Below are positions 1 to 64,000 of a stretch of 64,000 bases of DNA, one piece after another. Made by a program: the position numbers and the translations under genes. Within the stretch, counting starts at the first letter, position 1. Every line of letters starts with the position of its first letter. This DNA comes from a bacterium. GTDB taxonomy: Bacteria > JAHJDO01. The notes beneath the pieces were generated by a model. That model did no database searches. It had not been told where the DNA came from and saw only the letters and a list, made by a program, of their open reading frames with translations. The stretch spans positions 3,841 through 67,840 of the forward strand of contig JAUSPT010000024.1 of the NCBI GenBank assembly GCA_030652805.1. The letters run 5' to 3'.

Positions 1-294
1 GCACATAGCGCAGGTTTATTTAATGGGAAGTGGCATCATCTTGTTGGAACATGGGACGGTGGAACAACAGGGGCTAGTATGAAACTATATAAGGATGGCG
101 TTCAGATTAATGGCGTAGATGCGAGCAAGGGAACATTTGTTGCTGTGAGGGATTTAGATGCGAGTGTGATTATTGGAAGGATGTCTGCAAGTTATCCTCA
201 ATGGGACTTTGACGGCACAATCGACGAAGTCAGGATTTACAATAAGGCGTTGACAGCAACAGAAGTAAGGAGAATCTTTATAAAAGGAAGATAG
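1..294 (+). CDS. LamG (concanavalin A-like lectin/glucanase) domain protein, C-terminal fragment; 5' end lies outside the window.
   Basis: Frame 1 is open from position 1 (AHSAGLFNGKWHHLVGTWDGG...KLYKDGVQINGV...IDEVRIYNKALTATEV) to the stop at 292-294. The conserved Laminin_G_3-type C-terminal strand motifs (GxW.H.., DEVRIYNRALT) are seen in the translation. Confidence 0.6.
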   Translation, partial: AHSAGLFNGKWHHLVGTWDGGTTGASMKLYKDGVQINGVDASKGTFVAVRDLDASVIIGRMSASYPQWDFDGTIDEVRIYNKALTATEVRRIFIKGR

Positions 295-370
295 TTCCGT
301 ATTTTACAGCTTCCGTTTAGTCTGCCGTAAAATACCAAAATAAGATAGTGTTAAAAATCAGGAGAAAAAA

Positions 371-3300
371 ATGATGAAGAGAATAAGGATGTTAGCGTGT
401 ATTATCTGCGGATTTGGTCTATTGTTGGTAAGTCCTGTCTGGGGTACGGATATTAATAAAGATGCTGTAGGAATATGGAAGATAGATAAAGGTGAAGGAA
501 CAACCTTAAAGGATAGCTCAGGAAACGGTAACAATGGAACTATTAAAGGAGCAACATGGGTGAAGGAAGGTTCTGGGTGGGCATTAAGTTTTGATGGCAG
601 GGACGACTCTGTGGAAGTTCAGGACGCTCCCTCCTTAAGGCTTCAGCCTCCTTATACCATGGGTGTATGGTTTAAGACTACCAGCTCGAATGATGGGATG
701 TTTCTTATTGGTAAATCCAGGGGGTATGCCTATTGTCTTTTCATCACCCGCCAATCCAAATACTTGAGTAATAATATGCGGGCAACGGATGATAAGGTTT
801 ATAATATTGCGCATGTTTTAAAAGAAGAGAATGAAACCTTTGCTGATGATATATGGCATTTTGTAATAGGAACGGTAGAAAAAGGTAAGATAAAATTGTT
901 TATTGACGGAGAGTTAAAGGGGGAGAGAGAGTATCCGGAAGAGCTGAGTGTCCTGCACAGCGAGAACACGGCTCTCTCTCTGGTTATGGGGAGATGGGCT
1001 AAGGCGTATTATCAGGGAATGATTGGAGAGGCATTCATTCTCAAAAGAGCCATGACTAAAGAGGAAATCAAAATTCTCTTTGAGGAAGAAAAGAAAAAAT
1101 ATAGGGGAATATCCCTCAGGAAGACGTCGGACAAGCCGGTTATAGACGGCAAACTTACTGATACCTGCTGGCAGAACCAAAGACCATTAACCAATTTTTA
1201 TTTAAATAATATTGGTATCGAATTAGCCAAAAAACAGACGACTGCATATCTGACCTACGATGATAAGAATATATACGTGGGATACAGGTGTCAGGAGCCG
1301 CAAATGGCAGGAATAAAAGCACATATAGCTGATCATGATGGTCCTGTCTCGAGGGATGACTGCGTAGAATTTTTTGTCTCTCCAAAAGGAGAAGATGATT
1401 ATGTTTACTACCAGTTTATCCTGAACACCAATAATGCTTTATTTGACCAGAAGATAGCATGGAATGTCGAACACTGGGATAATCCTTTCTATGAATTTGA
1501 TTCTTCATGGAACTGCAAAGGTCTCAAAAGCGCCATTTATAGCGGGCAAGATTACTGGTCAGCAGAGATAGCCATACCTTTTTCTGAGCTTGGAGGGATT
1601 CCTAAACCAGGTGATAAGTGGCGCTTAAATCTTGCCAGAGAAGAGACCCAGTCAGGTGAATTAAGTACATTCTCCTCATTAGTAGGAGGTTTTCATCAAC
1701 CCAAACATTTCTCCAGAATAGATTTTGAAGATAATATAGCTATTCTAACCAGAGCCAAGAAGCAGTTTTTTGATACCTTGACAGTAAAAAGAGAACGGCC
1801 GCTCTATAAAGAATTGCTTACTGATAAACCGGGTAGTTATATAGTTCATAACTGGCAGCATTGGGGTAGTGAGAGCGCTATGAAGAAGTATAAATTAACC
1901 ATGGATGAATGGATAAAGATGAGGTTTGAGCGAATGGAGGAAGAAGCTAAGATTGGGATGATGGGAACGTGTTTACCCTGGTCACTCCGAGGTAGAACTC
2001 CTTGTGATACTCATAAAACACGCTTGGAACTTCACCAGAAATATGGCGCAATGGTAAATGCTCAATTTGCTAGTCAGGATGGCTGGTGTCTCCGGCAAAA
2101 AGCATTAAAAGAGGGAGCGGTCTTACAAAATCAAGGAGAGCCATATCATGTCCATGAGTCATGTTCTATTCTCGACCCGGTCTATGTAAAATTACTAAAG
2201 AAAAGCCTGACTGACTATGCCTATAAATACAAAGACCTGCCTTATCTCTATGCCTGGGAAGGAGAGGATGAACCTACCTTCCCTCTATATCGAGGCGATA
2301 TCAATACTGCTCCTGACTTGATAAAGAAGTGGAATAAGGAAGTAAAAAATAATTATGGATTTGGTAAGTATGAAATGCCAAAGTGGAAAAAGAGCCGATG
2401 GGCAAGACCTATGGCTGGAGAGGTTTTTAGTTATATTGCCTATAATAGATGGGCAGCTCAGAAGTATCTAGAACGGAATAAAGAACTCTATCAAATAGCA
2501 AAAAGGATTACTCCTAATATTAAGTTTTGCGCCGGGAACTTGGGTACTATCCACGGTATTGACACCTTTGACCATATCGGAATAGCGGAATATAGCGATA
2601 TTATGATGAACGACCCTTATGCTTCCGCTGAAGCAGGAGGTAGAGGAAGAGGGACGTTCAATCATGGTTTTGCCACTAAGCTTACGTATGATTTATCAAA
2701 TGGAAAAGACGTTTGGACAATCATTCAAGCATTTACTCATTACGGATTTAAGGCTACTCCGGATAGATTGAGGGAATGGGTTTCTCAATCTCTAAAGAAT
2801 GGCGCAAAAGTAATTGACTACCTAGAAGACGATGATTGTCTCAGCAATAAGCCTCTCTATCAGGAGATGTTGAGATTAGCTGGTATTATCACAAAAATGA
2901 ACAAAATAAGAATTCCTAAAGATTCTGATACGGCTATTCTTTATCCTTATTATTCCTCTTTTGCTGATGGCCGCTTTACAAATGCTGACGAGGTATATAC
3001 AGCCTATTCTCTTCTGGGGGAAAGGATTGGCTCGTGGTTCACATTCATAAGCGATTTCCAGATAGAAAAAGGACAAAAGAAGCTTTCTGATTACAAAGTG
3101 ATTTACATTCCCAGAGGAGATTATTTAACCGAGGAGATAGCAAAGAAAATAGAAGATTACGTTAGGAACGGCGGTATTGTAGTAGCTGGTGACCCAGGAA
3201 TATTCAACTGGAATATCAATGGAGAAAGTTTAGCCAACTACCGGGAGAGAATATTTGGTGTTAAGGTGAGAAATAAAATACAATCAAAGGAAATGATTGT

Positions 3301-3610
3301 AAATGGAAAGAAGTTACCTGTTTATATGGATAACGATGCAAGCAGTAGTAACTTTTACCGGAGCTATCCAGTTTATAAAATAGAAGTAGTTGGCTCTAAG
3401 GCAAAAGTAACAGGCTATTTGGAAAATGGGATACCGGGGGTAGTTGAGAATAAGTATGGTAAAGGCAGGGTAATATACTTTGCGGTAAATCCTTTTATTC
3501 CTCGGGCTGTCTTTGAACCCGCCTGGAGTGATTTTTTCAGGGAGATTCAAACTACAGCCGGATGCAAGATAGATCAGGATATATGGAATTTTGAACTGCA
3601 TGGAAACTAA
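371..3610 (+). CDS. Secreted multidomain glycoside-hydrolase-like protein: signal peptide, LamG domain, CBM9/DOMON-like domain, and a C-terminal GH42-type trimerisation (ThuA-like) domain.
   Basis: N-terminal signal peptide MMKRIRMLACIICGFGLLLVSPVWG. LamG-like block with the same DE..IYNRALT-type motif (GEAFILKRAMTKEEI). CBM9-like block (DGKLTDTCW...YLTYDDKNIYVGYRC...DDCVEFFVSP). C-terminal KVIYIPRGDYL...NGGIVVAGDPG is typical of the beta-galactosidase trimerisation domain. 1079-aa ORF with no internal stops. Confidence 0.55.
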   Translation: MMKRIRMLACIICGFGLLLVSPVWGTDINKDAVGIWKIDKGEGTTLKDSSGNGNNGTIKGATWVKEGSGWALSFDGRDDSVEVQDAPSLRLQPPYTMGVWFKTTSSNDGMFLIGKSRGYAYCLFITRQSKYLSNNMRATDDKVYNIAHVLKEENETFADDIWHFVIGTVEKGKIKLFIDGELKGEREYPEELSVLHSENTALSLVMGRWAKAYYQGMIGEAFILKRAMTKEEIKILFEEEKKKYRGISLRKTSDKPVIDGKLTDTCWQNQRPLTNFYLNNIGIELAKKQTTAYLTYDDKNIYVGYRCQEPQMAGIKAHIADHDGPVSRDDCVEFFVSPKGEDDYVYYQFILNTNNALFDQKIAWNVEHWDNPFYEFDSSWNCKGLKSAIYSGQDYWSAEIAIPFSELGGIPKPGDKWRLNLAREETQSGELSTFSSLVGGFHQPKHFSRIDFEDNIAILTRAKKQFFDTLTVKRERPLYKELLTDKPGSYIVHNWQHWGSESAMKKYKLTMDEWIKMRFERMEEEAKIGMMGTCLPWSLRGRTPCDTHKTRLELHQKYGAMVNAQFASQDGWCLRQKALKEGAVLQNQGEPYHVHESCSILDPVYVKLLKKSLTDYAYKYKDLPYLYAWEGEDEPTFPLYRGDINTAPDLIKKWNKEVKNNYGFGKYEMPKWKKSRWARPMAGEVFSYIAYNRWAAQKYLERNKELYQIAKRITPNIKFCAGNLGTIHGIDTFDHIGIAEYSDIMMNDPYASAEAGGRGRGTFNHGFATKLTYDLSNGKDVWTIIQAFTHYGFKATPDRLREWVSQSLKNGAKVIDYLEDDDCLSNKPLYQEMLRLAGIITKMNKIRIPKDSDTAILYPYYSSFADGRFTNADEVYTAYSLLGERIGSWFTFISDFQIEKGQKKLSDYKVIYIPRGDYLTEEIAKKIEDYVRNGGIVVAGDPGIFNWNINGESLANYRERIFGVKVRNKIQSKEMIVNGKKLPVYMDNDASSSNFYRSYPVYKIEVVGSKAKVTGYLENGIPGVVENKYGKGRVIYFAVNPFIPRAVFEPAWSDFFREIQTTAGCKIDQDIWNFELHGN

Positions 3611-3658
3611 AAATACTGTGAATTTTTACATTACCAACAAATCAGCGGGAGCATAAGA

Positions 3659-4750
3659 ATGACAAACAAAATCAATGCTGGGTTTATAGGGGTTGGGGCT
3701 TTTACAGATAGAATGCATCTTCCTCACACACTCGCTAATCCAAAATACAGGATTCACACTTTATGCGATTTAAATAAAGATTTATTAAAAGAGAGAGAAA
3801 AACAGTATAAACCAATAAAAACAACAACTGATTACCATGATATTTTAAAAGACCCGGAAATCGACATGGTTTTTATTGGCTCACGCCACGATAAACACGC
3901 TTTTTTTATAGAGGAATGCGCTAAAGTGGGTAAAAACGTAATGGTTGAGAAACCAATGGCTACAACAAATGAAGAATCGAGAAAAATAATTGATTGTGTG
4001 GATAAATCAAACATAAGACTTATGGTTGGTTATAATAGACGGTTTTCTCAGGCAATGATTGATGCAAAAAAAATATTCCAGGAAAATAAATCAACCGCAA
4101 CCAATGTATATTACCGCATGGCTGATGAAAATAAAGATATGGATTATTATGGCTTTGACGTGGATAAATTCGGAGGACATCTGGTTACAGAAGTTTGCCA
4201 CATATTTGACCTTTTATCGTGGTTTCTTGAAGAAGAGCCAAGGGAGATATATGCTGCAGGAGATCTAAAATCAAACCAAAATGTCACCATTACATTCATT
4301 AAAGGTTCTGTTGCTACTATCATAAACAGTACCAGAGGAACCCTGAACTATCCAAAAGAATACATGGAGGTTTTTTCAGGATACACAACTCTTGCAATTG
4401 ATTGGTTTTCGGAGATCCGTTTTTCAAAAGACGGAGAATATAGGCGAATTAATTATCCAATGAAGCGGGACGAAATCCCTGAGATTGTTTGCGAAAGTCC
4501 TAATATGACAAGTGAAGATATTTATAGGAAATATGAATTTATTGCTAAAAATAATCTATATTGGAAGAGAAAATTTCAGCCGGATAAAGGACACTATGCT
4601 GAACTCGATGTTTATGCTGATGCCCTGTTGAATGATAAACCGTCACCTGTTGATGAAAGAGATGGCGCAAGAGCAACTGCAATGGCGCAAGCTGCAAATG
4701 AATCAATCAAAAAGAAAGCCGTCCAGTCAATTGAGACTTTTTGGATTTAA
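3659..4750 (+). CDS. Gfo/Idh/MocA family NAD(P)-dependent oxidoreductase
   Basis: N-terminal Rossmann fold (AGFIGVGAFTDRMHLPH), then EKPMATT and GYNRRF motifs typical of the Gfo/Idh/MocA N-terminal domain. 363 aa. Confidence 0.75.
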   Translation: MTNKINAGFIGVGAFTDRMHLPHTLANPKYRIHTLCDLNKDLLKEREKQYKPIKTTTDYHDILKDPEIDMVFIGSRHDKHAFFIEECAKVGKNVMVEKPMATTNEESRKIIDCVDKSNIRLMVGYNRRFSQAMIDAKKIFQENKSTATNVYYRMADENKDMDYYGFDVDKFGGHLVTEVCHIFDLLSWFLEEEPREIYAAGDLKSNQNVTITFIKGSVATIINSTRGTLNYPKEYMEVFSGYTTLAIDWFSEIRFSKDGEYRRINYPMKRDEIPEIVCESPNMTSEDIYRKYEFIAKNNLYWKRKFQPDKGHYAELDVYADALLNDKPSPVDERDGARATAMAQAANESIKKKAVQSIETFWI

Positions 4751-4847
4751 AAAAAAGAATTCATATCAGTCACTCCCACTACTAAAAAAATTAGAACTTT
4801 GTGTTGAAATTAGGTATAATGCGGAAAACAGAGAGTAATATTTCGCA

Positions 4848-5040
4848 TGAAAGCCTTAAACTTCTTTGATTCCAATGGAATTTTGGGACAGCCTGTGTTT
4901 TCAAGTTCTACGGGCAAATTCGAATCTTATCTCAGTTCTGAGAAACTTATAAAAGAAATGGATCATTTTGGAATTGATTGTACTCTTGTATCTCACTGAG
5001 ATGCAGTCAATGATCATCCATCTGCAGAGAAAATTTTATC
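4848..5040 (+). pseudogene. Degenerate duplicate of the first ~190 nt of the downstream amidohydrolase gene (copy B at 6391-6585). It carries a 1-nt deletion after codon 4 and a TGG>TGA change.
   Basis: Direct nucleotide comparison: atgaaagccttaacttctttgattccaatggaattttgggacagcctgtg...tctcactgagatgcagtcaatgatcatccatct against atgaaacccttaaacttttttgattccaacggaattttgggacagcctgta...tctcactgggatgcagtcaatgatcatccatct. About 93% identity over ~190 nt, diverging after ...gatcatccatct. Confidence 0.8.
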
Positions 5041-5084
5041 GGATTCGCAATGATGGATTCTGTGAAGTAAAATTTTACAAAAGT

Positions 5085-5123
5085 AAGACAAATTTGCGTT
5101 GGTAATGCAAATTTGTCTTGACA
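5085..5123 (+). promoter_or_regulatory. Perfect 13-bp inverted repeat (AAGACAAATTTGC-N9-GCAAATTTGTCTT) overlapping a TTGACA -35-like hexamer immediately upstream of the AAA+ ATPase gene; operator-like.
   Basis: Read directly in the sequence at 5085-5097 and 5107-5119. TTGACA is at 5118-5123, about 30 nt upstream of the ATG at 5153. Confidence 0.5.
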
Positions 5124-5152
5124 TAGCCTAACATTAATGATACAAGTAGATT

Positions 5153-6382
5153 ATGACAGTACATGAAAATAAATATGTTCATAGAGAGCTTGAGAGCGTT
5201 TTAAAAAAAGTTGTCGAACATTTTCCTGCTGTAGCACTAACCGGCCCACGGCAATCTGGTAAATCTACTCTGCTTAAAAATATTTTTGGAGGAACTTATA
5301 CTATTATTTCCTTTGATGATCCAATCACAAGGGAAAGAGCAATTTCTGATCCCAAATCACTTATAAAGAGCGCTGGAGAAAAAATAATCTTTGATGAAAT
5401 TCAGCATGTTCCTCAGATTCTTTCATACATCAAAATACTCATTGATAATGATCGTCATAAGTATGGAAGGTTTATCATTACAGGCTCGCAGAAGTTCAGT
5501 CTTATCAGGAACTTAGGAGATACTTTGGCAGGCAGAATCGCCTTGCTTGACCTGCTACCATTTAGTATAGAAGAGAAAAAATGTGTATCTTTCTTGAAGA
5601 ATGAATTATCTGATGCACAAGGTAATTTTGAACACTGTTGTCTTCGAGGTTCGTTTCCTGAGATTACTATTCATTCGGAGATGGATTCTGATATATGGTA
5701 TGGCAGCTATCTTCAAACTTATTTAGAAAGAGATATTCGTACAATTTATAATATTGGTCTTTTGAGGGAATTTCAGCAGTTTCTGCGTTTATTGGCAGGC
5801 CGTTGCGCTCAAATATTAAATTTGAATAACTTTGCCAATGATTTAGGAGTGAGTGTTAATACGATCAAAAAATGGATTTCTGTACTGGAAGCGAGTCAGA
5901 TTATATACATTTTATCACCTTATTATCGAAATTTGGGGAAAAGGATTACAAAGAACCCAAAGGTTTATTTTCTAGATGTCGGATTAGTTTGTTATTTAAC
6001 AGGACTAAAGACTAAAGAACACTTGTTCAACGGTCCTTTGGCAGGGGCATTATTTGAGAATTTTGTTATTCAGGAAACAGTTAAATATTTCTCTGGTAAA
6101 GGAATAAGACCAAATCTTTTTTATTTGCGAACTCATAACGGTATGGAGGTGGATTTGATTATAGAGAAAGATATGCAGCTGTTTCCATTTGAAATCAAGC
6201 TAACCAAGACTCCAAGTATGGGTATTGCGGCACCTATTGAGAGGTTTAAAAAGATATTTTCAAAGCTAAATGTCAGCTCTGGCAAAATTGTTTCCTTGAC
6301 GGACGAGGATATGCCTTTAACAGAAAGTGTTTCAGCTCTGACTGTAAATTCTTATCTAAAGTGCCTGGATAGTTTTATTTGA
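5153..6382 (+). CDS. AAA+ ATPase of the AAA_14/DUF4143 family (ATP-binding protein), lying between the two copies of a 190-bp direct repeat
   Basis: Walker A LTGPRQSGKSTLL, Walker B IIFDEIQ, and a C-terminal region with the DUF4143 architecture (..NPKVYFLDVGL..). 409 aa. Confidence 0.7.
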   Translation: MTVHENKYVHRELESVLKKVVEHFPAVALTGPRQSGKSTLLKNIFGGTYTIISFDDPITRERAISDPKSLIKSAGEKIIFDEIQHVPQILSYIKILIDNDRHKYGRFIITGSQKFSLIRNLGDTLAGRIALLDLLPFSIEEKKCVSFLKNELSDAQGNFEHCCLRGSFPEITIHSEMDSDIWYGSYLQTYLERDIRTIYNIGLLREFQQFLRLLAGRCAQILNLNNFANDLGVSVNTIKKWISVLEASQIIYILSPYYRNLGKRITKNPKVYFLDVGLVCYLTGLKTKEHLFNGPLAGALFENFVIQETVKYFSGKGIRPNLFYLRTHNGMEVDLIIEKDMQLFPFEIKLTKTPSMGIAAPIERFKKIFSKLNVSSGKIVSLTDEDMPLTESVSALTVNSYLKCLDSFI

Positions 6383-7959
6383 AAGAAACAATGAAACCCT
6401 TAAACTTTTTTGATTCCAACGGAATTTTGGGACAGCCTGTATTTTCAAGTTCTACAGGCAAATTCGAATCTTATCTCGGTTCTGAGAAACTTATAAAAGA
6501 AATGGATCATTTCGGTATTGATTGTACTCTTGTATCTCACTGGGATGCAGTCAATGATCATCCATCTAGCGGCAATGCAAAATTGATAGAGGAGATTAAA
6601 GGGCATAATAGATTGTTTCCATGCTGGTTTGTTATCCCTCATCACACAGGAGAAATGCCTGAACCGAAGAAACTCATTAAAGAAATGATCTCCAAAAATG
6701 TCAGAGCAGTGAGATTATTCCCTATATTTCATAATTTCAGTATGGAAGAATGGTCAATAGGTCCTCTGCTGAAAGAACTGGAAAAGAACAATATCCTTGC
6801 TATTGTTCACTGTCCTACGGATAAGTTATATGACATCTGCAAAAAGCATAAAGAGCTTAATATTGTGGGATTAGCTCCATTAAGAGAACTTTATCCTCTT
6901 CTTGAAAAATTCGACAATTTATACGCTTCTCTGGAATACTATCCTGATAACAATCTGGTAGAGGACATATGCAGGCGTTTTGGAGCACACAGACTTGTAT
7001 TTGGAACAAGGCAGAAGGATCCATATGACACTCATTCTAATGTTTCAGCTAACTGGGTATCCGGTCCAACAAAGGCTATGGTTGAGTATGCCAATATTAC
7101 TGATGAAGAAAAACAAATGATAGCAAGCGGTAATTTGAAAAAATTATTAAAAATATCTTCCTGCCCGTTAATTAAACATAAGCCGCTTCCGAAACTTCCC
7201 TGCCCCATCATTGATTCTCATTTTCATCTGGGTGATATTGCATATAAGTACAAATCGGGGACTGATGTAGGCTCAATAATTAAAACTATGGATATTATAG
7301 GAGTAAATAAACTATGCATAAATTCCACAAGTGCGGTTAATGGTGCAACTCACTATGATGGAAATAATTATATCGGGTCTATATGCAAAAAATATCCTGA
7401 GAGATTTATTGGGTTTGCCGTAATTAACCCTAATTTCAATGATACTGAGGATGAAATCAAGAGATGCATTGAAACATTGGGATTAAAAGGAATAAAAATT
7501 CATCCGAGGATTCATCAGTGTAAGCTTTCTGATAAAAAATATAAACCTGTTTGGGAAGCTTCTGAAAAATACGGAATCCCTATACTTTCGCATACTGGAG
7601 AAGGTCAATTCGGAAGCAGTCCTGAAGCATTTGAACACATATCCGGGAAGTATCCAAAAGGAATATTTTTACTCGGTCATTCTGGAGATAATCTGGAGGG
7701 GCTGAATATTTGTATCGAAATTGCCAAAAAAAGGGATAATGTCTATCTTGGGACATCTGATATTGTGTTTGCATATAACGGAATATTAGAATATACAGTT
7801 AAACAAATTGGTGCAGATAAAATCTTGTTTGAATCCGATGCCTGTTATCTGGATTTCAAGTACTCGCTGGGTATTATTCTCTATGCGAAGATAAGTGACG
7901 AGGATAAGGCAAAGATATTAGGTCTTAATATGGCAGGAATATTAAAATTGAAACATTAA
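6379..7959 (+). CDS. Tandem amidohydrolase-2 (TIM-barrel metal-dependent hydrolase) domain protein; probable true start is the ATG at 6391 (MKPLNFF)
   Basis: Second half opens with the canonical Amidohydro_2 motif IIDSHFHLGD and contains downstream HTGEG and ESDA motifs. The first half is a more degenerate copy of the same fold. 526 aa. Confidence 0.6.
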   Translation: MKETMKPLNFFDSNGILGQPVFSSSTGKFESYLGSEKLIKEMDHFGIDCTLVSHWDAVNDHPSSGNAKLIEEIKGHNRLFPCWFVIPHHTGEMPEPKKLIKEMISKNVRAVRLFPIFHNFSMEEWSIGPLLKELEKNNILAIVHCPTDKLYDICKKHKELNIVGLAPLRELYPLLEKFDNLYASLEYYPDNNLVEDICRRFGAHRLVFGTRQKDPYDTHSNVSANWVSGPTKAMVEYANITDEEKQMIASGNLKKLLKISSCPLIKHKPLPKLPCPIIDSHFHLGDIAYKYKSGTDVGSIIKTMDIIGVNKLCINSTSAVNGATHYDGNNYIGSICKKYPERFIGFAVINPNFNDTEDEIKRCIETLGLKGIKIHPRIHQCKLSDKKYKPVWEASEKYGIPILSHTGEGQFGSSPEAFEHISGKYPKGIFLLGHSGDNLEGLNICIEIAKKRDNVYLGTSDIVFAYNGILEYTVKQIGADKILFESDACYLDFKYSLGIILYAKISDEDKAKILGLNMAGILKLKH

Positions 7960-7971
7960 AGGGAGTAAGGT

Positions 7972-8736
7972 ATGCGATTAAAAGATAAAGTTGCTGTTAT
8001 CACTGGGGCTGGTGCTGGAATGGGAAGAGCTGTAGCTCTCCGCTTTAGTAAAGAAGGGGCAAAAGTTGTTGTAGTTGATATCAACGAGAAAAATGGGAAA
8101 GACACAGTAGTCTCTATTACAAAAGCTGGAAATGATGCGATTTTTATCAAAGCTGATGTTTCCAAAACAAAAGAAGTAAAAAATATGTTCAAGGTAACTA
8201 TTGAAAAATATGGAGCATTGCACATTCTCTATAACAATGCTGGAATCTTCCTCAGGGGAATTGATAACTGTGTAACTGAGGTTTCAGAAGAAACATGGGA
8301 TAGATTTATGGATGTTAACTTGAAAAGCGTATTTCTTTGCTCTAAGTATGGCATTCCAAAAATAATAAAAAGCGGAGGAGGTTCTGTAATTAATGTTTCT
8401 TCAAGCGCTGGTATAATTGCATCTAAAAACGTTGACAGTTATACTGCGACTAAGGGAGCAATTATTTCTCTAACACGGTCTATGGCTGCTGAATACGCTC
8501 CGCAGAAAGTTTGCGTAAATTGCATTATTCCGTGTGGGATTGATACTCCAATGCTCGATGAAAGCAGAAAAAAACCAGACTGGGACGAAAAAAAGCACTT
8601 ATCTAAAATTCCAGCAAGAAGATTTGGAAAACCGGAAGAGGTTGCTAATATGGCGTTATTCCTGGCATCAGACGAAGCATCCTATGTTGTAGGAGCCGTT
8701 TTCGTAATTGATGGAGGAATAACATCTTCCCTTTAA
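7972..8736 (+). CDS. Short-chain dehydrogenase/reductase (SDR) family oxidoreductase
   Basis: TGAGAGMGRAV NAD(P)-binding motif, NNAG, and the catalytic S...Y..AxK arrangement (SSSAG ... YTATKGA). 254 aa. Confidence 0.85.
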   Translation: MRLKDKVAVITGAGAGMGRAVALRFSKEGAKVVVVDINEKNGKDTVVSITKAGNDAIFIKADVSKTKEVKNMFKVTIEKYGALHILYNNAGIFLRGIDNCVTEVSEETWDRFMDVNLKSVFLCSKYGIPKIIKSGGGSVINVSSSAGIIASKNVDSYTATKGAIISLTRSMAAEYAPQKVCVNCIIPCGIDTPMLDESRKKPDWDEKKHLSKIPARRFGKPEEVANMALFLASDEASYVVGAVFVIDGGITSSL

Positions 8737-8916
8737 TCAATTCTCTTTTGGCACGTAATCCACTGTTTCATCAATCAACATAACAGGGATACCTTCTCTT
8801 ATTGGATAGTATTTCTTGCAGGCGTCGCATACAAGCTTATCCTCGCCTTCAAGCCTTATATCCCCTTTGCATTTTGGACACGCCAGGATATCCAGAAGTT
8901 CCTTGTCTATTGCCAT
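8737..8916 (-). CDS. Trm112/UPF0434 family small protein (59 aa); below the 60-aa cutoff of the ORF track
   Basis: Minus-strand translation done by hand: MAIDKELLDILACPKCKGDIRLEGEDKLVCDACKKYYPIREGIPVMLIDETVDYVPKEN*. The LLxILxCPxCKG...L.C..C...YPI.DGIP.ML signature of the Trm112 family is present. ATG at 8914-8916, TGA at 8737-8739. Confidence 0.8.
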   Translation of the reverse strand: MAIDKELLDILACPKCKGDIRLEGEDKLVCDACKKYYPIREGIPVMLIDETVDYVPKEN

Positions 8917-8937
8917 AGTATTTTCTCCTTTTATCTG

Positions 8938-10035
8938 TTAAACAAATTCTTTTTTGTAGACTTCTAATGTTTTTTTTGCAGTATCTTGCCAGTTGAATTT
9001 CTCTATTTGCTTTATGCCCATCTTTATCATATCCTCTCTCAATTTGCTATCAGAAATAATTTTTTCTATTGCTTCAGCCAGAGAATCTGCATCCTTAGGC
9101 TCTACAGTTATGCCTGCATTACCAACAACTTCAGGCATTGAGGATACATTGGATGTCACAACAGGCACTCTGCTTGCCATCGCTTCTACAAGCGGCAAAC
9201 CAAACCCCTCATAAAGAGAGGGAAAAACAAATACATCACATATCTGGTAAAGAGATGGTAAATCCTCAAAATCTATGTTCTGGAGGAAAACTATGTCTTT
9301 ATCCACATTAAACTGTTCTGCATAAATTTTCAGTTCTCCAATTCTCTCCTTTTTCCCTCCAACCAAAAGAAGTTTTTGCTCTATACCTTTTTTTCTGAGT
9401 TTTGAATATGCTTCAATAAGCGCTTCAATATTTTTATGTTTCTTCATATTGCTTATATTAAGTATGTATTTTGCGTGTAGATTTAATTTGTCTCTCAACT
9501 TTTCACATTCTTCTTGAGACGCATCTCTCTTAAAGATTTCAGAGACTCCATTATGAATTACAACAACCTTATCTTCTTTCACACCTAAATAATTCACTAT
9601 ATCAATTTTTGTATTTTCAGATACAGCTATTATCTTTTTTGCTCTTATTGCCATCAGCTTAAACAATGACCTGGCATAGAAATATGCAGGTCTGGATTTG
9701 AGAAACTGAGGGAAAATAAGATGTATTAGATCATGAACAGTAACTATCATTTCTCCCTCATATATAACAGGGATATTGTAATGCGGGCAATGCAGAAATT
9801 CTACATTCCAGAGCTTTAAAGGCTCAATAACTTGTTCACTTATACTATAAATTGGCGAATAAAACTCCTTTATGAAAACATTAGGCTTTTGAGTATATTT
9901 AGAAAGCGCTTCCTTTTTGCCTAACAAAATATAGGCGTTGGACTTATCAATATCAAAGATATTTGTAAGCAGATTTTTTGTATAAGTACCAATACCCGAA
10001 TGCAAAATCATTCTGGCATCTATTGCAATACGCAA
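8938..10035 (-). CDS. Glycosyltransferase family 4 (GT4, GT-B fold)
   Basis: C-terminal EGFGLPLVEAMASRVPVV motif of retaining GT4 enzymes. 365 aa. Confidence 0.85.
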   Translation of the reverse strand: MRIAIDARMILHSGIGTYTKNLLTNIFDIDKSNAYILLGKKEALSKYTQKPNVFIKEFYSPIYSISEQVIEPLKLWNVEFLHCPHYNIPVIYEGEMIVTVHDLIHLIFPQFLKSRPAYFYARSLFKLMAIRAKKIIAVSENTKIDIVNYLGVKEDKVVVIHNGVSEIFKRDASQEECEKLRDKLNLHAKYILNISNMKKHKNIEALIEAYSKLRKKGIEQKLLLVGGKKERIGELKIYAEQFNVDKDIVFLQNIDFEDLPSLYQICDVFVFPSLYEGFGLPLVEAMASRVPVVTSNVSSMPEVVGNAGITVEPKDADSLAEAIEKIISDSKLREDMIKMGIKQIEKFNWQDTAKKTLEVYKKEFV

Positions 10036-10037
10036 GA

Positions 10038-11222
10038 CTAATCCTTTCTTAGAGTGTCTTTTATTATTTTATCCAGATTGTCAACATGGAGCTTCCATGT
10101 GTAATTATTTTCCACAAATTCTCTTGCTTTTTTTCCCATGCGGGAAGCATTAAGAGGATTCTTAGCAAGATTAATGATTGCCTCTGCTATTTTAGAGGGG
10201 TCTTCAGCAGGTGTTATAAAACCTGTTTCCCCGTTAATAACGATTTCAGGAAGCGGATCATAAGAAACAGTAATAACAGGAAGTCCTGATGCCATGTATT
10301 CAAATATCTTGAGAGGAGACCAGAAGAATCCGAAATCTTTTAATGGCTTATAATATGCTGCATTGTAAGGCGCAATGCCTACATCGGATACCGCCATAAA
10401 GTACGGCATCATTTCATATTTTTGTGTGCCGGTAAAAACTGCATACTGGCTCAAATGCATATCTCTGATTTTAGCTTTTACTTCATCCATGCACTCTCCT
10501 CCTCCAACAAAGAGAAACCGCACATTCTTAGCTTTGCTGACCACAGCTTTAACAAGTTCTGGAAGGTCAAGTGCACCATGCCACTTTCTGAATGTGCCTG
10601 CAAACACTACTGTAAACTTGTTTTCCAGATTGTACATTTTTCTGATTTTATTTGCTTTGTCTGTGTTTCGCAGTTCAGGTGCAAACATGTCTGTGTTTGC
10701 CGCCCATCTAACCTGCTCTATTTTTAGGCGGGCATGCTTAGGGACAACTGTAAGTGAAGTAGCTATAACCTTTTTTGCCTGTCTGAATTGAATATCTCTC
10801 CAGGTTCTAAGAAGATTAATAGTTGTTTTACATGTAATGTTATATCTCCATATAAGCTCTTCAGTATGAGGGCTGTTTACCTCAAGTATAAGCGGAATTT
10901 TCTTAAGCTTTGAATATATAGTTCCCACTCCGCCAAAGGTAACATATCTTTCAATGATTATATCAAACCTTCTCATCAGTAGTTCCGGAAGCAGTTTAAG
11001 ACCTGCAATAGAGAGAATTTTATTTAAATATTGCATGTTAGTGCGAAGGAGTTTCACCCCTTTTAAGTATTCAGAATGCGCTGATGTTCCTTGCTTTTGT
11101 GAGATTAAAGTTACTTCATATCCGAGTCTGGATAGATTTGAAGCAACCTCCCAAACATGTACTGATCCGCCGTTATTCCCGGGGACAGTCTCTCCTGTTA
11201 TGTATAACACCTTAATGCTCAT
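10038..11222 (-). CDS. Glycosyltransferase family 4 (GT4)
   Basis: GT4-like N-terminal domain and the C-terminal E..G..P.E.MA.G.PVI motif (FEYMASGLPVIT). 394 aa. Confidence 0.8.
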   Translation of the reverse strand: MSIKVLYITGETVPGNNGGSVHVWEVASNLSRLGYEVTLISQKQGTSAHSEYLKGVKLLRTNMQYLNKILSIAGLKLLPELLMRRFDIIIERYVTFGGVGTIYSKLKKIPLILEVNSPHTEELIWRYNITCKTTINLLRTWRDIQFRQAKKVIATSLTVVPKHARLKIEQVRWAANTDMFAPELRNTDKANKIRKMYNLENKFTVVFAGTFRKWHGALDLPELVKAVVSKAKNVRFLFVGGGECMDEVKAKIRDMHLSQYAVFTGTQKYEMMPYFMAVSDVGIAPYNAAYYKPLKDFGFFWSPLKIFEYMASGLPVITVSYDPLPEIVINGETGFITPAEDPSKIAEAIINLAKNPLNASRMGKKAREFVENNYTWKLHVDNLDKIIKDTLRKD

Positions 11223-11911
11223 ATTAACCTGTGTTCCTTAAAACTGAAATAGCCTTCAAGTCCTATAATAATGTGATCCAGCACATTAACATCTACAGTA
11301 CCGAGCGCTTTAATCAATACCTGTGTTATGTTCTTATCATCCTCTGAGGCTGTAAGACTTCCTCCTGGATGATTATGTGCAAGAATAACAGATACAGCTT
11401 TGTTCCCTAAAGCATGTTCCACTACCTTGCGAGGGTAAACCACTGCTTTATTTACAGTACCAACGTGTATTGTCTCTACTTTAACAGGTCTGTTGGCTGT
11501 ATTAAGGAAAATAACCTTAAAAATTTCATCCTTAGCTCCTCTTAATGAGGCTTGTAAGTAATCATAGACTGCTTTTGGTGAAGATATTATATTCTCCTGT
11601 TCCAAAAGATTCTCTAACAAGTACAAGGGAACAGCCTCTCTAAATAGATTAATAAGAGTAGCTGCATTTGTGCCCATCCCATTTACTGTACTTAGCGCTT
11701 CTATTTCTGCATCAAAGACCCCTCTAACGCTTTTAAACTTTTTAAGCAATGCTTTAGCGATTGGTTTTGTATCCTTACGAGATATTGCATAGGTAAGTAT
11801 CAATTCAAGAATTTCATAATCATGCCAATTGCCAAATCCGCTCTTTAGGTACTTTTCTCTAATTCTCTGTCTGTGTCCCAGATAGTCAGGCTTTGCTATT
11901 TTATTTTTCAC
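11219..11911 (-). CDS. radC: RadC-like JAB/MPN domain protein (UPF0758)
   Basis: JAMM motif HNHPGGSLTASEDD, plus an N-terminal helix-hairpin-helix-like region. 230 aa. Confidence 0.85.
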   Translation of the reverse strand: MKNKIAKPDYLGHRQRIREKYLKSGFGNWHDYEILELILTYAISRKDTKPIAKALLKKFKSVRGVFDAEIEALSTVNGMGTNAATLINLFREAVPLYLLENLLEQENIISSPKAVYDYLQASLRGAKDEIFKVIFLNTANRPVKVETIHVGTVNKAVVYPRKVVEHALGNKAVSVILAHNHPGGSLTASEDDKNITQVLIKALGTVDVNVLDHIIIGLEGYFSFKEHRLI

Positions 11912-11927
11912 CTTGAAATCCCTTCTG

Positions 11928-12986
11928 TCATCTTTGTTTTTCCTTTTCTATTTTCAGTTCTTTCCTCATAGACTTTTTTAGGGTTTTCGCGTCAGGAAGT
12001 TTTTCTTTAAACTCTTTTGGCAATCTTTTGGTTAGGTAATATTCAGCCACTCCTACGGGTTTTTTAACACTTCGTAAAGCGTACTCAACAACAATATTGT
12101 CTTTATCCGCACAAAGAATAATGCCTATCGGCGGATTCTCATCTTTTAATCTTACCTGTTCGTCCAACAGATGCAGATAAAAATCCATCTTACCAGTATA
12201 TTCCGGCTCAAATTTACCGGTTTTAAGTTCAATCGCCACGAGACATTTTAGTTCGCGGTTAAAGAAGAGAAGATCGATAAAATACTCGTTATGCCCCAGC
12301 CTCAGCCTGTATTGATTGCCGATGAACGAAAACCCCTTGCCGAGCTCAAGCATAAACCGTTTCAGTCTATCCACCAGCCTTTTTTCTAATTCTCGTTCTA
12401 AAACAGGTTTTGCAATACCAAGGAAGTCTAAATTATAGACGCTCTTTATTGACTCATCAGCCTGTTCAGCAAGATGTTTTGGAAGGGCTTTAGGAAAATT
12501 GTGGGTTTTTCGCCTAAGGCTTAAAGCGTAAGCGTCCGCTTTTATTTGATTAAGAAGAACATTTCGCGACCAGCTCATCTCGACCGATGCTTTTAAATAA
12601 TACGCTCTTTCTTTTTTGTTTTTGATCTTAGAAAAAATAAGAATGTTGTGCCCCCATGGCAATTCTCCAACAGCCTGTTGGAGAATTGGATCATCTTTGT
12701 ACTCAAGATAAAATTGACGCATATACCAGAGGTTTTGAGCTGAAAACCCAAATGTGGTTTTAAAATCTTTCTGCAAATCATTTGCAAGTTTTTCAACGAC
12801 TGCGTTCCCCCATTTATATTTTTCCTGTCTTTCTACAATCGTTTTGCCGATATCCCAATATAGATTAATAAGCTCCTTATTAATTTTTCGGACGACCTTA
12901 ATCCTGGACGAAAGGATACGTGATTTAATTTCCTTAAAAAAATTCCTATATTCTTTACTTAACGCATTTCCCATGTTTATCTCCAT
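11928..12986 (-). CDS. PDDEXK nuclease, DUF1016/YhcG family
   Basis: C-terminal FIDLLFFNRELKCLVAIELKTGKFEPEYTGKMDFYL matches the YhcG-type PD-(D/E)xK core. N-terminal DUF1016-like helical region. 352 aa. Confidence 0.7.
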   Translation of the reverse strand: MEINMGNALSKEYRNFFKEIKSRILSSRIKVVRKINKELINLYWDIGKTIVERQEKYKWGNAVVEKLANDLQKDFKTTFGFSAQNLWYMRQFYLEYKDDPILQQAVGELPWGHNILIFSKIKNKKERAYYLKASVEMSWSRNVLLNQIKADAYALSLRRKTHNFPKALPKHLAEQADESIKSVYNLDFLGIAKPVLERELEKRLVDRLKRFMLELGKGFSFIGNQYRLRLGHNEYFIDLLFFNRELKCLVAIELKTGKFEPEYTGKMDFYLHLLDEQVRLKDENPPIGIILCADKDNIVVEYALRSVKKPVGVAEYYLTKRLPKEFKEKLPDAKTLKKSMRKELKIEKEKQR

Positions 12987-13137
12987 TATTCATTTAAAAT
13001 ACTCCCTTTCTGTCATTGCGAGCCAAAGGCGGAGCAATCTCGTTTGTCATTCTCCGAATTGATCTGGGAATCCAGATGGTTAAGGTTTGACATTGTTTTT
13101 TAAAGGTCGCTGTGTCATTATCCCTCATTTTTTTCTT

Positions 13138-13623
13138 TTATCTGAATCCTATCCTCGGATTATCAATTTCATTCGCTTGGTTTTTCCAATATTCCAGTGT
13201 CTCATCCGGTGTAGAAAATACTCGTATTTTGTTTTTGTTAGAATTTTTAGACATAGGAAAACAGAGAAGATAACTCTTTACTTCTTCTCCTTCTTCAATT
13301 TTACTAATTTCGTTGTGGTAAATACCAATCTTAATAATGTGAGAAAATATTTGTAAAAGGAATTTGTCTTGGTCTATTTGTTTCTCATTTATATTCCATC
13401 TTACAAGCACTTTGTTAGCAATTCCCATATCAACTACAGACCAATCTTCATTGTCTTTAAGGATTTTAAAAAATTCATAATAGGAGGACTCCCTCTTATT
13501 GAGACGAAAACCTAGTCCATTATCCTTAAATGAGTATTCCGTTTTCCCTATACAAAACTCATTATCCTTTATATTTTCCATTTTCATGATTCTCCTTTTT
13601 GAAATTAGTGAAATTAGAGACAC
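13138..13623 (-). CDS. Hypothetical protein (no recognisable domain); likely start at the internal Met (MENIKDNEF)
   Basis: ORF only. It lies between the PDDEXK gene and the R-M genes and is co-directional with them. Confidence 0.35.
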   Translation of the reverse strand: MSLISLISKRRIMKMENIKDNEFCIGKTEYSFKDNGLGFRLNKRESSYYEFFKILKDNEDWSVVDMGIANKVLVRWNINEKQIDQDKFLLQIFSHIIKIGIYHNEISKIEEGEEVKSYLLCFPMSKNSNKNKIRVFSTPDETLEYWKNQANEIDNPRIGFR

Positions 13624-13646
13624 ATCCCATTTTCTGGTATTTTAAC

Positions 13647-16061
13647 CTATTCTCCCCATACTTCCTTGATTTTATCTTTTATATTTTGTCCAAAGATCGT
13701 GATTAATTCTTTATTAGCTTCAACTGCTTTCCATTCCTTCCTGATGCGAGAAACCACTTCTTCTTGAATTTCAAGAGAAGGCAAAAAAATCTTTAGCTCT
13801 TGCACATCCTTTTGATTAATACTCGGATATGCTCCTTTTCCCATCCTATCAATCATTTGTTTTTGAAGATATTCTCCGAAAAGCTGATAATATACAAATT
13901 GGGGAACGACTTTGCTGGATGCAGTCAATACTGCAAAACCCGTCGAAGCAATTGTGCTTTTAGGGAGTTCTGACAAATAGCAGAAAGCTTTTAGGTTTGG
14001 CCTTACTGTTGAAAGAAGAACGTCTCCATTTCTAACAACTCGTCTTGCTCTACTTGGTGCATCTATCCCTTTTATGCGATTGTTAAATGATACGATACCT
14101 GTTCCATTTTCAACAGATGTAATATCTATATAAACAAATTTATTTTCTCCGTATTTCTTTTTGGGATCAACAGTATCTGCATTTACTGCGAGCACATTCC
14201 CCAACTCCACCATCTCCCAATCAGGATCAATTTTGAAAGCAGGCTTATAATTTTCAACTACCTGTTTTGCGCCGTCAATAATTTTTTGATAATTGTCTAA
14301 TTCGGCAACAATCTGTTCCTGAACTTCAAGCGGCGGGAGAGGAATTTTAATTCTTTTTAATTCTTTAAAATGCCGGCTATAACCTAAATTCTTTATTTTT
14401 AAATTTTCTAAAATAAAATAGAAAAATCTCGGGATATATTCATCAGTGGGTTTTAATATTTTTACTCCGTCAGCACCTAAGACAAAATCAAAGTCAATAT
14501 ATTTAAAACATTTTGTATGATCTCCAAAAATTACAAGAGGCTCACTAACTCTAAAGACATCTTCTTCTCCATTCCAATATCCTGCAATAAATTTCTCGGA
14601 TTGATCAACGATTGGATATTTTCCCTCATTCAGAAATTTTTCCTTTTTTATTTTTGTTGAATACTCGATCTTCTCAATAGCATCTTCAACTTCCACAAAA
14701 TCCCACTTCCCGCTATAAATAACTGCTTCACGATACCTATCTCCGCTCAAGTTATAATCTCCGCTTTCTGCGATTTTTGTTTTTCCCACTGCATAAGCGA
14801 TTTTCTCATTGGGCTGAAAATTTTCAGCCCCTACAGTTTTTTGCCATCTCTGCAAAATTTCTAATGCCATCGGCAAATCATTTTCTTTTATTTCTCTTCT
14901 CTGCGCGCCTAATCCAAAGCCGTCATTGTTTATTTTTACAAACAGAATTTTATCTGTCTTTTTTGCCAGATTTTTATCCAACAACAATATTGATGTCTTA
15001 ACTCCAGCATAAGGATTGAAAACCCCTGGAGGTAGAGACACAACAGCATAAAGTGAATATTCAATGAGCATCTTGCGAAGTTTTTTATAAGCTGTCTCTG
15101 TCTTAAAAATTATACCTTCAGGGACAATAATCCCTGCGCGGCCATTAGGATTTAAATGCTCTGCAATATAATCAACAAAAAGCACCTCTGAGCGTTTTGC
15201 CTGCACGCTAAACCTCTTGTGCGGTTTGATTCCACCTTTCGGGCTCATGAACGGAGGATTTGCTAAGATAACGTCAAAGACCTCTTGCCATTTTTCTTCT
15301 GAGCTTAATGTGTCATATTCGTATATTTTGGGATTTTGGAATTTATGCAGATACATATTGGCTAGAGATAATCTCACCATATCAGGAGAAATATCATAGC
15401 CGGAGAAGTTTTCAATCAGCCTCTTTTTTTCATCAGGAGTTAAATGTACCCTGTCGTCTTTTTTGTTTTTTTCTAAAATATGTTTATATGAAGAAATTAA
15501 GAATCCGGCCGTACCACAGGCAGGGTCTAAAATAGTTTCATTCTTTTTAGGATCAACTACTTTTACAATAAAATCTATAATATGCCTGGGTGTTCTAAAC
15601 TGACCGGCATCACCCTGCGAACCCATAATAGAAAGCAGATATTCAAACGCATCGCCTAATTTTTCGCTATGGTCATATTCAAACTCGCCAATAACTTTAA
15701 GAAAACTTTTTAAAGTTTCAGGATCACGATACGGCAAATAGGCATTCTTAAAAATATCCCGAAATAATTGCGGGATATTTGGATTATGGTTCATCCGTTG
15801 AATTGCTTCTCCATACAACCCGACAAGTTCATGACCGCTTACACGAGGGTCAAATATTTTACTCCATGCATATTTTGCGTATTCCCCTGTGAAAAACTTG
15901 GATCTACCTCCCAATTCTTCAGCCTGCTTATCCATATCATCCATAAACTTGTAAATCAAGGCTATGGTAATCTGTTCAACCTGTGATTTCGGGTCAGGCA
16001 GCTTACCAACAAGAATATCCCTTGCTGTATCAATTCGTCTTTTTGTTCCATTAGTCAACAT
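13647..16061 (-). CDS. hsdMS: Type I restriction-modification methyltransferase with fused specificity subunit (HsdM-HsdS fusion)
   Basis: N-terminal N6-adenine methyltransferase (GTAGFL motif I, ILANPPF motif IV). C-terminal ~330 aa carries two HsdS conserved-region motifs, LPPLEVQEQIVAELD and LPSLEIQEEVVSRI, separated by target-recognition-domain-like segments. 804 aa. Confidence 0.8.
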   Translation of the reverse strand: MLTNGTKRRIDTARDILVGKLPDPKSQVEQITIALIYKFMDDMDKQAEELGGRSKFFTGEYAKYAWSKIFDPRVSGHELVGLYGEAIQRMNHNPNIPQLFRDIFKNAYLPYRDPETLKSFLKVIGEFEYDHSEKLGDAFEYLLSIMGSQGDAGQFRTPRHIIDFIVKVVDPKKNETILDPACGTAGFLISSYKHILEKNKKDDRVHLTPDEKKRLIENFSGYDISPDMVRLSLANMYLHKFQNPKIYEYDTLSSEEKWQEVFDVILANPPFMSPKGGIKPHKRFSVQAKRSEVLFVDYIAEHLNPNGRAGIIVPEGIIFKTETAYKKLRKMLIEYSLYAVVSLPPGVFNPYAGVKTSILLLDKNLAKKTDKILFVKINNDGFGLGAQRREIKENDLPMALEILQRWQKTVGAENFQPNEKIAYAVGKTKIAESGDYNLSGDRYREAVIYSGKWDFVEVEDAIEKIEYSTKIKKEKFLNEGKYPIVDQSEKFIAGYWNGEEDVFRVSEPLVIFGDHTKCFKYIDFDFVLGADGVKILKPTDEYIPRFFYFILENLKIKNLGYSRHFKELKRIKIPLPPLEVQEQIVAELDNYQKIIDGAKQVVENYKPAFKIDPDWEMVELGNVLAVNADTVDPKKKYGENKFVYIDITSVENGTGIVSFNNRIKGIDAPSRARRVVRNGDVLLSTVRPNLKAFCYLSELPKSTIASTGFAVLTASSKVVPQFVYYQLFGEYLQKQMIDRMGKGAYPSINQKDVQELKIFLPSLEIQEEVVSRIRKEWKAVEANKELITIFGQNIKDKIKEVWGE

Positions 16062-16075
16062 ATCTCAATTCTCTT

Positions 16076-18628
16076 TTAAGCAACAAAAGCATTTATCGGG
16101 ACATAATCTTTTATATATTCAACAACAGGGTCTCTCCATCCGTCCAGTTCTTTTAAGTCACTCATATCAAATCTTGAATTAGTTGCAAGTCTGCTGTATT
16201 CCTGCGAGTTCAAAATTTCCCGTAATTCGGCATCTATAATATATGCTTTCATAAACTGGCGTATGATATGGATAAACTTGTTTTCAGGATGATAAATAGA
16301 AATAAATTTCCCGATTTCTTCTTCAAGTAGCTCATCTTTGCTCTTGAATTTTTTAATTCGTCCGAATATTTTTTCTAAGATTTCACGCAAACCTAATCTT
16401 CGGTCAAGTTTAACGGACTTGCGTAACTTATCAATGTTGAAATATTTTTCCGGTTTGTCAAAAACTTCTTTTTTTATGTATGCTTCAGCTTCTTCGTATT
16501 TGCCTTCGTCAATCTTGCCTTTTATATATTCATCAGCTTTAACCGTTTCCTCAAATGTTTCAAATATCTTTCTGTCAATTTTCATGCCGCCAAAGCCAAT
16601 AATGGTTTCTGCAATCTCCTTTATGGGATCAGGACGGACGCTTTCGTATTCTTTCAATGGCGGAGGTGGCGGCGGAAATGGACCAGTGCCCCCTCCTGTT
16701 CCATGCGGCAATTCAATTACTTCATCATAATTAAATTTTTCTTCAAAATATTCGCAATTGGCAAAGAAATCAAAAAGTTTAAATCGTTCTTTTTTAGCTG
16801 CATATTTCTCTATCTCACCTAACTCATCTTTTTCGCTAAAGTTGAAATCAAATTTCCGAGTCCCTCTACCTTTCATTTGAATAAAATCTGTCGGCGAAAA
16901 AATAGGGCGCATTAAACATAGATTGAGAATATCTTCACAATCGTATCCTGTGGTCATCATCCCTACGGTAACACATACGCGGGTTCTACTGGAATTATAG
17001 CCGTCCTTAAAGGCTGTGTGTCCATTAAGAATGTTATTTGAAAAATTAATTGCCATCTGTTGTGCGCCGTCAATACGCGATGTTACTTGTACCGCAAAAT
17101 CAGATTTGTATTTATCGGGATATATTTTGTGCGCCAGCGCATTAAGTATCTGTGTGATTTTCGAGGCGTGATTCTGGCTTACGCAGAAGATAATACTTTT
17201 ACCTATCTCTCCTGTCAGCGGATCTTTTAACGCATTTTCTAAGAATGTCTTGCATAATGTCCTGTTAGTCTTTTCAGAATAGAACTTTCTTTCAAAGTCT
17301 TTTTGGAAATATGTCTTTTCCTCTTCTTCTCCTTCTTCATTTTTCAGCAATACAGAATAACCCATTTCTGAAAGCAATTCCGTTGTTATATCCGTCCTAG
17401 CATCAACAACAATAGGGTTTACCAGATATCCTTCCTTTACTCCATTCAGAAGAGTATATCTGAATGTTGGATTACTCGCTTCGCATCCAAAAGTTTTATA
17501 AGTATCCAATAATTGACGCCTTTCTAATTTACGAGGATCTCTTTCTGCCAATTTCTTTTCATCAATCTTTTTCAAGTAGTCCTTTGGCGTTGCAGTAAGT
17601 CCCAATTTATATCCGGTAAAATACTCAAAGACCGCACGGCTGTTGCCCCCGATTGATCTGTGTGCCTCATCCGATATAACCAAATCAAAATCTGTCGGAG
17701 AAAACAAATCCTTATATTTATTGTCAAAAAGAAACGACTGAACTGTTGATATAACAATTTCCGCTTTTTTCCAATCGTCCTTATTTTCTTTATAAATTAC
17801 CGATTTATAATCACTTTTCATATACTTAACAAAGTTCTTCCACGCTTGATCCTCTAACTCTAATCTATCAACAAGAAAAAGCACCCTTTTTGCGTTTCCT
17901 GTTCTTAAGAATAATTTAATGACGCCTGCTGCAACAAGAGTCTTTCCTGTGCCTGTTGCCATTTCAAATAAGAATCTGCTTTTTCTTTCCTTTACTGCTT
18001 CCTGCAAAGATTTAATGGCATTTATCTGATAATCCCTCAAGAATTTAAGACTGTCATCGTTAATAAAATCTTCTCTTTTTGTCTCATTAATCCAATTGGG
18101 GTCGCTTTTATAATCCGGCTTTTGAGAAATGACGATATAATCTGACTCAATGTATTCACGAACTAAATTGTTCGGATTAGGCTTGAAAGATTTTTTATAA
18201 GTTAAAGACTCACACGTTGGGAATGCGGTTATGATATGAGGATTACCTGTTTCAATGTCCCAAAAATAATGCAGATTACCATTTGATAGAATTACAAAAC
18301 GAACATTAAGATTTTTCGCATATGTACGAGCCTGTTCTTTCCCGCCTAAAGGATCTTTATCTTCCCTTTTTGCCTCTAAAACAACAAAAGGAAATCCTTT
18401 ATCATCTAAAAGAATATAATCTGCAAACCCGTTTTTTGTTTTCTCAAAATCTTCGCCAAGGTCAGTAAGCGCTTGTTCTGTGATTTTAACATTTGTCTCC
18501 AAGCAAATGTTGGCGGATCCGGTATCTGTATCAAAAAAGCGCCAGCCTGCGTCTTCAAGATATTTGTTTATTCGTATGCGTGCTTTGGCTTCTTTCTGCA
18601 TAGTTTTTATTCTTCTTTCAAATTCCAA
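16076..18628 (-). CDS. hsdR: Type I restriction enzyme R subunit (compact, EcoEI-like HsdR): N-terminal PD-(D/E)xK nuclease plus SF2 helicase
   Basis: HSDR_N-type nuclease block (ADYILLDDKGFPFVVLEAKRED). Helicase motif I EMATGTGKT and motif II VISDEAHR. Pro/Gly linker GTGGGTGPFPPPPPP. 850 aa. Confidence 0.8.
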   Translation of the reverse strand: MEFERRIKTMQKEAKARIRINKYLEDAGWRFFDTDTGSANICLETNVKITEQALTDLGEDFEKTKNGFADYILLDDKGFPFVVLEAKREDKDPLGGKEQARTYAKNLNVRFVILSNGNLHYFWDIETGNPHIITAFPTCESLTYKKSFKPNPNNLVREYIESDYIVISQKPDYKSDPNWINETKREDFINDDSLKFLRDYQINAIKSLQEAVKERKSRFLFEMATGTGKTLVAAGVIKLFLRTGNAKRVLFLVDRLELEDQAWKNFVKYMKSDYKSVIYKENKDDWKKAEIVISTVQSFLFDNKYKDLFSPTDFDLVISDEAHRSIGGNSRAVFEYFTGYKLGLTATPKDYLKKIDEKKLAERDPRKLERRQLLDTYKTFGCEASNPTFRYTLLNGVKEGYLVNPIVVDARTDITTELLSEMGYSVLLKNEEGEEEEKTYFQKDFERKFYSEKTNRTLCKTFLENALKDPLTGEIGKSIIFCVSQNHASKITQILNALAHKIYPDKYKSDFAVQVTSRIDGAQQMAINFSNNILNGHTAFKDGYNSSRTRVCVTVGMMTTGYDCEDILNLCLMRPIFSPTDFIQMKGRGTRKFDFNFSEKDELGEIEKYAAKKERFKLFDFFANCEYFEEKFNYDEVIELPHGTGGGTGPFPPPPPPLKEYESVRPDPIKEIAETIIGFGGMKIDRKIFETFEETVKADEYIKGKIDEGKYEEAEAYIKKEVFDKPEKYFNIDKLRKSVKLDRRLGLREILEKIFGRIKKFKSKDELLEEEIGKFISIYHPENKFIHIIRQFMKAYIIDAELREILNSQEYSRLATNSRFDMSDLKELDGWRDPVVEYIKDYVPINAFVA

Positions 18629-18656
18629 TTATACCACACCATACATAAAGCATAAA

Positions 18657-18676
18657 GGGCACAGCACGCTGTGCCC
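18657..18676 (-). terminator. Rho-independent terminator for the minus-strand oxidoreductase gene (GGGCACAG-CACG-CTGTGCCC, followed on the minus strand by TTTATGCTTTATG)
   Basis: Perfect 8-bp stem with a 4-nt loop, read in the sequence, immediately downstream of the stop at 18731 on the minus strand. Confidence 0.6.
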
Positions 18677-18730
18677 CTACGAATTTTGATTTCACCGAAC
18701 AATTATTGTTTGTTATTCTCCGACTATTAT

Positions 18731-19888
18731 TCATTTGTTAAAGGATTTACTGAGATCCCCGTCTATTTTCTTTGCTGTTTTTTTGGTAAATTTTGATTTT
18801 CTGATAAGCTCATTGAGCATTTTCTCGTATGCTCTGCTGTCGAGAGGCATTTCAACAGGTTTAGCAGTCATAGAAGAATAGAGTATAGCATTGCCAAGTT
18901 CCACTGAATGTATGCCTTCTTCAGCTGGAGCAATTAGTTTTTCTCCTTTAAGAATAGCATTCACAAAATTCTGGAGTATCTCAGCATGCTGCCCACCATT
19001 GCCGTTTACAGGAATGGTAATATTCCATACATCAGGTGTTGCAAAAATCTGTTTTGAGGTCTTGATAAATTTATTTGCTGGGACTTCATTACGAGTAAAG
19101 GTTAATACATCGCCCTCAAGAACCACTTTCCCGCATTCTCCGGCAATCTCCAGACGGTTTGTTCCAGGTGCTTCACCGGTAGACGTAATAAAAACACCCG
19201 TAGCTCCGTTTTTGTATTCCATGTATGCAGTAACTTCATCTTCTACCTCAATATTATGCCTTTTCCCAATACCGCAAAAACCGTGCACTTTTTTTGGCAT
19301 TCCGCACAACCACTGAAACAAGTCCAGCTGATGCGGGCACTGGTTCAGCAGCACTCCTCCTCCTTCACCCTTCCACGTTGCGCGCCAGGAGCCGGAGGCA
19401 AAGTATGCATTAGTGCGAAACCAGTTTGTGATAATCCATGTAACTCTGATAAGCGCCCCAAGCTCTCCAGAATCAATAAGCTGTTTAATTTTTTTGTAAT
19501 GAGGGTCTGTACGCATATTGAACATGGCTGCAAAAACCAGTTTGTTATTCTTTTTATGCGCAGCAATAAGACGCTCGCAGTCAGCCTTGTGCACTGAAAT
19601 TGGTTTCTCAACCAGAACATGGTGACCAGCATTAAGCGCGTCAATGCCAGTCGTAGTATGGAAGTAGTGCGGAGTAACGATCATCACTGCGTCAGACACT
19701 TTTCCCTTAAGAAGTTCTTTATGATCGTTAAATACCCTGCAGTTATATTTTTGCCCGGCAGCTTTAGCTCGTTCCAGATCAACATCACAGACACATGTTA
19801 ATTCGGCATTTTCTGTTTTTTTAATATTATTCATATGCAGACTTGCCATACATCCAGCACCAATCACTCCTATTCTTACGTTTTTCAT
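18731..19888 (-). CDS. Gfo/Idh/MocA family oxidoreductase
   Basis: N-terminal VRIGVIGAGCMASLH Rossmann fold, EKP motif (VLVEKPIS), and a C-terminal GFO_IDH_MocA_C-like region. 385 aa. Confidence 0.8.
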   Translation of the reverse strand: MKNVRIGVIGAGCMASLHMNNIKKTENAELTCVCDVDLERAKAAGQKYNCRVFNDHKELLKGKVSDAVMIVTPHYFHTTTGIDALNAGHHVLVEKPISVHKADCERLIAAHKKNNKLVFAAMFNMRTDPHYKKIKQLIDSGELGALIRVTWIITNWFRTNAYFASGSWRATWKGEGGGVLLNQCPHQLDLFQWLCGMPKKVHGFCGIGKRHNIEVEDEVTAYMEYKNGATGVFITSTGEAPGTNRLEIAGECGKVVLEGDVLTFTRNEVPANKFIKTSKQIFATPDVWNITIPVNGNGGQHAEILQNFVNAILKGEKLIAPAEEGIHSVELGNAILYSSMTAKPVEMPLDSRAYEKMLNELIRKSKFTKKTAKKIDGDLSKSFNK

Positions 19889-21015
19889 ACATCCCCCTTC
19901 GTTATTTCTTGTAGTTTATTGTAAACCGCTTTGCATACTTCCTCAACAGTTATTGCATCCATACAATAGTGTTTATCCTGCTTGCAAACAGGTTTCTTGC
20001 AGCCCAGACAAAAGGCGTCTTCTTTCTGTATGACTATATGCTCCTCTCCGTATGGCCGCCATATTCTGGGATCACCCGGTCCAAATAAGGCAATAACAGG
20101 TGTGTTAACTGCAGAAGCTATATGAGTTGCGCAGGTGTCAACACTTACAAGCAGATCTGCCCTTCTCAGAACCTCTGCATATTGACCAAGGTTCATTCCG
20201 CAATTTGAGGCTATCGGCTTAGCGTGCATATTGTTCTCTATTTCTTTTATTAAATCAGCATCATCAGGTCCTCCTGATATGCAGACTTTTGCTTTAAGTT
20301 TTTCTATTATAAAATCCCCAACTTGCGCAAATCTATCTGCTTGCCACTGATAAGATGTATTGCTTCCGGGATGTATGCATACAAGAGTATCTGTTTGCGC
20401 TACATTGTGCTCTTTTAGAAAACTTTCACACCTTTTTTGACTTTCATGTGATTCTCTAATATAGGGGCGCTGCTCTTTAAGAGGGAATCCTGCCTTTTCT
20501 ATGAGTTTTAACCAGCTATCTACTTCATGAGATACTTTTATTGAGTCCGAGTATTCCCACATAGGTTTATTCCAGTAAAGAGGCGCTTTTACCTTGTCTG
20601 TCAATAAGAATCCTCTGCAGCGATAGTTATAGCCTATACGCCTCTTTGAATTAGCCCAAAATGCTATAAGATTGCTGGTAAGCCTTGTATCCAGAACTAT
20701 TGCAAGGTCATAGATATGAGCAGGTAAAGTCTTAGAAAACTTCCATATTAGAAATGGATTTCTCCCATTTTTTTTACAGTCAAAATAAACAATATTATCA
20801 GCAAGCTCCTGATCTTCAACAATTGATTTGAGATTAGGGGAAACAGCCAAAGTTATATGCGCCTCAGGTAAATTTTCCCTAACTGCTCTTATTGCAGGGA
20901 ATGTTACAACTGTATCCCCTATGCGCAAGAGGTCCACTATTAAAACATTCTTAAACTCTGAGATATCCATAATTAATTTATAATAGCAAATATTCCACAA
21001 GATATCCATTGTCAT
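19885..21015 (-). CDS. Glycosyltransferase family 9 (ADP-heptose:LPS heptosyltransferase-like)
   Basis: GT9 architecture: VLIVDLLRIGDTV near the N-terminus and a C-terminal GPGDP...VSVDTCATHIA..NTPVIALFGP block. 376 aa. Confidence 0.75.
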   Translation of the reverse strand: MTMDILWNICYYKLIMDISEFKNVLIVDLLRIGDTVVTFPAIRAVRENLPEAHITLAVSPNLKSIVEDQELADNIVYFDCKKNGRNPFLIWKFSKTLPAHIYDLAIVLDTRLTSNLIAFWANSKRRIGYNYRCRGFLLTDKVKAPLYWNKPMWEYSDSIKVSHEVDSWLKLIEKAGFPLKEQRPYIRESHESQKRCESFLKEHNVAQTDTLVCIHPGSNTSYQWQADRFAQVGDFIIEKLKAKVCISGGPDDADLIKEIENNMHAKPIASNCGMNLGQYAEVLRRADLLVSVDTCATHIASAVNTPVIALFGPGDPRIWRPYGEEHIVIQKEDAFCLGCKKPVCKQDKHYCMDAITVEEVCKAVYNKLQEITKGDV

Positions 21016-21156
21016 GATAGTAGCTTTTTGATATAAGAAGTTACTCTAATAAGACGGGTAACTGACCAGAATTAGATGTATCTAAAAATAGTCTCGACCA
21101 ATTTAAGATATATAGTAAGCTAGAAGATGAACACCTAAAATTAAGGAGTTGCTTAA

Positions 21157-22572
21157 ATGAAATCTCTTATTGCAGAAGGTTATAAGATTTACCACGAATC
21201 TAAGATAGAGAAAGATGGGAAAATCTATTTTCTCGTCAGTAAAGATATCAAGAAATATCTGATTTCAAATGATACGAAATTTGAGAAGTCTGTAGAAAAG
21301 GTATCTACATATAGTGTCTATGAAAAAACTCACCTCAATGCTCTTAGATTATGCAATTTATTTAAACATCTAAAACCCGCTGCTTGCGGAATTAAAAGAA
21401 GTTTTGGTTTTGGAGACAGATTGGGATTAGCTACTCCGGGCCATATTAAGACCATTAAAGGCAGGGATATATTTCCGATTCTTTCCCAGCAGTCTATACG
21501 AGAAATGGAACGCACAGGTCGCAGTATGGAAATTGTCTTGGATGATGCTATGTGGGGAGTTTTTCAGGAAGGATACAGGAAAGGCTATGGAGCAGATATT
21601 GACCATGTCAAAGAGCAGGATGATGTTATTAAAGCATGTGAACATGGTTATACTATGTACACCATAGACCCTTCAGATTATATTAATGACAACGTAAAGG
21701 ATATGTCTCATGAGGAACTTACATCAACGTATGAAAGCATTCCAAACACAGACTTCTACGAAAAGCTTTATTTAGGAAAGAACTATAAAATAGGTGCAAA
21801 CACATACAAGATGACCAAGACTGAGCTGATGAATATTATTTCTGTCTATGCCAAGGCATTAGAGCATATTGTGAATTGTTATAATATTGTAAAAGAGAGG
21901 ATTTTAAACGGTTTTGATTTTGAGGCATCAGTAGATGAAACTGACACTCCGACCACTCTTTTGGCTCACATATTTATTGTAGAGGAACTCAGGCGAAACG
22001 GAGTCAATTTTACAAGTCTTGCCTTAAGGTTTATCGGGGAATTTGAAAAAGGGATTGATTATATTGGTGACATAGAGATATTTAAAAAAGATTTCTTAGC
22101 TCATGCTGATATATGCCGTCACTTTGGCAGATATAAGTTAAGCATTCATAGCGGCAGTGATAAATTTTCCATTTATCCGACAATCGCAGAATCTACTGAA
22201 GGAGTATTTCACATCAAGACAGCCGGAACAAACTGGCTGGAGGCAGTCCGTCTTATCAGTCATAAGAACCCTGCTCTATACCGGCGCATGCACCAGATCG
22301 CACTTAGTAATTTTGAAAAAGATCGTAAATCTTATCATGTTACCACTGATCTATCCAGAATTCCCGCGCTTAGTAAACTCTCCGATGAGGAGCTTCCCGG
22401 GCTTCTTAATGAAAATAATTCCAGGCAGCTTCTGCATATTACATACGGGAGCATCTTGAAAGATATGAAAGAGGAGATCTATAAGACCTTAAATATTTAC
22501 GAGAATGAGCATTATGAGATGCTTGAAACCCACTTAGGTAAACATCTGGATTATGCAACGAGCAGCTTCTGA
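21157..22572 (+). CDS. TIM-barrel sugar epimerase/isomerase-like protein, possibly of the UxaE (tagaturonate/fructuronate epimerase) family
   Basis: 471 aa, close to UxaE length, with GFGDRLG, HSGSDKF and HIKTAGTNWLEA blocks. The family assignment is from memory of the fold and not verified. Confidence 0.35.
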   Translation: MKSLIAEGYKIYHESKIEKDGKIYFLVSKDIKKYLISNDTKFEKSVEKVSTYSVYEKTHLNALRLCNLFKHLKPAACGIKRSFGFGDRLGLATPGHIKTIKGRDIFPILSQQSIREMERTGRSMEIVLDDAMWGVFQEGYRKGYGADIDHVKEQDDVIKACEHGYTMYTIDPSDYINDNVKDMSHEELTSTYESIPNTDFYEKLYLGKNYKIGANTYKMTKTELMNIISVYAKALEHIVNCYNIVKERILNGFDFEASVDETDTPTTLLAHIFIVEELRRNGVNFTSLALRFIGEFEKGIDYIGDIEIFKKDFLAHADICRHFGRYKLSIHSGSDKFSIYPTIAESTEGVFHIKTAGTNWLEAVRLISHKNPALYRRMHQIALSNFEKDRKSYHVTTDLSRIPALSKLSDEELPGLLNENNSRQLLHITYGSILKDMKEEIYKTLNIYENEHYEMLETHLGKHLDYATSSF

Positions 22573-23672
22573 TACAATAATTCTGTTTGCTGCGCCATTA
22601 TTCGTGCATCATAGTTTGATTTAATAAACTTGCTTGCATTTCTGCCCAGTTCATTTGCAAGACCTTCATTATCAAGAAGTTGTATTACAGCTTTTGCTAA
22701 CGATTCTGCGTCTTTGGAAGGGATTAATAAACCGGTCTTTCCATGTTCTATAATTTCTCTTATCCCATCTACATCCGTTCCTACAACTGGTTTCCCGAGA
22801 TACATTGCCTCAACAAGTACTCTTGGCAGTCCTTCAAACAATGAAGGCTGAACAATTATGTCACACATGAATATAACATTTGCAATGTCTTTTCTGTATC
22901 CAAGAAACCTTACATGTTTATGAATATTTAACTTTCTGCAAATACTCTCAAGATATTCTCTTGTTATGTTATCTTCTCCACATATTAGAAATGCAATATT
23001 TTTGTGTTCCTCTAATACTATTTTGCAAGCTTGAAGAAAATACAGATGTCCTTTTTTACCAATCTCTCTATTTCTAACTCTTGCAATTATACCAACCAGT
23101 TTCTCTCTCTCTTTATGAGTATCTATATCAACATTCAACCTCTCAAAATCAGTTCCATTAATAATATGGATTACTTTGCGTCCAGTTATTTTAATTTCTT
23201 GAAGCAGGTCTTTTTTTGTTGCATCAGAAACAGCGATAATCTTTCCTGATATATGCTTCAGGACAAATTTATAAAACCTGGCATTAAAGTTATTAACTCT
23301 TTCACCTTCCTGATTCATGTTGATACGGTCATGAATCGTCACAATATGTGGGATTCCCTGGATTAGAGATGCGACTGCGCCCAACAGATCCTCTCTTCTA
23401 TTGTGTGTGTGAATAATGTGGATGTTGTTCTCACGGATGATTCTCGTTATATTCTTTAATGAGCGGAAACTGAACTTAGATGTAATTTCATTGTATGCTA
23501 TTTCAAAGCCTTCATTCTTTAATACTGCTCCAAACTCACTATTCTCAGGAACTGCAGTAAGCACGCTGAATTTCTCCTTATCAAGATATTTTATAAGCGC
23601 TCTTATATGCTCCTCATTTCCGCCGAATACTCTTGAGTTTGATACCTGAAGTATGTTTATGCGTTGCTTCAT
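22551..23672 (-). CDS. Glycosyltransferase family 4 (GT4)
   Basis: EGLPRVLVEAMYLGKPVVGTDVDG C-terminal motif. 373 aa. Confidence 0.8.
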   Translation of the reverse strand: MKQRINILQVSNSRVFGGNEEHIRALIKYLDKEKFSVLTAVPENSEFGAVLKNEGFEIAYNEITSKFSFRSLKNITRIIRENNIHIIHTHNRREDLLGAVASLIQGIPHIVTIHDRINMNQEGERVNNFNARFYKFVLKHISGKIIAVSDATKKDLLQEIKITGRKVIHIINGTDFERLNVDIDTHKEREKLVGIIARVRNREIGKKGHLYFLQACKIVLEEHKNIAFLICGEDNITREYLESICRKLNIHKHVRFLGYRKDIANVIFMCDIIVQPSLFEGLPRVLVEAMYLGKPVVGTDVDGIREIIEHGKTGLLIPSKDAESLAKAVIQLLDNEGLANELGRNASKFIKSNYDARIMAQQTELLYQKLLVA

Positions 23673-25849
23673 TCTATTACGATATCATTTTCTGTAAAAT
23701 ATACACTATCTGCCTTTATAAGTTGAGGAAGTTCCCAAACTTGTTTTGCTTTAGCTTTTTTATTGATAAGTCTTATAAGATAATCAGGCAAATAAGTATT
23801 TTCTAAGACGATGTCCTTGATCCGGAATATAAATCTCTTTTCATCTTCTGTTCCAAGCTCACATATCGTCTTGATGTGCAGTTCTTTTATGAATTTTGTC
23901 CTGCCCCCTATAATGACATTATTATCCTCAAAATTAACCTGTTGCGCATATATCTTTTTTAATTTCTTTTTCAGAAATTCCCTGAAACAATCTTTAGATA
24001 TTATTAATTTTGGCTGCTGAGCATTGCCTGATTCCACACTAATAGTAGAATGAAACAGTAGATCATCCATATTAAGTTTGACCTTGCTCCAGTTGAGACG
24101 AATCTTTGCATTTATACCGCGTTTCAACCTTAGATTATCAGTCATTATAACTATCTCATCAAAATAGCCATTTCTGAAATTCCGTGATGGATTTATGCGC
24201 ATGTTTAAATTGACATCAGAAGAGATTCTACTCTTAAATCTATATTCTAATAATTCCTGTATTTTAGATGCATCTAATTCCTTTTTGATATCCTCGATTT
24301 CAATATCTTTTCTCAAAACAACCCTATACACACCAAATTGCTCGTCTCCTCTTTTGTATATTTTATGCGCAGAAGCGGCTTGATACCATGCTGTTTTCCA
24401 ATCCTTCTTCAGCGTATCATTGAGCATGGGTATCATATTCAGGGCATCTTTGTATGCAACGACATAGATGCCGTTATAAAACTTGTCGCGTGTATCTTCC
24501 GCGAATTTTTCAATACCTCCGTACAGGAGTGTTTTCATGCGCCATTCTTTACCATAGCAGTAATACCACATCTCCCATGGAACCTCCCGCGTGAAATAAA
24601 TAATACTATTCGGGAGTACGTTATCCTTTAGATATACAGATACATCACTCATACCATCACTTTTTGAATAAACTGCTCCCATGTCCAATTTCCCGATATT
24701 CTTTGTGGAGCAAAGACCTGATAATATTATTACTAAAATAAAACTTGTTCTTATAAACTTGTTTCTCATTACAGGAGGTTTGATAATATAATTCAGGATT
24801 CTGGCAAGCACTATGATCATAAAAGGGGATATTAGAAGCAGGTATCTGTCATATACTTTGAATTGAAACACAACAAAAAGAAGTATGTGGGTATATACAA
24901 AAAGTGTCAGAATAATATCGGCAATAATCTTAAATTTCCTTCTAAATTTAATATTAAAGAAAAGTCTTATAGAGTTATAAATGAGTAAAGGGATTGACAG
25001 GATAAACAGGATATTTAAGGGTATGGAGTTGAACGTAAGTTTTATATACTGCCACCATTGCCTGATTCGCTCAAGGAAACTTCCAAGATCAAGTGTAAAC
25101 ACGCCGCTCTGGTGTGAATATGCCTTTCCCAGCATCCCGAATCTTGGCCTCTGGCATAGAGCAGACCATGCAAAAACCAGCGCTAGGATAATTAGGCAGC
25201 CATAGATCCACTTAGAATATTTTTTTAGATACGGTTTTATATTAAAAGCGTTGTTGCTCTTCCAAAAAAGCAATATTGAAAAACATATAAATACTGGAAT
25301 AGCCATAACAGCAGGTTGTTTCGTGCCAAGCGCCAGGCCAAAAACAATACCTGATAAAAAGGCTTTATCAATGCATAAAAGATAGAAACTCCACAAAATA
25401 AAAAACGACATAAGCACATCTATAAATACTGTTGGACCAAATACGATATTGTAAGGAGAGACAGCGAGCAGAAATGATGCCCAGAGAGCAGTTTCTCTAT
25501 TAAAAAGTCTTATGCAGATAAGATATATTAAGAATATGCCGGCTATACTTCCCATGAGATTCGGAAGTCTGAGAACATTAACATGATTGCCTAAAACTTT
25601 AACAAATGGAGCTGTTACATAGAAGAAAACAGGAGGTCTGTCCACATCAGTTGAACGAAAGAGCCAGTCGCCTTTTGTTGCAATATCTAAAATATAGGAG
25701 CCGTGCAACCCTTCATCACAATGAAAATCATGAGTTGAAAACACACTCAGCCTGAACGCCACACCAAGCAATATGATTGCAATTAATGGAACATTCCAAT
25801 CCCTATTGTTCCAGACGTCCCTAAGCTTGCTTATGAATTTTGTATTCAT
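23669..25849 (-). CDS. GT-C fold membrane glycosyltransferase (PMT/ArnT-like, GT39/GT83-type N-terminus) with a ~330-aa C-terminal extracytoplasmic domain
   Basis: First extracytoplasmic loop motif HDFHCDEGLHGSYILDIATKGDW...DVDRPPVFFY (DE plus PP(L/V) signature of PMT/ArnT/YkcB). Multiple predicted TM helices. Paralog of the adjacent gene. 726 aa. Confidence 0.7.
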   Translation of the reverse strand: MNTKFISKLRDVWNNRDWNVPLIAIILLGVAFRLSVFSTHDFHCDEGLHGSYILDIATKGDWLFRSTDVDRPPVFFYVTAPFVKVLGNHVNVLRLPNLMGSIAGIFLIYLICIRLFNRETALWASFLLAVSPYNIVFGPTVFIDVLMSFFILWSFYLLCIDKAFLSGIVFGLALGTKQPAVMAIPVFICFSILLFWKSNNAFNIKPYLKKYSKWIYGCLIILALVFAWSALCQRPRFGMLGKAYSHQSGVFTLDLGSFLERIRQWWQYIKLTFNSIPLNILFILSIPLLIYNSIRLFFNIKFRRKFKIIADIILTLFVYTHILLFVVFQFKVYDRYLLLISPFMIIVLARILNYIIKPPVMRNKFIRTSFILVIILSGLCSTKNIGKLDMGAVYSKSDGMSDVSVYLKDNVLPNSIIYFTREVPWEMWYYCYGKEWRMKTLLYGGIEKFAEDTRDKFYNGIYVVAYKDALNMIPMLNDTLKKDWKTAWYQAASAHKIYKRGDEQFGVYRVVLRKDIEIEDIKKELDASKIQELLEYRFKSRISSDVNLNMRINPSRNFRNGYFDEIVIMTDNLRLKRGINAKIRLNWSKVKLNMDDLLFHSTISVESGNAQQPKLIISKDCFREFLKKKLKKIYAQQVNFEDNNVIIGGRTKFIKELHIKTICELGTEDEKRFIFRIKDIVLENTYLPDYLIRLINKKAKAKQVWELPQLIKADSVYFTENDIVIE

Positions 25850-28074
25850 GTCCCAAACACAATCTTTGATTTTTCAATACTAACATGTCTTAGGGGAACT
25901 CCTAGAAATAGGCTCTTTAAATTAAATAAAGGATTTAGTTTTTTTGATATCAAAGGCAGTGACCATGAAGGAATTTTTATATTACCAAGTCTTGCATTTA
26001 CCAGAGTTATCTCTACAGCAGCCCCATCCTTGATATTAAGTGTTCCGCTCATCTGAAAATTAATATCTCTGCCTAATAAATGCGCAGTGCCATCTAATCT
26101 CAGATTTTTTCCGGAACCAGTTAGCTGACAAGCGCTTACCTGCTTATTTGTACTTAAAATATGATTTGTAATATCCTCAATAGAGACCTCTGCATATATA
26201 TTATTGCTCTGCGCAGGTACAAGTTTATGATATAAGAAAAGAGCCTCCGGATTTACGCGGGCATCTTTCCATATAAGCCTTATTAATCCTTTAAATTTCC
26301 TGCCAAGTTTTATTCCAGAGGCAGCGCAGATAATATCTCCCAGCTTTCCTTCGTTTAAATCAAGTTTGTTCCCGGATGCCAATGTTATCTGGAACTCTTT
26401 GGGATTGCGCCACGTTCTTGCAAATATTGATTTCAGATAAGTTTCAAGTTTTTTAGAATTTTTGTATGAATTAATATTTGCAGAAGCAAGGGTTATAGAT
26501 GGTTTGAGATTTACTTTATATAATTTGAAATTTAATTTTTTATGTCCATAAGCATTATAAACATTGCTAATTTCATAATACGTCATTTGGGGATTTTTAG
26601 TGAATGCATCCTGAACTTTCTTAATCTGACCTGTATGTTCAAGCAGTAAATAAACTCCCTCATCTACACGGTCCCATATCTCCTCTGAGAACTTCCCAAT
26701 AGGTATATCGTTGCTGAACTCCACTGGTCTAATCTTAAAGCCTTTATCAAAGAAGTAGTAATGTGCGTTTGGCCATAATGACCTGGTATAATAAATGGTT
26801 GAAGATTTCTCTGCGTTTGCAGAAAAATATTCTACTGCATTTTGAAACCCGTCTTCATTATCCCATCTTGCACCAAGTTTCAGATTCTTCATGCCGTCCA
26901 GTGTTCCTGAAAGAAGATTAATAAGCAAGACAAGTCCCAAACTAAGAGCAAATATTGCTGCCAAAGCAGAGTATTTTGTTTTAGTGAAAAATTGCAAAAG
27001 CAGAGATAGATATCTGGCTAACAATATGAATACGAAAGGGATAATAAATATCAGATAATGAGGAGAGAATCCAAACCTGAACAAGCTGAAAGTTCCAAGC
27101 ATAAGTACGATATATCCAGCCACACATAAGCTTATGATATTCTCAAATCTGTGCTTGTTTTTGAGATTCATAATTTCGTAAGCAATTAATGCAGGAGCAC
27201 TGATAAGAAAGAACACATTCACTACTGAGCTGTTAGTAAACTTTGAAAATAAACTTAGCCAGTGAAAAAGTCTTGATGTAAATTCTCCAGCCATAATTTT
27301 AAAAACTCCACCTGTTGCGTTTACCTGAAATATAATACCAAGCCTTGGATCTTCAAAGAATACTGCCCATATAAGCAGGACTGCAAACACTATAGAGAAC
27401 CCAAAAATAAGTTTCATTAAAGGCTTCTTTATATAAAAACTAAATTCAGAATGCTTTGTTTGCACCCATTTCATATATCTTAATATTATGAAAAATGCTC
27501 CAATAATCGGCATGGCAAGAACGCCGAATTGTTTTGCGCAAAAACACAGGCCAAGAAAAATTCCAGCCCAGAATTCCCTATAGATACACAGAAAATATAT
27601 AGAGAAAAGAAGCAGGCAGGCAAACAGAGTGTCTTCAAAAACCGTTGACCCGTAAAGTATGTTATACGGAGAAATTGCCATAAGAAAGGCGGCTATTAGT
27701 CCGGTGTTTTTATCAAAACATTTGCAGCATATTTGATAAACAAGCCAGATGCTAATCAGGCTTGCAAAGAAATTCGGAAGTCTGGCAGTGTTATCTCCGA
27801 ATCCGAATATTCTGAAAGATAATGCTGCAAGATAAGGAAGTAAAGGGGGCTTATCAACATCTTCAGCTTGAAAGAACCAGTCTCCTCTAAGAGCAATCTC
27901 AGCTCCTCTAAAACTGTATAAGGCTTCATCTCCATGAAAATCTCCTAATCCAAACACACTTATACGCAATAAAGCCCCAAGAATAAGAATTATTATCAGT
28001 AATAAATTTTTATTCTGATTCTGGGAGGTTAGTCCGGTAATTAATCTACGAAACGATATTTCAGAAGAGACCAA
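25846..28074 (-). CDS. GT-C fold membrane glycosyltransferase (PMT/ArnT-like), paralog of 23669-25849
   Basis: Same loop motif, GDFHGDEALYSFRGAEIALRGDWFF...DVDKPPLLPY. Co-linear C-terminal domain (KGLIRLIWKD against NAKIRLNWSK; EDITNHIL against EDIKKELD). 742 aa. Confidence 0.7.
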   Translation of the reverse strand: MVSSEISFRRLITGLTSQNQNKNLLLIIILILGALLRISVFGLGDFHGDEALYSFRGAEIALRGDWFFQAEDVDKPPLLPYLAALSFRIFGFGDNTARLPNFFASLISIWLVYQICCKCFDKNTGLIAAFLMAISPYNILYGSTVFEDTLFACLLLFSIYFLCIYREFWAGIFLGLCFCAKQFGVLAMPIIGAFFIILRYMKWVQTKHSEFSFYIKKPLMKLIFGFSIVFAVLLIWAVFFEDPRLGIIFQVNATGGVFKIMAGEFTSRLFHWLSLFSKFTNSSVVNVFFLISAPALIAYEIMNLKNKHRFENIISLCVAGYIVLMLGTFSLFRFGFSPHYLIFIIPFVFILLARYLSLLLQFFTKTKYSALAAIFALSLGLVLLINLLSGTLDGMKNLKLGARWDNEDGFQNAVEYFSANAEKSSTIYYTRSLWPNAHYYFFDKGFKIRPVEFSNDIPIGKFSEEIWDRVDEGVYLLLEHTGQIKKVQDAFTKNPQMTYYEISNVYNAYGHKKLNFKLYKVNLKPSITLASANINSYKNSKKLETYLKSIFARTWRNPKEFQITLASGNKLDLNEGKLGDIICAASGIKLGRKFKGLIRLIWKDARVNPEALFLYHKLVPAQSNNIYAEVSIEDITNHILSTNKQVSACQLTGSGKNLRLDGTAHLLGRDINFQMSGTLNIKDGAAVEITLVNARLGNIKIPSWSLPLISKKLNPLFNLKSLFLGVPLRHVSIEKSKIVFGT

Positions 28075-28739
28075 ATTGCTATCACTCCATCTTTTTTCTT
28101 TATTTTTTTGCCTTCTTCATATGTGCGAGGATTGTACTTGATCGGCACTTCACAGATTTTATATCCTTTTTTTCTGACTTTTGCAGTGAATTCCGTACAG
28201 AACTCAAATCCAAAACATCTTAAATTAATATTATTCAGCACCTCTTTTCTGAACATTTTGTAGCATGTTAATACATCTGTAACGAATGGGAGGTAAAGAA
28301 TATTTGCTATCAGGCTTACTAATATATTCCCCAGATAATACTGAAAATACATCATCTTGTTTCTGCCCTTGATTCTTGAGCCGTATACAATCACAGCGCC
28401 GTTATTTATCTGTTTTAGTAATTTGCAATATTCCTGCGGAGAATACTCCAGATCAGCATCCTGCACAACTATAATGTCTCCATCAACATATTTAAATCCT
28501 GTTCTAAGCGCAGCTCCCTTACCCTTATGCTGTTTATGGAAGAAAACCCTGAGATTTGCATATTGAGAAACCAGCTCTTTAAGTATTTCACGTGTTCCAT
28601 CAGTGGATACATTGTCCACAATTATAATCTCTTTATTAATGTTTAGCGCATCTACTCTTTTTACGATCTCTCTGATAGTATCCTTTTCATTATAGCATGG
28701 AATAACAACTGATAGCTTCATAGCCTTTGCTCCCTGCAA
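28041..28739 (-). CDS. GT2 polyprenyl-phosphate sugar synthase (Dpm1/ArnC-like glycosyltransferase)
   Basis: KLSVVIPCYNE...VDNVSTDGT...VVQDADLEYSP: GT2 DxD architecture typical of dolichyl/undecaprenyl-phosphate glycosyltransferases. 232 aa (the likely start at MKLSV gives ~226 aa). Confidence 0.8.
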   Translation of the reverse strand: MQGAKAMKLSVVIPCYNEKDTIREIVKRVDALNINKEIIIVDNVSTDGTREILKELVSQYANLRVFFHKQHKGKGAALRTGFKYVDGDIIVVQDADLEYSPQEYCKLLKQINNGAVIVYGSRIKGRNKMMYFQYYLGNILVSLIANILYLPFVTDVLTCYKMFRKEVLNNINLRCFGFEFCTEFTAKVRKKGYKICEVPIKYNPRTYEEGKKIKKKDGVIAIWSLLKYRFVD

Positions 28740-30247
28740 TGTATCTTATACTTCCAGTACGTCCAGGTCAATATGCTGCCCACAATTACTATCGCCATAA
28801 ATATCCAGATATATTTGCCCATAAGGGGTAACACAAATGAACTGTGCCATATTCTTTCTATGACAGTTTTGAAAGGAATATGCTCCCTGAATATATACAA
28901 ATAGTCCCATATATACTGTCCCTCGTATGAGTTACACTGCTTATTATAATATACCAGATTCGCCTTTGTCAGCAAAAAAAGACAGTATGAATATATAGCT
29001 GAGAGACCTACAATGGTTTTGGTTAAACGGATTTTTTTATATCTATTCAGGAATGCGCATAAGCCGAGTCCTAAAAATGGAATTGTGCATGTTAAATATC
29101 TCTGCGCATAGCATCCACCAGCATTATATTCTGTTCTCAGTCCATAAATAAGAGCTATTAATAAGAAATTAACCAGAGCTATTATACCTGCTAAAGATAA
29201 CTTTTTATCTCTATGTTTAATAAGAAATGCAAGCCCGATAAAGGAAAGTGTAAAACACGGGAACCACAGCAAAAAGCCGTGATCAACCGAAAACAAAAGG
29301 TTTATAACAGGCGGAGGTATTTTTAGTATGCTTATCCACCCATAACCGCCGTATCCTGCCTCAAACCATGAGCCAAACTGCGTATGGCACTGATATATGG
29401 AGAGAAAAAACACTACAACCAGAGGAGCTGTATAAATAGCTATATTCTTTATGATTGCTGATATTCTCAATCCTTTATAACAGAGAATAAGCGCAAAAAG
29501 ATATGGTAAGAATAGCAAGCCATTTACATATCTTGTCCATGCGGAAAGGGCAACACAAAGTCCAAGTGCAAATGTTAAGAACGTACTTTTTCCTCCTTTG
29601 GCTATCTTTTTCTGCAATATTATGAACACATAAAAAGACAGCGTGACTAAGAAGGTGCTTCCTGCGTGGCTGAAACCGTTTGTTGCATAATAAAGGAGAG
29701 GGCTTGCAAAAAAGCATACAAGTGTTGTAAACAGGCTGATATCTCTTGGGAAATTTAATTCAATAAGAATCTTAAATAGAATTAACATAGCGAGAATTGC
29801 ATATATGTTGTGAGCAAGGATTACAGACAATATATTCAGGAATTTTCGGGAACTCAGTCCCTTATAAGGTAGTGTGCGTGGGGTATTATTGAAGGAAGGG
29901 GGATTGAATTTAATGAATTTTGCCACAACTTGCGAAACTAAATAAAAAGGCGCGTCAAGAAGAGTCATGCCAAGGGGATAACCAGTTACCCATCTTCCTG
30001 TTTTCTCGCAGTATTGAGTTCCATTCCCATTCCAGCCATACATATTGTTGCCGAGGTCAAGGTCTCTATCTTCAATAATAGATTCAAGATTTGCAAAATG
30101 CCCCCAGCCATCATTTCCACCAAGCCCGTCTTCAAATATGAAACAATGCAGGGCAAGAACAAGTATGAGGAAAACAAGTTCCCACGAAAGGTATTTTCTC
30201 TTACTCATCATTCTTTTTGAAGTATACACAATATAAACTCTTTGCAC
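28718..30247 (-). CDS. Polytopic membrane protein, probable GT-C-type glycosyltransferase
   Basis: About 12 hydrophobic segments and an N-terminal extracytoplasmic loop with acidic/aromatic residues (DGLGGNDGWGHF...YPLGMTLLDAPFY). Context next to the GT2 and GT-C genes. Confidence 0.45.
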   Translation of the reverse strand: MQRVYIVYTSKRMMSKRKYLSWELVFLILVLALHCFIFEDGLGGNDGWGHFANLESIIEDRDLDLGNNMYGWNGNGTQYCEKTGRWVTGYPLGMTLLDAPFYLVSQVVAKFIKFNPPSFNNTPRTLPYKGLSSRKFLNILSVILAHNIYAILAMLILFKILIELNFPRDISLFTTLVCFFASPLLYYATNGFSHAGSTFLVTLSFYVFIILQKKIAKGGKSTFLTFALGLCVALSAWTRYVNGLLFLPYLFALILCYKGLRISAIIKNIAIYTAPLVVVFFLSIYQCHTQFGSWFEAGYGGYGWISILKIPPPVINLLFSVDHGFLLWFPCFTLSFIGLAFLIKHRDKKLSLAGIIALVNFLLIALIYGLRTEYNAGGCYAQRYLTCTIPFLGLGLCAFLNRYKKIRLTKTIVGLSAIYSYCLFLLTKANLVYYNKQCNSYEGQYIWDYLYIFREHIPFKTVIERIWHSSFVLPLMGKYIWIFMAIVIVGSILTWTYWKYKIHCREQRL

Positions 30248-30325
30248 AAACTTGTTTCACGATGTAGAATACATAACTGAATTTTATCATATAAGCAAAA
30301 CTGAAAGATACAGGAGAAATAAAGA

Positions 30326-31267
30326 ATGGCCAGGGTACTTGTTACAGGAGGTGGAGGATTTATAGGGTCTCATTTAACTGAGAAGCTTGTTGAATTAGGC
30401 CATGAAGTAACAGTTATTGACAATCTATCGCATGGAAATCTGGAGAATCTTGAATCAGTTGCTAAAAAGATTAACTTACTTAACGAAGATATTCTTAATC
30501 CTGATGTCTTACAAAAGGTTACTGGGGGCAAGGAATACATCTTTCATTTAGCTGCAAACACATCTATAAACAAAAGTCTTGAGAAACCATCATGGAGCGC
30601 AGAATTAAATATAATGACTACGATCAGACTGTTGGAGACTGCAGTAAGGCACAAGGTAAGGCGAGTGATATTTTCTTCAAGCGCTTCTGTTTACGGGTAT
30701 GCTAAAATTCTTCCTGTAAAGGAGACAATGCCGGTAGCTCCTGCATCTCCATATGCTTTAGAAAAAGTAACAGGAGAAAACTATATGAGGTTGTTTGCAG
30801 AATTATACGACATCGATACTGTGTCTTTAAGGTATTTTAATGTGTTTGGACCGCGTCAAAATCCTGATCTTCCTCATCCAGGAGGAGTGACTATTGTAAT
30901 CAATCAAATTCGTAAAACTGGCTCTTCTCAATTGCAGGGTGACGGAATGCAAACGCGGGATATGATTTATGTTGGGAATATAGTAAATGCAAACATTCTT
31001 GCAATGGAAAAACAGTCTGATTCAAAAGGGGTTGCATATAATATTTGCACAGGCAAGTCTATATCAATAGCAGAGCTTCATAATAAGATTTCCAAGTTTA
31101 TGAAAACTGATTCATCCAGAGAATATCTGCCTTTACCAGAGGGGAATATAATAGATTCTAAAGGCGATCCTGCATTGGCTAAAGCTGAGCTGGGTTTTGA
31201 AGCAGAAATTGATTTGGATGAAGGACTAAAAAGAACAATTGAGTGGAGCAATGACAAAAATGCTTAA
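30326..31267 (+). CDS. NAD-dependent epimerase/dehydratase (UDP-sugar 4-epimerase family, GalE/WbpP-like)
   Basis: VLVTGGGGFIGSHL Rossmann motif; catalytic YxxxK (YALEKV). 313 aa. Confidence 0.85.
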   Translation: MARVLVTGGGGFIGSHLTEKLVELGHEVTVIDNLSHGNLENLESVAKKINLLNEDILNPDVLQKVTGGKEYIFHLAANTSINKSLEKPSWSAELNIMTTIRLLETAVRHKVRRVIFSSSASVYGYAKILPVKETMPVAPASPYALEKVTGENYMRLFAELYDIDTVSLRYFNVFGPRQNPDLPHPGGVTIVINQIRKTGSSQLQGDGMQTRDMIYVGNIVNANILAMEKQSDSKGVAYNICTGKSISIAELHNKISKFMKTDSSREYLPLPEGNIIDSKGDPALAKAELGFEAEIDLDEGLKRTIEWSNDKNA

Positions 31268-32384
31268 ACAAGGGGTTGAAACCCCTTGTTCAATATTCCA
31301 GATTTTCTTATTTTCATTCTTGCTATTAGCCAGTACCTGCGGATTTGCTCAATCTAAAATTGTGAGAGTATTGATCTTTAAATCCAGCACTTCGCTCACA
31401 CTTTCTTCTCAAGGACCTGTTGTTATAAAAGCGGGGGATAATGTCTTGAAAAGAGAAAAGAGATTGGAAGAAATCGTTTTAAAACGCAAAAATAATGCCG
31501 TAAGGTTTGGAAGAGACGAATACAAAACATTAGATTTTATATCAAAAGGCTTCCCCATATCAGTGAATAACAGAGCGTATAGAGGGGATATTAGAATAAG
31601 TGTTCACCAAAAACAGCTTCTCGTAGTCAATTATGTTGATATAGAGAGCTATTTAAAGAGTGTTGTCCCGTCCGAGATGTTTTCCGCATGGCCTATGGAG
31701 GCCTTAAAAGCACAGGCGGTTGTAGCACGCACATATGCGCTTTATCACATGGCTGGCCCGAGCAAAGAGTATGACTTATGTTCAGAGGCAAAATCTCAGA
31801 TGTATAAAGGTGTATGTTCCGAGAGCAGCAACTCTAATATGGCTGTGTATTTAACAGAAAAAATGTGCCTGTATGACAATAAGAAACTGGTTCCCACTTA
31901 TTTTCATTCAACATGCGGCGGTAATACGATCAATGCGGACAATATATGGGAAAAGGCGTTGGATTCCATAGAGGGCGTTGATTGCAAGTTCTGTAAGGAC
32001 TCACCTCATTATAAATGGAAAAAATCAATGGGAAGGAGAAAACTCGGAAAAATTCTGAGCAAAAAAGGGTTCAAGATAGGTAAAATAAAAAAGATAAGAC
32101 TTGAAAAAGGCAAACCTTATAGGATTTTCATAGAAGATAAATATGGAAAATCGCAAGTATTGAATGTAGCTAAATTTAGAATGCTTGTTGGGTCTGAGAT
32201 AGTTAGAAGTAGTAATTTTAGAGTTAAAGTCGGATGGTTTAGAGTGAAGTTCAAAGGAAACGGATGGGGCCATTGTGTAGGGTTATGCCAGTGGGGGGCA
32301 CACGGAATGGCTCTTAAAGGATATAGCTGTGAGCAGATTCTGCAGCATTATTATCCTAACCTTGATCTAAAAAGAATGTTTTAA
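31239..32384 (+). CDS. SpoIID/LytB domain protein
   Basis: SpoIID-family blocks (EALKAQAVVARTYAL, FHSTCGGNT) and an N-terminal hydrophobic segment. 381 aa; the real start is probably an internal Met. Confidence 0.7.
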   Translation: MSGAMTKMLKQGVETPCSIFQIFLFSFLLLASTCGFAQSKIVRVLIFKSSTSLTLSSQGPVVIKAGDNVLKREKRLEEIVLKRKNNAVRFGRDEYKTLDFISKGFPISVNNRAYRGDIRISVHQKQLLVVNYVDIESYLKSVVPSEMFSAWPMEALKAQAVVARTYALYHMAGPSKEYDLCSEAKSQMYKGVCSESSNSNMAVYLTEKMCLYDNKKLVPTYFHSTCGGNTINADNIWEKALDSIEGVDCKFCKDSPHYKWKKSMGRRKLGKILSKKGFKIGKIKKIRLEKGKPYRIFIEDKYGKSQVLNVAKFRMLVGSEIVRSSNFRVKVGWFRVKFKGNGWGHCVGLCQWGAHGMALKGYSCEQILQHYYPNLDLKRMF

Positions 32385-33419
32385 ATGCATATTTCTCTTT
32401 TTGATTATTCTCTTCCGGAGAAACTGGTTGCGCAATATCCTGCCTCTCAACGTGACAAATCCAGGTTAATGATTATTAACAGAGAAACTGGAGATATTAC
32501 TCATAGGTCTTTTTCTAATATAGTTGATTATCTTTCCAAAGATGATTTGTTAGTCATAAACAACACAAAGGTGATACATGCCAGATTGAGAGGGATAAAA
32601 GAAGCCACAGGAGCTCGCATAGAAATACTGCTAATCAGAGATTTGGGTAATAATATATGGAATGTACTTGCAAAGCCGTCAAAAAGGCTAAAGATAGGAA
32701 CAATTATTAATTGCAGTAAGAATCTTTCTGCCGAAGTCATAGAAAAGAATAATGACGGTGTAGTAAGGATTAAGTTCAGTTTCACAGGTAATTTCATGGA
32801 AATTATATCTAAAATTGGCCAGGTTCCTCTTCCTCCATATATAAAAAGGGCAAGTATCAAATCCTATGACACCAGAAGATATCAGACAGTTTATGCTAAA
32901 GAAGCCGGATCTATTGCTGCGCCAACTGCAGGACTGCATTTTACAAAGAGTTTGTTAAAAAAGATTAAAGAAAAGGGAATTCAAATTGCTGAGGTAACAC
33001 TTCATGTGAGCGTTGACACATTCAAGCCTGTTACGGAGACAGAAATAGAAAAACACAGGATGCAGTCAGAATACTATGAGATAACAAAAGAGGCATTTTT
33101 CACAGTAAAAAAAGCTATACAGGAGCAAAAGAGAATAATAGCAGTTGGAACAACAAGTGTGAGAGTTCTTGAATCAGTGAATTTTGATGCTGATAATCCA
33201 AAGAAAAATCTTTCAGCATGGACAGACCTTTTTATATATCCCGGATATAAATTTAAAGTAGTGAACGCTATTATTACAAACTTTCATCTTCCAAAGTCAA
33301 CGCTATTAATTTTAATACATGCTTTTGCGGGCAGAAAACTTATAACAAAGACATACAAAGAGGCAATTAAAAAGGAGTACAGGTTCTATAGTTATGGAGA
33401 TGTGACGTTTGTCACATAA
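32385..33419 (+). CDS. queA: S-adenosylmethionine:tRNA ribosyltransferase-isomerase
   Basis: Canonical QueA N-terminus FDYSLPEKLVAQYPASQRDKSRLM, plus TAGLHFT and GTTSVR blocks. 344 aa. Confidence 0.9.
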   Translation: MHISLFDYSLPEKLVAQYPASQRDKSRLMIINRETGDITHRSFSNIVDYLSKDDLLVINNTKVIHARLRGIKEATGARIEILLIRDLGNNIWNVLAKPSKRLKIGTIINCSKNLSAEVIEKNNDGVVRIKFSFTGNFMEIISKIGQVPLPPYIKRASIKSYDTRRYQTVYAKEAGSIAAPTAGLHFTKSLLKKIKEKGIQIAEVTLHVSVDTFKPVTETEIEKHRMQSEYYEITKEAFFTVKKAIQEQKRIIAVGTTSVRVLESVNFDADNPKKNLSAWTDLFIYPGYKFKVVNAIITNFHLPKSTLLILIHAFAGRKLITKTYKEAIKKEYRFYSYGDVTFVT

Positions 33420-33423
33420 TAAC

Positions 33424-33451
33424 TTGACAATCAATAGCCAATAACTATAAT
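33424..33451 (+). promoter_or_regulatory. Consensus sigma-70 promoter (TTGACA-N16-TATAAT) for the fabG-acpP-fabF operon
   Basis: TTGACA at 33424-33429 and TATAAT at 33446-33451, read directly, about 20 nt upstream of the fabG RBS (GGGAGGAAGC). Confidence 0.7.
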
Positions 33452-33471
33452 GCCAGCGATGAATTAAGAAA

Positions 33472-34224
33472 TTGGGAGGAAGCATGAAGCTTGGTGGAAA
33501 AACAGCAGTTGTAACTGGTTCAGCTCAGGGTATTGGAAAGGAAATAGCGTGTAGTCTGGCAAAGGAGGGCGCAAATGTTGTAGTTTCCGATATAGATCTT
33601 GAACTTGCAGAACAAACAGCAGCCGAGATAAGAAAAATGGGAAGAGAAACGCTGGTTATAAAAGCTGATGTTTCTATGCCAGAGGAAGCTGCAAACATTA
33701 TAGAAAAAACGATTGACAAATTAGGAAGCCTGGATATACTCATCAACAATGCTGGAATAACCAGGGACAACTTTATTTTACGCATGAAGGATGAGGACTG
33801 GGATAAGGTGTTAGCAATAAATCTTAAGGGGACATTTAACTGTATTAAAGCGGCTGCAAAAGTTATGTTAAAGCAAAGAAAAGGCAAAATAGTAAACATG
33901 GCATCCATTATAGGATTAATAGGCAATGCTGGGCAGGCGAATTATGCTGCCTCTAAAGCAGGTGTAATTGCCCTAACCAAGTCCGCTGCCAAAGAATTCG
34001 GCTCAAGAGGAATAACTGTTAATGCTATAGCACCTGGTTTTATAAGCACAAGAATGACAGAAGTGCTTAAAGAAGATACAAAACAAAAAATGCTGGGCAA
34101 TATTCCTCTAGGTAGATTTGGCTTACCCACTGATGTTGCAAATCTTGTTTTATTTCTTGTCTCTGATGAAGCAAATTACATCACAGGACAGGTAATTAAT
34201 GTAGACGGTGGAATGGTAACTTGA
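33472..34224 (+). CDS. fabG: 3-oxoacyl-[ACP] reductase
   Basis: [16 protein letters not shown], and the S...Y..SK catalytic triad (YAASKAG). Located next to acpP and fabF. 250 aa. Confidence 0.9.
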
Positions 34225-34246
34225 AGTTTTCAAAAAAAGGAGGAGA

Positions 34247-34486
34247 TTGAGTATGTCAAGTGAAAAAAGAGTGAAAGAGATTATTGTTGAACAGCTTGGT
34301 GTAAAGCCGGAAGAGGTTACTAATGAGGCATCTTTTGTTGATGATTTAGGCGCAGATTCATTAGATACAGTAGAACTTGTTATGGCACTTGAAGAGGAAT
34401 TTGACATTGAAATACCCGATGAAGATGCAGAAAAGATTGTTACAGTTGTCGATGCGACAAACTACATAGATAAGCACGTCCAATAA
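34247..34486 (+). CDS. acpP: Acyl carrier protein
   Basis: [27 protein letters not shown] with the phosphopantetheine-attachment Ser. 79 aa. Confidence 0.95.
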
Positions 34487-34505
34487 GAGCATTTCGGTTA
34501 TAGTC

Positions 34506-35747
34506 ATGGAGAAAAATAGGGTTGTTATAACAGGTATAGGGGCGGTAACGCCTGTTGGTAATAATCCTGATATTTTTTGGAAAAACATATGCGATGGAAA
34601 GAGCGGGGTAGATCGCATCAGCTTGTTTGATCCATCAGATTTTGATAGCAAGATAGCTGGACAGATTAAAGATTTTGATTCTTCTATGTATCTTAGCCAA
34701 AAAGATATAAAAAGGATGGATCGTTTTGTGCAATTTGCTGTTGCCTGTAGTAAAATGGCTTTAGAGAATAGTGGATTAGATACAGATAAAGAGGATAAGA
34801 GCAGAATAGGTGTTCTTATAGGTTCTGGGATTGGCGGATTAAAGGTAATTGAAGATCAGCACAATGTGCTCTTGCAGAAAGGCCCTTCAAGGGTATCTCC
34901 TTTTCTTATTCCGATGTTGATAATAGACATGGCTAGTGGACAAGTTGCAATTCAATTTGGTCTTAAAGGTCCGAATTTTGCGATTGCTACTGCGTGCGCT
35001 TCCGGCTCTCATGCAATAGGAGAGGCTTTTAGGATTATTCAAAGAGGAGAAGCAGATATAATGATAGCAGGGGGAACAGAGACTGCAATAACTCCTATTG
35101 GTGTTGCCGGCTTCTGTAAGATGAAGGCTCTTTCTACAAGAAATGATAAGCCTGAGAAAGCAAGCAGACCATTTGACAGGGATAGAGATGGTTTTGTAAT
35201 TGGGGAAGGAGCAGGTATTCTGCTTCTTGAAGATTTGGATCATGCAACAAGGAGAGGTGCATACATTTATGCAGAATTAGCAGGTTTTGGTATGACTGCT
35301 GATGCATATCATATAACATCTCCATCTCCTGAGGGTGAGGGAGCTGCGCAAGCAATGAAATTGGCTTTGGACGATGCGACGCTAAATCCTGAAGATATTG
35401 ATTACATTAATGCACATGGCACTTCAACCCCTTTCAATGACAGATGTGAGACAAAGGCTATTAAAACTGTATTCGGCAAGTATGCAAAAAACATACCTGT
35501 GAGTTCAACGAAATCTATGACGGGTCATCTTTTAGGAGCGAGTGGAGGGGTTGAATTGATAACATGTGTCTTAAGCATAAAGCATGGCATTATTACTCCA
35601 ACTATAAACTATGAAAATCCGGATCCTGAATGTGATCTTGATTATGTGCCTAATACTGCGAGAGAATGCAAGGTTCAATATGCGATGTCAAATTCATTTG
35701 GTTTTGGCGGTCATAATTCAGCTTTAGTTGTAAAGAAATTTGAATAA
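34506..35747 (+). CDS. fabF: 3-oxoacyl-[ACP] synthase II
   Basis: Active-site [12 protein letters not shown] (Cys), and catalytic HGTST and GHLLGASG blocks. 413 aa. Confidence 0.9.
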
Positions 35748-35781
35748 TGATGATTTCTAAAATTTCAAGGAGACAATAGTT

Positions 35782-37695
35782 ATGAAAAAACTTTCAATAT
35801 TCTTATTAATATTTTCAGTAATCTTAACCAGTGTAACTCCTGCATATAGTTGGCCGTGGTCCAGAAATCGTCGTCCGCTTCCGCCCAAAACAGCAACAAT
35901 CCAAGGCAGAGTAACAAATTCCCTAACAAATCAAGCCATATCCGGCGCAGCAGTCCGAGCAGGCAGTTACAGAGCCAGTACAAATGCAAATGGGCAGTAT
36001 GTAATAAAAAATATTAATGTATGGTTCTGGGGAAGAATATATAGAGTAAGCGCATCAGCAAATGGATATTACTCAAGTTCTAAATGGATATATGTGAGAG
36101 CAGGAAGAACATACACATTAAACTTCAGATTAAGACCCAAAAAACCGCTAATATTAGTCAAGATAACTTCCCCTGAAGACAATTCATACATAAGCGGGTC
36201 AAGCTTAGATGTAAAAGTAGCATGGCAGGGCAGAGCAGGAATAATAGACTTATATTTAGATAATAGTTTAGCTGGAAGCTACAGAACATGGCGCTGGTGG
36301 CATAGAACAGGAATTCATACATTTAAAATAGACATTTCAGTTCAACAAGATGGAGAGCACAAGCTCAAAGCAATAGCATACAGATCACACATGAGAAAAG
36401 GCTACAAAGCAGAGTCTAAAGAGATAACATTCGTGTTAGATAACACCTCCCCTGTAATTTCAGCTCTATTACCAGAAGATAACGCTTTAATTAACAACAA
36501 CCAGCCAGAGATCTCAGCAGTGTTGTCGGATGCTACAAGCGGGATTGGCAAAGAGACAATCATATTGAAACTTGATGATGCAGAAGTGACTTCAGCTTAT
36601 GATGAGGTAACAGGGGAACTAAGTTATACACCAGAAACAGCGCTTGAAGACGGAATTCATACAGTTTCTATTGAGGTAAAGGATAGAGCGGAAAATGAAG
36701 CAAGTGCAAGCTCAACATTTAGAGTGGAAACAGACACAACACCGCCAAGCATAACTGATTTATCTCCAAAAGACGCTTCCACAATCTACTACACAACGCC
36801 AAAAATCTCAGTAAAATATTCTGATGATAAATCAGGTATAGATAAAACCACAGTAAAGATGTTGGTAAACGCAGTAGATGTAACAGCAAGCAGTATAATT
36901 ACAGATGAAGGTATTTCGTACAAACCTACAGAAGAACTCACAGAAGGCGGAGTAACAGTAAATATAGAGGTGAAAGACAAGGCAGGGAATCTAGCAACGA
37001 AGGAATTTAGTTTTGAGATAAAGATATTGACAGCGGAAGATCTTTTGCAGGCAGTAAAGAATAATCACGACTCAATTACCAGTATGAAGACAGACTATAC
37101 TGTTGAATCGTTGTTAAATTCAGAGCCTGTTCTTGAGACGCAGTATGTAAGGTGTTTTTACAAAGACCCTTCAAAAACGAAGTTATATACTTATGAAGAT
37201 TCAGATATGACAAACAAGCTGAGTATATTAATAATGGATGATACAAGCATATACGATGTAGATCCAAACACAGGAGATATAGACGAAGTAAATACTTTTG
37301 AAGCAGAGGGGCTTGGAATTGAGTTTGAAGCATACGGTGATACAGAACTGTTTTTTGAATCTCATGACGTAACCAGTGAGACAATAGATGGAATGAGTGG
37401 CATAGGAGAAATAACAGCAGTCCCTGAGAATGCCAATGATACCTATTCCAAGATAAAGTTAAAAATAGATTATCCCAAAGAGATTATCGTAGGAATGTCT
37501 TTTTATGACAATGATGATGAATATATAAGCGGATTTGAGGTAGTTGAAGCTGTAGAGATTGACGGTATCTGGGTTCCAAAGAAAGTAATTGAAACACCTG
37601 CGTTAGAAGGGATGCAGGTTATTCAAACATACAGTAACATTGAAATAAATGTTGATATTCCTAATGACGCATTTGATCCGGGAAAGCAGTTATGA
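35782..37695 (+). CDS. Secreted protein with a carboxypeptidase-regulatory-like N-terminal domain, two ~95-aa bacterial Ig-like repeats and a C-terminal LolA-like/unknown domain
   Basis: Signal peptide. Internal repeats TSPVISALLPEDN...TVSIEVKDRAENEASA and TTPPSITDLSPKDAS...TVNIEVKDKAGNLAT. Confidence 0.5.
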   Translation: MKKLSIFLLIFSVILTSVTPAYSWPWSRNRRPLPPKTATIQGRVTNSLTNQAISGAAVRAGSYRASTNANGQYVIKNINVWFWGRIYRVSASANGYYSSSKWIYVRAGRTYTLNFRLRPKKPLILVKITSPEDNSYISGSSLDVKVAWQGRAGIIDLYLDNSLAGSYRTWRWWHRTGIHTFKIDISVQQDGEHKLKAIAYRSHMRKGYKAESKEITFVLDNTSPVISALLPEDNALINNNQPEISAVLSDATSGIGKETIILKLDDAEVTSAYDEVTGELSYTPETALEDGIHTVSIEVKDRAENEASASSTFRVETDTTPPSITDLSPKDASTIYYTTPKISVKYSDDKSGIDKTTVKMLVNAVDVTASSIITDEGISYKPTEELTEGGVTVNIEVKDKAGNLATKEFSFEIKILTAEDLLQAVKNNHDSITSMKTDYTVESLLNSEPVLETQYVRCFYKDPSKTKLYTYEDSDMTNKLSILIMDDTSIYDVDPNTGDIDEVNTFEAEGLGIEFEAYGDTELFFESHDVTSETIDGMSGIGEITAVPENANDTYSKIKLKIDYPKEIIVGMSFYDNDDEYISGFEVVEAVEIDGIWVPKKVIETPALEGMQVIQTYSNIEINVDIPNDAFDPGKQL

Positions 37696-38675
37696 AAAAA
37701 ATTAGTTTATTACTATTTATACTCACAATATGTTTAGCTGTAACTATACCTTCTTACGCAAAAAGGCTAAAAGGATGTGATTATGTAAGTTATCATAGTC
37801 CCTGCTGGATGCCTGATTCAAAACATATCGTGTACATAAAACATATAAGTCATCACAAGTATCGTTATGGCTGGCTGGCTGCGGTGAGCAAGAGCGGAGA
37901 TTTATGGGTGGGAAACGATTATTATATCTACAAGATGAATGTAGAGACGAAAAAAGAAGAGATAATTAAAAAATATTTTTCAAAGGTAGATCAGATAAAG
38001 TCTAAGTATGAGTATTTTGTTGACGAGAACGGAAAAGCAAAGAGATTTCCATATAAAATGGAATCTTTTAAGATAGATTGTTCTAAAGACGGGAAATGGA
38101 TATGTTTTAATTCGGGGACGTTGCATCTTTTAAGCGCAGACGGAAAGATATTAAAAAAACTGCCTGTAGCTGGTGGCATCCCCAAATTTTCCCCGGATGG
38201 CAAAAGAATACTTTACGGTGTTTCTAGTGATGTAAGAACACATGAAGGAAAATATGTATGCAAGAAAGACGATTTAAGACTGATAGATGTAGATGGAGAA
38301 AATGACAGATTATTGGTTGAAAATGCTACACATGGCATCTGGCATCCAAGCGGAGAGAAAATAGGATATCACAGAGAAAAAGATAAAATAGATTTCTGGA
38401 CAGTAAATGTTGATGGAACGAATAAAAAAGCCGAGTTCAAAGCAAATTGTTATCCATGTGATTGGTCGCCTGATGGTGGGTATATAAACACTGTGGGAAG
38501 ATTTCTCGATATGCAAGGAAAGAGAATGAAGACAGGTTTTAAAAGTATTCCCTCATATGGAAAATTTTCACCTGATGGACTCAAAATGGTTGGAGAAAGT
38601 TTAGGCATAACTTTCTCCAAAATTGGAGACGAAAAAGAAACGGTATTGCTTAAAGATTATTCAAAGGAATATTAA
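37692..38675 (+). CDS. Secreted TolB-like (PD40/WD40-like) beta-propeller repeat protein
   Basis: Signal peptide and repeated xSPDGK/WSPDG blades (FSPDGKRILYG, WSPDGGYI, FSPDGLKMVG). Start overlaps the upstream stop (ATGA). Confidence 0.6.
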   Translation: MKKISLLLFILTICLAVTIPSYAKRLKGCDYVSYHSPCWMPDSKHIVYIKHISHHKYRYGWLAAVSKSGDLWVGNDYYIYKMNVETKKEEIIKKYFSKVDQIKSKYEYFVDENGKAKRFPYKMESFKIDCSKDGKWICFNSGTLHLLSADGKILKKLPVAGGIPKFSPDGKRILYGVSSDVRTHEGKYVCKKDDLRLIDVDGENDRLLVENATHGIWHPSGEKIGYHREKDKIDFWTVNVDGTNKKAEFKANCYPCDWSPDGGYINTVGRFLDMQGKRMKTGFKSIPSYGKFSPDGLKMVGESLGITFSKIGDEKETVLLKDYSKEY

Positions 38676-38690
38676 ATACGGGAGAGAAAG

Positions 38691-41396
38691 ATGAGAAATA
38701 AGAGATTTAATTTTCTAATAATATTATTGTGTACGATGTTTTTGTTCACATCTTTTTCAATAGAGGCAGACCAATTATACACAACGGAAACTGCTTGGGA
38801 GGATAATCTGGATGTTTACCGTCCTTGTCCTGTATTATTCCTTCACGGTTTTGCAGCAGGTTCGCCGGAAACATGGCAAAAGGTAGTAGATAACCTTAAA
38901 ACTCATCATTTTGATTTCTATTATAGGGGAGAGAAGTATGGACACAGTTTTGGTAATAAAGTTAGTCCGTATCTAGAATCTATTCAATTCTTCAATGAAG
39001 CTGATGAACCGGTGGTAGGCAAGAACAACTCCGTAGATACATACAAAGCGGGAGACTGTTATGTGGACAGAGGCTTGAGGGATATAAATGATCCGGGTGG
39101 AGCTAATAAGGTTTACTATTGGCTGCACAAACGTGTTCCAGATGGTGTTAATGACAGATTATCTTTTCTTGATAAGGAATCCACTCCAATAATTGGGACT
39201 TATACAGTTGACAGTGAAAAGCCAAAGGTAAACATGATTTGCCACAGTCTGGGAGGATTGTCTGCAAGGCAGTTTTTGAAACAGTATGGGGATGAAAATG
39301 TGGCGAAGCTGATAACCGTGGGCACTCCTCATTTAGGCTCTCCTCTTGCTGCAGCGGCGCATGGTGGATATGTGGGAACTCAGCTTATAGCCAAGGCAAT
39401 TGCATCTACATTCTATATTCCAAGACTATCAAAAATTCTAATTCCAAAGATTGAGGGAGCCTCATTATGGCCGCCAAAGATTAAGATAGGCATCAGAAAA
39501 TCCACTTTTACTTCCTATGTTTCAGGTATAAAAAACACACGCGTTAATCTTCCTGATTTAGCAGATATTGATATTCAGGGAGACGCAGTAAGCGATTTGG
39601 TACCCGGATGTGAATTTTTAAATCAGCTAAATAGTTCTGTTCCTGGCGGTCCGAAATATTACTGCGTTTACGGGCAGTATTCTGCAATTCCATATATTCA
39701 TATTGGAGTCAATGCGATAGGTGGAGATATGGTAGTTCCTGTAGCCAGCCAGAGAGCCGATGGAGTGGGAATTCCATGGAAGGAAATGAAGAGGATTTAT
39801 ACATATCATTCAAACGAAGGAGCCACTTTAGCGGAGAATGATTGTAAAACTCTTTTAGGATTCCTTGATGATACAGAACCAGTCCTTGACTTAGTCCGAG
39901 TTTTAGAATCAAAAGACATAAATCTTTCAACGCTTCCTGAAAGGCCGGAAGGAGATTGGGACAATGAAGACACTGACTGGAGACAGCACTCAGCAGGTGG
40001 AAGTGTAATAGAACTGGATATATTGAAATATGGCAAGGTTTACATCGAAGGTAAAGTTGACAACGAATATCTTCCTGCAACAAGTGAAGTAAAGATAGCA
40101 GTTTTTAAAAGGGATAAAAATCAATCAGCCACTTATGATGAAGATGAATTAGAATACTGGGGGTATGAATCTGATGATTTTGGCTATGTAACAAAGAAAT
40201 GGAGTAATCTTGAAGAAGCAAAAGAGACTAGATGTTTAAAGCCTTATGCAAATCAGATACCAGCACCAGCAGGATTCAGATATAAGGTAGAATTTAATTT
40301 TAAAGACCCAGATAAACCAGAACCTGGAATATATGAAGCAAAAGTCTTCGTTGAAAACCCAGCAGGCTTGAAATCAGAGGTAAAATCTTTAAAAGTAACG
40401 TTTTTTGACAGTAGCACAGGATTAGATTGCGGATATTGGAATGGTAGTTTTGCCTTTATCCATAAAAATGCCTATGAACCGCCTATGATTTATAAACATC
40501 CAAATTATGAGCTAATAGATATAGAGTGTCCAGAGTTGTTGCCTTTACGTGGTAATTACTTAAGTGATAAATGGTATTATGATGGTGATAGTTGGAATGA
40601 GATCTATGAGCCAGACTGGGGTGAAGGGGATTGGAGTGATAGAGGGACAAGCTCTATACAAACCACAGGTAATGAACCTTATGGTAAAATAACTAAATTA
40701 GGTAAAGAGATAAACGTCGATGGCGAAAACAGATATTATTTTAAAGCGCGCATTTGGCTTCTTTCTGGTGGAGTATGGAGTTATACTGACCATATAGGTG
40801 GTTATGTTTATGATGGACAGTGCTATGAAGAGGGATGGGCGTACGCTAGTGGAGGAGTACAAGGTGCATGGAAATGGGGCAATGATATATGTTATTTAGC
40901 GGCACATGGTACTTCTCATGGTACTTATGCTATGTATTGTAAAAATGGGGTTTATTTAGGTACAAGTTTATTCTCATATCGTGGAATTGGTCTTACAGTT
41001 TGTCCCAATTTAGTTTATGCAAGAGCTACTTCTTATTATGCACGGGCTGATTATGGTCTTGCTAGACCAGATGGAATAATAACCTTAGAGAGGATAGGTC
41101 ATATACCTCCTTATTATGGCTCTTATCACGCTTTGTCTAATGGTTGTTTGCGAATTAAAAGCACTTCTCAACGTCAATATGAGTATTATATTGATGCTGT
41201 AAAAAATAGTGGCACTTACTCTTTGCCTCAATATAACGGATATGAGTTTAGCGGCATAAGTTTCTATCGTAACAGTGGGAATGAAGTTATTGCGATAGTA
41301 AGTAGTTGGCAACATCCTGATGAAGATATGACAAGAATAATGAGCTTTAATCCCATAACAAATAGCTGGACAGATTATGGAGAAGTTCCGTGGTAA
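38691..41396 (+). CDS. Secreted alpha/beta-hydrolase (lipase/esterase, PGAP1/DUF676-like) with a large Trp/Tyr/Gly-rich C-terminal domain of unknown function
   Basis: Signal peptide. LFLHGFAAGS oxyanion region, nucleophile elbow ICHSLGG, VGTPHLGSP. The C-terminal ~350 aa is rich in W/Y/G with no recognisable domain. 901 aa. Confidence 0.55.
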   Translation: MRNKRFNFLIILLCTMFLFTSFSIEADQLYTTETAWEDNLDVYRPCPVLFLHGFAAGSPETWQKVVDNLKTHHFDFYYRGEKYGHSFGNKVSPYLESIQFFNEADEPVVGKNNSVDTYKAGDCYVDRGLRDINDPGGANKVYYWLHKRVPDGVNDRLSFLDKESTPIIGTYTVDSEKPKVNMICHSLGGLSARQFLKQYGDENVAKLITVGTPHLGSPLAAAAHGGYVGTQLIAKAIASTFYIPRLSKILIPKIEGASLWPPKIKIGIRKSTFTSYVSGIKNTRVNLPDLADIDIQGDAVSDLVPGCEFLNQLNSSVPGGPKYYCVYGQYSAIPYIHIGVNAIGGDMVVPVASQRADGVGIPWKEMKRIYTYHSNEGATLAENDCKTLLGFLDDTEPVLDLVRVLESKDINLSTLPERPEGDWDNEDTDWRQHSAGGSVIELDILKYGKVYIEGKVDNEYLPATSEVKIAVFKRDKNQSATYDEDELEYWGYESDDFGYVTKKWSNLEEAKETRCLKPYANQIPAPAGFRYKVEFNFKDPDKPEPGIYEAKVFVENPAGLKSEVKSLKVTFFDSSTGLDCGYWNGSFAFIHKNAYEPPMIYKHPNYELIDIECPELLPLRGNYLSDKWYYDGDSWNEIYEPDWGEGDWSDRGTSSIQTTGNEPYGKITKLGKEINVDGENRYYFKARIWLLSGGVWSYTDHIGGYVYDGQCYEEGWAYASGGVQGAWKWGNDICYLAAHGTSHGTYAMYCKNGVYLGTSLFSYRGIGLTVCPNLVYARATSYYARADYGLARPDGIITLERIGHIPPYYGSYHALSNGCLRIKSTSQRQYEYYIDAVKNSGTYSLPQYNGYEFSGISFYRNSGNEVIAIVSSWQHPDEDMTRIMSFNPITNSWTDYGEVPW

Positions 41397-41482
41397 AGAA
41401 AATTGGAGGCATAACCCATTACAACGCTAACACTCGCAATGACTTGGCAGGATAGGAATAATTAACCTAAGGAGATAGACAT

Positions 41483-42622
41483 ATGGATTTTAGTTTAACA
41501 GAAGAACAGCAGATGATGCTTGAGGAAGTTAAGAAAGTTTGTAAAGAAAAAATAGCTCCAAGAGCAGAGGAGGTTGACGAAAAAGGTGAATTCCCGAAAG
41601 AGAACATTGATCTTTTGGCCAATATGGATTTACTTGGGCTTGTTATCCCTGAGGAATATGGCGGTCTTGGCATGGGTTTTTTAACATGGGCTCTTGTTGC
41701 TGAGGAGATTTCAAAAGCATGTGGAACAACAGGTCTTATTTTTGGAGCTAATTTGCTTTGTGTGTATCCACTGATGACTTTTGGCACAGAAGAGCAAAAG
41801 AAAAAATATCTGCCGTCTCTGGCAAAGGATAAGCTCGCAGCGTTTGCTCTCACTGAGCCGGAAGCAGGCTCTGACGCTGGAAACGTCAAGACAACCGCAA
41901 AGCTTGAAGGAGATCAATATATAATAAATGGCAGAAAGATCTTTAATACGAATGGTGGAGAAGCAAGCATCTATATTATTATTGCAAGTACACATCCGGC
42001 TCAGGGGCCTCGCGGTCTGAGTGCGTTCATAGTCGAGGAAGACACTCCTGGATTTACAATAGGGCAAAAGTTTAACAAGATGGGGTTCAGTGCACTTCCG
42101 AATGTAGAACTTGTTTTTGATGATTGTAAGGTGCCAAAAGAAAATCTATTATTAAAAGAAAGACGTGGTTTTCGAGTTGCAATGGAAACATTTGATGCAG
42201 GCAGAATCGGAGTTGGCATAGGCGCGCTTGGCATTGCTGAGGCAGCGTTCGAAGCCGCTCTCAAATACGCAAAGGAAAGAGTGCAATTTGGAAAGCCGAT
42301 AGCCTCTTTTCAGGCGATTCAACATATTTTGGCTGATATGGCAACAGAGATTGAGGCAGTAAAATTGATACTTTATAAATCAGCATGGCTTAAGGACCAG
42401 AATCAGCCTTTTGAAAAATATGCTTCAATGGGAAAACTAAAGGCTTCAGAAGTTGCTATGCACGTATCTACAAAAGCTGTGCAGGTTTTTGGCGGATACG
42501 GATATATGAAGGAATATCCTGTGCAGAGGTATATGAGAGAAGCCAAACTGTTTGAAATAATAGAAGGCACCTCTGAAATCCAACGCAGTGTTATTGCAAA
42601 CTTTTTATTAAAGGGACGTTAA
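41483..42622 (+). CDS. Acyl-CoA dehydrogenase (short-chain/butyryl-CoA dehydrogenase-like)
   Basis: ACAD N-, middle- and C-terminal domain blocks (ALTEPEAGSDAG, catalytic Glu region EIIEGTSEIQR). 379 aa. Confidence 0.85.
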   Translation: MDFSLTEEQQMMLEEVKKVCKEKIAPRAEEVDEKGEFPKENIDLLANMDLLGLVIPEEYGGLGMGFLTWALVAEEISKACGTTGLIFGANLLCVYPLMTFGTEEQKKKYLPSLAKDKLAAFALTEPEAGSDAGNVKTTAKLEGDQYIINGRKIFNTNGGEASIYIIIASTHPAQGPRGLSAFIVEEDTPGFTIGQKFNKMGFSALPNVELVFDDCKVPKENLLLKERRGFRVAMETFDAGRIGVGIGALGIAEAAFEAALKYAKERVQFGKPIASFQAIQHILADMATEIEAVKLILYKSAWLKDQNQPFEKYASMGKLKASEVAMHVSTKAVQVFGGYGYMKEYPVQRYMREAKLFEIIEGTSEIQRSVIANFLLKGR

Positions 42623-42625
42623 ATC

Positions 42626-43417
42626 ATGCAGTTCATTGTTTGTATAAAACAAGTTCCTGATACTGAAGAGATAAACAATGTTAAAATAGATTCCCAGACA
42701 AACACAATGATTAGAGAAGGGATAAAGAATGTTATAAATCCCTTTGATGAGAACGCAATTGAGGAAGCTCTTAAGTTAAGAGAAAAATATGGAGGCAAGG
42801 TCACTGTTATCAGCATGGGGCCTCCACAGGTAGAGGCTGCGCTTAAATCTGCTCTGGCAATGGGTGCAGATGAAGCGATACTTATTTGCGATAGAGCATT
42901 TGCTGGTTCAGATACACTTGCTACATCATACACATTGGCTCAAGCCATAAATAAAATAGGGAAGTTTGACATTGTATTATTTGGTAAACAGGCTATAGAT
43001 GGTGATACTGCCCAGGTTGGACCTGGTGTTGCAGAACAGCTCGGTATAGCGCAAATAACATATGCCCGAAAAATAGAGATTAATGACAATATATTAAGGG
43101 CTGAGAGAGCATTAGAGAATTCTTTTGAGGTTGTAGAGGTAAAGCTTCCATGCGCGGTGACAGTTACAAAAGAGATTAATGAACCACGTTATGCTTCGAT
43201 GAAGGGGCTTCTTATGGCAAGGAAAAAGCAGATTCATGTTTGGAGCGCTGAGGACTTGGATGTTGATAAGGACAAGATAGGGCTGGATGGTTCTCCTACT
43301 CAGGTAGTTAAAATATTCACTCCACAGACAAAACATGAAGGTGAAATTCTGGATGGGACATCTTCAGAAGTTGTAGATAAACTTGTTTCAAAATTAACAG
43401 AACATAAGCTTTTCTAA
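42626..43417 (+). CDS. etfB: Electron transfer flavoprotein beta subunit
   Basis: MQFIVCIKQVPDT N-terminus and GADEAIL...DTLATSY blocks, directly after the acyl-CoA dehydrogenase gene. No etfA follows. Confidence 0.85.
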   Translation: MQFIVCIKQVPDTEEINNVKIDSQTNTMIREGIKNVINPFDENAIEEALKLREKYGGKVTVISMGPPQVEAALKSALAMGADEAILICDRAFAGSDTLATSYTLAQAINKIGKFDIVLFGKQAIDGDTAQVGPGVAEQLGIAQITYARKIEINDNILRAERALENSFEVVEVKLPCAVTVTKEINEPRYASMKGLLMARKKQIHVWSAEDLDVDKDKIGLDGSPTQVVKIFTPQTKHEGEILDGTSSEVVDKLVSKLTEHKLF

Positions 43418-43439
43418 TCTTTTATCCTCAAACTAACAT

Positions 43440-43513
43440 GTGCCTGTAGCTCAGTTGGATAGAGCGTTGGGTTGCGGACCCAAAGGTCGGAGGTTCAAAT
43501 CCTCTCAGGCATG
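43440..43513 (+). tRNA. tRNA-Arg (anticodon GCG as read by manual folding)
   Basis: Cloverleaf folded by hand: acceptor GTGCCTG/CAGGCAT, D-arm GCTC-AGTTGGATA-GAGC, anticodon stem TTGGG/CCCAA with loop TTGCGGA, T-arm GGAGG-TTCAAAT-CCTCT. CCA is not encoded. Confidence 0.75.
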
Positions 43514-43520
43514 CCGCAAT

Positions 43521-43607
43521 GGAGAGATCGCGTAGCCTGGCTTAGCGCGCACGCTTGGAAAGCGTGTAACCTGAAAGGGTTCGAGGGTTCAAATCCCTCT
43601 CTCTCCG
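43521..43607 (+). tRNA. tRNA-Ser (anticodon GGA), long variable arm
   Basis: Acceptor GGAGAGA/TCTCTCC, 3-bp D-stem, anticodon loop TTGGAAA, long extra arm, T-arm GAGGG-TTCAAAT-CCCTC. Discriminator G. Confidence 0.8.
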
Positions 43608-43627
43608 CCGGTTTCTTTCAGCTTCTT

Positions 43628-45553
43628 TCATTCACGGTGCCTTTTTCCAAGAAGCATAATATCTCGTAGTCCTTCGATACTTTTAGCATGTAACCAGTCT
43701 TTGTCAAAGTTTGCATCTTGAGTAATTTGTGCAATTGCTGATAAAGCGCGCAGATGAAAATTCCTTTCATCACGTGTGCCAACTAATATGAATACAGCAT
43801 AAACAGGAGTTGACGATTCTATAAAGTTAATGCCAGCTTCACATCTTACTATAACCAGTTCGAATTTGTGCTTGCCGTCAATAATTATATGTGGAATTGC
43901 CAATCCTGGCTTTATTACTGTTGTTGAAGTTTTCTCCCGCGCAATTAAAGAATCGAGCACTTGCTTTGCGTCCATGTTTAATCTGCTAGCGAGTTTTTCT
44001 GCAATAATTGCGAAGAATTCTTTAAGTGTAACTTGTTTTGTTATATCAATTACTTTGCATCTTTTTACTAATTCGTCAAATCTGTCTTCTATTATTTTGT
44101 CCCGTTCTTTTAGAACTTCGCGTAGCTCAGCTCCTAATGAATCACCTGCAATCTCTTTGGCAGTTATACGCTCAACAATATGTATTAGAGCGGACTTGCG
44201 CATGGATATCTTGCGAACATAAATCCTATGCCATAAAATACAGGAAAGGATAAAGCTTCCCGTTCCAAGGATTGCTATAGTTCCCATCTTATATATTAGA
44301 AACCCATAACAGATGATTCCTGCTATTTGTAACCAGGGATACAATGGCGAGCGGAATGTTGGCTTATAATTCAGAATTTTGCTTTCACGCATAACAATGC
44401 ATGCTAGGAACGCAAATATAAATAATACGAGCTGCATGGTGGAGGCTACTTTTACAAGATTTTCAAGATTTAGAAAAAGCATCACTATTATCATGAAAAT
44501 TCCTGTAAATATTATAGAAAAATGTGGTGTGTTAGATCGTTTGTTTATGTTTGCAAGAAATCCTGGCAGAAGATGATCACGACTCATTGCCATAGGAAAA
44601 CGTGATGCAGCCAGTATACCCGCGTTGGCAGTAGTAATAAAAGCAAGTATTGCAGCGATTGCCATAACCAAGCTGCCAATTTTACCAAATATTTTATATC
44701 CCCCAGTTGATATTGGAGTCAGGGAATGCGCCAGTTCATGCTTGTCGAGCAAGCCCACTGTTACAAAAATTGCTAAACCATAAAGAAGCAGTACAACGCA
44801 AAATGCCAGTATCATTCCGTACGGGATGTTCTTTGTTGGATTCTTTACCTCTTCTGCAACACTTGCAACCTTTGTCAATCCACAAAACGATATAAAGACC
44901 ATACCGGCTGCTGCAAACAGCGCGTGCTTGTCAGACAGCATAAAAGGAGTGTATCTGTTGACATCAATAAACATTGTTCCGCGAGATATATATAAAACCA
45001 ATAAACCGATGAGCAGAATTACAAAGAAAACCTGAAACCTTCCTGTGAATTTAACGCTTGTCAGGTTGAGAATTATAAAAAACACACAGAATCCTACAGC
45101 AATGAGTTTAATCTGCCAATCTGTGATATTTGGGTTGATCAATGTTGCAAATACACCAATGCCAACTAATGAGAACGCGCTTTTAAGACTGAGCGAAAAC
45201 CAACTGGCGAATCCACCCATTGTGCCTGCCGCTGAGCCCATACTTCGCTCAATAAAGAAGTAATCGCCGCCGGCTTTAGGCATAGCTGTAGTCAATTCAG
45301 CCTCAGAAAATAACGCTGGTAGAATGAGTATGCCTGCCAGAATATAGACTAGAATCACTGCTGGACCAACTTTAGCATAGATCAGTCCAGGAAGGATAAA
45401 CAGTCCTGAACTAATCATTGCGCCAGCAGCGATGCAAAATACGTCAATACCCCTCAGTTGGCGGATTAATCTTTTGCCTTGATTATTATGAGACATAATC
45501 TGTATATTATACTGCCAAATCTCATAATTGCGAGAACTTTTAGAAAAACGCAA
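43628..45553 (-). CDS. APC-superfamily amino-acid permease fused to a C-terminal PTS EIIA type-2 (PtsN/EIIA-Ntr-like) domain
   Basis: About 12 TM segments of amino-acid/polyamine/organocation permease type (GAMISSGLFILPG...). C-terminal ~150 aa carries the EIIA-2 active-site motif GLAIPHIIIDG (phosphorylatable His). 641 aa. Confidence 0.7.
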   Translation of the reverse strand: MRFSKSSRNYEIWQYNIQIMSHNNQGKRLIRQLRGIDVFCIAAGAMISSGLFILPGLIYAKVGPAVILVYILAGILILPALFSEAELTTAMPKAGGDYFFIERSMGSAAGTMGGFASWFSLSLKSAFSLVGIGVFATLINPNITDWQIKLIAVGFCVFFIILNLTSVKFTGRFQVFFVILLIGLLVLYISRGTMFIDVNRYTPFMLSDKHALFAAAGMVFISFCGLTKVASVAEEVKNPTKNIPYGMILAFCVVLLLYGLAIFVTVGLLDKHELAHSLTPISTGGYKIFGKIGSLVMAIAAILAFITTANAGILAASRFPMAMSRDHLLPGFLANINKRSNTPHFSIIFTGIFMIIVMLFLNLENLVKVASTMQLVLFIFAFLACIVMRESKILNYKPTFRSPLYPWLQIAGIICYGFLIYKMGTIAILGTGSFILSCILWHRIYVRKISMRKSALIHIVERITAKEIAGDSLGAELREVLKERDKIIEDRFDELVKRCKVIDITKQVTLKEFFAIIAEKLASRLNMDAKQVLDSLIAREKTSTTVIKPGLAIPHIIIDGKHKFELVIVRCEAGINFIESSTPVYAVFILVGTRDERNFHLRALSAIAQITQDANFDKDWLHAKSIEGLRDIMLLGKRHRE

Positions 45554-45632
45554 GATATTACAAATTAAGGCAATATAATTTGAGAAATATAGTTATGTTA
45601 AAGATACACTCTCTCAAAAAGGAGTATTAACT

Positions 45633-47327
45633 ATGATGACAGATTTAGAAATTGCACAAGCCGCAAAACTTAAACCAATTCAGGAGATTGCCAAAAATAT
45701 TGGGCTAAAAGATGATGAACTAGAATTGTATGGTAAGTACAAGGCAAAAATTATTCTTGAAGTCCAGGATAGGTTACATACACAATCAAATGGTAAGTAT
45801 ATTGATGTAACAGCCATTACTCCTACTCCTCTTGGTGAAGGAAAAACTGTTACAACTATTGGCCTGAGTATGGCACTCAACAGAATAGGCAAAAAGACAA
45901 TTACTGCAATAAGACAGCCTTCAATGGGTCCCACATTTGGAATTAAAGGTGGTGCAGCAGGCGGAGGATATTCACAAGTTGTACCTATGGAGGATTTCAA
46001 TCTTCATCTTACAGGGGATATACACGCTGTAGGAGTAGCTCATAACCTTCTTGCAGCATTTATTGACAACTCTCTTCAGAAAAAGAATCCATTAAATATA
46101 GATCCATTTAGTATTACATGGCGCCGTGTTGTTGATATCAGCGATAGAGCTCTGAGAAATATTGTAATAGGCCTGGGCGGCAAGATAGATGGAGTTCCTA
46201 GGGAAACCGGTTTTGATATAACTGTAGCTTCAGAAGTTATGGCAATCCTTGCTTTAACAACAGGCTTAAAAGATTTAAGGAAAAGGTTGGGCAGAATAGT
46301 AATTGGTTACACGAGAGATGAGGAGCCTGTAACAGCGGAAGATCTTAAATGCGCAGGCGCAATGACTGTTCTGATGAAAGACGCGATAAAGCCAACTTTA
46401 ATGCAGACATTAGAGAATACGCCTGTGTTTGTGCATGCAGGTCCATTTGCAAATATTGCACACGGCAATAGTTCTATACTGGCTGACAAAATAGGATTAA
46501 AACTTGCTGATTATGTAGTAACAGAGAGTGGATTTGGAGCAGATTGCGGAGCAGAAAAATTTCTTAACATCAAATGCCGTTATAGTAAACTAATTCCCGA
46601 TGCGGCTGTAATAGTATGTACTGTTAGGGCACTTAAGATGCACAGCGGTGATTTTACAGTTGTTGCTGGAAAACCGCTTGATGAGGGATTAATCAAAGAA
46701 AATCTGGATGCTATTGAGCGTGGAGCTTGTAATCTGGAGAAACATATTGAAAATATAAAATTGTTTGGAATTCCTGTAGTAGTTGCTGTGAATAGATTCA
46801 CTACTGATACAGATAAAGAAATAGAATTAATAAGAGAAATAGCTAAAGGGGCTGGCGCGGAAGATGCGGTTGAGAGTACTGTGTGGGCTGAAGGAGGTAA
46901 GGGAGGAGAAGAACTTGCAAAGAAAGTTGTTGAAGTTGCAGAGAAACCCAGTAATTTTAAATTTCTATATGATTTAGAACAATCAATAGAAGAGAAGATG
47001 ACTATCATTGCAAAAAAGATTTACGGAGCTGATGGGATAGATATTTCTCCTGTGGTTAGAAAGAAGATCCGTATGTATGAAAAAAATGGGCTTGATAAAC
47101 TACCTATCTGTATGGCAAAGACACATCTTTCACTTTCTCATGATCCAAAATTAAAGGGAAGACCAAAAGGTTTCACAGTTCCAATAAAAGACATTAGACT
47201 ATCTGCAGGAGCAGGTTTTCTTTACCCTCTACTTGGAGACATGCGAACAATGCCAGGACTTCCGACTACCCCTGCTGGTACAAAGGTAGATATTGACAGT
47301 ACAGGGAAAACTGTTGGATTGTTTTAA
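45633..47327 (+). CDS. fhs: Formate--tetrahydrofolate ligase
   Basis: Characteristic FTHFS N-terminus ([17 protein letters not shown]), P-loop [15 protein letters not shown], and the conserved C-terminus. 564 aa. Confidence 0.95.
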
Positions 47328-47417
47328 TAATTTGAAAAAAGGGCTTGTATTTTTTTTAAACTTAATTAGAATTAGATAAACGTTTGAAAAATTAACTTTG
47401 GAAGGAGGTGTAGAAAT

Positions 47418-47678
47418 ATGTGGAGTTTAATTGGAGGAATAGCTGCTATAGTACTTGGAGCTCTGGGATTAAAAATATGGTGGTTGCTTTTTCTGAAAGG
47501 TCTTGCTGCTACTGTTCCAGCAATATTAGTTCTTGGCGGCATAGCTGCTGTTGCTGCTGGTGTCAGTTCTATTAAAGATGATATTGCGGCTAAAAAGGAG
47601 AAGGAGGAAGAGAAGGAAAAGCCAGCTGCTGAGGAAGTAAAACCAGAGGAGAAAAAGGAAGAAGAGAAAAGCGAATAA
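47418..47678 (+). CDS. Small membrane protein with two hydrophobic helices and a Lys/Glu-rich C-terminal tail
   Basis: ORF with a strong RBS (GGAAGGAGGTG), followed by a clear terminator. No family recognised. Confidence 0.5.
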   Translation: MWSLIGGIAAIVLGALGLKIWWLLFLKGLAATVPAILVLGGIAAVAAGVSSIKDDIAAKKEKEEEKEKPAAEEVKPEEKKEEEKSE

Positions 47679-47697
47679 AAATTTTTTATATGGTTAA

Positions 47698-47745
47698 AGG
47701 GACAGAGTAAGTCACAGGACGTGTGATTTATCTGTCCCTTTTATT
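47698..47745 (+). terminator. Rho-independent terminator (AGGGACAGA ... TCTGTCCCT + TTTTATT)
   Basis: 9-bp perfect stem at 47698-47706 / 47731-47739, followed by a T-run. Confidence 0.6.
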
Positions 47746-47835
47746 GTGCTTGACATAGCATGCTGTAATTGATATGTTTCCCCTCGATATGTGTCCTGAT
47801 TTAGGGTAACTTACTTAATAGCATAGGAAGAAGTA

Positions 47836-49905
47836 ATGCAAATTGGAGATGTTAAAAAGATAAGAAATATCGGCATTATGGCTCATATTGATGCGGGTAA
47901 AACGACAACAACAGAAAGAATGCTATTCTTTGCAGGCAGGATACATCGCATAGGCGAAGTTCATGACGGGGCTGCTACAATGGACTGGATGGAACAGGAA
48001 AGAGAGAGGGGAATAACAATCACGTCTGCGGCCACAACATGTATCTGGCGTAAGCATCATATTAATATCATTGACACTCCAGGGCATGTAGATTTCACTG
48101 CAGAGGTAGAACGAAGTCTAAGGGTTTTAGATGGTGCAGTAGCAATATTTTGCGCAGTTGGCGGTGTAGAGCCGCAAACTGAAACTGTATGGAGGCAGTC
48201 GGAAAAATATAAAATTCCCAAGATTGTCTTTATTAATAAAATGGATAGAATTGGAGCAGATTTTTTTGCTGTACTTGAGATGATAGACAAGAAACTTGGA
48301 GTTAACTATGTGCCAATTCAGTTGCCTATTGGAAAGGAAGATAATTTTCATGGCATTATAGATATTGTGGAAGAAAAGGCATTTTTCTTCAATCCGGAAG
48401 ACGCTATGGAAGAGCCGAAAGAACGAGAAATTCCAGAAGACTATGTAAAGATGACGAAGAAATATAGAAATGAGCTAATAGAAAAACTTGCTGACACAGA
48501 TGACAGTCTCATGAATAAATATATTGAAAATCAGCCCATTACAATAGAGGAAATTAAGAATTCTCTTAACAAAGCAACTATAAAATCCGAGATATTCCCT
48601 GTGCTGTGCGGCGCAGCTTTCAAGAACAAGGGAGTCAGGAGGCTTATGGAAGCTGTTGTCGATTACCTGCCAAGTCCAGAAGAGGCCCCCCCTGTAGAAG
48701 TTATAGATAGTGATTCAGGAGAAAAGAGCCTGTTCAGTTTCGGAGAAAAAAAGGATTTATTGGGGCTCGCTTTTAAGATTGCTGTTGACCCTCATATTGG
48801 AAAACTTGTTTATTGCAGAATATATTCGGGTTCAATAAAACAAGGTGAATATGTTTTCAAGGCAGGGTCATCAAAGAAAGAAAGAATATCCCGTATTGTA
48901 AAGATGCACGCTAATAAAAAAGAAGCTGTGAATAGTCTCAGCGCAGGAGATATAGGAGCAATAATCGGGCCAATGAACATTACTACTGGAGATACAATAT
49001 GTAAACAAAATTCTAATCTTTTTCTCGAGAACATAGAATTTCCAACACCTGTAATTTCAGTGGCAATTGAAGCAAAGAACAAGATTGAGCAAGAGAAACT
49101 TTCGGATTCCATAAGAAAATTATCTAATGAGGACCCGACATTTAATTTCTTTTTTAATGAAGAGACATCCCAAACTATTCTTTCTGGTATGGGTGAACTG
49201 CATCTTGAGATCCTGGTAGATAGATTAAAGAGGGAGTTTAAAGTGTCTGCGAATGTAGGCAAGCCTAAAGTTGCTTTCAAGGAGACAATAACCAATATTC
49301 AGGAAGAAAAATACAAACATCAGAAGCAAACTGGTGGAAGAGGGCAATTTGCAGAAGTACACATAGAACTAATTCCTGCAAAGAGAGGTGAAGGGTTCGA
49401 ATTTATTAATGATATCAAGCAGGGAGCTATTCCAAGAGAATTTATTCCTGCTGTTGAAAAGGGCTGTATTGAGGCAATGGAAGCAGGAATTTTTGCGGGA
49501 TATCCTGTAATTGATGTAAAAGTAAGATTATTTGACGGAAGATTTCACGAAGTTGACTCTTCTGAAATAGCTTTTAAGGTAGCCGGGTACTATGCATTCA
49601 AAAGTGCGTTTATGAAGGCAGGTCCAAGGCTTGTTGAGCCGATTATGACAGTAGATATATCTACTCCGGAAGAGTATTTTGGTTCAATCATGTCTGATAT
49701 AACATCAAGAAGAGGTAAGATAATCCTGATAGAAAAAAAGGCTAAGAGCCAGTTAATAAAGGCTGAGGTTCCGCTTATGGAACTTTTCGGTTACGCTACA
49801 CAGCTGAGATCACTATCACAGGGACGAGCAACAGAGTCTATGCGGTTTGAAAGATATGACAAAGCTCCTCCGCATGTTGTCAGTAAAATAATAGAAGACA
49901 ATTAA
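47836..49905 (+). CDS. Elongation factor G paralog (EF-G2-like translational GTPase), stand-alone (not in an rpsL-rpsG-fusA context)
   Basis: G1 [10 protein letters not shown]3 DTPGH, G4 NKMD, and EF-G domains II-V. 689 aa. Confidence 0.85.
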
Positions 49906-49911
49906 ATTAAC

Positions 49912-49932
49912 GGGTCAAGCACGCTTGACCCC
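49912..49932. terminator. Hairpin (GGGTCAAG-CACG-CTTGACCC) between convergent EF-G and HD-domain genes; candidate bidirectional terminator
   Basis: Perfect 8-bp stem read in the sequence. T-rich on the minus-strand side only. Confidence 0.45.
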
Positions 49933-49934
49933 TA

Positions 49935-51386
49935 CTAGATATTTGTAGACAGAGCTTCCCTTGTTCTGAATATTTCTTCAAATGCTCTGACTAGTTTCTT
50001 TTTATGTCTATAGTCATGAGCGTATATCCTGCAGAGGTAGACTCTGGAAGGCACAAATTCAAATAGCTCCTTTAACGTTTCTTTCTGGACCTTTCCAGAC
50101 GCAAGCTCGTATAAGAAAATCTGTTTGTCTCCCATAGCCATGGGATTATCAGGCATTGGATCAAGGGCAGGAATATCTATGCGAAAATCTATCTTATCAG
50201 GAGAGAGGTTTTCCTTTATTTTCGCTTCCAATCTTTCAACATCTGAATAGAAAATATCTGCATAATTTTCTGTATCCTTTAATCTTTCAAATTTCTCATA
50301 AACCATTTTCCACTGCCTTTGTCTCATAAGAATCTTCTCCCATTCTCTGCCAAGCCGGCAGATACTTTGATTTAGGCTGTATTTCCATTTATCTACACTC
50401 GCAAACAATGACCATTCTGTAAGATATAAATAATCATTGAGATGATTTATAGGATTTTTATTTTCAAAGACCACTTTCATTGTTTCAGAGAATATATCCT
50501 TTAAACACAGATCTATGGACCTTGTAGCTCTGTGGTAATAAACAGCAGAATAAAGACTCAATCTGGCATTAACAAAATTGAGCAATGCTGTCTTCCCAGC
50601 TCCATGAAGCGTTAAACCTTTTGATGATATAAATGTATAGTGCAGAATGCGTTCAAGATCAATAATGCCTCTGGAAAAGCCTGTTATATACGAATCTCTT
50701 AATACATAGTCAAGATTATCTACAGTATATATTCCACTAAAAAGAGGTAGTAAGAATTTAAGCCACTTTGGGAAAGATGAGCGAGTTCTGTCTTTTTTAG
50801 GCTTTTCAATAAGAAAAGATATGTACAAAGGGTCAATAACCTCACCTTTAGCAAAATCTCCGGATGGACTTCTTTTGATTTTCTTTAATAATGAGGCTAG
50901 CTTTGCTTTTATTATTGTCTTTGATATTGTCTCATGGGAAACATTAAATTGTTTGAGATAATTGTCATCAAAAAAATGTCCGAATGGTCCATGCCCTATA
51001 TCATGAAGCAGGCCTGCAAGTCTCATCAGCTCTTCTAGGTAATTACTTGACGGGCAATCCGGACAGACTTTTTTTATTGACGGATATAGATGCAGGGCAA
51101 ACCTGCCTGCTACATGCATTGTTCCAAGTGAATGCTGAAATCTGCTGTGCTCAGCTGAAGGAAAAACCCAGAATGCGCTTTGAAGTTGATGTATGCGTCT
51201 GAGCCGCTGTACCCACGGATTATCAATAATATCACGTTCTGTAATCTCTGTTTTATCTTCCTCAGTTGGAGAAGTAAATTTGATGTAATTATGTATAGGG
51301 TCGCTTATTAGATCTATGCCTGAATAAAAAGAATCGTTTTCACCTAGCTCTTTTGTTTCCATTACCTGAGCCTCACATTTTATCAA
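49935..51386 (-). CDS. HD-domain phosphohydrolase of the dGTPase/SAMHD1-like family
   Basis: HSLGTMHVAGRF ... GLLHDIGHGPFGHFFD (H..HD...D metal-binding motif of dNTP triphosphohydrolases). 483 aa. Confidence 0.7.
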   Translation of the reverse strand: MIKCEAQVMETKELGENDSFYSGIDLISDPIHNYIKFTSPTEEDKTEITERDIIDNPWVQRLRRIHQLQSAFWVFPSAEHSRFQHSLGTMHVAGRFALHLYPSIKKVCPDCPSSNYLEELMRLAGLLHDIGHGPFGHFFDDNYLKQFNVSHETISKTIIKAKLASLLKKIKRSPSGDFAKGEVIDPLYISFLIEKPKKDRTRSSFPKWLKFLLPLFSGIYTVDNLDYVLRDSYITGFSRGIIDLERILHYTFISSKGLTLHGAGKTALLNFVNARLSLYSAVYYHRATRSIDLCLKDIFSETMKVVFENKNPINHLNDYLYLTEWSLFASVDKWKYSLNQSICRLGREWEKILMRQRQWKMVYEKFERLKDTENYADIFYSDVERLEAKIKENLSPDKIDFRIDIPALDPMPDNPMAMGDKQIFLYELASGKVQKETLKELFEFVPSRVYLCRIYAHDYRHKKKLVRAFEEIFRTREALSTNI

Positions 51387-51461
51387 TAGTTACTTTTCTA
51401 TTAGTATACAAACATTCCTTTGTGTGTCAATAATATCAGATGATCACGGATTTCCCAGTTT

Positions 51462-52793
51462 TTACCGGGATAATAAACAGGCTGGAATAAACAGGGCTTG
51501 AGTATCGTTTAACTGTCGGCTGTCAAGGAAATCTTTTGTAACAACCAATGTATTTTTAGCATTTATCTGACTCATGCCACTTTTCATTGCTCTGGGAACC
51601 TTTGCCGATTTAAGCGGTTGATATTTAACTTCAATAGCCATATCCCTGATTAAAAAGTCTATTTCGGTACCACTGTAAGTCCTCCAAAAGGATACGGGGT
51701 TGGCTATATCTTGAAGTCCTGCCAGTAGTTGGAATATTACGTTTTCAACCAGATGACCTTTATCTATCCGATCCGATAACGGAAGGAACTGATTAATAAG
51801 TGCATTGCGTATGCCTGTATCATAAAAATATGTTTTAGGTGATTTAATAACTCTTTTCTTCACATTAGAAAAATACGGCGGTATCAAGTCAACTACGAAT
51901 GTAACCGAAAGGATATCCAGATACCTCTGCAGGGTGCGATATGTGATTCCAAGGGGAGTAGTAAGTTCAGAATAGACCGTCAGGCTGCCTATTTGACCGG
52001 CCAGAATCTTAATCAACTGAGTAAAAGAGCCCAGATGATCTATATCAAATAGGGTGTGAATATCCTTGCGCAGATAATCATTGATAATACTCTGAAGGCG
52101 TTTCTGCTTAATATCTGCTGAATCGGCCATAACCACGGCTGGGTGACCACCGTAAACAGTATATTCTTCAAAAAGCGGTATCAGTCTCTGTAGAAAAGGT
52201 TGTATCGCAGGAGGCTCTGGCATCCTTTTCCCAAAGATATTTCGCAAACAAAATTTTTCGGTGAGTTCCGATAACTGATGCTCCTGCCTAAAATTGAGAA
52301 ATTCTTTGAATGCAAGAGACTGTAGATGAAATTCCTGTTTCCTACCGGGCAGAGTGTCCTTGAATTTTTTCCGTAATCCGGTAGATGAGGAACCCGAAGC
52401 GATTATTTTTATTTCAGGGTGGTGGTCAACAAGAAGTTTTACCAGTTGAGATGGATTGTCCAAATACTGAATTTCGTCAATGAACAGATAAAGAATACGT
52501 TTTGAATGAAATTTTTTCCCGGCCAGGCGCAAATGTTCTAATAAAGCTGAAACACCGCTATTACAGATTTCCAGGTCGGCAGAAGATTCTAAGTCGAAAA
52601 AAGCTATATTTTCAAGATTTGCTATTTTAGTCTTAAGTAAATACTGGGCCAGAAGAAACATAAGGCAGCTTTTTCCCACCTGTCTGGAACCAACGATAAT
52701 AATAGATTCACGTTCAGACAACCATGGGATAATTTGTTCCATAATATCTCTTTTGTTTAACTTGCGATTGACGACATCTTCAGTTTTTATCAT
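51462..52793 (-). CDS. AAA+ ATPase, AAA_14/DUF4143 family (second copy in the window)
   Basis: Walker A VGSRQVGKSCL, Walker B LFIDEIQ, and a C-terminal DUF4143-like region (KTYFYDTGI). 443 aa. Confidence 0.7.
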   Translation of the reverse strand: MIKTEDVVNRKLNKRDIMEQIIPWLSERESIIIVGSRQVGKSCLMFLLAQYLLKTKIANLENIAFFDLESSADLEICNSGVSALLEHLRLAGKKFHSKRILYLFIDEIQYLDNPSQLVKLLVDHHPEIKIIASGSSSTGLRKKFKDTLPGRKQEFHLQSLAFKEFLNFRQEHQLSELTEKFCLRNIFGKRMPEPPAIQPFLQRLIPLFEEYTVYGGHPAVVMADSADIKQKRLQSIINDYLRKDIHTLFDIDHLGSFTQLIKILAGQIGSLTVYSELTTPLGITYRTLQRYLDILSVTFVVDLIPPYFSNVKKRVIKSPKTYFYDTGIRNALINQFLPLSDRIDKGHLVENVIFQLLAGLQDIANPVSFWRTYSGTEIDFLIRDMAIEVKYQPLKSAKVPRAMKSGMSQINAKNTLVVTKDFLDSRQLNDTQALFIPACLLSR

Positions 52794-52966
52794 ATTAGTG
52801 CCTCCATAGACAATTATATCATGGAAAATATTGTTGTCAATGTCAAAAATTTTCTATTAAATAAAAATAATAGATTGTTTTGTAGTAATAAGTTATAATT
52901 AAATTTCTAACGAGGTTTAGCTGATGGCTTTGCCTACCAAAGAAAGGATTTGGAAGGGAATTAAAA

Positions 52967-54664
52967 ATGGAAGCAAGAAAAACAGGAATTGATATTTTAG
53001 GCAATAAGCCCTGGGGTACACACTTCTGCCAATTTTACCAGACCAAAAATGATTTAATTGATATTCTGGTGCCGTATTTTAAAGCGGGATTAGAAAATAA
53101 TGAATTTTGCATGTGGGTTACTTCAGAGCCTCTAAATGTTGAAGAAACAAAGGAATCGTTAAGAAAGGCTGTAAAAGACCTGGATAAGTATATCAAAAAA
53201 GGTCAGATAGAAATACTTGATTACAGCCAGTGGTATACCAAAGCAGGAAAATTCGAACAGGATAGGGTATTACAGGGCTGGGTCAAAAAGGAGAAGGAAG
53301 CCATAAAGAAAGGGTTTGACGGTCTCCGCCTCACAGGCAATACTTTCTGGCTTGAGAAAAAGGACTGGAAGAGTTTTGCTGATTATGAAGAAGTGGTAAA
53401 CAATGTTATAGGTAAATATAAAATGCTCGCAATCTGCACCTATTCCCTTGAAAAGTGCAATCTATTTAAAGTCCTGGATGTAGTCAAAAACCACCAATTC
53501 GCTCTCATACAGCGTGCAGGTAAATGGGAGATTATTGAAAGCGCCGAGCTCAGGAAGGCGGAGGAGGAGCTAAGGGAAAACGAAGAGAAGTATCGAGACT
53601 TGTGGGAGAACGTAAATGACCTTATTCAGAGCGTTAAACCAGATGGTACGTTTGTATATGTTAACCGTGCCTGGCGAGAAACTCTTGGGTATAATGAGAA
53701 AGAAATCCCAGATCTCTCGTTGTTGGATATCATTCATCCCGACAGTCATGCGCACTGTATGGAGATATTTAAGCGTTTGTTAGCTGGAGAAAAGGTCGAA
53801 TACATTGAAGCTGCGTTCCTGGCCAAGGATGGCAAGACAATTATGGTCGAGGGAAGCGCAAACTGTCGCTTCGTAGATGGCAAGCCTGTTACTACACGCG
53901 CTATTTTCCGTGATGTCACCGAGCGCAAGAAGGTGGAGAAGAGGAAATCGGAATTTCTTTCTCATGTATCCCACGCCTTAAGGACACCCTTGGCTTCGAT
54001 TAAATCCTTTGTAGAGATTCTCTTAAAGTACAAAGATGTGAATCCGACCGAACAAAGTGAGTTTCTGACTGTAATTAATAATGAAACTGACCGTTTAACT
54101 CGCCTGATAAATCAACTTTTAGATTTAGACAAGATAGAACAGGACGAGTTAAAATGGAAATTTGTGTCTTGTGATATCTCGAATATAGTTCAGAACGCAA
54201 TTAGTGAGCTAGAGCCATTGATACAAGAAAAAAATATTGTAGTTAATATGAATCTTCCTTCTCAGGATTTGATTGTTAATGGAGATAAAGATAGATTAAA
54301 TGAGGTGTTCATAAATCTAATAGGCAATGCAATTAAATTTACTCCTAGTAAGAGAGAGATTAGGATAACCGTTAAAAATAAAGGGAAAGTTGTCGAAGTC
54401 AGTATAGCTGATACAGGTATAGGAATACCCAAGGATGAGTTGACCAATATCTTTGAAAGGTTCAAGAGATTAGATAACTCCATTAATAGAAAGCTAACAG
54501 GAACAGGTTTGGGCTTATACATATGCAAGCAAATTATAGAAAAGCATGAAGGTAAGATTTGGGCTGAGAGCCATGGAAGTAAGGGTGCTAAATTTATTTT
54601 TGTCTTACCAAAGTATAAAGCTAAGTCAACTAAAAAGAGAATCGAACCCAAAAGAGGTTCATAG
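52967..54664 (+). CDS. Sensor histidine kinase with an N-terminal MEDS sensory domain, a PAS domain, HisKA and HATPase_c
   Basis: MEDS-type block (HFCQFYQTKNDLIDILVPYFKAGLENNEFCMWV). PAS (VNRAWRETLGYNEKEI). H-box SHVSHALRTPL. N/G1/G2 boxes (LIGNAIKFT, DTGIGI, GTGLGL). 565 aa. Confidence 0.8.
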   Translation: MEARKTGIDILGNKPWGTHFCQFYQTKNDLIDILVPYFKAGLENNEFCMWVTSEPLNVEETKESLRKAVKDLDKYIKKGQIEILDYSQWYTKAGKFEQDRVLQGWVKKEKEAIKKGFDGLRLTGNTFWLEKKDWKSFADYEEVVNNVIGKYKMLAICTYSLEKCNLFKVLDVVKNHQFALIQRAGKWEIIESAELRKAEEELRENEEKYRDLWENVNDLIQSVKPDGTFVYVNRAWRETLGYNEKEIPDLSLLDIIHPDSHAHCMEIFKRLLAGEKVEYIEAAFLAKDGKTIMVEGSANCRFVDGKPVTTRAIFRDVTERKKVEKRKSEFLSHVSHALRTPLASIKSFVEILLKYKDVNPTEQSEFLTVINNETDRLTRLINQLLDLDKIEQDELKWKFVSCDISNIVQNAISELEPLIQEKNIVVNMNLPSQDLIVNGDKDRLNEVFINLIGNAIKFTPSKREIRITVKNKGKVVEVSIADTGIGIPKDELTNIFERFKRLDNSINRKLTGTGLGLYICKQIIEKHEGKIWAESHGSKGAKFIFVLPKYKAKSTKKRIEPKRGS

Positions 54665-54681
54665 AGTAATAGGAGAGATCT

Positions 54682-55368
54682 ATGGCTAAGAGAACAATCT
54701 TAGTAGTTGATGATGATCCTAATATCATTCAAGCGGTCTCTTTTGTTTTAAAAAAGGAAGGATATATAGTTACTACAGCTGTTGATGGAAAAGAAGCATT
54801 TAAAAAAGCTAAAGAAGAATTACCTCACCTAATTATTCTTGATGTTATGTTACCGAAACTGAGTGGATTTGAGGTCTGTAAACGATTAAAAGCTAATACT
54901 CAAACCAGAAAAATTCGTACTATTATGTTGACTGCTAGGAGTGAAGAAAAGGATAAAAGGTTGGGTGAGAAGTTAGGTGTGAATGCTTATATTACTAAAC
55001 CTTATAATATTGATGAGGTTCTATTTACAGTAAAGAGAGCTATAGAGAAAAAAGAATTACAGAGATCAATTGAAAAAATGAAAAAAGCAGCCTTGGTGGG
55101 GTATATGGGAGAGGCGATGTCTCATGAGATATTTAATCCTTTATCTGTTGTTTCTGGCTCCGTCCAACTTTTAATGAGCAGGATTAAAAAAGGCAAAAAG
55201 CTAACTACAAAAGAATATGAAGATTTCTTTAAAAATATTACTAAAAATGTAGAAAGGTGCATAGAGATTATAAATATTTTTAGGAAATTTTATGCATCTA
55301 TAGGCATTGAGATTAAGCCTAGAAATTTAGAAGAAACGTTAAGGGATATATTGGAAGGCAAGATATGA
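54682..55368 (+). CDS. Response-regulator receiver domain fused to a HisKA-like (DHp) domain, with no ATPase domain
   Basis: REC: ILVVDDDPNI...ILDVMLPKLSGFEV...KPY. C-terminal H-box-like MSHEIFNPLSVVSGSVQLL. 228 aa. Overlaps the next gene by ATGA. Confidence 0.65.
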   Translation: MAKRTILVVDDDPNIIQAVSFVLKKEGYIVTTAVDGKEAFKKAKEELPHLIILDVMLPKLSGFEVCKRLKANTQTRKIRTIMLTARSEEKDKRLGEKLGVNAYITKPYNIDEVLFTVKRAIEKKELQRSIEKMKKAALVGYMGEAMSHEIFNPLSVVSGSVQLLMSRIKKGKKLTTKEYEDFFKNITKNVERCIEIINIFRKFYASIGIEIKPRNLEETLRDILEGKI

Positions 55369-56438
55369 TTATGAGTAAAGAGTTTAGCAGAGCTCTGTTT
55401 GAGTACAATCCTATTGAAACCGTAGTCGTGGATTTGGAAGGAAGAATAATCGACTTTAATCTGGCAAAAAAGAACTCAGGGGATAGATTGCCCAATATTG
55501 GGGATGGGATGTACAAGGATTATGCAGCTCATCATGAGATTGACATGTATGCTGAATTGATAAAATGTATCAGAACAAGTAAGGTAAAAAAGTTTCCTGA
55601 GAAAAAATATAAAAAGAGGTTTCTATCCATAACAATAGCTCCCTTTCCCAAAGGGGCAATTATAACATCTCTAGATGTCACCGAGCACAAGAAAGAGACA
55701 GAAATAGAGAGGAAAAGAGCTACAGAGGCGAAAAAGGATTATGAACAACTACAAGCCAATAAGGACGATTTGATTCGCTCCGAGAAACTTGCCTTTACCG
55801 GCCGCATAGCCGCAAATATTGCTCATGAGATAAGAAATCCCCTGACCAATGTAGCTATGGCAGTCCAGCAGCTTGGGAAAACCATTAAACAGGAAGGACA
55901 CATTGCTAAACATATGGACATCATTAAAAGAAACACAGAAAGGATTAACTATTTAATTACTGAACTCCTAAATTGTGCCCGCCCGCCAAAACTTAATATA
56001 CAGCCATGTAATATTCATAAGGTATTAGAAGATATTTTAGAGTCCAACAAGACTAAGATTAGTTCAAAAAATATAAAGATAATTAAAAGGTTTACCTCTG
56101 ACACATTCATAATAAAGATTGATAAAGAACAAATGCAGCGTGCCTTCTTAAACATAGTCATCAATGCTATTGAAGCTATGCCCAAGAGAGGCAAATTGAC
56201 CATTATTACAGAGTTTAAGGGAAATCTTTTTGAGGTGAAGGTTCAAGATACAGGTAAAGGCATTCCTGAAGAAGATATTATCAGGATATTTGACCCTTTC
56301 TTTAGTTCCAAGTCCGGGGGTGTAGGCTTAGGATTGACTATATGTTATGGGATTATTGTGAGCCATGGCGGTACTATAGAGGTAGAAAGCAAGCCGAAAG
56401 AAGGGTCTATCTTTATGGTATCTTTGCCAATTGGGTAA
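55365..56438 (+). CDS. Histidine kinase (PAS-like N-terminus, HisKA, HATPase_c) with no obvious membrane segments
   Basis: H-box AHEIRNPLTNV; N box NAIEAM; G boxes DTGKGI and GVGLGL. 357 aa. Confidence 0.75.
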   Translation: MIMSKEFSRALFEYNPIETVVVDLEGRIIDFNLAKKNSGDRLPNIGDGMYKDYAAHHEIDMYAELIKCIRTSKVKKFPEKKYKKRFLSITIAPFPKGAIITSLDVTEHKKETEIERKRATEAKKDYEQLQANKDDLIRSEKLAFTGRIAANIAHEIRNPLTNVAMAVQQLGKTIKQEGHIAKHMDIIKRNTERINYLITELLNCARPPKLNIQPCNIHKVLEDILESNKTKISSKNIKIIKRFTSDTFIIKIDKEQMQRAFLNIVINAIEAMPKRGKLTIITEFKGNLFEVKVQDTGKGIPEEDIIRIFDPFFSSKSGGVGLGLTICYGIIVSHGGTIEVESKPKEGSIFMVSLPIG

Positions 56439-56547
56439 AGATCAAAAGTTAGAAAAAGTAAAATTTTGAGATAAAAAAGGCACAAAGTGACAAAGGCGCA
56501 AAAGATGCTCGTTTACATAACGGAGAGTGAATATAAACTCACCCTGA

Positions 56548-56598
56548 CCCTCTCTTGAGTAGAGAGGGAATGTTCCCCTTCTCTGTCAAGAGAAGGGG
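56548..56598 (+). other. Two adjacent GC-rich stem-loops (CCCTCTC-N7-GAGAGGG; CCCCTTCTCT-N4-AGAGAAGGGG) in the 210-nt intergenic region
   Basis: Read directly in the sequence; no T-tract follows. Candidate RNA element or attenuator between the kinase gene and the DUF4339-REC gene. Confidence 0.4.
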
Positions 56599-56648
56599 CG
56601 AGGGGATGAGTTGAGTTCACTAAATATTTACGACGACGGAGTGTAATA

Positions 56649-57257
56649 GTGGAAATAAAATATGATATTAGAAGAGGCGCAGATATATATCGGGCAATTT
56701 ATGGAGCTCGATTACAGAAATGGATTCTTGCAGGTAAGATAAAGCGAGGAGAAGTAATTGTCTGGCGAAGCGGTCTTTCAGGCTGGCGCAAAGCCGAAGA
56801 ACTTGAAGAACTGGCGCCATTTTTTGAACAGTGGGAAAAAGAACAATTAAGAGAAACAAAGAGGCAAAAAGAGCAAGTCTTCTTAAGGAAGAAACAGAAG
56901 AAGATAAAGAATATTTTGATAATAGACGATGAGAAGGATTTGTGTTCGCTCCTGTCTGACGCCTTAATCCAGAGAAACTACAATGTATCGATTGCAAACA
57001 CAAAAAGAGAAGCTATGGCTTATCTTAAAAAGAAATCACCTGATTTAGTTCTGTTAGACCTAAAACTACCTGATGGCGATGGAATAAAAATCCTTCCTAG
57101 GATCAAAAGGGTAAATCCAGAGACAGTAGTGATTGTAATTTCTGCCTATGGAAGCGAAGAAAGCAGACAAATGGCAAAAAAGGGAGGAGCTTTTACCTTT
57201 ATAAACAAGCCGTTTACTGAAGAAGATATATTAAGGAGTATAAAAGTACTCTCATAA
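56649..57257 (+). CDS. Single-domain response regulator with an N-terminal DUF4339 (GYF-like) domain
   Basis: DUF4339-like IYGARLQKWILAGKIKRGEVIVWRSGLSGWRKAEEL, then REC (ILIIDDEKDL ... LLDLKLPDGDG ... KPF). 202 aa. Confidence 0.65.
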   Translation: MEIKYDIRRGADIYRAIYGARLQKWILAGKIKRGEVIVWRSGLSGWRKAEELEELAPFFEQWEKEQLRETKRQKEQVFLRKKQKKIKNILIIDDEKDLCSLLSDALIQRNYNVSIANTKREAMAYLKKKSPDLVLLDLKLPDGDGIKILPRIKRVNPETVVIVISAYGSEESRQMAKKGGAFTFINKPFTEEDILRSIKVLS

Positions 57258-57268
57258 CAGAGGGCAGC

Positions 57269-58648
57269 ATGGAGACGATTCTAATAGTAGATGATGAGAA
57301 GGACTTGCGTTTTAATCTTTCCAACATTTTGAAGGACGAAGGTTACAACGCAATCGCTGTGGGAGACGGAAGGAAAGCGCTTAATGCAGTTAAGAAAAAT
57401 TCTCCCAATTTGGTCCTGCTGGATATGAAGCTTCCTGAAATGGATGGGATGCAGATTCTAGAGAAGATGAAGCTGATTGATAAGGATTTGATTATTATAA
57501 TGCTTACTGCTTATGGAAATCTAAATGGAGCGGTAAAAGCAATGAAATTAGGGGCATTTGACTATCTTGCCAAGCCTTTTGATAATGAAGAATTAATTCT
57601 TGTAATAAAAAGGGCTCTTCGGACCCAATATTTAGCCAAGGAAGTAGAAACTCTAAAAAAACGGGTTGGTGAAAAAATTACAGCAGAAGAGCTAATGGGA
57701 GAAAGCCCTCAAATAAAGCAAGTCTTAAAACAGATTAAGATAATTGCTCCGACCAATATGACTGTAATACTTCAAGGTGAAAGCGGAACAGGCAAGGAAT
57801 TGATTGCTCAGATGATCCATCAGGAAAGTCCGCGAAAAAATGACCCTTTTATTGCTATAGACTGTGGCGCAATTCCCGATACATTGGCTGAGAGTGAACT
57901 CTTTGGTCATGAGAAAGGCGCCTTTACAGGAGCTGATGCTCAAAAAGAAGGCAGGTTTGAAGAGGCTAATGGAGGAACTCTGTTTCTGGATGAGATTACA
58001 AATCTCTCTTCTACTACGCAGAGAAAACTTCTCAGAGTGATACAGGAAAGAAGGCTTCAGCATATAGGCGGCAAGAGAAGTATAAAAGTTGACGTCAGAA
58101 TAATCGTGGCTACGAACATTAATCTCTCAGGCGCGGTAAGGCGGGGTAAATTTAGAGAGGACCTCTTCCATAGGTTAAATGAATTTCATATTTCACTTCC
58201 CCCGCTTCGGGAAAGAAAAGATGACATCCCCCATTTAGCCATGCGTTTTTTGGGGGGAGGAAATCAGGAATTAAATAAAAAAATAGAAGGGTTTTCTTCT
58301 GATGTAATGAAATTGCTTCTGGATTATCCCTGGCCGGGCAATGTTAGAGAATTAAAGAATGTAGTCAGAAAAGCAGTGCTTCTGTGCGATTCCAATCATA
58401 TCAAACCGGAACACTTTCCATTAGATAATATTGCTTCCACTAAAAAGCTTGAATTTCAGCAGGATTTGGATAAAGGAGTCTCCCTCAAAGAGATAACTAA
58501 AAAAGCGACAGGACAGATAGAAAAGGAAGCTATTGAGCAAGCACTGGCAAAAGCCGGCGGCAATAAAAGTAAAACCGCCAAAATCCTCAAAATAGACCGC
58601 ATGACCCTCTATTCTAAGATGAAGGAATATCAGATACGTAGACTGTAA
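57269..58648 (+). CDS. Sigma-54-dependent transcriptional activator (NtrC family: REC, AAA+ sigma-54 interaction domain, Fis-type HTH)
   Basis: REC (ILIVDDEKDL...LLDMKLPEMDG). Walker A GESGTGKE, GAFTGA motif, ESELFGHEKGAFTGA, Walker B LFLDEI. C-terminal HTH (AGGNKSKTAKILKIDRMTLY). 459 aa. Confidence 0.9.
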   Translation: METILIVDDEKDLRFNLSNILKDEGYNAIAVGDGRKALNAVKKNSPNLVLLDMKLPEMDGMQILEKMKLIDKDLIIIMLTAYGNLNGAVKAMKLGAFDYLAKPFDNEELILVIKRALRTQYLAKEVETLKKRVGEKITAEELMGESPQIKQVLKQIKIIAPTNMTVILQGESGTGKELIAQMIHQESPRKNDPFIAIDCGAIPDTLAESELFGHEKGAFTGADAQKEGRFEEANGGTLFLDEITNLSSTTQRKLLRVIQERRLQHIGGKRSIKVDVRIIVATNINLSGAVRRGKFREDLFHRLNEFHISLPPLRERKDDIPHLAMRFLGGGNQELNKKIEGFSSDVMKLLLDYPWPGNVRELKNVVRKAVLLCDSNHIKPEHFPLDNIASTKKLEFQQDLDKGVSLKEITKKATGQIEKEAIEQALAKAGGNKSKTAKILKIDRMTLYSKMKEYQIRRL

Positions 58649-58720
58649 ATCGTATATCGTATACAGCACACGGCTAACGAAATACGGACGACGAAATACG
58701 AAATACAGCATGCAAAGCGC

Positions 58721-58793
58721 TGTAGAATAGAGTCTACACTATATAAAGGAACACGTAGGGTTGTTGTAAAATAAATTCTACACAGATGTAGAA
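58721..58793 (+). promoter_or_regulatory. Two palindromes with TGTAGA/TCTACA half-sites (TGTAGAatagagTCTACA; TTCTACAcagaTGTAGAA), 120-190 bp upstream of the sigma-54 promoter; candidate enhancer (UAS) sites
   Basis: Read directly at 58721-58738 and 58776-58793. Their position relative to the -24/-12 element is typical for bacterial enhancer-binding-protein sites. Confidence 0.5.
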
Positions 58794-58910
58794 ACAACTC
58801 TACGCTTTTTGCCTTTAAATTTCCTCTGCTTTTAAGCTCCTCAGAATTCTTTCAAAAGATATTTTTAAAAAAGAGGATACGCAAGCCGAAATTTTTTTTA
58901 GCAGATACTT

Positions 58911-58925
58911 TGGCACGGAATTTGC
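58911..58925 (+). promoter_or_regulatory. Sigma-54 (-24/-12) promoter TGGCACG-GAAT-TTGCT upstream of gvpA
   Basis: Exact match to the TGGCACG-N4-TTGCW consensus, with the GG and GC dinucleotides separated by 10 nt. An NtrC-family activator gene sits immediately upstream. Confidence 0.75.
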
Positions 58926-58934
58926 TTTTACAAT

Positions 58935-59022
58935 ACAGATGGTCGCAGATGAAAAATCGCAGATGGGTACAGATGTTCAATCTGCGCTGGTCTGTGAAAA
59001 TAATCTGCGCTAATCTGTGAAA
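58935..59022 (+). repeat. Array of 8 heptamer/octamer repeats in the predicted gvpA 5' leader: 4x (A/CG)CAGATG forward, then 4x ATCTG(CGC/TGAAA) inverted
   Basis: Sequence read directly: ACAGATGgtCGCAGATGaaaaatCGCAGATGggtACAGATGttcAATCTGCGCtggTCTGTGAAAataATCTGCGCtaATCTGTGAAA. Confidence 0.7.
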
Positions 59023-59039
59023 GAGGGGAGGTGGAAAAA

Positions 59040-59246
59040 ATGGCAGTAGAAAAAGCAATCGGTTCATCTAGTTTGGTTGAGGTTATTGACAGAATCCTTG
59101 ACAAGGGTGTTGTGGTTGATGCATGGGTTAGAATTTCTTTAGTTGGTATTGAATTACTCGCTATTGAAGCAAGAGTCGTAGTCGCATCAGTCGAGACATA
59201 CCTGAAGTATGCTGAAGCAATTGGTCTAACCGCAACAGCAGCTTAA
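59040..59246 (+). CDS. gvpA: Gas vesicle structural protein GvpA
   Basis: [68 protein letters not shown] is nearly identical in pattern to canonical GvpA (…[27 protein letters not shown](L/I)L(A/T)IEARVVIASV(E/D)[11 protein letters not shown]…). RBS GGAGG 9 nt upstream of the ATG at 59040. The ORF track's GTG start at 59031 is less likely. Confidence 0.97.
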
Positions 59247-59288
59247 GTATAGTTTAAAAAAAGGATTCTTGCCGAGCCACCCTTTTGA

Positions 59289-59372
59289 GCGCAGATTGGC
59301 GCAGATGTAAAAGACAGATGCACACAGAGAAATCTGTGATAATCAGCGTAAAAAAATCAGTGTTAATCTGTG
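59289..59372 (+). repeat. Second cluster of the same CAGATG/ATCTGTG repeats immediately 3' of gvpA (GCGCAGAT, GCGCAGATG, ACAGATG, 2x ATCTGTG)
   Basis: Sequence read directly: gaGCGCAGATtgGCGCAGATGtaaaagACAGATGcacacagagaaATCTGTGataatcagcgtaaaaaaatcagtgttaATCTGTGg. Confidence 0.65.
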
Positions 59373-59435
59373 GTTTAAACAGCATGGTTCGCCAAGAGAT
59401 TCCTTTTTCCGTTCTGAGAAAAAAGGGGTAAAATT

Positions 59436-60134
59436 ATGGGAAGTGCCGAGGAAATGAAGAATTTGGCGCAAGGAATTGTTTCTTCTTATCAGGCCAGAGT
59501 TTCTGAAGTAGCCACGGTCATGGACAATGCTCACCAAATTCTTGAAGATTTTAAGCTCAAAAGAAGTGAGATGAGCAGTCAACTTAGAGAAACCCTTGCC
59601 AATGGAGAGTCTCTCAGAAAAAAGGATTTTGATAATATGATGAAAGGCATCCTTTCCCATCAAGAAGAAAGAGAAAAAGAGGTAAAAGATTTATTAAAGA
59701 CTTTTTTTGAAGAACAAAAAGAAATAGCTGAAGCCATTAGGAAGAATTTGGCCGAAGGCGAAAGCGTGAGAATAAGTGATTTTAAAAAGATGCTCCAGGA
59801 TATTCAGGCAAGGCAGAAACTCAGGGAAAATGAAGTAAGAACGACCCTAAAGGAATTTCAGGAAGGACATAGGGAGATGGCTGAGTCTTTGCACAGCCTT
59901 TTAAATAAAGAAGAGTCCTTACGGATTGAGGACTTTAAAGAGATGCTAAAAGATATTCGTTCAAGACAGATAGAGCGGAAAAAAGAAGTCAGAACCAAAC
60001 TTGATGAATTCAGGAAAGAACATCAAAATATGACTTCCGAATGGAATAAACTAACCGGTCTTATGGCCGAGAAAAGAGCCAGCAAGCTGAGAGGAGGTGA
60101 GAGAGAGGAAAAGTTGGAAGTTGCCAGGGTTTAA
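59436..60134 (+). CDS. Repeat protein (three ~50-aa repeats, consensus L..GES.R..DFK.ML.DI..RQ..RE.EV...L.EF...H.EM) of unknown family; candidate gas-vesicle-associated protein
   Basis: Good RBS (AAAAGGGG). Repeats identified by eye in the translation (SQLRETLANGESLRKKDFDNMM…; RKNLAEGESVRISDFKKML…; HSLLNKEESLRIEDFKEML…). Shares its N-terminal ~40 aa and repeat type with the next gene. 232 aa. Confidence 0.6.
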   Translation: MGSAEEMKNLAQGIVSSYQARVSEVATVMDNAHQILEDFKLKRSEMSSQLRETLANGESLRKKDFDNMMKGILSHQEEREKEVKDLLKTFFEEQKEIAEAIRKNLAEGESVRISDFKKMLQDIQARQKLRENEVRTTLKEFQEGHREMAESLHSLLNKEESLRIEDFKEMLKDIRSRQIERKKEVRTKLDEFRKEHQNMTSEWNKLTGLMAEKRASKLRGGEREEKLEVARV

Positions 60135-60204
60135 TTTTGGATCCTGGGTAAGTAACCTGATGTATGGGAACTAAGAAACTAGAAGTTTAAGAGGAGGAAT
60201 AAAG

Positions 60205-61236
60205 ATGGGAATAGCAAGTGATATCAAAGCACTGGGTGAGGACATTGTTGCCTCTTATGATACGCGAGTAAGGGCGATAGGTGTGCTTGTCAAGGACGTC
60301 GACAAAATGCTTAAGGGTCTTCATACGGATCATAAGAGTATGGCTGCCAATCTTAAAGCTGGCCTTAACAAGGGAGAAGAAGATAGGCTCAATGCCTTTA
60401 AGCCAATGATAGCAGAAATTCAGAAGCGGACAAAGGAAATAGAAGTCTATGTTAAAACTCTGCTCAAAAAGTTTCACAGCGAGCATATGGAAATGTCTGC
60501 CAATCTTAATGCCTCTCTTGCAAAAGGAGAAGAGGATCGACTTAAGGACTTTAGAGCAATGATGGCTGATGTTAAGAAGTTTGTAGCGGATATGGTTGAT
60601 ACGACTGCGAAACTGATGAAGCAAATTCAGGCTGAACAGAAAGATAGAAATAAAGGAGTAGCTGATCTCCTTGCAAAGTTTGCGCAAGACCATGCATCTA
60701 TGGCAGATGAGCTTAGAAAAAGCCTTGCAAAAGGAGAAACAAACAGGCTTGAAGACTTCAAAAAGATGATAGATAGTATCCAAAAATATGTGGCTGATGT
60801 AATTAGTGCGACTAAGCAGCTAATTAGCGAAATTCAAGCAAGGCAGGATGAGAGAAACAAAGAGGTTCTTGCTCTCTTACAGGCATTCCAGGCCGAAAGA
60901 GAAAAGATGGCTGCTAACTGGCAGGCTCTGGCTGCAACAATGGAGAAGAGAAGAGGCGGTAAGCCGATTCCAGTTAAAGTAGAAGCCAGGCAGGAAGTAA
61001 AGACTGTTGAAGAGGCAGTGAAAGAAAAACCCAAAGCTAAACCTAAGGCTGGGCCTAAACCCAAAACACCTGAAGGTCAGATATTAGCTTTGCTTAGGGA
61101 GCATGCTGAAGGCATGAGCTTGCCGAATTTAGGAAATGAAGCAGGCTGCCACTTTATAAAGCTGACCAGTCCAATGAGAGGTCTGCTGGATAAAGGCAAA
61201 GTTAGAAAAGAAGATAATCTTTACTTTATTGCTTAG
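60205..61236 (+). CDS. Paralogous repeat protein (three longer repeats of the same L.KGEEDRL.DFK.M family), with a Lys/Pro-rich linker (KPKAKPKAGPKPKTP) and a C-terminal winged-helix-like domain
   Basis: RBS AGGAGGAATAAAG. Repeats ANLKAGLNKGEEDRLNAFKPMI…, ANLNASLAKGEEDRLKDFRAMM…, RKSLAKGETNRLEDFKKMI…. C-terminal GQILALLREHAEGMSLPNLGNEAGCHFIKLTSPMRGLLDKGKV resembles a wHTH. 343 aa. Confidence 0.6.
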   Translation: MGIASDIKALGEDIVASYDTRVRAIGVLVKDVDKMLKGLHTDHKSMAANLKAGLNKGEEDRLNAFKPMIAEIQKRTKEIEVYVKTLLKKFHSEHMEMSANLNASLAKGEEDRLKDFRAMMADVKKFVADMVDTTAKLMKQIQAEQKDRNKGVADLLAKFAQDHASMADELRKSLAKGETNRLEDFKKMIDSIQKYVADVISATKQLISEIQARQDERNKEVLALLQAFQAEREKMAANWQALAATMEKRRGGKPIPVKVEARQEVKTVEEAVKEKPKAKPKAGPKPKTPEGQILALLREHAEGMSLPNLGNEAGCHFIKLTSPMRGLLDKGKVRKEDNLYFIA

Positions 61237-61252
61237 TGAATGGAGGTGAAAG

Positions 61253-61573
61253 ATGAGCGAGATAAAATGTGCTTTCTGCAAAGGCACGGGCAAGGATCCA
61301 TTTGATCTTCTATCCGAGCTTGCTGTCTGCCAGGTTTGCGGAGGCAGGGGTAAAGTTGAGGTAAAAGAGCCGGCAATCAAGTGTGTCTTTTGTAGCAGCA
61401 CCGGTATCTATCCTCGTAGTCGAGTTACCTGCACTGTATGTAATGGCAAAGGAATGGTTGCGGTTAAAGGCGCGACTGACGAGTGCCCTAAGTGCAAAGG
61501 CACAGGCAGAGCAATAGATAGCGGACTTCCCTGCATTAAATGTGGAGGCAAAGGGGTCGTTTCAAAAAAATGA
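61253..61573 (+). CDS. DnaJ-type zinc-finger mini-protein with six CxxCxGxG motifs (three zinc-centre pairs) and no J-domain
   Basis: CAFCKGTG, CQVCGGRG, CVFCSSTG, CTVCNGKG, CPKCKGTG, CIKCGGKG read in the translation. RBS GGAGGTG. 106 aa. Confidence 0.75.
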   Translation: MSEIKCAFCKGTGKDPFDLLSELAVCQVCGGRGKVEVKEPAIKCVFCSSTGIYPRSRVTCTVCNGKGMVAVKGATDECPKCKGTGRAIDSGLPCIKCGGKGVVSKK

Positions 61574-61755
61574 CTGAATTAAACTCCTCCAGGGAAGACT
61601 TTCTTAGAAAAAGAAAGGAAGCGTTAGATAAGTTGAGTTCCTGCCGGGAAGGTTTTAGAAGGAAGGAGAAGAGAATAAAAGCGGATTTGGCAGAGGCGGG
61701 CAAGACTTGGGAGAAAGTGAGCCAAAAGTTCAAGTGGTGGCAGTCTCTGCCCTAG
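61570..61755 (+). CDS. Small basic hypothetical protein (61 aa from the ATG overlapping the upstream stop; the ORF track starts it at 61540)
   Basis: ATGA overlap with the preceding gene suggests translational coupling. No family recognised. Confidence 0.3.
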   Translation: MTELNSSREDFLRKRKEALDKLSSCREGFRRKEKRIKADLAEAGKTWEKVSQKFKWWQSLP

Positions 61756-61795
61756 AGGAAAAGAAAACAAAAATCAAAAAAGGAGGTAAGATAAG

Positions 61796-62716
61796 ATGGC
61801 AGCTGTTGAGGAGATGACCACAGTACTTGAACCAAGTCCTTTATCAGACTTTGTGGAAACAAAGTATGTGAAGGATGTCACTAATCGGACACTTTCCTAT
61901 ATTAAGGCCGGTTTTCCGGTCCATTTTCGAGGTCCTTCAGGGACAGGAAAGACCACTCTGGCTATGCATGTAGCCAGTAAGGTTAAAAGGCCGGTGGTAA
62001 TGATTCACGGGGATGAAGAGTTTACAACCTCTGATTTGGTGGGTGGTGAACATGGCTACAGGTTTAGAAAGGTTGTAGACAGATTTGTCTCCAGGGTGTT
62101 GAAAGTGGAAGAAGATATGGTAAAGCGCTGGGTGGATAACCGTTTAACGGTTGCCTGTAAGTATGGTTTTACCCTTATCTATGATGAATTCACACGTTCC
62201 CGTCCTGAGGCAAACAATATTCTTCTCTCTATTTTGCAGGAGAAGATGATGGATCTGCCAGTGGGAAGAGGCGGAGAAGAACCGTATTTAAAGGTTGACC
62301 CTGATTTTACCGCTATTTTCACATCAAACCCTGAGGAATATGCCGGAGTTCATCGGAGTCAGGACGCTCTTAGGGACAGAATGATAACCATGGATTTGGA
62401 CCATTTTGATTATGATACGGAAATAGGTATTACCAGGGCAAAATCCAAACTCTCTAAACAAGATTCTGAGAGGATAGTTAATATTGTAAGAGGATTGAGG
62501 GAATCAGGAAAGTGTGAGTATGCACCAACCGTACGCGGCTGTATTATGATTGCTAAGACGCTTAAAGTTCTGGGCACTGCTCCTGCTAAGAGTAATGGTT
62601 CCTTCAGCGCGATGTGTCAGGACATATTGGCTTCTGAGACCAGTAGAGTTGGCTCAAAGACGAATCAGGACAGGGTAAAGGGGATAGTTAAGGAGTTGGT
62701 TAAGAAATATAGTTAA
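61796..62716 (+). CDS. gvpN: Gas vesicle protein GvpN (MoxR/CbbQ-like AAA+ ATPase)
   Basis: Walker A GPSGTGKTTLA, Walker B LIYDEFTRS, ~300-aa length and gvp context. RBS AAGGAGG. Confidence 0.85.
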   Translation: MAAVEEMTTVLEPSPLSDFVETKYVKDVTNRTLSYIKAGFPVHFRGPSGTGKTTLAMHVASKVKRPVVMIHGDEEFTTSDLVGGEHGYRFRKVVDRFVSRVLKVEEDMVKRWVDNRLTVACKYGFTLIYDEFTRSRPEANNILLSILQEKMMDLPVGRGGEEPYLKVDPDFTAIFTSNPEEYAGVHRSQDALRDRMITMDLDHFDYDTEIGITRAKSKLSKQDSERIVNIVRGLRESGKCEYAPTVRGCIMIAKTLKVLGTAPAKSNGSFSAMCQDILASETSRVGSKTNQDRVKGIVKELVKKYS

Positions 62717-62794
62717 AAGACAGAGGGCAGAAGGCAGAAAGCAGAAAAATCTGCTCTCAGAAATCTGGTTTCTGAATAAGAGAGGAGAAAGAAA

Positions 62795-62965
62795 ATGACA
62801 CTGATGAGGACGTTTTCTAAAGTGGAAAAAGATGGGAAGATAAAACTTCCCGGTAATATTCAGCGAGCAGCAGGTCTTAAAGAAGGCCAGTTGATTGAGC
62901 TGAAGATTGTAGGAGCAAGCAGGAAGAAGAATATCTTGCTCTCGGCTAAAGATAGCGCAAGATAG
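62795..62965 (+). CDS. AbrB/SpoVT/MazE-type swapped-hairpin DNA-binding mini-protein (56 aa; below the ORF-track cutoff)
   Basis: Hand translation: MTLMRTFSKVEKDGKIKLPGNIQRAAGLKEGQLIELKIVGASRKKNILLSAKDSAR*. The KVxKxGxIxLPxxIRxxLGLKEGDxLE pattern is typical of the AbrB/SpoVT N-terminal domain. RBS AGAGGAG. Confidence 0.6.
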   Translation: MTLMRTFSKVEKDGKIKLPGNIQRAAGLKEGQLIELKIVGASRKKNILLSAKDSAR

Positions 62966-63000
62966 GTCTGTAAGTTTCTCACATTATAAGGGAGAGAACA

Positions 63001-63336
63001 ATGAAGGATGTTAATAGTCTGCCGGGACTCCATAAGTTGAGGACTATGTTTAGTGCCAAGAAGAGGTCCATACCAAAGGTTCAAAGCTCGGGTTATTTAG
63101 ATTTGTATATGCTCGGGAAAGAGAAAGAGAGACTCCTGAAGGAAGATGAGAGGCTGGATATGAGAAAAGACACTCTCAAGAAGCGCCTGGAGGAGATAGA
63201 CCTGGAGATGAATCAACTACAGGAGGTCTCGAAAAGCGGGATTAAATCTGCTCCGGACATAGGTTTTTCAGGAGGCACTTTCACGCAGAAAAATGGAGTC
63301 AAAAAAGAGTGGAAAAAGATGTCTTTAAATTATTAA
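63001..63336 (+). CDS. Hypothetical protein; weak resemblance to GvpG (hydrophobic YLDLYML segment followed by a charged coiled coil)
   Basis: ORF with RBS (GGGAGAGAACA). GYLDLYMLGKEKERLLKEDERL...RLEEIDLEMNQLQE is reminiscent of GvpG but not verified. 111 aa. Confidence 0.35.
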   Translation: MKDVNSLPGLHKLRTMFSAKKRSIPKVQSSGYLDLYMLGKEKERLLKEDERLDMRKDTLKKRLEEIDLEMNQLQEVSKSGIKSAPDIGFSGGTFTQKNGVKKEWKKMSLNY

Positions 63337-63351
63337 CAACTGCATAGGTGG

Positions 63352-63750
63352 TTGAGAATGAATTGGAACACATTTGACTTTAAAAGCGGGAAAAGCGGAA
63401 GAACCAGGTCAGGACGAAGGATAGGTGAGATTTTGGAAGGGGATAAGTTTAGATGTTCATTATGCAGAGGCACAGGGATATTACCCCGAACCAAGGGCAC
63501 AAGATGTCATGTATGTAAAGGCTCAGGCATAGTTTCCTTAACCGGACCGGCAGTAGTATGCGCTTACTGCAAAGGCAGAGGCGATTATCCGCCGAGGACA
63601 AGTCTTACCTGTACGGTTTGCGGAGGGAAGGGTTTAGTTAGCATTACCAAACCCATTGAAATATGCGAACATTGCCGGGGAACCGGTGCTGAGCCGGGCA
63701 ATAAACTACCTTGCTTAAAATGCAAAGGTAAGGGTGTGATTACAAAATAG
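63352..63750 (+). CDS. Second DnaJ-type zinc-finger mini-protein (six CxxCxGxG motifs), paralog of 61253-61573
   Basis: CSLCRGTG, CHVCKGSG, CAYCKGRG, CTVCGGKG, CEHCRGTG, CLKCKGKG. 132 aa. Confidence 0.75.
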   Translation: MRMNWNTFDFKSGKSGRTRSGRRIGEILEGDKFRCSLCRGTGILPRTKGTRCHVCKGSGIVSLTGPAVVCAYCKGRGDYPPRTSLTCTVCGGKGLVSITKPIEICEHCRGTGAEPGNKLPCLKCKGKGVITK

Positions 63751-63767
63751 AAATCGGGAGAGAGACT

Positions 63768-64000
63768 ATGAAAATAGAAGAAGTAGAGAAGGCGATCACA
63801 GATTTCTTTAAGAGCAGTCTTGGTGGAAAGGCAAAAGTAATAAAGATAGTAAAATCTCAGGATGGCTGGACAGGTGAGGCAGAGATTTATGAGGAGAGTT
63901 CATTTATTAAATCTTTAGGACTATCTACCAGAGTTCAGGATAGGAATATTTACGGGATTAAATTGACTGATGCCTTGGAAGTGGTCTCTTACGCGCGAAA
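63768..64000 (+). CDS. Hypothetical protein, 5' fragment (continues beyond the window); possibly a further gvp accessory gene
   Basis: ATG at 63768 with RBS GGGAGAGAG. MKIEEVEKAITDFFKSSLGGKAKVIKIVKSQDGWTGEAEIYEES…, no stop before the window end. Confidence 0.4.
   Translation, partial: MKIEEVEKAITDFFKSSLGGKAKVIKIVKSQDGWTGEAEIYEESSFIKSLGLSTRVQDRNIYGIKLTDALEVVSYAR

Follow-up and report, generated by a model that had tools for sequence, protein, structure and literature searches.

Free-standing homing endonuclease genes, such as seg and mob of phage T4, encode a single nuclease, have a promoter of their own and sharp boundaries, and lack a transposase and terminal repeats. At a given locus, some relatives have them and others do not, and they spread via homologous repair, with co-conversion of the flanking alleles; homing relies on homology at either side of the gene and creates no duplication. 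Prophages in tRNA genes, and SXT at the 5' end of prfC, bring along a substitute for the end of the gene that they interrupt. These elements are tens of kb long and use a tyrosine or serine recombinase and a short core site. IS91/ISCR elements, which move by one-ended rolling-circle transposition, and LINE-1 elements with 3' transduction have one fixed end and carry a variable host flank on one side.

In the window analysed in this study (the whole stretch of 64,000 nucleotides), an AAA+ ATPase gene with a DUF4143 domain lies between two copies of the start of an amidohydrolase gene. Like a homing endonuclease gene, the nuclease gene of this cassette is present or absent at the same locus and has sharp boundaries, whereas 177 nt are duplicated here, the protein (AAA+, winged-helix, and nuclease domains) is far larger, and near-identical cassettes are found in wholly unrelated flanks. 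As with the tRNA-gene prophages and SXT, direct repeats of the target gene are present at both junctions, the adjoining sequence restores the gene, and the displaced end is left as a stump; however, the insert is only 1.4 kb long, has no recombinase, and belongs to a family in which repeat lengths depend on the locus. The insert also differs from an insertion sequence or transposon in that no transposase (DDE, HUH, serine, or tyrosine) and no terminal inverted repeats were found, and in place of a short target-site duplication of fixed length there are 177 nt in the window and approximately 40-250 nt elsewhere. The polarity of the cassette resembles that of IS91/ISCR and LINE-1, whereas it shows no HUH or reverse-transcriptase gene, no ori or ter motifs, and no sign of an intermediate of rolling-circle or RNA type. 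An RNA copy is made less likely by the fact that the cassette takes its promoter and operator along.

Homology-facilitated illegitimate recombination (de Vries & Wackernagel 2002 and Prudhomme et al. 2002, as cited in PMC5361080) has been proposed as the source of orphan fragments in T6SS effector-immunity and Rhs arrays (PMC5361080). The window locus would likewise have arisen with one homologous anchor and one illegitimate joint, and, as in the T6SS and Rhs orphans, the resident sequence would have been displaced and kept beside the incoming module, with copies that appear allelic and not paralogous. However, that process was described for the replacement of toxin modules at conserved genes and not for a self-contained, regulated nuclease cassette, and it normally yields insertion-deletions rather than a clean direct duplication.

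DUF4143 has been classed as a PD-(D/E)XK fold without known function (PMC3424549). Together with AAA_14 it constitutes the PADLOC candidate PDC-S01 (Pfam AAA_14 + DUF4143, COG1373), which is reported to be among the most abundant prokaryotic defence candidates, the fourth most common across prokaryotes and the top single defence locus in some surveys, and to be without experimental validation (PMC12988326, PMC13356809). In the PDC-S01 and DUF4143 literature that we searched, no conserved palindromic operator, sharp cassette ends, single-gene movement, or flanking duplications were described. The gene in the window matches the PDC-S01 models and both Pfam domains, whereas it lies outside any defence island: no known defence gene embeds or adjoins it, and its neighbours, genes of sugar metabolism, encode a GH42-like/CBM9 protein, a GFO/IDH/MocA oxidoreductase, the amidohydrolase, an SDR, and glycosyltransferases. 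A defence-gene neighbourhood was the route by which PDC-S01 was discovered as a candidate and is not a strict membership criterion.

Duplicated start of the amidohydrolase gene

The preliminary description of this DNA placed the ATPase gene between direct copies, of approximately 190 bp and 93% identity, of the amidohydrolase 5' end (4848-5040 and 6391-6585). Alignment of the repeat confirmed the bracketing and corrected its limits. The copies correspond to codons 1-59 of the amidohydrolase gene from the ATG onward, at 4847-5023 (copy A) and 6391-6567 (copy B), on the plus strand as are all features below except one; they are 177 nt long, with 9 mismatches (94.9% identity). The alignment was free of gaps, and the 1-nt deletion that had been reported for copy A is absent; the reported TGG>TGA change is real, lies at codon 51 (4997-4999), and leaves an ORF of 50 codons. 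The copies are in direct orientation with a start-to-start spacing of 1544 nt, and the homology between them ends at 5023/6567. Between them is a 1367-bp insert with a single gene. A larger segmental duplication, which the preliminary description had named as an alternative, was not found around the repeat, which abuts the insert on both sides.

An empty site, which the same description had suggested looking for, was found in related genomes. The block upstream of copy A (4786-4837, native promoter/5' UTR) was present nearly base for base in L002 (9943-9993), an 87% amino acid orthologue, where it runs straight into an intact amidohydrolase gene with no ATPase gene; therefore, the upstream copy A is the one behind the native upstream region. 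The 89% orthologue L003 was also without the ATPase gene, and presence of the ATPase gene at this site in all relatives, without the repeat, is thus not the case. The contig of a 92% orthologue (L165) starts inside the gene and was uninformative on the site. The insert showed no similarity to the native locus, and the flank upstream of the promoter block differed between the window and L002. These comparisons show that the insertion point of the cassette is 177 nt into the ancestral amidohydrolase gene.

Copy A is a dead remnant with the native upstream region, truncated past codon 59, and the native block now drives only this remnant and any read-through. Copy B begins precisely at the 3' edge of the cassette and runs on as the intact amidohydrolase gene (6391-7959, 522 aa, PF04909 by domain match). 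No promoter of its own was found for the intact gene, no terminator was predicted between it and the ATPase gene, and the native ribosome-binding region in front of it is replaced by the cassette 3' tail. Transcripts of the intact gene can now arise only through read-through, either from the native or from the ATPase promoter. Furthermore, a contig from an independent Logan assembly of run SRR13727525 (L001, 1570 bp) was identical to window positions 4939-6508 and contained both inner junctions, that of the TGA variant of copy A with the insert and that of the insert with copy B; hence, these junctions are not artefacts of one assembler.

Operator, promoter, and protein of the insert

The remnant is followed by 59 nt of filler (5024-5082), for which no source was found in the native gene, the other cassettes, or 170 loci; this filler may be a 5' flank imported along with the cassette. 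Next, an inverted-repeat search detected a palindrome at 5085-5119, AAGACAAATTTGC-N9-GCAAATTTGTCTT, with perfect 13-nt arms at 5085-5097 and 5107-5119 (or 16-nt arms at 94%). It was unique in the window and was matched in 0 of 100 shuffles, so it is not expected by chance. As the preliminary description had stated, the right arm overlaps a TTGACA box (5118-5123), which we read as the -35 element of a sigma-70-type promoter of the ATPase gene (5118-5146: TTGACA, 17 nt, and TACAAG at 5141-5146); a consensus promoter scan did not list this TTGACA-17 nt-TACAAG pair. The ATG of the ATPase gene (5153) lies 6 nt past the -10 TACAAG, suggesting that the mRNA is probably leaderless. The promoter spacing was kept in L005, L006, and L010, and the same palindrome was found in the same place in these three and in L088, L020, L028, and L123. 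Clade-specific palindromes were observed at most of approximately 170 relatives, so that the operator noted in the preliminary description proved to be a conserved feature of the family, and in the window it defines where the conserved cassette begins on its 5' side. Most likely, the palindrome is an autoregulatory operator, presumably bound by the winged-helix domain of the cassette protein itself.

At the other end, the ATPase gene is followed by an 8-nt tail, AAGAAACA (6383-6390), and related cassettes likewise end 1-10 nt past the stop codon. A search for an operator half-site at the 3' end gave a best arm match of 0.62 near the stop codon against 0.60 inside the ORF, a negligible difference that rules out a second recognition site there. 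No inverted repeat was found between the two ends of the insert, only the 5' palindrome being conserved, and no transposase, integrase, or other site-specific recombinase was found in the insert, whose only ORF of at least 60 aa is that of the ATPase-nuclease. The palindrome does not resemble an attC site: it is situated upstream of the ORF, overlaps the promoter, lacks the GTTRRRY core, and differs between protein clades. No integron context was found at the locus, where the neighbours are housekeeping or metabolic genes; no Rfam family was found in 3500-8500, no tRNA gene near the insertion site, and no GC anomaly.

The ATPase gene (5153-6382) encodes a 409-aa protein with AAA+ ATPase, winged-helix, and PD-(D/E)XK nuclease parts. 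Pfam searches detected AAA_14 at residues 25-141 (E 9e-27, 94.1 bits against a cut-off of 27) and, C-terminal to the ATPase, the full DUF4143 model at residues 192-350 (E 5e-48, 163.3 bits against a cut-off of 28.1); the PADLOC match to PDC-S01 was with PDLC04790 (E 4.2e-98, residues 7-400). The residues of Walker A (G31-K37-T39), Walker B (D81/E82), and the nuclease (E302, D334, E347, and K349) were invariant in 20 relatives with 57-75% identity. No sequence relative was found in the PDB. The AlphaFold model (pLDDT 85) has an alpha/beta C-terminal domain and gave fold matches to PabY2304, RuvB, Orc1/Cdc6, and RFC. The closest database relative was 76% identical. The second, diverged DUF4143 gene of the preliminary description was confirmed on the minus strand at 51462-52793 (Pfam; 443 aa; PDLC04789 at 9e-81). 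It is 25% identical to the first and showed no flanking repeat, and a near-identical second cassette was not found within the 64-kb window.

The cassette and flanking duplications in relatives

Seven pairs of related cassettes (L096/L097, L046/L047, L032/L106, L052/L138, L030/L035, L037/L039, and L031/L033) were 86-95% identical at the DNA level, with no similarity between their flanks, also at the protein level. Within pairs, the homology extends from 0-50 nt upstream of the palindrome to 1-10 nt past the stop codon; this 3' end was seen in 8 of 9 informative pairs, and the window junction at stop+8 fits it. Thus, positions 5083-6390 (possibly 5024-6390) are shown to be a discrete, horizontally moving single-gene cassette, composed of the operator, the promoter, the ORF, and 8 nt past the stop codon. 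The suspicion in the preliminary description that DUF4143 ATPases are of mobile or defence nature was supported.

Flanking duplications were present at 18 of 140 relatives and at 3 of 351 control genes (p=4e-8), in mostly metagenome assemblies and with controls that were mostly core genes and not other often-transferred genes. When the window and multicopy repeats were left out, two-copy duplications of neighbour DNA remained at 13 of 139 relatives versus 3 of 351 controls (p=1e-5); the loci dropped were L014 (a tandem array), L034 (three paralogous small-peptide starts), L074 and L091 (three copies), and L143 (dispersed units of approximately 60 nt). Such duplications are about ten times commoner at DUF4143/PDC-S01 relatives than at control genes, so that, to the question of whether duplicated host sequence commonly flanks DUF4143 genes, the answer is that it does so in a significant minority. 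No flanking duplication was observed in 87-90% of relatives, and therefore the usual mode of insertion differs from the one that leaves a duplication. Six complete isolate plasmids with relatives, a small sample, showed no clear flanking duplication and one weak 38-nt match. A tblastx test of the flanks gave 27/132 for the ATPase genes and 18/106 for controls (p=0.5); this signal is mainly from old paralogous neighbours, and the enrichment is limited to high-identity repeats at the DNA level.

The duplications are approximately 40-250 nt long and affect unrelated targets, including intergenic DNA (L011 and L061). They begin 8-39 nt past the stop codon in 7 cases, and filler, which varies in length (6-150 nt), is confined to the operator side. 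The identity between the copies is 77-98%, mostly 83-92%, and identical or near-identical copies were not found. The operator side holds the stump and the stop side the intact gene, clearly in the window, L012, L024, and L067 and probably in L028 and L085; the opposite polarity was found in 0 resolvable cases. In L067, the last 100 nt or so of rsgA are duplicated, and comparison with the outgroup relative L172 indicated that the stump has the ancestral C-terminus and downstream flank. Targeting of gene boundaries was also considered and rejected: the median distance to the ORF end on the 3' side was 141 nt versus 95 nt for controls, so the ATPase genes are not unusually close, and the exact abutment on the ATG in the window is therefore not a rule of the family.

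Origin of the duplication

We regard the window locus, with somewhat better than even confidence, as the scar left when a mobile single-gene cassette was integrated by recombination with the help of homology, and not as the footprint of a transposase. The empty site, the limits of the repeat, and the generality of the pattern support the view of the preliminary description that an insertion duplicated the start of its target gene by recombination rather than by a classical transposase, with the mechanism itself inferred. The cassette would have come from a related lineage with a piece of the host gene lying 3' of it, and integration would have proceeded through the homology of this piece. In one route, a circle of 1544 bp, made up of the cassette and one repeat copy, could have entered by a single Campbell-type crossover. 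Alternatively, a break at codon 59 could have been repaired through homology at one end only, while the operator-side end was attached by an illegitimate joint, as in homology-facilitated illegitimate recombination. Both routes would yield the resident stump, the filler, the cassette, an imported or chimeric gene start, and the rest of the gene; that the initiating breaks were made by the nuclease of the cassette protein is speculation. The operator-side position of the stumps agrees with this integration because a carried 3' flank predicts that polarity, which could alternatively result from selection, since a target gene that has no promoter depends on transcription running through from the ATPase gene.

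The differences between the copies are biased toward synonymous sites. Synonymous changes accounted for 6/9 differences in the window, 6/8 in L067, 13/23 in L024, and 9/16 in L028. The pooled 34/56 exceeded the 0.38 expected under neutral decay of one copy (P=5e-4), where the naive expectation of 0.21 had been replaced by a null of 0.35-0.41 with one copy neutral and the other under selection; for the window alone, the bias was borderline under this careful null (P=0.05). The amidohydrolase gene is a recombination mosaic with respect to L002 and L003, indicating that homologous exchange is frequent among these lineages. Another possible source of the synonymous bias is a de novo duplication in which ordinary recombination later replaced an allele.

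This last point bears on a transposition-like process, which we consider unlikely, in which the ATPase-nuclease itself nicks the strands 177 nt apart and gap filling produces a long duplication de novo, with the allele-like differences arising later. Such a process would suit a discrete cassette with sharp ends and intact nuclease and ATPase motifs, duplications of variable length that begin right at the cassette 3' edge and occur at many unrelated targets, some of them intergenic, and a mosaic gene in which later allele replacement is plausible. However, no identical or near-identical copies were seen; the synonymous bias, the insertions without any duplication, which are the great majority, the lack of a second recognition site at the 3' end, and the variable filler confined to the operator side also speak against it, as does the lack of multiple identical copies within a genome, which was checked within the 64-kb window.

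A rescue in two steps appears quite improbable. Here, the cassette would have disrupted the gene at codon 59 without a duplication, and an intact 5' fragment of the gene from another strain would later have been joined downstream of the cassette under selection, which would have restored the gene. The allele-like differences, the frequent recombination in the amidohydrolase gene, and an intact copy without its native ribosome-binding region are all compatible with such a rescue, but it needs an illegitimate joint that falls exactly at the ATG and also at the usual cassette 3' edge (stop+8), two rare events per locus at more than 10 loci, and leaves the duplications of intergenic DNA or of non-essential gene ends unexplained.

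Local segmental or tandem duplication, or replication slippage, with the ATPase gene already resident, is largely refuted: direct orientation and a spacing of 1544 nt would fit it, whereas relatives have no ATPase gene at the site, the repeat is confined to the 177 nt that abut the insert, the insert does not resemble the native locus, and the pattern recurs specifically around DUF4143 genes. Least credible is a chimeric join of two strain variants in assembly, for although the window is from a metagenome-assembled genome and its copies are 5% apart, like strain variants, an independent assembler recovered both inner junctions with the copy-A-specific TGA, copy A, with its nonsense codon, is no functional allele, joining gene position 177 to the insert in a de Bruijn graph needs a shared k-mer that is present only if the duplication is real, and such repeats were rare at control genes on the same contigs.

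The sharp bounds of the one-gene cassette, its conserved palindromic operator, and the roughly tenfold excess of flanking duplications over neighbouring genes, with their fixed polarity, give the PDC-S01 family a concrete, testable biology of autoregulation, mobility, and insertion scars. Tentatively, and with more doubt than belief, we put forward that DUF4143/PDC-S01 genes are, or are also, a new class of recombinase-free, single-gene selfish elements, each a palindrome-bounded ATPase-nuclease cassette, that repress themselves, make their own breaks, spread with the assistance of homology, and sometimes carry host DNA on their 3' side, whereby the ends of target genes would become duplicated as long direct repeats. 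The scars provide a sequence signature for dating and tracing acquisitions, and annotators should be aware that short "duplicate" ORFs beside PDC-S01 genes are stumps of an interrupted neighbour. These findings raise the question of whether the abundance of PDC-S01 comes from immunity or from selfish spread.

The direct repeat and its insert

The start of the amidohydrolase gene (6391-7959, PF04909) was found twice in the window, as a 177-nt direct repeat covering codons 1-59. Copy A (4847-5023), an upstream remnant or stump, and copy B (6391-6567), the beginning of the intact gene, aligned in register without gaps and differed at nine positions (94.9% identity). The 5' limit of the repeat was exactly the amidohydrolase ATG, and the 3' limit lay after codon 59. 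The repeat noticed in the preliminary description was real, with its limits corrected from 4848-5040 and 6391-6585, and the TGG to TGA change reported in copy A was present at 4997-4999, where it leaves a 50-codon ORF; the 1-nt deletion reported in the same copy was absent from the gap-free alignment. The repeat belonged to no larger segmental duplication, which had been considered as an alternative origin.

The stretch between the copies was 1367 nt long. It began, at the left junction GATCATCCATCTGCAGAGAAAATTTTATCGG, with 59 nt of filler (5024-5082) for which a similarity search found no detectable relative. The filler was followed by the palindrome AAGACAAATTTGC-N9-GCAAATTTGTCTT (5085-5119), which occurred once in the window and was never matched in shuffled sequence. 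As described previously, this inverted repeat lies at the ATPase promoter and overlaps a TTGACA box. The overlap involves its right arm, and the TTGACA is followed by a 17-nt spacer, TACAAG, and 6 nt to the ATG of the ATPase-nuclease ORF (5153-6382; 409 aa, AAA_14 and DUF4143 domains), whose stop codon is 8 nt from the ATG of copy B. We refer to the palindrome, promoter, gene, and 8-nt tail as the cassette. A Logan contig from run SRR13727525, with both ends inside the repeat, was identical to positions 4939-6508, and both inner junctions, including the TGA of copy A, were consequently confirmed by a second assembler.

The closest amidohydrolase orthologues carried no ATPase gene at the corresponding site. 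In L002 (GCA_018812485.1, 87% aa identity), which shares the downstream genes for SDR, Trm112p, two GT4 proteins, and RadC with the window, the block AAAATTAGAACTTTGTGTTGAAATCAGGTATAATGC... continues directly into an intact amidohydrolase gene; an empty allele of the window locus would join the native upstream block to '...CATCCATCTAGCGGCAATGC'. Because the same block precedes copy A in the window, copy A is the original 5' end of the amidohydrolase gene at its original position, cut at codon 59, with copy B and the remainder of the gene located behind the insert. In L003 (89%), the C-terminal 46 aa of another gene (L003 1-145) end 1 nt before the amidohydrolase GTG start and match nothing in the window or L002; the upstream region therefore differs in all three relatives. 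These comparisons supported the initial reading that an insertion had duplicated the start of the target gene: L002 provides the intact empty site, and neither L002 nor L003 carries the ATPase there. In the window, the native ribosome-binding region was replaced by the insert-derived AAGAAACA. The interval separating the ATPase and amidohydrolase genes has no predicted terminator, and the amidohydrolase gene must therefore now depend on read-through from upstream.

Compared in 177-nt blocks, the amidohydrolase gene showed 78%-98% identity to L002 and 75%-95% to L003. Blocks 178-354 and 1240-1416 were approximately 97% identical to L002, and block 886-1062 was closer to L003 (94%) than to L002 (85%). 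The gene is, with respect to these two loci, a recombination mosaic.

The cassette and its putative operator across the family

The window protein matched the PADLOC candidate PDC-S01 (E 4e-98). DUF4143 appears in the literature as a PD-(D/E)XK fold whose function is unknown (PMC3424549), and PDC-S01 is reported to rank fourth in frequency among prokaryotic defence candidates and to lack validation (PMC12988326, PMC13356809); both the family and its standing as a defence candidate are already known. An alignment with 20 relatives showed no variation in the Walker A and Walker B motifs or at the nuclease residues E302, D334, E347, and K349. A sequence-level PDB search found no relative. The AlphaFold model (pLDDT 85) contained an AAA+ core, a helical/winged-helix middle part, and an alpha/beta C-terminal domain, and its best matches among solved structures were PabY2304, RuvB, Orc1/Cdc6, and RFC subunits.

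Among 160 fetched loci with ATPase relatives 41-75% identical to the window protein, most had a 25-35-bp palindrome 0-45 nt before the start codon. Its sequence followed the protein clade: AAGACAAATTTGC...GCAAATTTGTCTT in the clade of the window, AATGCAAATTTAAA...TTTAAATTTGCATT in the 50-57% clade, and TGCAATTTTGCATTTGAAATGCATAATTGCA in the 41-46% clade. Within the window's clade, similarity between loci started at the palindrome, included the TTGACA/-10 spacing and the gap to the ATG, and stopped at the stop codon. The palindrome is a family feature marking the cassette edge and is most simply read, by inference, as an autoregulatory operator on which the winged helix of the encoded protein would act. 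Since the -10 box (5141-5155 region) ends 6 nt from the ATG with no Shine-Dalgarno sequence, a spacing kept in L005, L006, and L010, the mRNAs of these ATPase genes are probably leaderless.

Several pairs of cassettes were 86-95% identical in DNA, and their 2-kb flanks on each side had no similarity, even at the protein level: L096/L097 (95.4%), L046/L047 (92.8%), L032/L106 (90.9%), L030/L035, L031/L033, L052/L138, and L037/L039. The common block began 0-50 nt ahead of the palindrome, and exactly at its first base in L060/L066, L071/L079, and L052/L138; it ended 1-10 nt past the stop codon in eight of nine informative pairs, consistent with the right junction of the window at stop+8. The cassette moves as a single unit. 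Neither terminal inverted repeats nor evident short target duplications were seen at the cassette ends, no operator half-site was found at the 3' end, and the cassette encoded no transposase or integrase.

Of 72,556 plasmids, 319 carried a relative, as did only 4 phage records. One relative, on the finished isolate plasmid pEMTOL02 of Emticicia oligotrophica (NC_018749.1; L166 2519-3685), lies antisense within an araBAD operon, between araA (39 nt away) and araD (58 nt away), with no flanking repeat. Pairs of diverged DUF4143 genes (25-42% identical) were often found within a few kb, some in direct tandem (L006, L011, L012, L034, L099/L101, L126, L127, L137, and L139), a pattern suggestive of recurrent insertion into the same places or of island formation. 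Furthermore, many relatives were on contigs of 1.3-1.7 kb, hardly more than the gene itself, and many of the longer contigs ended less than 300 nt from it. Repeats near DUF4143 genes seem to interrupt assemblies, and the Logan contig of the window breaks within the 177-nt repeat.

Duplications flanking other family members

The 600 nt upstream and 600 nt downstream of each gene were compared for same-strand repeats of at least 40 nt, using as controls other ORFs of 150-900 aa on the same contigs, mostly core genes. Such repeats flanked 18 of 140 ATPase genes and 3 of 351 control ORFs (odds ratio 17, p=4e-8). When the window itself and the multicopy or tandem repeats at L014, L034, L091, and L143 were excluded, 13 of 139 ATPase genes remained against the same 3 of 351 controls (p=1e-5); the question raised earlier, whether DUF4143 genes are generally flanked by duplicated host sequence, is thus answered by an enrichment, with the majority of cassettes having no flanking duplication. 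The comparative loci were mostly metagenome assemblies, and six finished plasmids with relatives showed no clear flanking duplication. A protein-level flank test did not distinguish ATPase genes from controls because old paralogous neighbours were picked up.

Other repeats were also seen. Units of approximately 60 nt around the ATPase gene at L143 (315-440, 1976-2101, and 3866-3952) and L154 (2222-2317), AAAATCCCACTCCGG...GCTTTCGCCAA..., were rejected as target duplications and assigned to a dispersed small repetitive element. On the long-read chromosome L074, a HipA toxin gene was also bracketed by a repeat of approximately 80 nt (11340-12605, minus strand, and 13142-13221), from the same three-copy family as the repeat beside the L074 ATPase gene. 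At L034, the start of a small ORF (M-x-E/K-KKWQRPKLTVL...) occurred in three copies (4311-4400, 5720-5896, and 7238-7271); these ORFs resemble tandem precursor-peptide genes and are interleaved with two DUF4143-like genes.

The coding repeats corresponded to the end of an adjoining gene: the last ~100 nt of rsgA at L067, the 3' end of an ECF sigma factor gene at L024, the first codons of the downstream gene with 22-38 nt upstream of it at L012 and L085, and the 3' part of a convergent gene at L028. Comparison with the relative L172 (80% aa) showed that the L067 stump has kept the C-terminus (…KEIS*/…KEII*) and downstream flank of the ancestral gene, and the terminal codons of the intact rsgA copy were cassette-derived (…KEIK*); this configuration parallels that of the window. 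Four clear cases (window, L012, L024, and L067) and two probable ones (L028 and L085) had the stump at the 5' (operator) end of the ATPase gene and the intact gene at its 3' (stop) end, and the opposite orientation was never seen. L085 was graded only probable because a run of ~22 C residues adjoining its upstream copy (30-60) may be an artefact of assembly or sequencing. In seven cases the downstream repeat began 8-39 nt past the stop codon, and unrelated filler of variable length (6-150 nt) lies between stump and palindrome.

The differences between the window copies comprised six synonymous, two non-synonymous, and one nonsense change; synonymous shares elsewhere were 6/8 at L067, 13/23 at L024, and 9/16 at L028. 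Under a strict null with neutral decay of one copy and selection on its partner (expected synonymous fraction 0.35-0.41), the window by itself was borderline (P=0.05), and the pooled count of 34/56 departed clearly (P=5e-4). Three of the four copy A changes assignable with outgroups were synonymous, and three further differences fell at sites also variable between L002 and L003. The copy differences are mostly synonymous and look allele-like.

Proposed route of integration and significance

The polarity and the allele-like copies fit integration via host DNA lying 3' of the cassette; in the donor state, the cassette 3' end would be followed by ATGAAACCC, with no stump. A circle of the cassette and one repeat copy (1544 bp in the window) could have entered by a single crossover; alternatively, a break at codon 59 could have been repaired by one-ended homologous repair, the operator-side end being joined illegitimately. 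Either route would yield stump, filler, cassette, gene start, and remaining gene with the observed polarity, and two repeat copies of different lineage origin. That the protein's own nuclease makes the breaks is speculation. The main rival, in which this nuclease nicks the target at widely staggered positions and creates the long duplication de novo, with allele replacement later, seems less likely to us: identical copies are absent, filler is on one side only, and the copy differences are biased to synonymous sites.

In a literature search of incomplete coverage, we found no description of a conserved operator in the DUF4143/PDC-S01 family, of a sharply bounded single-gene DUF4143 cassette, or of the approximately tenfold excess of flanking host-gene duplications and their polarity. 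It is possible, though less likely than not, that the DUF4143 family represents a novel kind of selfish element. The feature in the window is a genuine scar with clear limits, left by the insertion of a DUF4143 cassette, and we rate it as belonging with horizontally acquired cassettes integrated by recombination.

Follow-up and report, generated by a model that had tools for sequence, protein, structure and literature searches.

How does a restriction-modification (R-M) system work when one methyltransferase domain shares a single polypeptide chain with two target recognition domains (TRDs), and is such a chain real in the first place? The locus described here raises both questions. It lies on the minus strand of a 64,000-nt stretch of DNA (64 kb; the window) from a metagenome-assembled genome, and the system is known here from sequence and models. 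A first-pass annotation had read it as a Type I-like R-M system in which the methyltransferase (HsdM, M) and specificity (HsdS, S) subunits form one polypeptide encoded beside a short HsdR (R), and this core reading is borne out by the domains, the motifs and the conservation of R and M-S as a pair. An HsdM-HsdS fusion with a separate HsdR is what the term ‘Type IMS’ denotes (Roberts et al. 2012, PMC3510504), with one or two TRDs in the S part; the term was coined for an engineered EcoKI fusion. Very probably the system is an intact and functional two-gene Type I-like R-M operon of this architecture, its activity being predicted from sequence and models.

The two genes correspond to minus-strand open reading frames at 13647..16061 (804 aa, ATG start) and 16076..18628 (850 aa from a TTG). 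The first is the fused hsdM-hsdS gene, identified through domain models, homologs and a structure model. The second is the hsdR-like restriction subunit gene, for which the annotated position stands and the annotated length of 850 aa does not. The TTG at 18628 shares nucleotides with an extended -10 element, TGgTATAAT (18628..18636, minus strand), and all hsdR homologs (835-845 aa long) align from residue 10 or 11 of the TTG reading frame; hence we place the start of R at ATG 18601, which gives a protein of 841 aa (16076..18601) that is recognized by domain models, PDB matches and homolog alignment. The -10 element just upstream of hsdR was found by eye, is absent from the output of a -35/-10 consensus scan and is best called a putative promoter. 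Beyond it, a terminator-like hairpin, GGGGCACAGC-GTG-CTGTGCCC, followed by a T-rich tail (18655..18678, minus strand; read in the sequence and in a terminator scan), ends the upstream oxidoreductase gene and delimits the R-MS unit on that side. Between the two genes lies a spacer of 14 nt, AAGAGAATTGAGAT (16062..16075, minus strand), which holds a purine-rich ribosome-binding site and is the operon junction between R and M-S. The neighbours within the window are R, an orphan ORF, YhcG and RadC. Genomic-island boundaries were considered and rejected, as neither flanking direct repeats nor a nearby tRNA, an integrase or a GC shift was found around the unit.

The fused protein matches both halves of a Type I methyltransferase over whole domains and far above chance, as the R protein does its own models. 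In a profile scan, N6_Mtase covers aa 133-445 (187 bits) and Methylase_S two stretches (85 bits); in PADLOC, MTase_I covers aa 2-448 (337 bits) and Specificity_I aa 450-784 (175 bits). The chain opens with the N-terminal helical region of M (aa 1-130; 15672..16061, minus strand, as are all features below), which is 83% conserved and matches HsdM_N at 20.7 bits (E=7e-4), under the cutoff of 24.5. The catalytic domain follows (aa 131-395; 14877..15671), and its SAM motif DPACGTAGF (aa 179-187) and catalytic NPPF (aa 268-271) occupy invariant columns of the homolog alignment; the complete gamma-class N6-adenine methyltransferase of the first-pass annotation is indeed present. The best PDB sequence matches of the M part are HsdM chains (5YBB_A, E=1e-41). 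The M-to-S connector (aa 396-448; 14718..14876), delimited by conservation and the structure model, consists of a short helix (396-409), a hypervariable loop (~401-420, 15% identity) and a conserved strand/helix segment.

The two TRD and conserved-region (CR) units claimed for the same chain could likewise be confirmed: both quoted strings are present, and both units match HsdS models. The variable TRD1 (aa 449-570; 14352..14717) has a mean identity of 35% and is followed by the central CR1 (aa 571-612; 14226..14351), which is 79% conserved, contains LPPLEVQEQIV (aa 575-585) and is modelled with a helix at 578-604. TRD2 (aa 613-752; 13806..14225), again at 35% mean identity, leads into the C-terminal CR2 (aa 753-804; 13647..13805), drawn from the alignment and the model, with LPSLEIQEEVV (aa 760-770), a helix at 763-802 and then the stop codon. 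The two TRDs are dissimilar to each other. TRD2 has an 88-bit match to TRD1 of the Thermoanaerobacter tengcongensis HsdS (3OKG/5YBB_D) and TRD1 a weak similarity to the N-terminal TRD of the EcoR124 HsdS, similarities too slight for the bases of the recognition motif to be named from them. The structure model of the whole chain (pLDDT 82; pTM 0.51, which leaves the domain arrangement uncertain) has 7EEW as its top PDB match, followed by HsdM and HsdS chains. Domain scans found no nuclease domain in the M-S chain.

The R protein carries HSDR_N, HSDR_N_2, ResIII (136 bits) and Helicase_C matches. Its N-terminal PD-(D/E)xK nuclease domain (aa 1-170; 18092..18601), defined by HSDR_N and HSDR_N_2, has D61/D66, E76 and K78 invariant among 50 homologs. 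The SF2 translocase motor (aa 186-585; 16847..18046), defined by ResIII and 3H1T (E=4e-35) and with a mean conservation of 81%, contains GTGKT (217-221), DEAH (311-314), TATP (336-339) and GRGTR (578-582). The Pro/Gly hinge noted earlier is present in R as the run GTGGGTGPFPPPPPPL. A Pro/Gly-rich linker at aa 629-650 (16652..16717) varies in sequence in the homolog alignment (41% identity) and keeps its Pro/Gly richness across the family (mean 34% P+G). The remainder (aa 651-841; 16079..16651) is a family-specific all-helical domain, 69% conserved and modelled as a helical bundle (pLDDT ~80), with no Pfam hit at E<=10 and no PDB sequence match; the whole-R model is poor (pLDDT 64), and the fold of this domain can be assigned no further than ‘helical bundle’. 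By analogy with other HsdR proteins (PMC2777439), this is presumably the docking domain for the methylase. The first-pass description of R as short and EcoEI-like is therefore apt for the nuclease and motor, which resemble the EcoAI family, but not for the C-terminal domain: EcoEI_R_C has no match in the C-terminal ~250-258 aa, even at E<=10, and the EcoAI/FtnUII equivalog NF046051 yields 242 bits where 550 are required, aligning over profile positions 11-515 of 768 only. The best structure matches are 3H1T, the IB-like HsdR of Vibrio vulnificus and the best solved relative, and then the EcoR124I HsdR. As the hsdM equivalog TIGR00497 is also missed by the M part (73 bits against 243), the system belongs to a divergent branch and is no textbook member.

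Canonical hsdM and hsdS genes often overlap by 1-4 nt, so that one indel would be enough to fuse them, and the rival explanation is a sequencing or assembly artefact, or a pseudogene in which a frameshift joined the two. A frameshifted junction, and TRDs that fail to fit HsdS models, had been named as findings that would undo the reading; neither is seen. In 116 full-length homologs, whose independent assemblies include complete genomes and plasmids, M continues into S in frame, as it does in the best 80 genome loci. At the protein level the connector and CR1 are conserved, and neither gene contains a homopolymer >7 nt or another simple repeat. On these comparative data the artefact explanation is already refuted, with a probability that we regard as negligible, and the fusion, as judged from its homologs, is genuine.

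The family behind it is large. M-S relatives are encoded in no fewer than 562 species-representative genomes and occur across many phyla, in archaea and on plasmids; the 80 best of these genome matches are without exception full length. Among 150 top cluster representatives (50% identity clusters), 105 have both CRs and 30 have a one-TRD form. Fusions of this kind, which the first-pass annotation called uncommon, are so relative to canonical Type I systems only and not in absolute terms. Of 69 assessable loci, 63 carry, directly upstream of M-S and in the same orientation, a full-length R from this family, with a gap of <=60 nt in 34 of the 63 and 10-14 nt as the commonest spacing. We searched for a separate hsdM or hsdS that could supply a lacking subunit and found none: no further M, S or R gene occurs in the window, and none of 83 related loci has a separate M gene, M and S being one ORF throughout. 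Short CR2 fragments lie downstream of M-S in five related loci. Nor do R and M-S enclose a conserved accessory gene: the 22 loci with an insert carry unrelated cargo in 14 clusters, and the window has no insert. The layout of R and M-S is real, fairly ordinary and drawn from a widespread, poorly annotated family, for which the NCBI pipeline gives ‘DEAD/DEAH box helicase family protein’ (R) and ‘N-6 DNA methylase’ (M-S).

Conservation within the fused protein is uneven, at ~83% for M and 79% for CR1 versus 35% for each TRD in the homolog alignment. Mosaic homologs occur in both directions, one (P0002) sharing TRD1 at 83% and TRD2 at 19%, another (P0007) TRD1 at 20% and TRD2 at 67%. Judging from these alignments, the two TRDs vary and shuffle independently, as in ordinary HsdS, and both are in use.

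From this we infer how the system would act. The two unlike TRDs, spaced by a coiled coil of CR1 and CR2, would read an asymmetric bipartite target, and the M domain or domains would methylate one adenine per half-site of host DNA, on both strands. At an unmethylated site, R would dock on M, pull DNA at the expense of ATP and cut far from the site; the motifs that ATP-dependent translocation and remote cleavage would require can be read in R. Given that there is no free M gene at the locus or beside its relatives, the second M for the TRD2 half-site would come either from a second M-S chain, its own S part idle, or from a clipped M fragment, and we favour the second chain.

The fusion had been credited with fixing the M:S stoichiometry, but it gives one M per two TRDs versus the canonical two M per S, which is a problem and not a simplification. 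Two engineered fusions bear on it. In vitro the EcoKI fusion depended on the addition of free M, and in vivo a western blot pointed to the presence of some free M (PMC3510504). The Staphylococcus aureus (Sau) CC398-1 MSfus methylated both half-sites without added M and co-purified with a 73-kDa fragment comprising all of M and half of TRD1 (PMC6158711). In view of this need for free M and this clipped fragment, a second whole chain is a putative M donor only. The second M could instead be a proteolytic or translational by-product: a fraction of the M-S chains would be cleaved within TRD1 or the hypervariable connector, and the freed M would join an intact M-S in an M2S1-like core. Both engineered fusions point that way, as does the loop at aa 401-420, which is poorly conserved, has lower model confidence and stands just before the S part. 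However, that loop may be a mere linker, no conserved cleavage or slippery-sequence signal is seen at the M-S junction, and reliance on chance proteolysis seems unlikely for a family kept across many phyla and archaea. Clipping is a possibility to be taken seriously, although we lean clearly against it.

A further proposal is that M-S acts as a monomer, its single M placed over TRD1, so that one strand of the asymmetric bipartite site is methylated and a single R is recruited. Newly replicated DNA would then owe its protection to the requirement for two sites in inverse orientation, the logic of Type III and Type ISP enzymes. In favour of the proposal, each chain has one M, none of the 83 loci encodes a free M, one-TRD relatives keep one M per TRD, and Type ISP enzymes show such logic to be workable. 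On the other hand, the engineered two-TRD fusion methylated both half-sites (PMC6158711). TRD2 would be needed for binding here too, so its diversification does not separate the models. We consider this half-enzyme improbable. Another conjecture is that a natural two-TRD M-S with R is obligately non-canonical, in that the second M would be given in trans by a full M-S chain whose TRD module binds another copy of the target, linking a translocating nuclease of Type I to the kind of two-site synapsis that Type IIB enzymes show, or else in that it would be a true one-M, one-R half-enzyme. We put this forward tentatively and think it rather unlikely. If it were true, either outcome would answer the problem of one methylase for two TRDs posed by AloI/CjeI-type enzymes and engineered Type IMS fusions.

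For the source genome, the system adds little, being one more intact R-M barrier with an expected bipartite m6A motif. Its value lies in the family, which is large, spans many phyla and is also plasmid-borne, and which is the natural counterpart of a two-TRD fusion studied before only as a laboratory construct. In the literature searched we found no characterised natural two-TRD M-S plus R system, the term Type IMS only in the 2012 paper and no settlement of the half-site methylation question, which was raised in 2012-2014. The family offers many natural test cases of how one methylase domain and two recognition domains methylate both half-sites, and, given its generic NCBI labels and two-gene layout, automated surveys expecting three genes may miss it.

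Set against known systems, an assignment to MADS, BREX or a Type IIG/IIB enzyme has some apparent basis in weak hits to MAD2 (NF047738, 105 bits), mad5, the BREX PglX methyltransferase (25 bits) and, over the S part, a Type IIG model. These are explained by the shared methyltransferase and TRD folds; the scores lie far under the curated cutoffs (720 for MAD2, 500 for PglX), no further MADS or BREX genes are nearby, and the HsdR-like gene is the only conserved partner. We rejected these identities, which we consider highly improbable, and a nuclease placed on the translocase and not on the methyltransferase chain excludes Type IIG/IIB. The Type IIB/IIG enzymes AloI, CjeI and TstI do resemble the window protein in having one methylase module per two TRDs in one chain, an arrangement termed ‘a mystery’ (Loenen et al. 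2014), but their nuclease is fused to the methylase, and, having no ATP-driven translocase, they cut to either side of the site at a fixed distance. Type ISP enzymes (LlaGI, LlaBIII) share fused Type I modules and a translocase-coupled nuclease; however, they unite R with the other modules in one polypeptide, have only one TRD and recognize a continuous asymmetric target, whereas here a stop codon and the intergenic spacer separate R from a two-TRD M-S. With Type I proper, the system shares an R with PD-(D/E)xK nuclease and SF2 (DEAD/DEAH) translocase, an HsdM-type gamma-class methyltransferase, if of a divergent branch, and two TRDs separated by two conserved helical regions, but not the three separate subunits of R2M2S1. 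Type IB systems (EcoAI/EcoEI) are alike in their ~800-aa R, m6A methyltransferase and S with two TRDs and two CRs, and differ in that M and S are separate genes and that the window R lacks EcoEI_R_C and falls below the EcoAI equivalog cutoff.

Closer in layout is V. vulnificus YJ016, with a short IB-like HsdR_Vv (817 aa, 3H1T) and a ‘minimal intact MTase’, M-S(1/2) (7EEW), which are the best solved-structure matches of the window R and M-S and form a natural two-gene system with M fused to specificity. M-S(1/2) is reported to contain a single TRD and a single CR and to rebuild M2S1 by dimerisation, with a symmetric target (PMC12429846). Unlike this homodimer, the window chain has two unlike TRDs and two CRs, and in sequence the two proteins resemble each other only remotely (95 bits; structural alignment at 15% identity). 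Plasmid modules of the same clade, on IncF plasmids of Escherichia coli (e.g. NZ_CP116482.1) and on Paracoccus zhejiangensis pPZ02, have the same R family (848-849 aa) directly upstream of M-S; the E. coli M-S (48% identity over aa 1-585) has one TRD in 677 aa, with a TrlF-family ATPase encoded after it, whereas the Paracoccus protein (44% over the full length) is a two-TRD form. The literature searched yielded no functional study of these modules. The engineered EcoKI MSFusion (PMC3510504) and S. aureus CC398-1 MSfus (Bower et al. 2018, PMC6158711) likewise join HsdM in frame to a two-TRD HsdS with HsdR separate, and both restrict and modify with HsdR at parental specificity. They are laboratory constructs from canonical IA and Sau1 systems that keep the long C-terminal tail of HsdM and derive from operons with free M, whereas the window system is natural and divergent, has an R family of its own and joins M to S by a short connector. 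The fused M-S with its R is a further case of an architecture already known.

Two long ORFs lie on the minus strand within 13647–18628, exactly where the first-pass annotation had placed them: upstream, an HsdR-like restriction subunit (R) and, downstream at 13647–16061, an 804-aa protein in which HsdM and HsdS are fused (M-S). From the R stop to the M-S start there is a 14-nt spacer, AAGAGAATTGAGAT; spacings of 10–14 nt are the most frequent arrangement among related loci, and we read the pair as a two-gene operon. The annotated 850-aa R is present as an ORF, but its start needs correction. Because its TTG start (18628) overlaps an extended -10 element (TGgTATAAT, 18636–18628, found by eye) and all R homologs (835–845 aa) align from residue 10–11 of the TTG ORF, the true start is the ATG at 18601, giving a protein of 841 aa. 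The -10 element, a putative hsdR promoter element judged by eye, sits directly 3' of the terminator-like hairpin that ends the preceding oxidoreductase gene.

The M-S chain contains all three strings on which the fusion had been proposed, namely NPPF (aa 268–271), LPPLEVQEQIV (575–585) and LPSLEIQEEVV (760–770). Pfam and PADLOC agree with the proposed methyltransferase (MTase) followed by two units, each a target recognition domain and a conserved region (TRD1/CR1 and TRD2/CR2): Pfam places N6_Mtase at aa 133–445 (187 bits) and two Methylase_S stretches in the C-terminal half, and PADLOC splits the protein into a Type I MTase (aa 2–448, 337 bits) and a Type I specificity part (aa 450–784, 175 bits). 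Neither the SAM-binding DPACGTAGF (179–187) nor the catalytic NPPF varies among 51 M-S sequences. An AlphaFold model, confident for the domains (pLDDT 82) and uncertain in their arrangement (pTM 0.51), shows CR1 as a 27-residue helix and CR2 as a 40-residue helix, with M joined to TRD1 by a short helix (396–409) and a hypervariable loop (~401–420) in place of the long HsdM tail, which is absent.

In R, Pfam recognises the N-terminal nuclease domain of HsdR together with a ResIII/DEAD motor and helicase C lobe; the nuclease residues (D61/D66, E76, K78) and motor motifs (GTGKT, DEAH, TATP, GRGTR) are conserved. The anticipated Pro/Gly hinge was located as GTGGGTGPFPPPPPPL; the segment is variable in sequence yet P/G-rich family-wide, as expected for a flexible linker. 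Conservation over the final 190 residues is 69%; in a weak whole-R model (pLDDT 64) they form a helical bundle, and this C-terminal region matches no Pfam family, EcoEI_R_C included even at E ≤ 10. As EcoEI_R_C is absent and R, at 242, falls short of the EcoAI equivalog cutoff of 550, the Type IB tests are negative, and the earlier label 'EcoEI-like' holds for the nuclease and motor but not for the C-terminal domain.

A frameshift artefact at the hsdM/hsdS junction is excluded by relatives with the same fusion and by the lack of homopolymers >7 nt or other simple repeats in the R and M-S genes. The protein database contains an identical protein, on a 101-kb contig of a metagenome-assembled genome, and 116 full-length relatives (788–865 aa, 54–71% identical), all with MTase and S domains in a single chain, and both TRD/CR units match HsdS models. 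With each species represented by one genome, at least 562 genomes encode an M-S relative, which is full length in every one of the best 80; these come from Planctomycetota, Bacteroidota, Ignavibacteria, Acidobacteria, Proteobacteria (including Bradyrhizobium and Thiobacillus denitrificans), Patescibacteria, Chloroflexota, Nitrospirota, cyanobacteria and one archaeon. Both conserved regions occur in 105 of the 150 best cluster representatives (library clustered at 50% identity). Among the same 150, 16 are longer, at 900–1050 aa (P0273, P0282, P0287, P0343, P0365, P0376 and others), with ~250 aa between the M end and CR1 compared with the usual ~120; this stretch may hold an additional domain or a greatly enlarged TRD1.

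Profiles of the M and S parts and the window's R were run against 83 distinct related loci, of which 69 had enough upstream sequence to assess R. A full-length R of the same family lies directly upstream on the same strand in 63 of the 69, is split or partial in five and is absent in one. None of the 83 loci has a second M gene, short S fragments follow M-S in only five, and the 64-kb window holds no further M, S or R genes. A gene is inserted between R and M-S in 22 of the 63 loci (for example L001, L002, L005, L024, L027 and L036; tool labels include Fic and KilA-N). These inserts fall into 14 unrelated clusters, that is, cargo, and a conserved extra subunit was rejected; the junction behaves as a cargo hotspot. 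The upstream R, the lack of a second M and the unrelated inserts together indicate that the conserved unit is exactly R plus M-S. An Ignavibacteria MAG (L011) carries a full-length M-S with no R within 8 kb upstream, and R is reduced to a 168-aa fragment in L075; these two M-S proteins are possible orphan methylases derived from the family. A frameshift or stop breaks R in L021, L043 and L079.

Identity to the window M-S across the 116 homologs is ~83% in M and 79% in CR1, and ~35% in each of TRD1 and TRD2. Proteins P0002–P0006 have TRD1 in common with the window (~83%) but not TRD2 (~18%), and P0007–P0010 show the opposite pattern (TRD1 ~20%, TRD2 67–71%). This independent variation of TRD1 and TRD2 across the homologs is typical of the shuffling in ordinary HsdS subunits and argues that both domains set specificity. 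Since similarity between the window's two TRDs is confined to the conserved C-terminal portions (25% identity over 85 aa), the target would be an asymmetric bipartite site. TRD2 matches TRD1 of Thermoanaerobacter tengcongensis HsdS (3OKG/5YBB) at 88 bits and TRD1 weakly resembles the N-terminal TRD of EcoR124 HsdS, in both cases too little to name a motif.

Minus-strand genes for cell-envelope sugars border the R-M block: a GT4 glycosyltransferase gene at 10038–11222 and, across the block at 18731–21015, genes for a GFO/IDH/MocA oxidoreductase and a GT9 heptosyltransferase. Around the block the window shows neither a shift in GC nor flanking repeats, a tRNA or an integrase, so an insertion boundary is not definable. 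Adjoining the block is a YhcG/DUF1016 PDDEXK nuclease gene (11928–12986, minus strand; PADLOC candidate defence family PDC-S02, 465 bits), and in L012 (3928–4863) and L011 (7316–7948) a homolog closely precedes R or M-S, which suggests a loose defence-island linkage. A RadC-family JAB protein (11219–11911, minus strand), whose stop overlaps the beginning of the glycosyltransferase gene that follows, is separated from M-S by two genes. In L006 (10448–11125) and L008 (5320–5997), the loci with the closest R relatives (Planctomycetia MAG, Ca. Zapsychrus exili), a RadC ~49% identical to it immediately follows M-S, and R, M-S and RadC may travel as a unit. The small minus-strand ORF at 13138–13587, 60 nt downstream of M-S if begun at its first ATG (~149 aa) or 23 nt if at GTG (161 aa), matches nothing in Pfam, NCBIfam or PADLOC, and none of the 87 related loci has an equivalent; it is perhaps not a genuine gene.

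Domains, relatives and the upstream R bear out the core of the first-pass annotation, a Type I R-M system with fused M-S and adjacent R. Removing the hsdM/hsdS frameshift of EcoKI gave a fusion active with HsdR (Roberts et al. 2012, PMC3510504), and an equivalent fusion in a Staphylococcus aureus system (Sau) methylated both half-sites (~76% of sites) and was able to restrict when no M was added (Bower et al. 2018, PMC6158711). The window's pair is most likely a working R-M system. From domain content and these engineered precedents, M-S would recognise an asymmetric bipartite site, m6A would protect host sites, and unmodified DNA would provoke ATP-driven translocation and then distant cleavage.

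Canonical Type I enzymes have two M per S. The window M-S offers one M per two TRDs per chain, and no free M gene lies nearby. Given how widespread the family is, we favour a second M-S chain whose M is donated and whose S part stays idle; the size-exclusion profile of the Sau fusion hinted at a dimer (Bower et al. 2018), and for EcoKI such an arrangement was considered possible but less likely (Roberts et al. 2012). Also on the table are a clipped M fragment as the second M, one having been seen to co-purify with the Sau fusion (Bower et al. 2018), and a true one-M half-enzyme that would methylate one strand only. The equal 1:2 ratio in AloI/CjeI-type enzymes has been termed 'a mystery' (Loenen et al. 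2014). The natural family is a source of test cases for M:S assembly.

The architecture is already known: it has been named, engineered and, in one-TRD form, solved. R and M-S show the defining domain features of Type I and depart from its 'three separate subunits' in that M and S are fused; they fit 'Type IMS', the name proposed for systems in which M is fused to S, with one TRD or two, and R is separate (Roberts et al. 2012), a term that our literature search did not find beyond the 2012 paper. Type ISP was rejected because R is a separate gene, Type IIB/IIG because the MTase chain lacks a nuclease, and MADS or BREX because matches were far below cutoffs and partner genes absent. The best structural matches, distant in sequence, are both from Vibrio vulnificus YJ016: for R, 3H1T, a fragment of an IB-like HsdR (817 aa), and for M-S, the 'intact MTase' 7EEW, which has one TRD whereas the window M-S has two and which is a natural version that dimerises to recreate M2S1. 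Much closer than the Vibrio proteins are a mobilizable Paracoccus plasmid pair (R 848 aa, two-TRD M-S 858 aa) and one on IncF conjugative Escherichia coli plasmids (same-clade R 849 aa, one-TRD M-S 677 aa), whose M-S is 48% identical to the window's over aa 1–585. Among 5,426 complete E. coli genomes, 78 have this E. coli module at ≥99% identity, plasmid-borne in all; on the IncF plasmids it stands with a TrlF-family AAA-like ATPase between finO and repA, as in L089 (NZ_CP116482.1, 3406–10954). The NCBI pipeline labels the plasmid genes just 'DEAD/DEAH box helicase family protein' and 'N-6 DNA methylase', and the window's R and M-S belong to a lineage that is large, widely distributed and under-annotated.

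Follow-up and report, generated by a model that had tools for sequence, protein, structure and literature searches.

A sigma-54 promoter beside five two-component genes very probably controls the gas-vesicle genes of an uncultured, deeply branching bacterium

The stretch of DNA analysed here, 64 kb from an uncultured, deeply branching bacterium and hereafter the window, carries five adjacent genes for cytoplasmic two-component proteins at 52967-58648, the last of which codes for an NtrC-type activator. All are read from the + strand, as are the gas-vesicle genes that follow. The first gene (52967..54664) encodes a sensor histidine kinase of 565 aa with the domain order MEDS-PAS-HisKA-HATPase_c (Pfam; MEDS E 5e-47). 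The second (54682..55368) specifies a protein of 228 aa in which Pfam recognizes Response_reg and HisKA and nothing else, that is, a receiver-DHp protein without an ATPase domain. A histidine kinase of 357 aa comes next (55365..56438), with a short PAS-like N-terminus followed by Pfam HisKA and HATPase_c domains, and then a single-domain response regulator of 202 aa (56649..57257; Pfam GYF_2 and Response_reg), in which a GYF_2 (DUF4339) domain is joined to a receiver. The activator itself (57269..58648) is an enhancer-binding protein of 459 aa, made of a receiver, an AAA+ domain with the GAFTGA loop and a Fis-type HTH, HTH_8 (Pfam Response_reg, E 3.5e-31; Sigma54_activat, 6.9e-71; AAA_lid_14; HTH_8, 1.8e-15). 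A previous sequence-only reading had described these five open reading frames with their domains, and they are recovered where it placed them, two of the domain calls being weaker. No transmembrane-like segment is found in the five signalling proteins, the maximum Kyte-Doolittle mean over 19 residues being 1.46. Downstream of the activator lie, in this order, three TGTAGA-N6-TCTACA sites, a sigma-54 promoter and gvpA. The related loci compared with the window, designated by L and a number, are all metagenomic.

The gvpA gene (59040..59246; 68 aa; Pfam Gas_vesicle 2e-16), for the major shell protein of the gas vesicle, is 93-97% identical across related loci. It is followed by further gas-vesicle genes (59436..63750), which keep the same order in L166, L082, L085 and L177: they code for two paralogous coiled-coil repeat proteins (59436-60134, with 51-residue repeats, and 60205-61236), DnaJ-type zinc-finger proteins (61253-61573 and 63352-63750), GvpN (61796-62716; NCBIfam equivalog, 339.5 bits for a cut-off of 266.8) and a small ORF (63001-63336). 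A long stem-loop of CAGATG-type repeats and their inverse (58934..59019, + strand; MFE -41.4, z -5.8), specific to the window and missing from L166 and L082, occupies the extreme 5' end of the predicted gvpA transcript. Another, 3' of gvpA (59267..59397, + strand; MFE -50, z -6.1), has an outer stem kept in L082 and L084 and an inner part which is again a window-specific CAGATG-type insert. The same type of repeat also flanks a PDDEXK_3 gene in L166. Finally, a GC-rich double hairpin with inverted repeats (56439..56648, + strand; RNA fold z -5.0), likewise window-specific, fills the cassette's one sizeable intergenic gap, where L166 has about 50 bp; an element resembling it is present in L002. 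Because this insertion of 210 bp parts the third gene from the fourth, it is not certain that the cassette makes a single operon.

The predicted promoter, TGGCACGGAATTTGCT (58911..58926, + strand; -24 GG / -12 GC), with a start expected near 58937, fits the consensus exactly. It is the sole exact match to TGGCAC-N5-TTGCW in the 64 kb, where 0.05 would be expected, and this confirms the exact -24/-12 element that had been proposed in front of gvpA. The predicted activator sites, as found by motif count, are palindromes of 18 bp each (58721-58738, 58765-58782 and 58787-58804) that carry 0, 1 and 1 mismatches respectively; at this tolerance 0.14 sites were expected, three were observed, and none of 100 shuffled sequences reached three. 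Their centres are spaced by 44 and 22 bp, at distances of 115-182 bp from the -24 element on its upstream side. The TGTAGA/TCTACA palindromes had been noticed previously, within a range (58721-58793) that cuts the third site. Exact promoter counterparts exist in five related loci (L166, L082, L084, L085 and L177), and TGTAGA sites are found in L166, with identical three-site spacing, as well as in L082, L177 and L002. In L084 and L085 the exact promoter is followed by a receiver gene, then by gvpA. The promoter of L083 is degenerate (TGGCATGAATAATGCT), and this locus holds the site-plus-promoter module in two copies, the second of which is immediately 5' of gvpA. A gene for sigma-54 itself, rpoN, is absent from the 64-kb window; in L177 it lies near the gas-vesicle cluster.

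The activator scores under every NCBIfam equivalog cut-off, and in a neighbour-joining tree it sits in an exclusive clade of seven relatives. All seven are, or may be, gvp-linked, with zero unlinked proteins inside the clade, and gvpA lies 3' of the activator in each of the six members that have downstream sequence, a sigma-54 promoter standing between them (the degenerate one in L083); three further relatives agree with this pattern. Identity to the window protein is 95% in L166, 89% in L082, 70% in L177, 64% in L084 and 56% in L085. Across six orthologues the receiver residues D8/D9, D52 (the phospho-acceptor aspartate) and K102 are invariant, as are the Walker A motif GESGTGKE and the GAFTG part of the GAFTGA loop. 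The binding motif covaries with the recognition helix of the HTH domain: five activators with the helix AKILKIDRM(T/S)LYSK all have TGTAGA-N6-TCTACA sites, and the two with ILQI(N/Q)RKALYRK both have three TGTCC repeats at 11-bp spacing. Activator, enhancer-like sites, sigma-54 promoter and gvpA, which the sequence-only reading had taken as a unit, are kept together in L166, L082, L177, L084, L085 and L083. No related locus with downstream sequence breaks this unit up, so that the split of activator and promoter from gvpA that would have spoken against this reading is not seen.

Of the proposed five-gene cassette beside gvpA, the part that holds universally is a core consisting of the PAS kinase, the GYF(DUF4339)-receiver and the activator, while the MEDS kinase and the receiver-DHp protein are found only in closer relatives. 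The core recurs beside gvpA in metagenome bins labelled Omnitrophica, Verrucomicrobia and Planctomycetota, and the triad is present in L166, L082, L002, L177, L179 and L180. Homologues of its kinase lie immediately 5' of the GYF-receiver or activator gene in all of these and in L170 and L178, which makes the window protein a candidate for the conserved cognate kinase of the activator. Its best match is ZraS, and its best NCBIfam models are AtoS/ZraS, under cut-off. Earlier described as a PAS kinase, it aligns over its full length (residues 6-355) to PDB chain 3a0r_A, which we take to be the PAS-DHp-CA kinase ThkA; the PAS domain as such stays below Pfam significance (best E 0.016-0.1). The DUF4339-receiver architecture read from the fourth gene is likewise present, although GYF_2 (PF14237) is sub-threshold in the window protein, at 21.9-24.1 bits against a gathering cut-off of 25.8. 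The L082 orthologue reaches 26.4, and several family members have a precomputed PF14237 match. This family is large and tight (59-91% full-length identity); its N-terminal domain is near-invariant, and D93/D94, D137 (nearly invariant) and K187 are present. The GYF-receiver is gvpA-linked in L166, L082, L177 and L178. Since L178 has both kinase and GYF-receiver adjoining gvpA with a NarL-type regulator, and without a sigma-54 promoter, the pair is not bound to a sigma-54 output.

Upstream of this core lies a branch made, in its general form, of a sensor kinase with a swappable input, a receiver and an ATPase-less receiver-DHp protein. The MEDS kinase has a 95% identical orthologue in L169, where the branch stands alone; its counterpart in L166 is 92% identical in the PAS-DHp-CA part, with PAS-PAS in place of MEDS, and among relatives generally the MEDS domain is swapped for PAS-PAS or PAS/GAF inputs. 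MEDS domains are predicted in the literature to be tied to hydrocarbon or redox sensing. The His-bearing DHp protein without ATPase domain, which had been singled out as a likely phosphotransfer intermediate, turns out to be real and to belong to a conserved family, about 20 homologues having this architecture with H148/E149/N152/P153, D54, T84 and K106 invariant. An AF2 model (pLDDT 85) gives a receiver followed by helices 110-169 and 176-206, and the protein terminates where the CA domain begins in the full-length relative P0045. Comparison at both the protein and the DNA level shows that a deletion of roughly 0.7 kb, with a crossover near 54975-55010, joined two ancestral genes into the window's chimeric one. 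Its product owes residues 1 to about 107 to a stand-alone receiver, whose gene is still present in relatives, and the remainder to the ancestral receiver-DHp gene.

We can therefore understand the locus, with good though not full confidence, as a regulatory module for the gas-vesicle cluster, in which the sigma-54 promoter very probably switches on the genes of this buoyancy organelle. The phosphorylated activator would occupy its three sites with three dimers along one face of the DNA, as the 22- and 44-bp spacing suggests. It would then build its AAA+ ring and remodel sigma-54 RNA polymerase at 58911-58926, and transcription of gvpA and the operon behind it would begin at about 58937. The most likely phosphodonor would be the conserved cytoplasmic PAS kinase, of AtoS/ZraS/ThkA type. 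The GYF-receiver would share the same phosphoryl flow, either as a competing acceptor (a sink) or as an adaptor acting via its invariant GYF-like domain. A second, lineage-restricted input may come from the MEDS-PAS kinase through the receiver-DHp protein, in which the H-E-x-x-N phosphotransfer/phosphatase motif is intact and whose translation is coupled to that of the PAS kinase. This protein would either relay phosphate (Asp to His to Asp, much as a Spo0F-Spo0B fusion might) or serve the activator branch as a decoy or as a phosphatase gated by its receiver. By joining the DHp part to the stand-alone receiver next to it, the deletion would have short-circuited one step of an ancestral chain. 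The multi-input phosphorelay suggested by the sequence-only reading is an inferred wiring.

Several aspects of this picture could be read otherwise. It is highly improbable that promoter and palindromes match by chance, or belong to another gene, with gvpA being transcribed from a sigma-70 promoter. The L178 locus illustrates that gvpA can run without sigma-54, but the counts and shuffles given above, and the fact that promoter and sites keep their position in L166, L082 and L177 despite a diverging 5' UTR, speak against such a view; moreover, no sigma-70-like match was found on the + strand between 57586 and gvpA. A second possibility, which we deem rather unlikely, is that the last three genes alone control gas vesicles, the MEDS kinase and the receiver-DHp protein being a separate two-component fragment, possibly crippled by deletion, without input to gvpA. 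Consistent with this, the upstream branch is missing 5' of the activator in L084 and L085, and does not form part of the triad loci L177, L178 and L180; similar kinase-receiver-receiver-X modules occur in contexts without gvp genes (L175), and the chimeric deletion could have disabled the branch. Against it, the branch directly adjoins the triad on its 5' side in three sets that have diverged in sequence, namely the window, L166 and L170-172 (65-79% identity), and the stop of the receiver-DHp gene overlaps the start of the next kinase (ATGA in the window) in the window, L170-172 and L174. Furthermore, conservation of the DHp part stays at 91-94% where the receivers have diverged, and no catalytic residue has been lost from the chimera.

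The role of the receiver-DHp protein allows another reading as well. Rather than a phosphotransfer intermediate, it may be a receiver-gated phosphatase or decoy, whose DHp domain docks the activator or the GYF-receiver and strips or blocks the phosphate, or else makes inactive heterodimers with the PAS kinase; we hold this quite possible, if somewhat short of even. The protein lacks an ATPase domain, its invariant H-E-x-x-N motif, which is that of HisKA kinases, also serves in phosphatase activity, and its gene is coupled to a complete kinase that requires no relay. The isolated DHp domain of EnvZ dephosphorylates OmpR-P. Sequence fits both roles equally. A pure decoy could dispense with the invariant histidine, and a receiver joined to a His-bearing helix bundle follows exactly the logic of Spo0F and Spo0B.

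This brings us to the systems with which the proposed module may be compared. In the Spo0F-Spo0B pair of Bacillus, as with ChpT of Caulobacter, a receiver passes phosphate to a histidine on a four-helix-bundle (DHp-like) protein incapable of autophosphorylation, a likeness that is drawn here from architecture; unlike these, the window protein holds receiver and DHp in one polypeptide, with a bona fide HisKA H-E-x-x-N motif and no degenerate CA-like domain. The PAS kinase resembles that of the ThkA-TrrA pair of Thermotoga maritima (PDB 3A0R), which is soluble, about 350 aa long and of the PAS-DHp-CA type, and to which it aligns along its whole length. TrrA, the partner of ThkA, is a stand-alone receiver with no known output and no known link to sigma-54 or gas vesicles, unlike what we see in the window. 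With NtrB-NtrC, AtoS-AtoC and ZraS-ZraR the window shares a receiver-AAA+-HTH_8 activator with GAFTGA and dyads 100-200 bp upstream of a GG-N10-GC promoter, as well as, for AtoS and ZraS, the closest similarity of its kinase. It differs in scoring under every NCBIfam equivalog cut-off, in a soluble kinase, in its binding motif and in having an organelle operon as target.

The analogy with the GvrA/B/C control of Serratia gas vesicles, put forward earlier, is apt: in Serratia sp. ATCC 39006 the sigma-54 promoter of gvpA1 was mapped by 5'RACE and requires GvrA, GvrB and GvrC (PMC4982088). Both gvp clusters comprise an NtrC-like activator, a histidine kinase and a single-domain receiver, with a consensus -24/-12 promoter before gvpA, and a Methylocella plasmid locus (L165) has the same composition, in the order activator, gvpF, kinase, receiver, TGGCTCCGTTCTTGCA, gvpA. 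The Serratia activator heads a second operon with gvpH/Z/F2/F3, whereas that of the window is immediately upstream of gvpA: the kinase, receiver and activator genes follow one another, uninterrupted by gvp genes, and lead to the promoter and gvpA. The window activator is 43% identical to its L165 counterpart, our proxy for GvrA, a value no higher than for generic NtrC-type proteins; the tree does not place the proxy in the window clade, although by distance (0.54 vs 0.56) nothing lies nearer to it than the window protein. The GYF-receiver would correspond in role to the single-domain GvrC, the families being unrelated; it bears a GYF_2 domain and showed no specific similarity to the Methylocella receiver. 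The window also has, unlike Serratia, the extra kinase/receiver-DHp branch, and a quorum-sensing input is not evident. As control of gvpA by sigma-54 and an NtrC-type protein is established in Serratia, we may regard the module as a new variant and not a new principle. Its partner proteins differ from those of Serratia and are previously undescribed; what is new here is the gas-vesicle-linked GYF-receiver family, together with the family of ATPase-less receiver-DHp proteins.

The window holds a real, conserved regulatory module, the parts of which are present and intact and, as sequence and comparison both indicate, keep a conserved linkage to gvpA. Its signalling cassette is made of five co-directional open reading frames on the + strand, of which the second and third overlap by 4 bp and the remaining junctions measure, in order, 18, 210 and 11 bp: a sensor kinase (52967-54664, Pfam MEDS-PAS-HisKA-HATPase_c), a receiver-DHp protein (54682-55368, Response_reg-HisKA without ATPase domain), a further kinase (55365-56438, HisKA-HATPase_c), a GYF-receiver (56649-57257, a weak GYF_2 match plus Response_reg) and an NtrC-type activator (57269-58648, Response_reg-Sigma54_activat-AAA_lid-HTH_8). 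Membrane-spanning segments are absent from all five proteins. This is the architecture put forward by the sequence-only reading, and Pfam recovers its frames and domains with one reservation: the N-terminus of the 55365-56438 protein has no significant Pfam match to PAS, and this domain is supported by alignment, the protein aligning over its whole length with PDB chain 3a0r_A, the PAS-DHp-CA kinase ThkA, and having the cytoplasmic portion of ZraS as its top match. The sole large gap of the cassette, 56439-56648, is occupied by a GC-rich double-hairpin element (fold z -5.0; arms CCCTCTCT..AGAGAGGG and CCCCTTCTCT..AGAGAAGGGG), probably a REP/MITE-like insertion; in the related locus L166 the gap measures only about 50 bp, and a similar element lies 3' of the activator gene in another relative (L002, 3765-3840).

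The sigma-54 element and palindromes that had been noticed before gvpA are indeed there. The promoter, TGGCACGGAATTTGCT at 58911-58926, is the sole exact consensus match in 64 kb, where 0.05 would be expected. Upstream lie three 18-bp dyads, TGTAGA-N6-TCTACA, at 58721, 58765 and 58787, against 0.14 expected with at most one mismatch (no shuffle reached three); centre-to-centre distances are 44 and 22 bp, and the -24 element is 115-182 bp away from the centres. An IHF site, though considered, is not claimed: the stretch between dyads and promoter has just conserved A/T tracts and no exact WATCAANNNNTTR. Scans for sigma-70 promoters and terminators gave nothing above background, and Rfam found no match around gvpA, its matches in the window being two adjacent tRNA genes alone (43440-43607).

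Long stem-loops with CAGATG / CATCTG repeat arrays bracket gvpA, at 58934-59019 (z -5.8) and 59267-59397 (z -6.1). Because like inverted repeat arrays flank an inserted PDDEXK_3 gene in L166 (15700-16170) and L179 (8590-9095), those of the window resemble copies, lacking the ORF, of a small insertion element that is flanked by hairpins and targets the intergenic regions of the cluster; the gvpA mRNA would begin with the 5' copy. In L166 a 23S_rRNA_IVP gene also separates the GYF-receiver gene from that of the activator.

Relatives were found by activator scans of genome and metagenome collections, supplemented by context look-ups. Closest is L166 (activator 95% identical), with three TGTAGA-type dyads at the 44/22-bp spacing of the window, an exact promoter and then gvpA; L082 (89%) has two exact dyads and a third with a spacer 1 nt longer, again followed by an exact promoter and gvpA. 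Further away, L177 (70%) has one exact TGTAGA dyad and L084 (64%) three TGTCC direct repeats, while at L085 (56%) the sites are undefined; in these three loci the promoter is exact and leads to a receiver gene, then gvpA. L002 (67%) shows two dyads directly past the stop codon, its contig ending before promoter and downstream genes. In L083 (63%) both the three TGTCC repeats and a degenerate promoter (TGGCATGAATAATGCT) occur twice, copy 1 being followed by two SLT genes and copy 2 by gvpA. That duplication of operator and sigma-54-like promoter (TGGCATGATTAATGCT), at 3760-6626 of L083, places copy 1 before lytic-transglycosylase genes inserted between activator and gvpA, which suggests that cell-wall remodelling is co-regulated with gas-vesicle formation in this relative. 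The tie of activator and promoter to gvpA thus holds among the relatives checked, no separation from gvpA having been found.

When 163 activators were placed in a neighbour-joining tree, the seven known from this search formed an exclusive clade, and the nearest relative outside it is 52% identical and has no gvpA nearby. From first dyad to promoter the DNA is near-invariant among the window, L166 and L082, while the 5' UTR varies. The helix AKILKIDRM(T/S)LYSK, present in five activators, pairs with TGTAGA-N6-TCTACA, and the helix ILQI(N/Q)RKALYRK, present in two, pairs with three TGTCC direct repeats, spaced by 11 bp, at the corresponding place. Of the computational evidence that dyads and repeats are the operators of the activator, this covariation is the strongest.

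The sequence-only reading had suggested looking for the same cassette beside gvpA in related genomes. What is widely kept is the triad of PAS kinase, GYF-receiver and activator, found together in the window, L166, L082, L002, L177, L179 and L180, whereas the upstream branch (sensor kinase, receiver, receiver-DHp) is kept only in closer relatives and is missing in L084 and L085. In L178, a Verrucomicrobia-labelled MAG (6894-12684), PAS kinase and GYF-receiver sit beside gvpA with a NarL-type regulator replacing the sigma-54 activator and no sigma-54 promoter; of the elements linked to gas vesicles, this pair is thus the most constant. Downstream sequence was usable at seven loci, and gvpA lies within 5 kb in six of them; in the seventh, L179, a prophage-like insertion interrupts. 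L178 also has a duplicated promoter region of about 70 bp, before gvpA and before the gene preceding it. The GYF-receiver family is large and tight, with 985 proteins at E <1e-5 and more than 120 clusters at 59-91% identity over full length, with source names that include Thermodesulfovibrionia, Omnitrophica, Planctomycetota and Verrucomicrobia; at E <1e-10 its N-terminal domain matches only some 15 representatives (50% level). The GYF-like domain, of about 65 residues, is better conserved than the receiver, which retains its acidic pocket, D137 and K187.

The layout of the upstream branch differs among the closer relatives. The MEDS kinase of L169, 95% identical to that of the window, is followed by a receiver, a receiver-DHp, a 99-aa gene and a gene resembling the sigma-54 DNA-binding domain; L166 begins with a PAS-PAS kinase, then has a receiver (121 aa), a receiver-DHp (226 aa), the same two extra genes, kinase, GYF-receiver and activator; L170-172 run from a PAS/GAF kinase through receiver, receiver-DHp and kinase to GYF-receiver. 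Apart from the input domain, the sensor kinase core is 73-95% identical, and the input domain is thus exchangeable (MEDS, PAS-PAS or PAS/GAF). The extra gene pair (L166 10684-11738; L167 7119-8176; L168 1782-2839; L169 9125-10182), missing in the window, encodes a 99-aa protein and, in an overlapping frame, a 253-aa protein matching the sigma-54 DNA-binding domain alone (37 bits), with a degenerate RpoN box (RTICNCR) and without activator-interacting and core-binding regions; such a paralogue within a cassette feeding a sigma-54 promoter could be a promoter-occluding regulator.

Some 20 homologues share the receiver plus HisKA architecture (225-231 aa), with H148, E149, N152 and P153 invariant, and the family ends exactly where the ATPase domain of a full-length relative starts. 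In the AlphaFold model (pLDDT 85) the last helix of the receiver passes into a 60-residue helix that carries His148, after which a second helix turns back; Foldseek against the PDB returned mostly receiver domains and no informative DHp-only analogue. In residues 1-119 the window protein shares 86-88% identity with the L166 and L169 stand-alone receiver, and just 42-44% with the receiver half of the receiver-DHp protein of those loci; in residues 121-228 it shares 91-94% with the DHp part. At the DNA level, identity of about 95% switches between the two genes at 54975-55010, within the shared microhomology TATATTA(C/T)TAAACC..ATATT. Protein and DNA together show a recombinant, in which an in-frame deletion of about 0.7 kb fused two ancestral genes; the chimera keeps all catalytic residues. 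That the two work as a pair is suggested by the stop codon of the receiver-DHp gene, which overlaps the start codon of the kinase gene behind it in L170-172 and L174 as well as in the window.

How might these parts work together? By analogy with the established behaviour of the NtrC family, phosphorylation of the activator at D52 would lead three dimers to occupy the three dyads and assemble a ring which, via GAFTGA, would meet the sigma-54 holoenzyme across the A/T-rich spacer and open the promoter. The PAS kinase would most probably be the cognate kinase, because it is adjoining in all loci and has an AtoS/ZraS-like DHp. The GYF-receiver, as a presumed second substrate, may serve as sink or adaptor, and the branch running from MEDS kinase to receiver-DHp may either add phosphate, as a relay, or remove it, as a phosphatase or decoy. 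The sigma-54 promoter of L084, L085 and L177 is followed first by a gene for a stand-alone receiver, which would imply feedback in these relatives and not in the window. It is conceivable, if rather unlikely, that PAS kinase and GYF-receiver, in most cases together with the sigma-54 activator, act as a master switch dedicated to gas vesicles and move with gvp clusters between phyla. On this view the invariant GYF-like domain would couple phosphorylation state directly to a gas-vesicle protein or to the activator, and the ATPase-less receiver-DHp family would be a new phosphotransferase, a fusion of the Spo0F-Spo0B type, through which exchangeable sensors (MEDS, PAS, GAF) could control whether the organelle forms.

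On the 3' side of the cassette come gvpA, two coiled-coil repeat proteins, zinc-finger proteins and GvpN. Paralogous proteins without Pfam match (59436-60134 and 60205-61236), in the gvpC position and kept 3' of gvpA in L166, L082, L085 and L177, are likely GvpC-like shell-strengthening proteins of unusual repeat length, the former having a strong internal repeat of 51 residues (LAxGESLRxxDFxxML...). Two small proteins made of DnaJ-type CXXCXGXG zinc-finger repeats (61253-61573 and 63352-63750) lie inside the gas-vesicle cluster, outside the canonical Gvp set, and are kept in L166, L082, L084, L085 and L177. The lineage is deep and unclassified (GC content 38%): EF-G of the window has 92-93% identity with two further metagenomic proteins, and beyond three near-identical MAG proteins the best match in any named phylum falls to 58%. 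GvpN, in contrast, shares 88% identity with its counterpart in the 'Omnitrophica' locus L177, a discrepancy with EF-G which suggests that the gvp cluster has spread laterally with its regulators. The order FTHFS, EF-G, HD-domain gene and (AAA_14/DUF4143 ATPase) 5' of the cassette is common to the window (45633-52793), L166 (1-7221) and L169 (233-6187).

Gas vesicles serve as acoustic reporters, and they set the position of planktonic and sediment microbes in the water column; how they are switched on is known chiefly from Serratia, haloarchaea and cyanobacteria. The locus offers a compact, sequence-predictable module (activator, defined 18-bp putative operator, consensus sigma-54 promoter) that could be directly tested or reused, while the ATPase-less family makes a testable case for wiring extra sensors into a two-component pathway. 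No paper linking GYF/DUF4339 to gas vesicles was found in the searchable literature, nor was the association of the conserved GYF-receiver with gas-vesicle clusters.

In Serratia sp. ATCC 39006 the gvpA1 start has been mapped by 5'RACE, with a sigma-54 consensus before it, and expression requires the NtrC-like GvrA, GvrB and GvrC, gvrA-type genes being reported in many proteobacterial gvp clusters (PMC4982088). When GvrA homologues were sought among gvpA-bearing plasmid records, Methylocella alone was useful, the Thiodictyon, Spartinivicinus and Octadecabacter plasmid records having no activator near gvpA. The Methylocella plasmid resembles Serratia in layout, and the -24/-12-like element before its gvpA departs from the consensus by one mismatch; its activator, 43% identical to that of the window, falls outside the window clade in the neighbour-joining tree, so that, with this proxy, orthology to GvrA is not demonstrable. 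The window further differs from the GvrA/B/C system in lineage, gene order and operator sequence, has a GYF-receiver where Serratia has a plain receiver, and possesses the extra receiver-DHp branch. Sigma-54 control of gvpA is therefore a known principle, unsurprising to the specialist; the gas-vesicle-linked GYF-receiver family, the ATPase-less receiver-DHp family and the clean covariation of operator and HTH are the new, testable leads.
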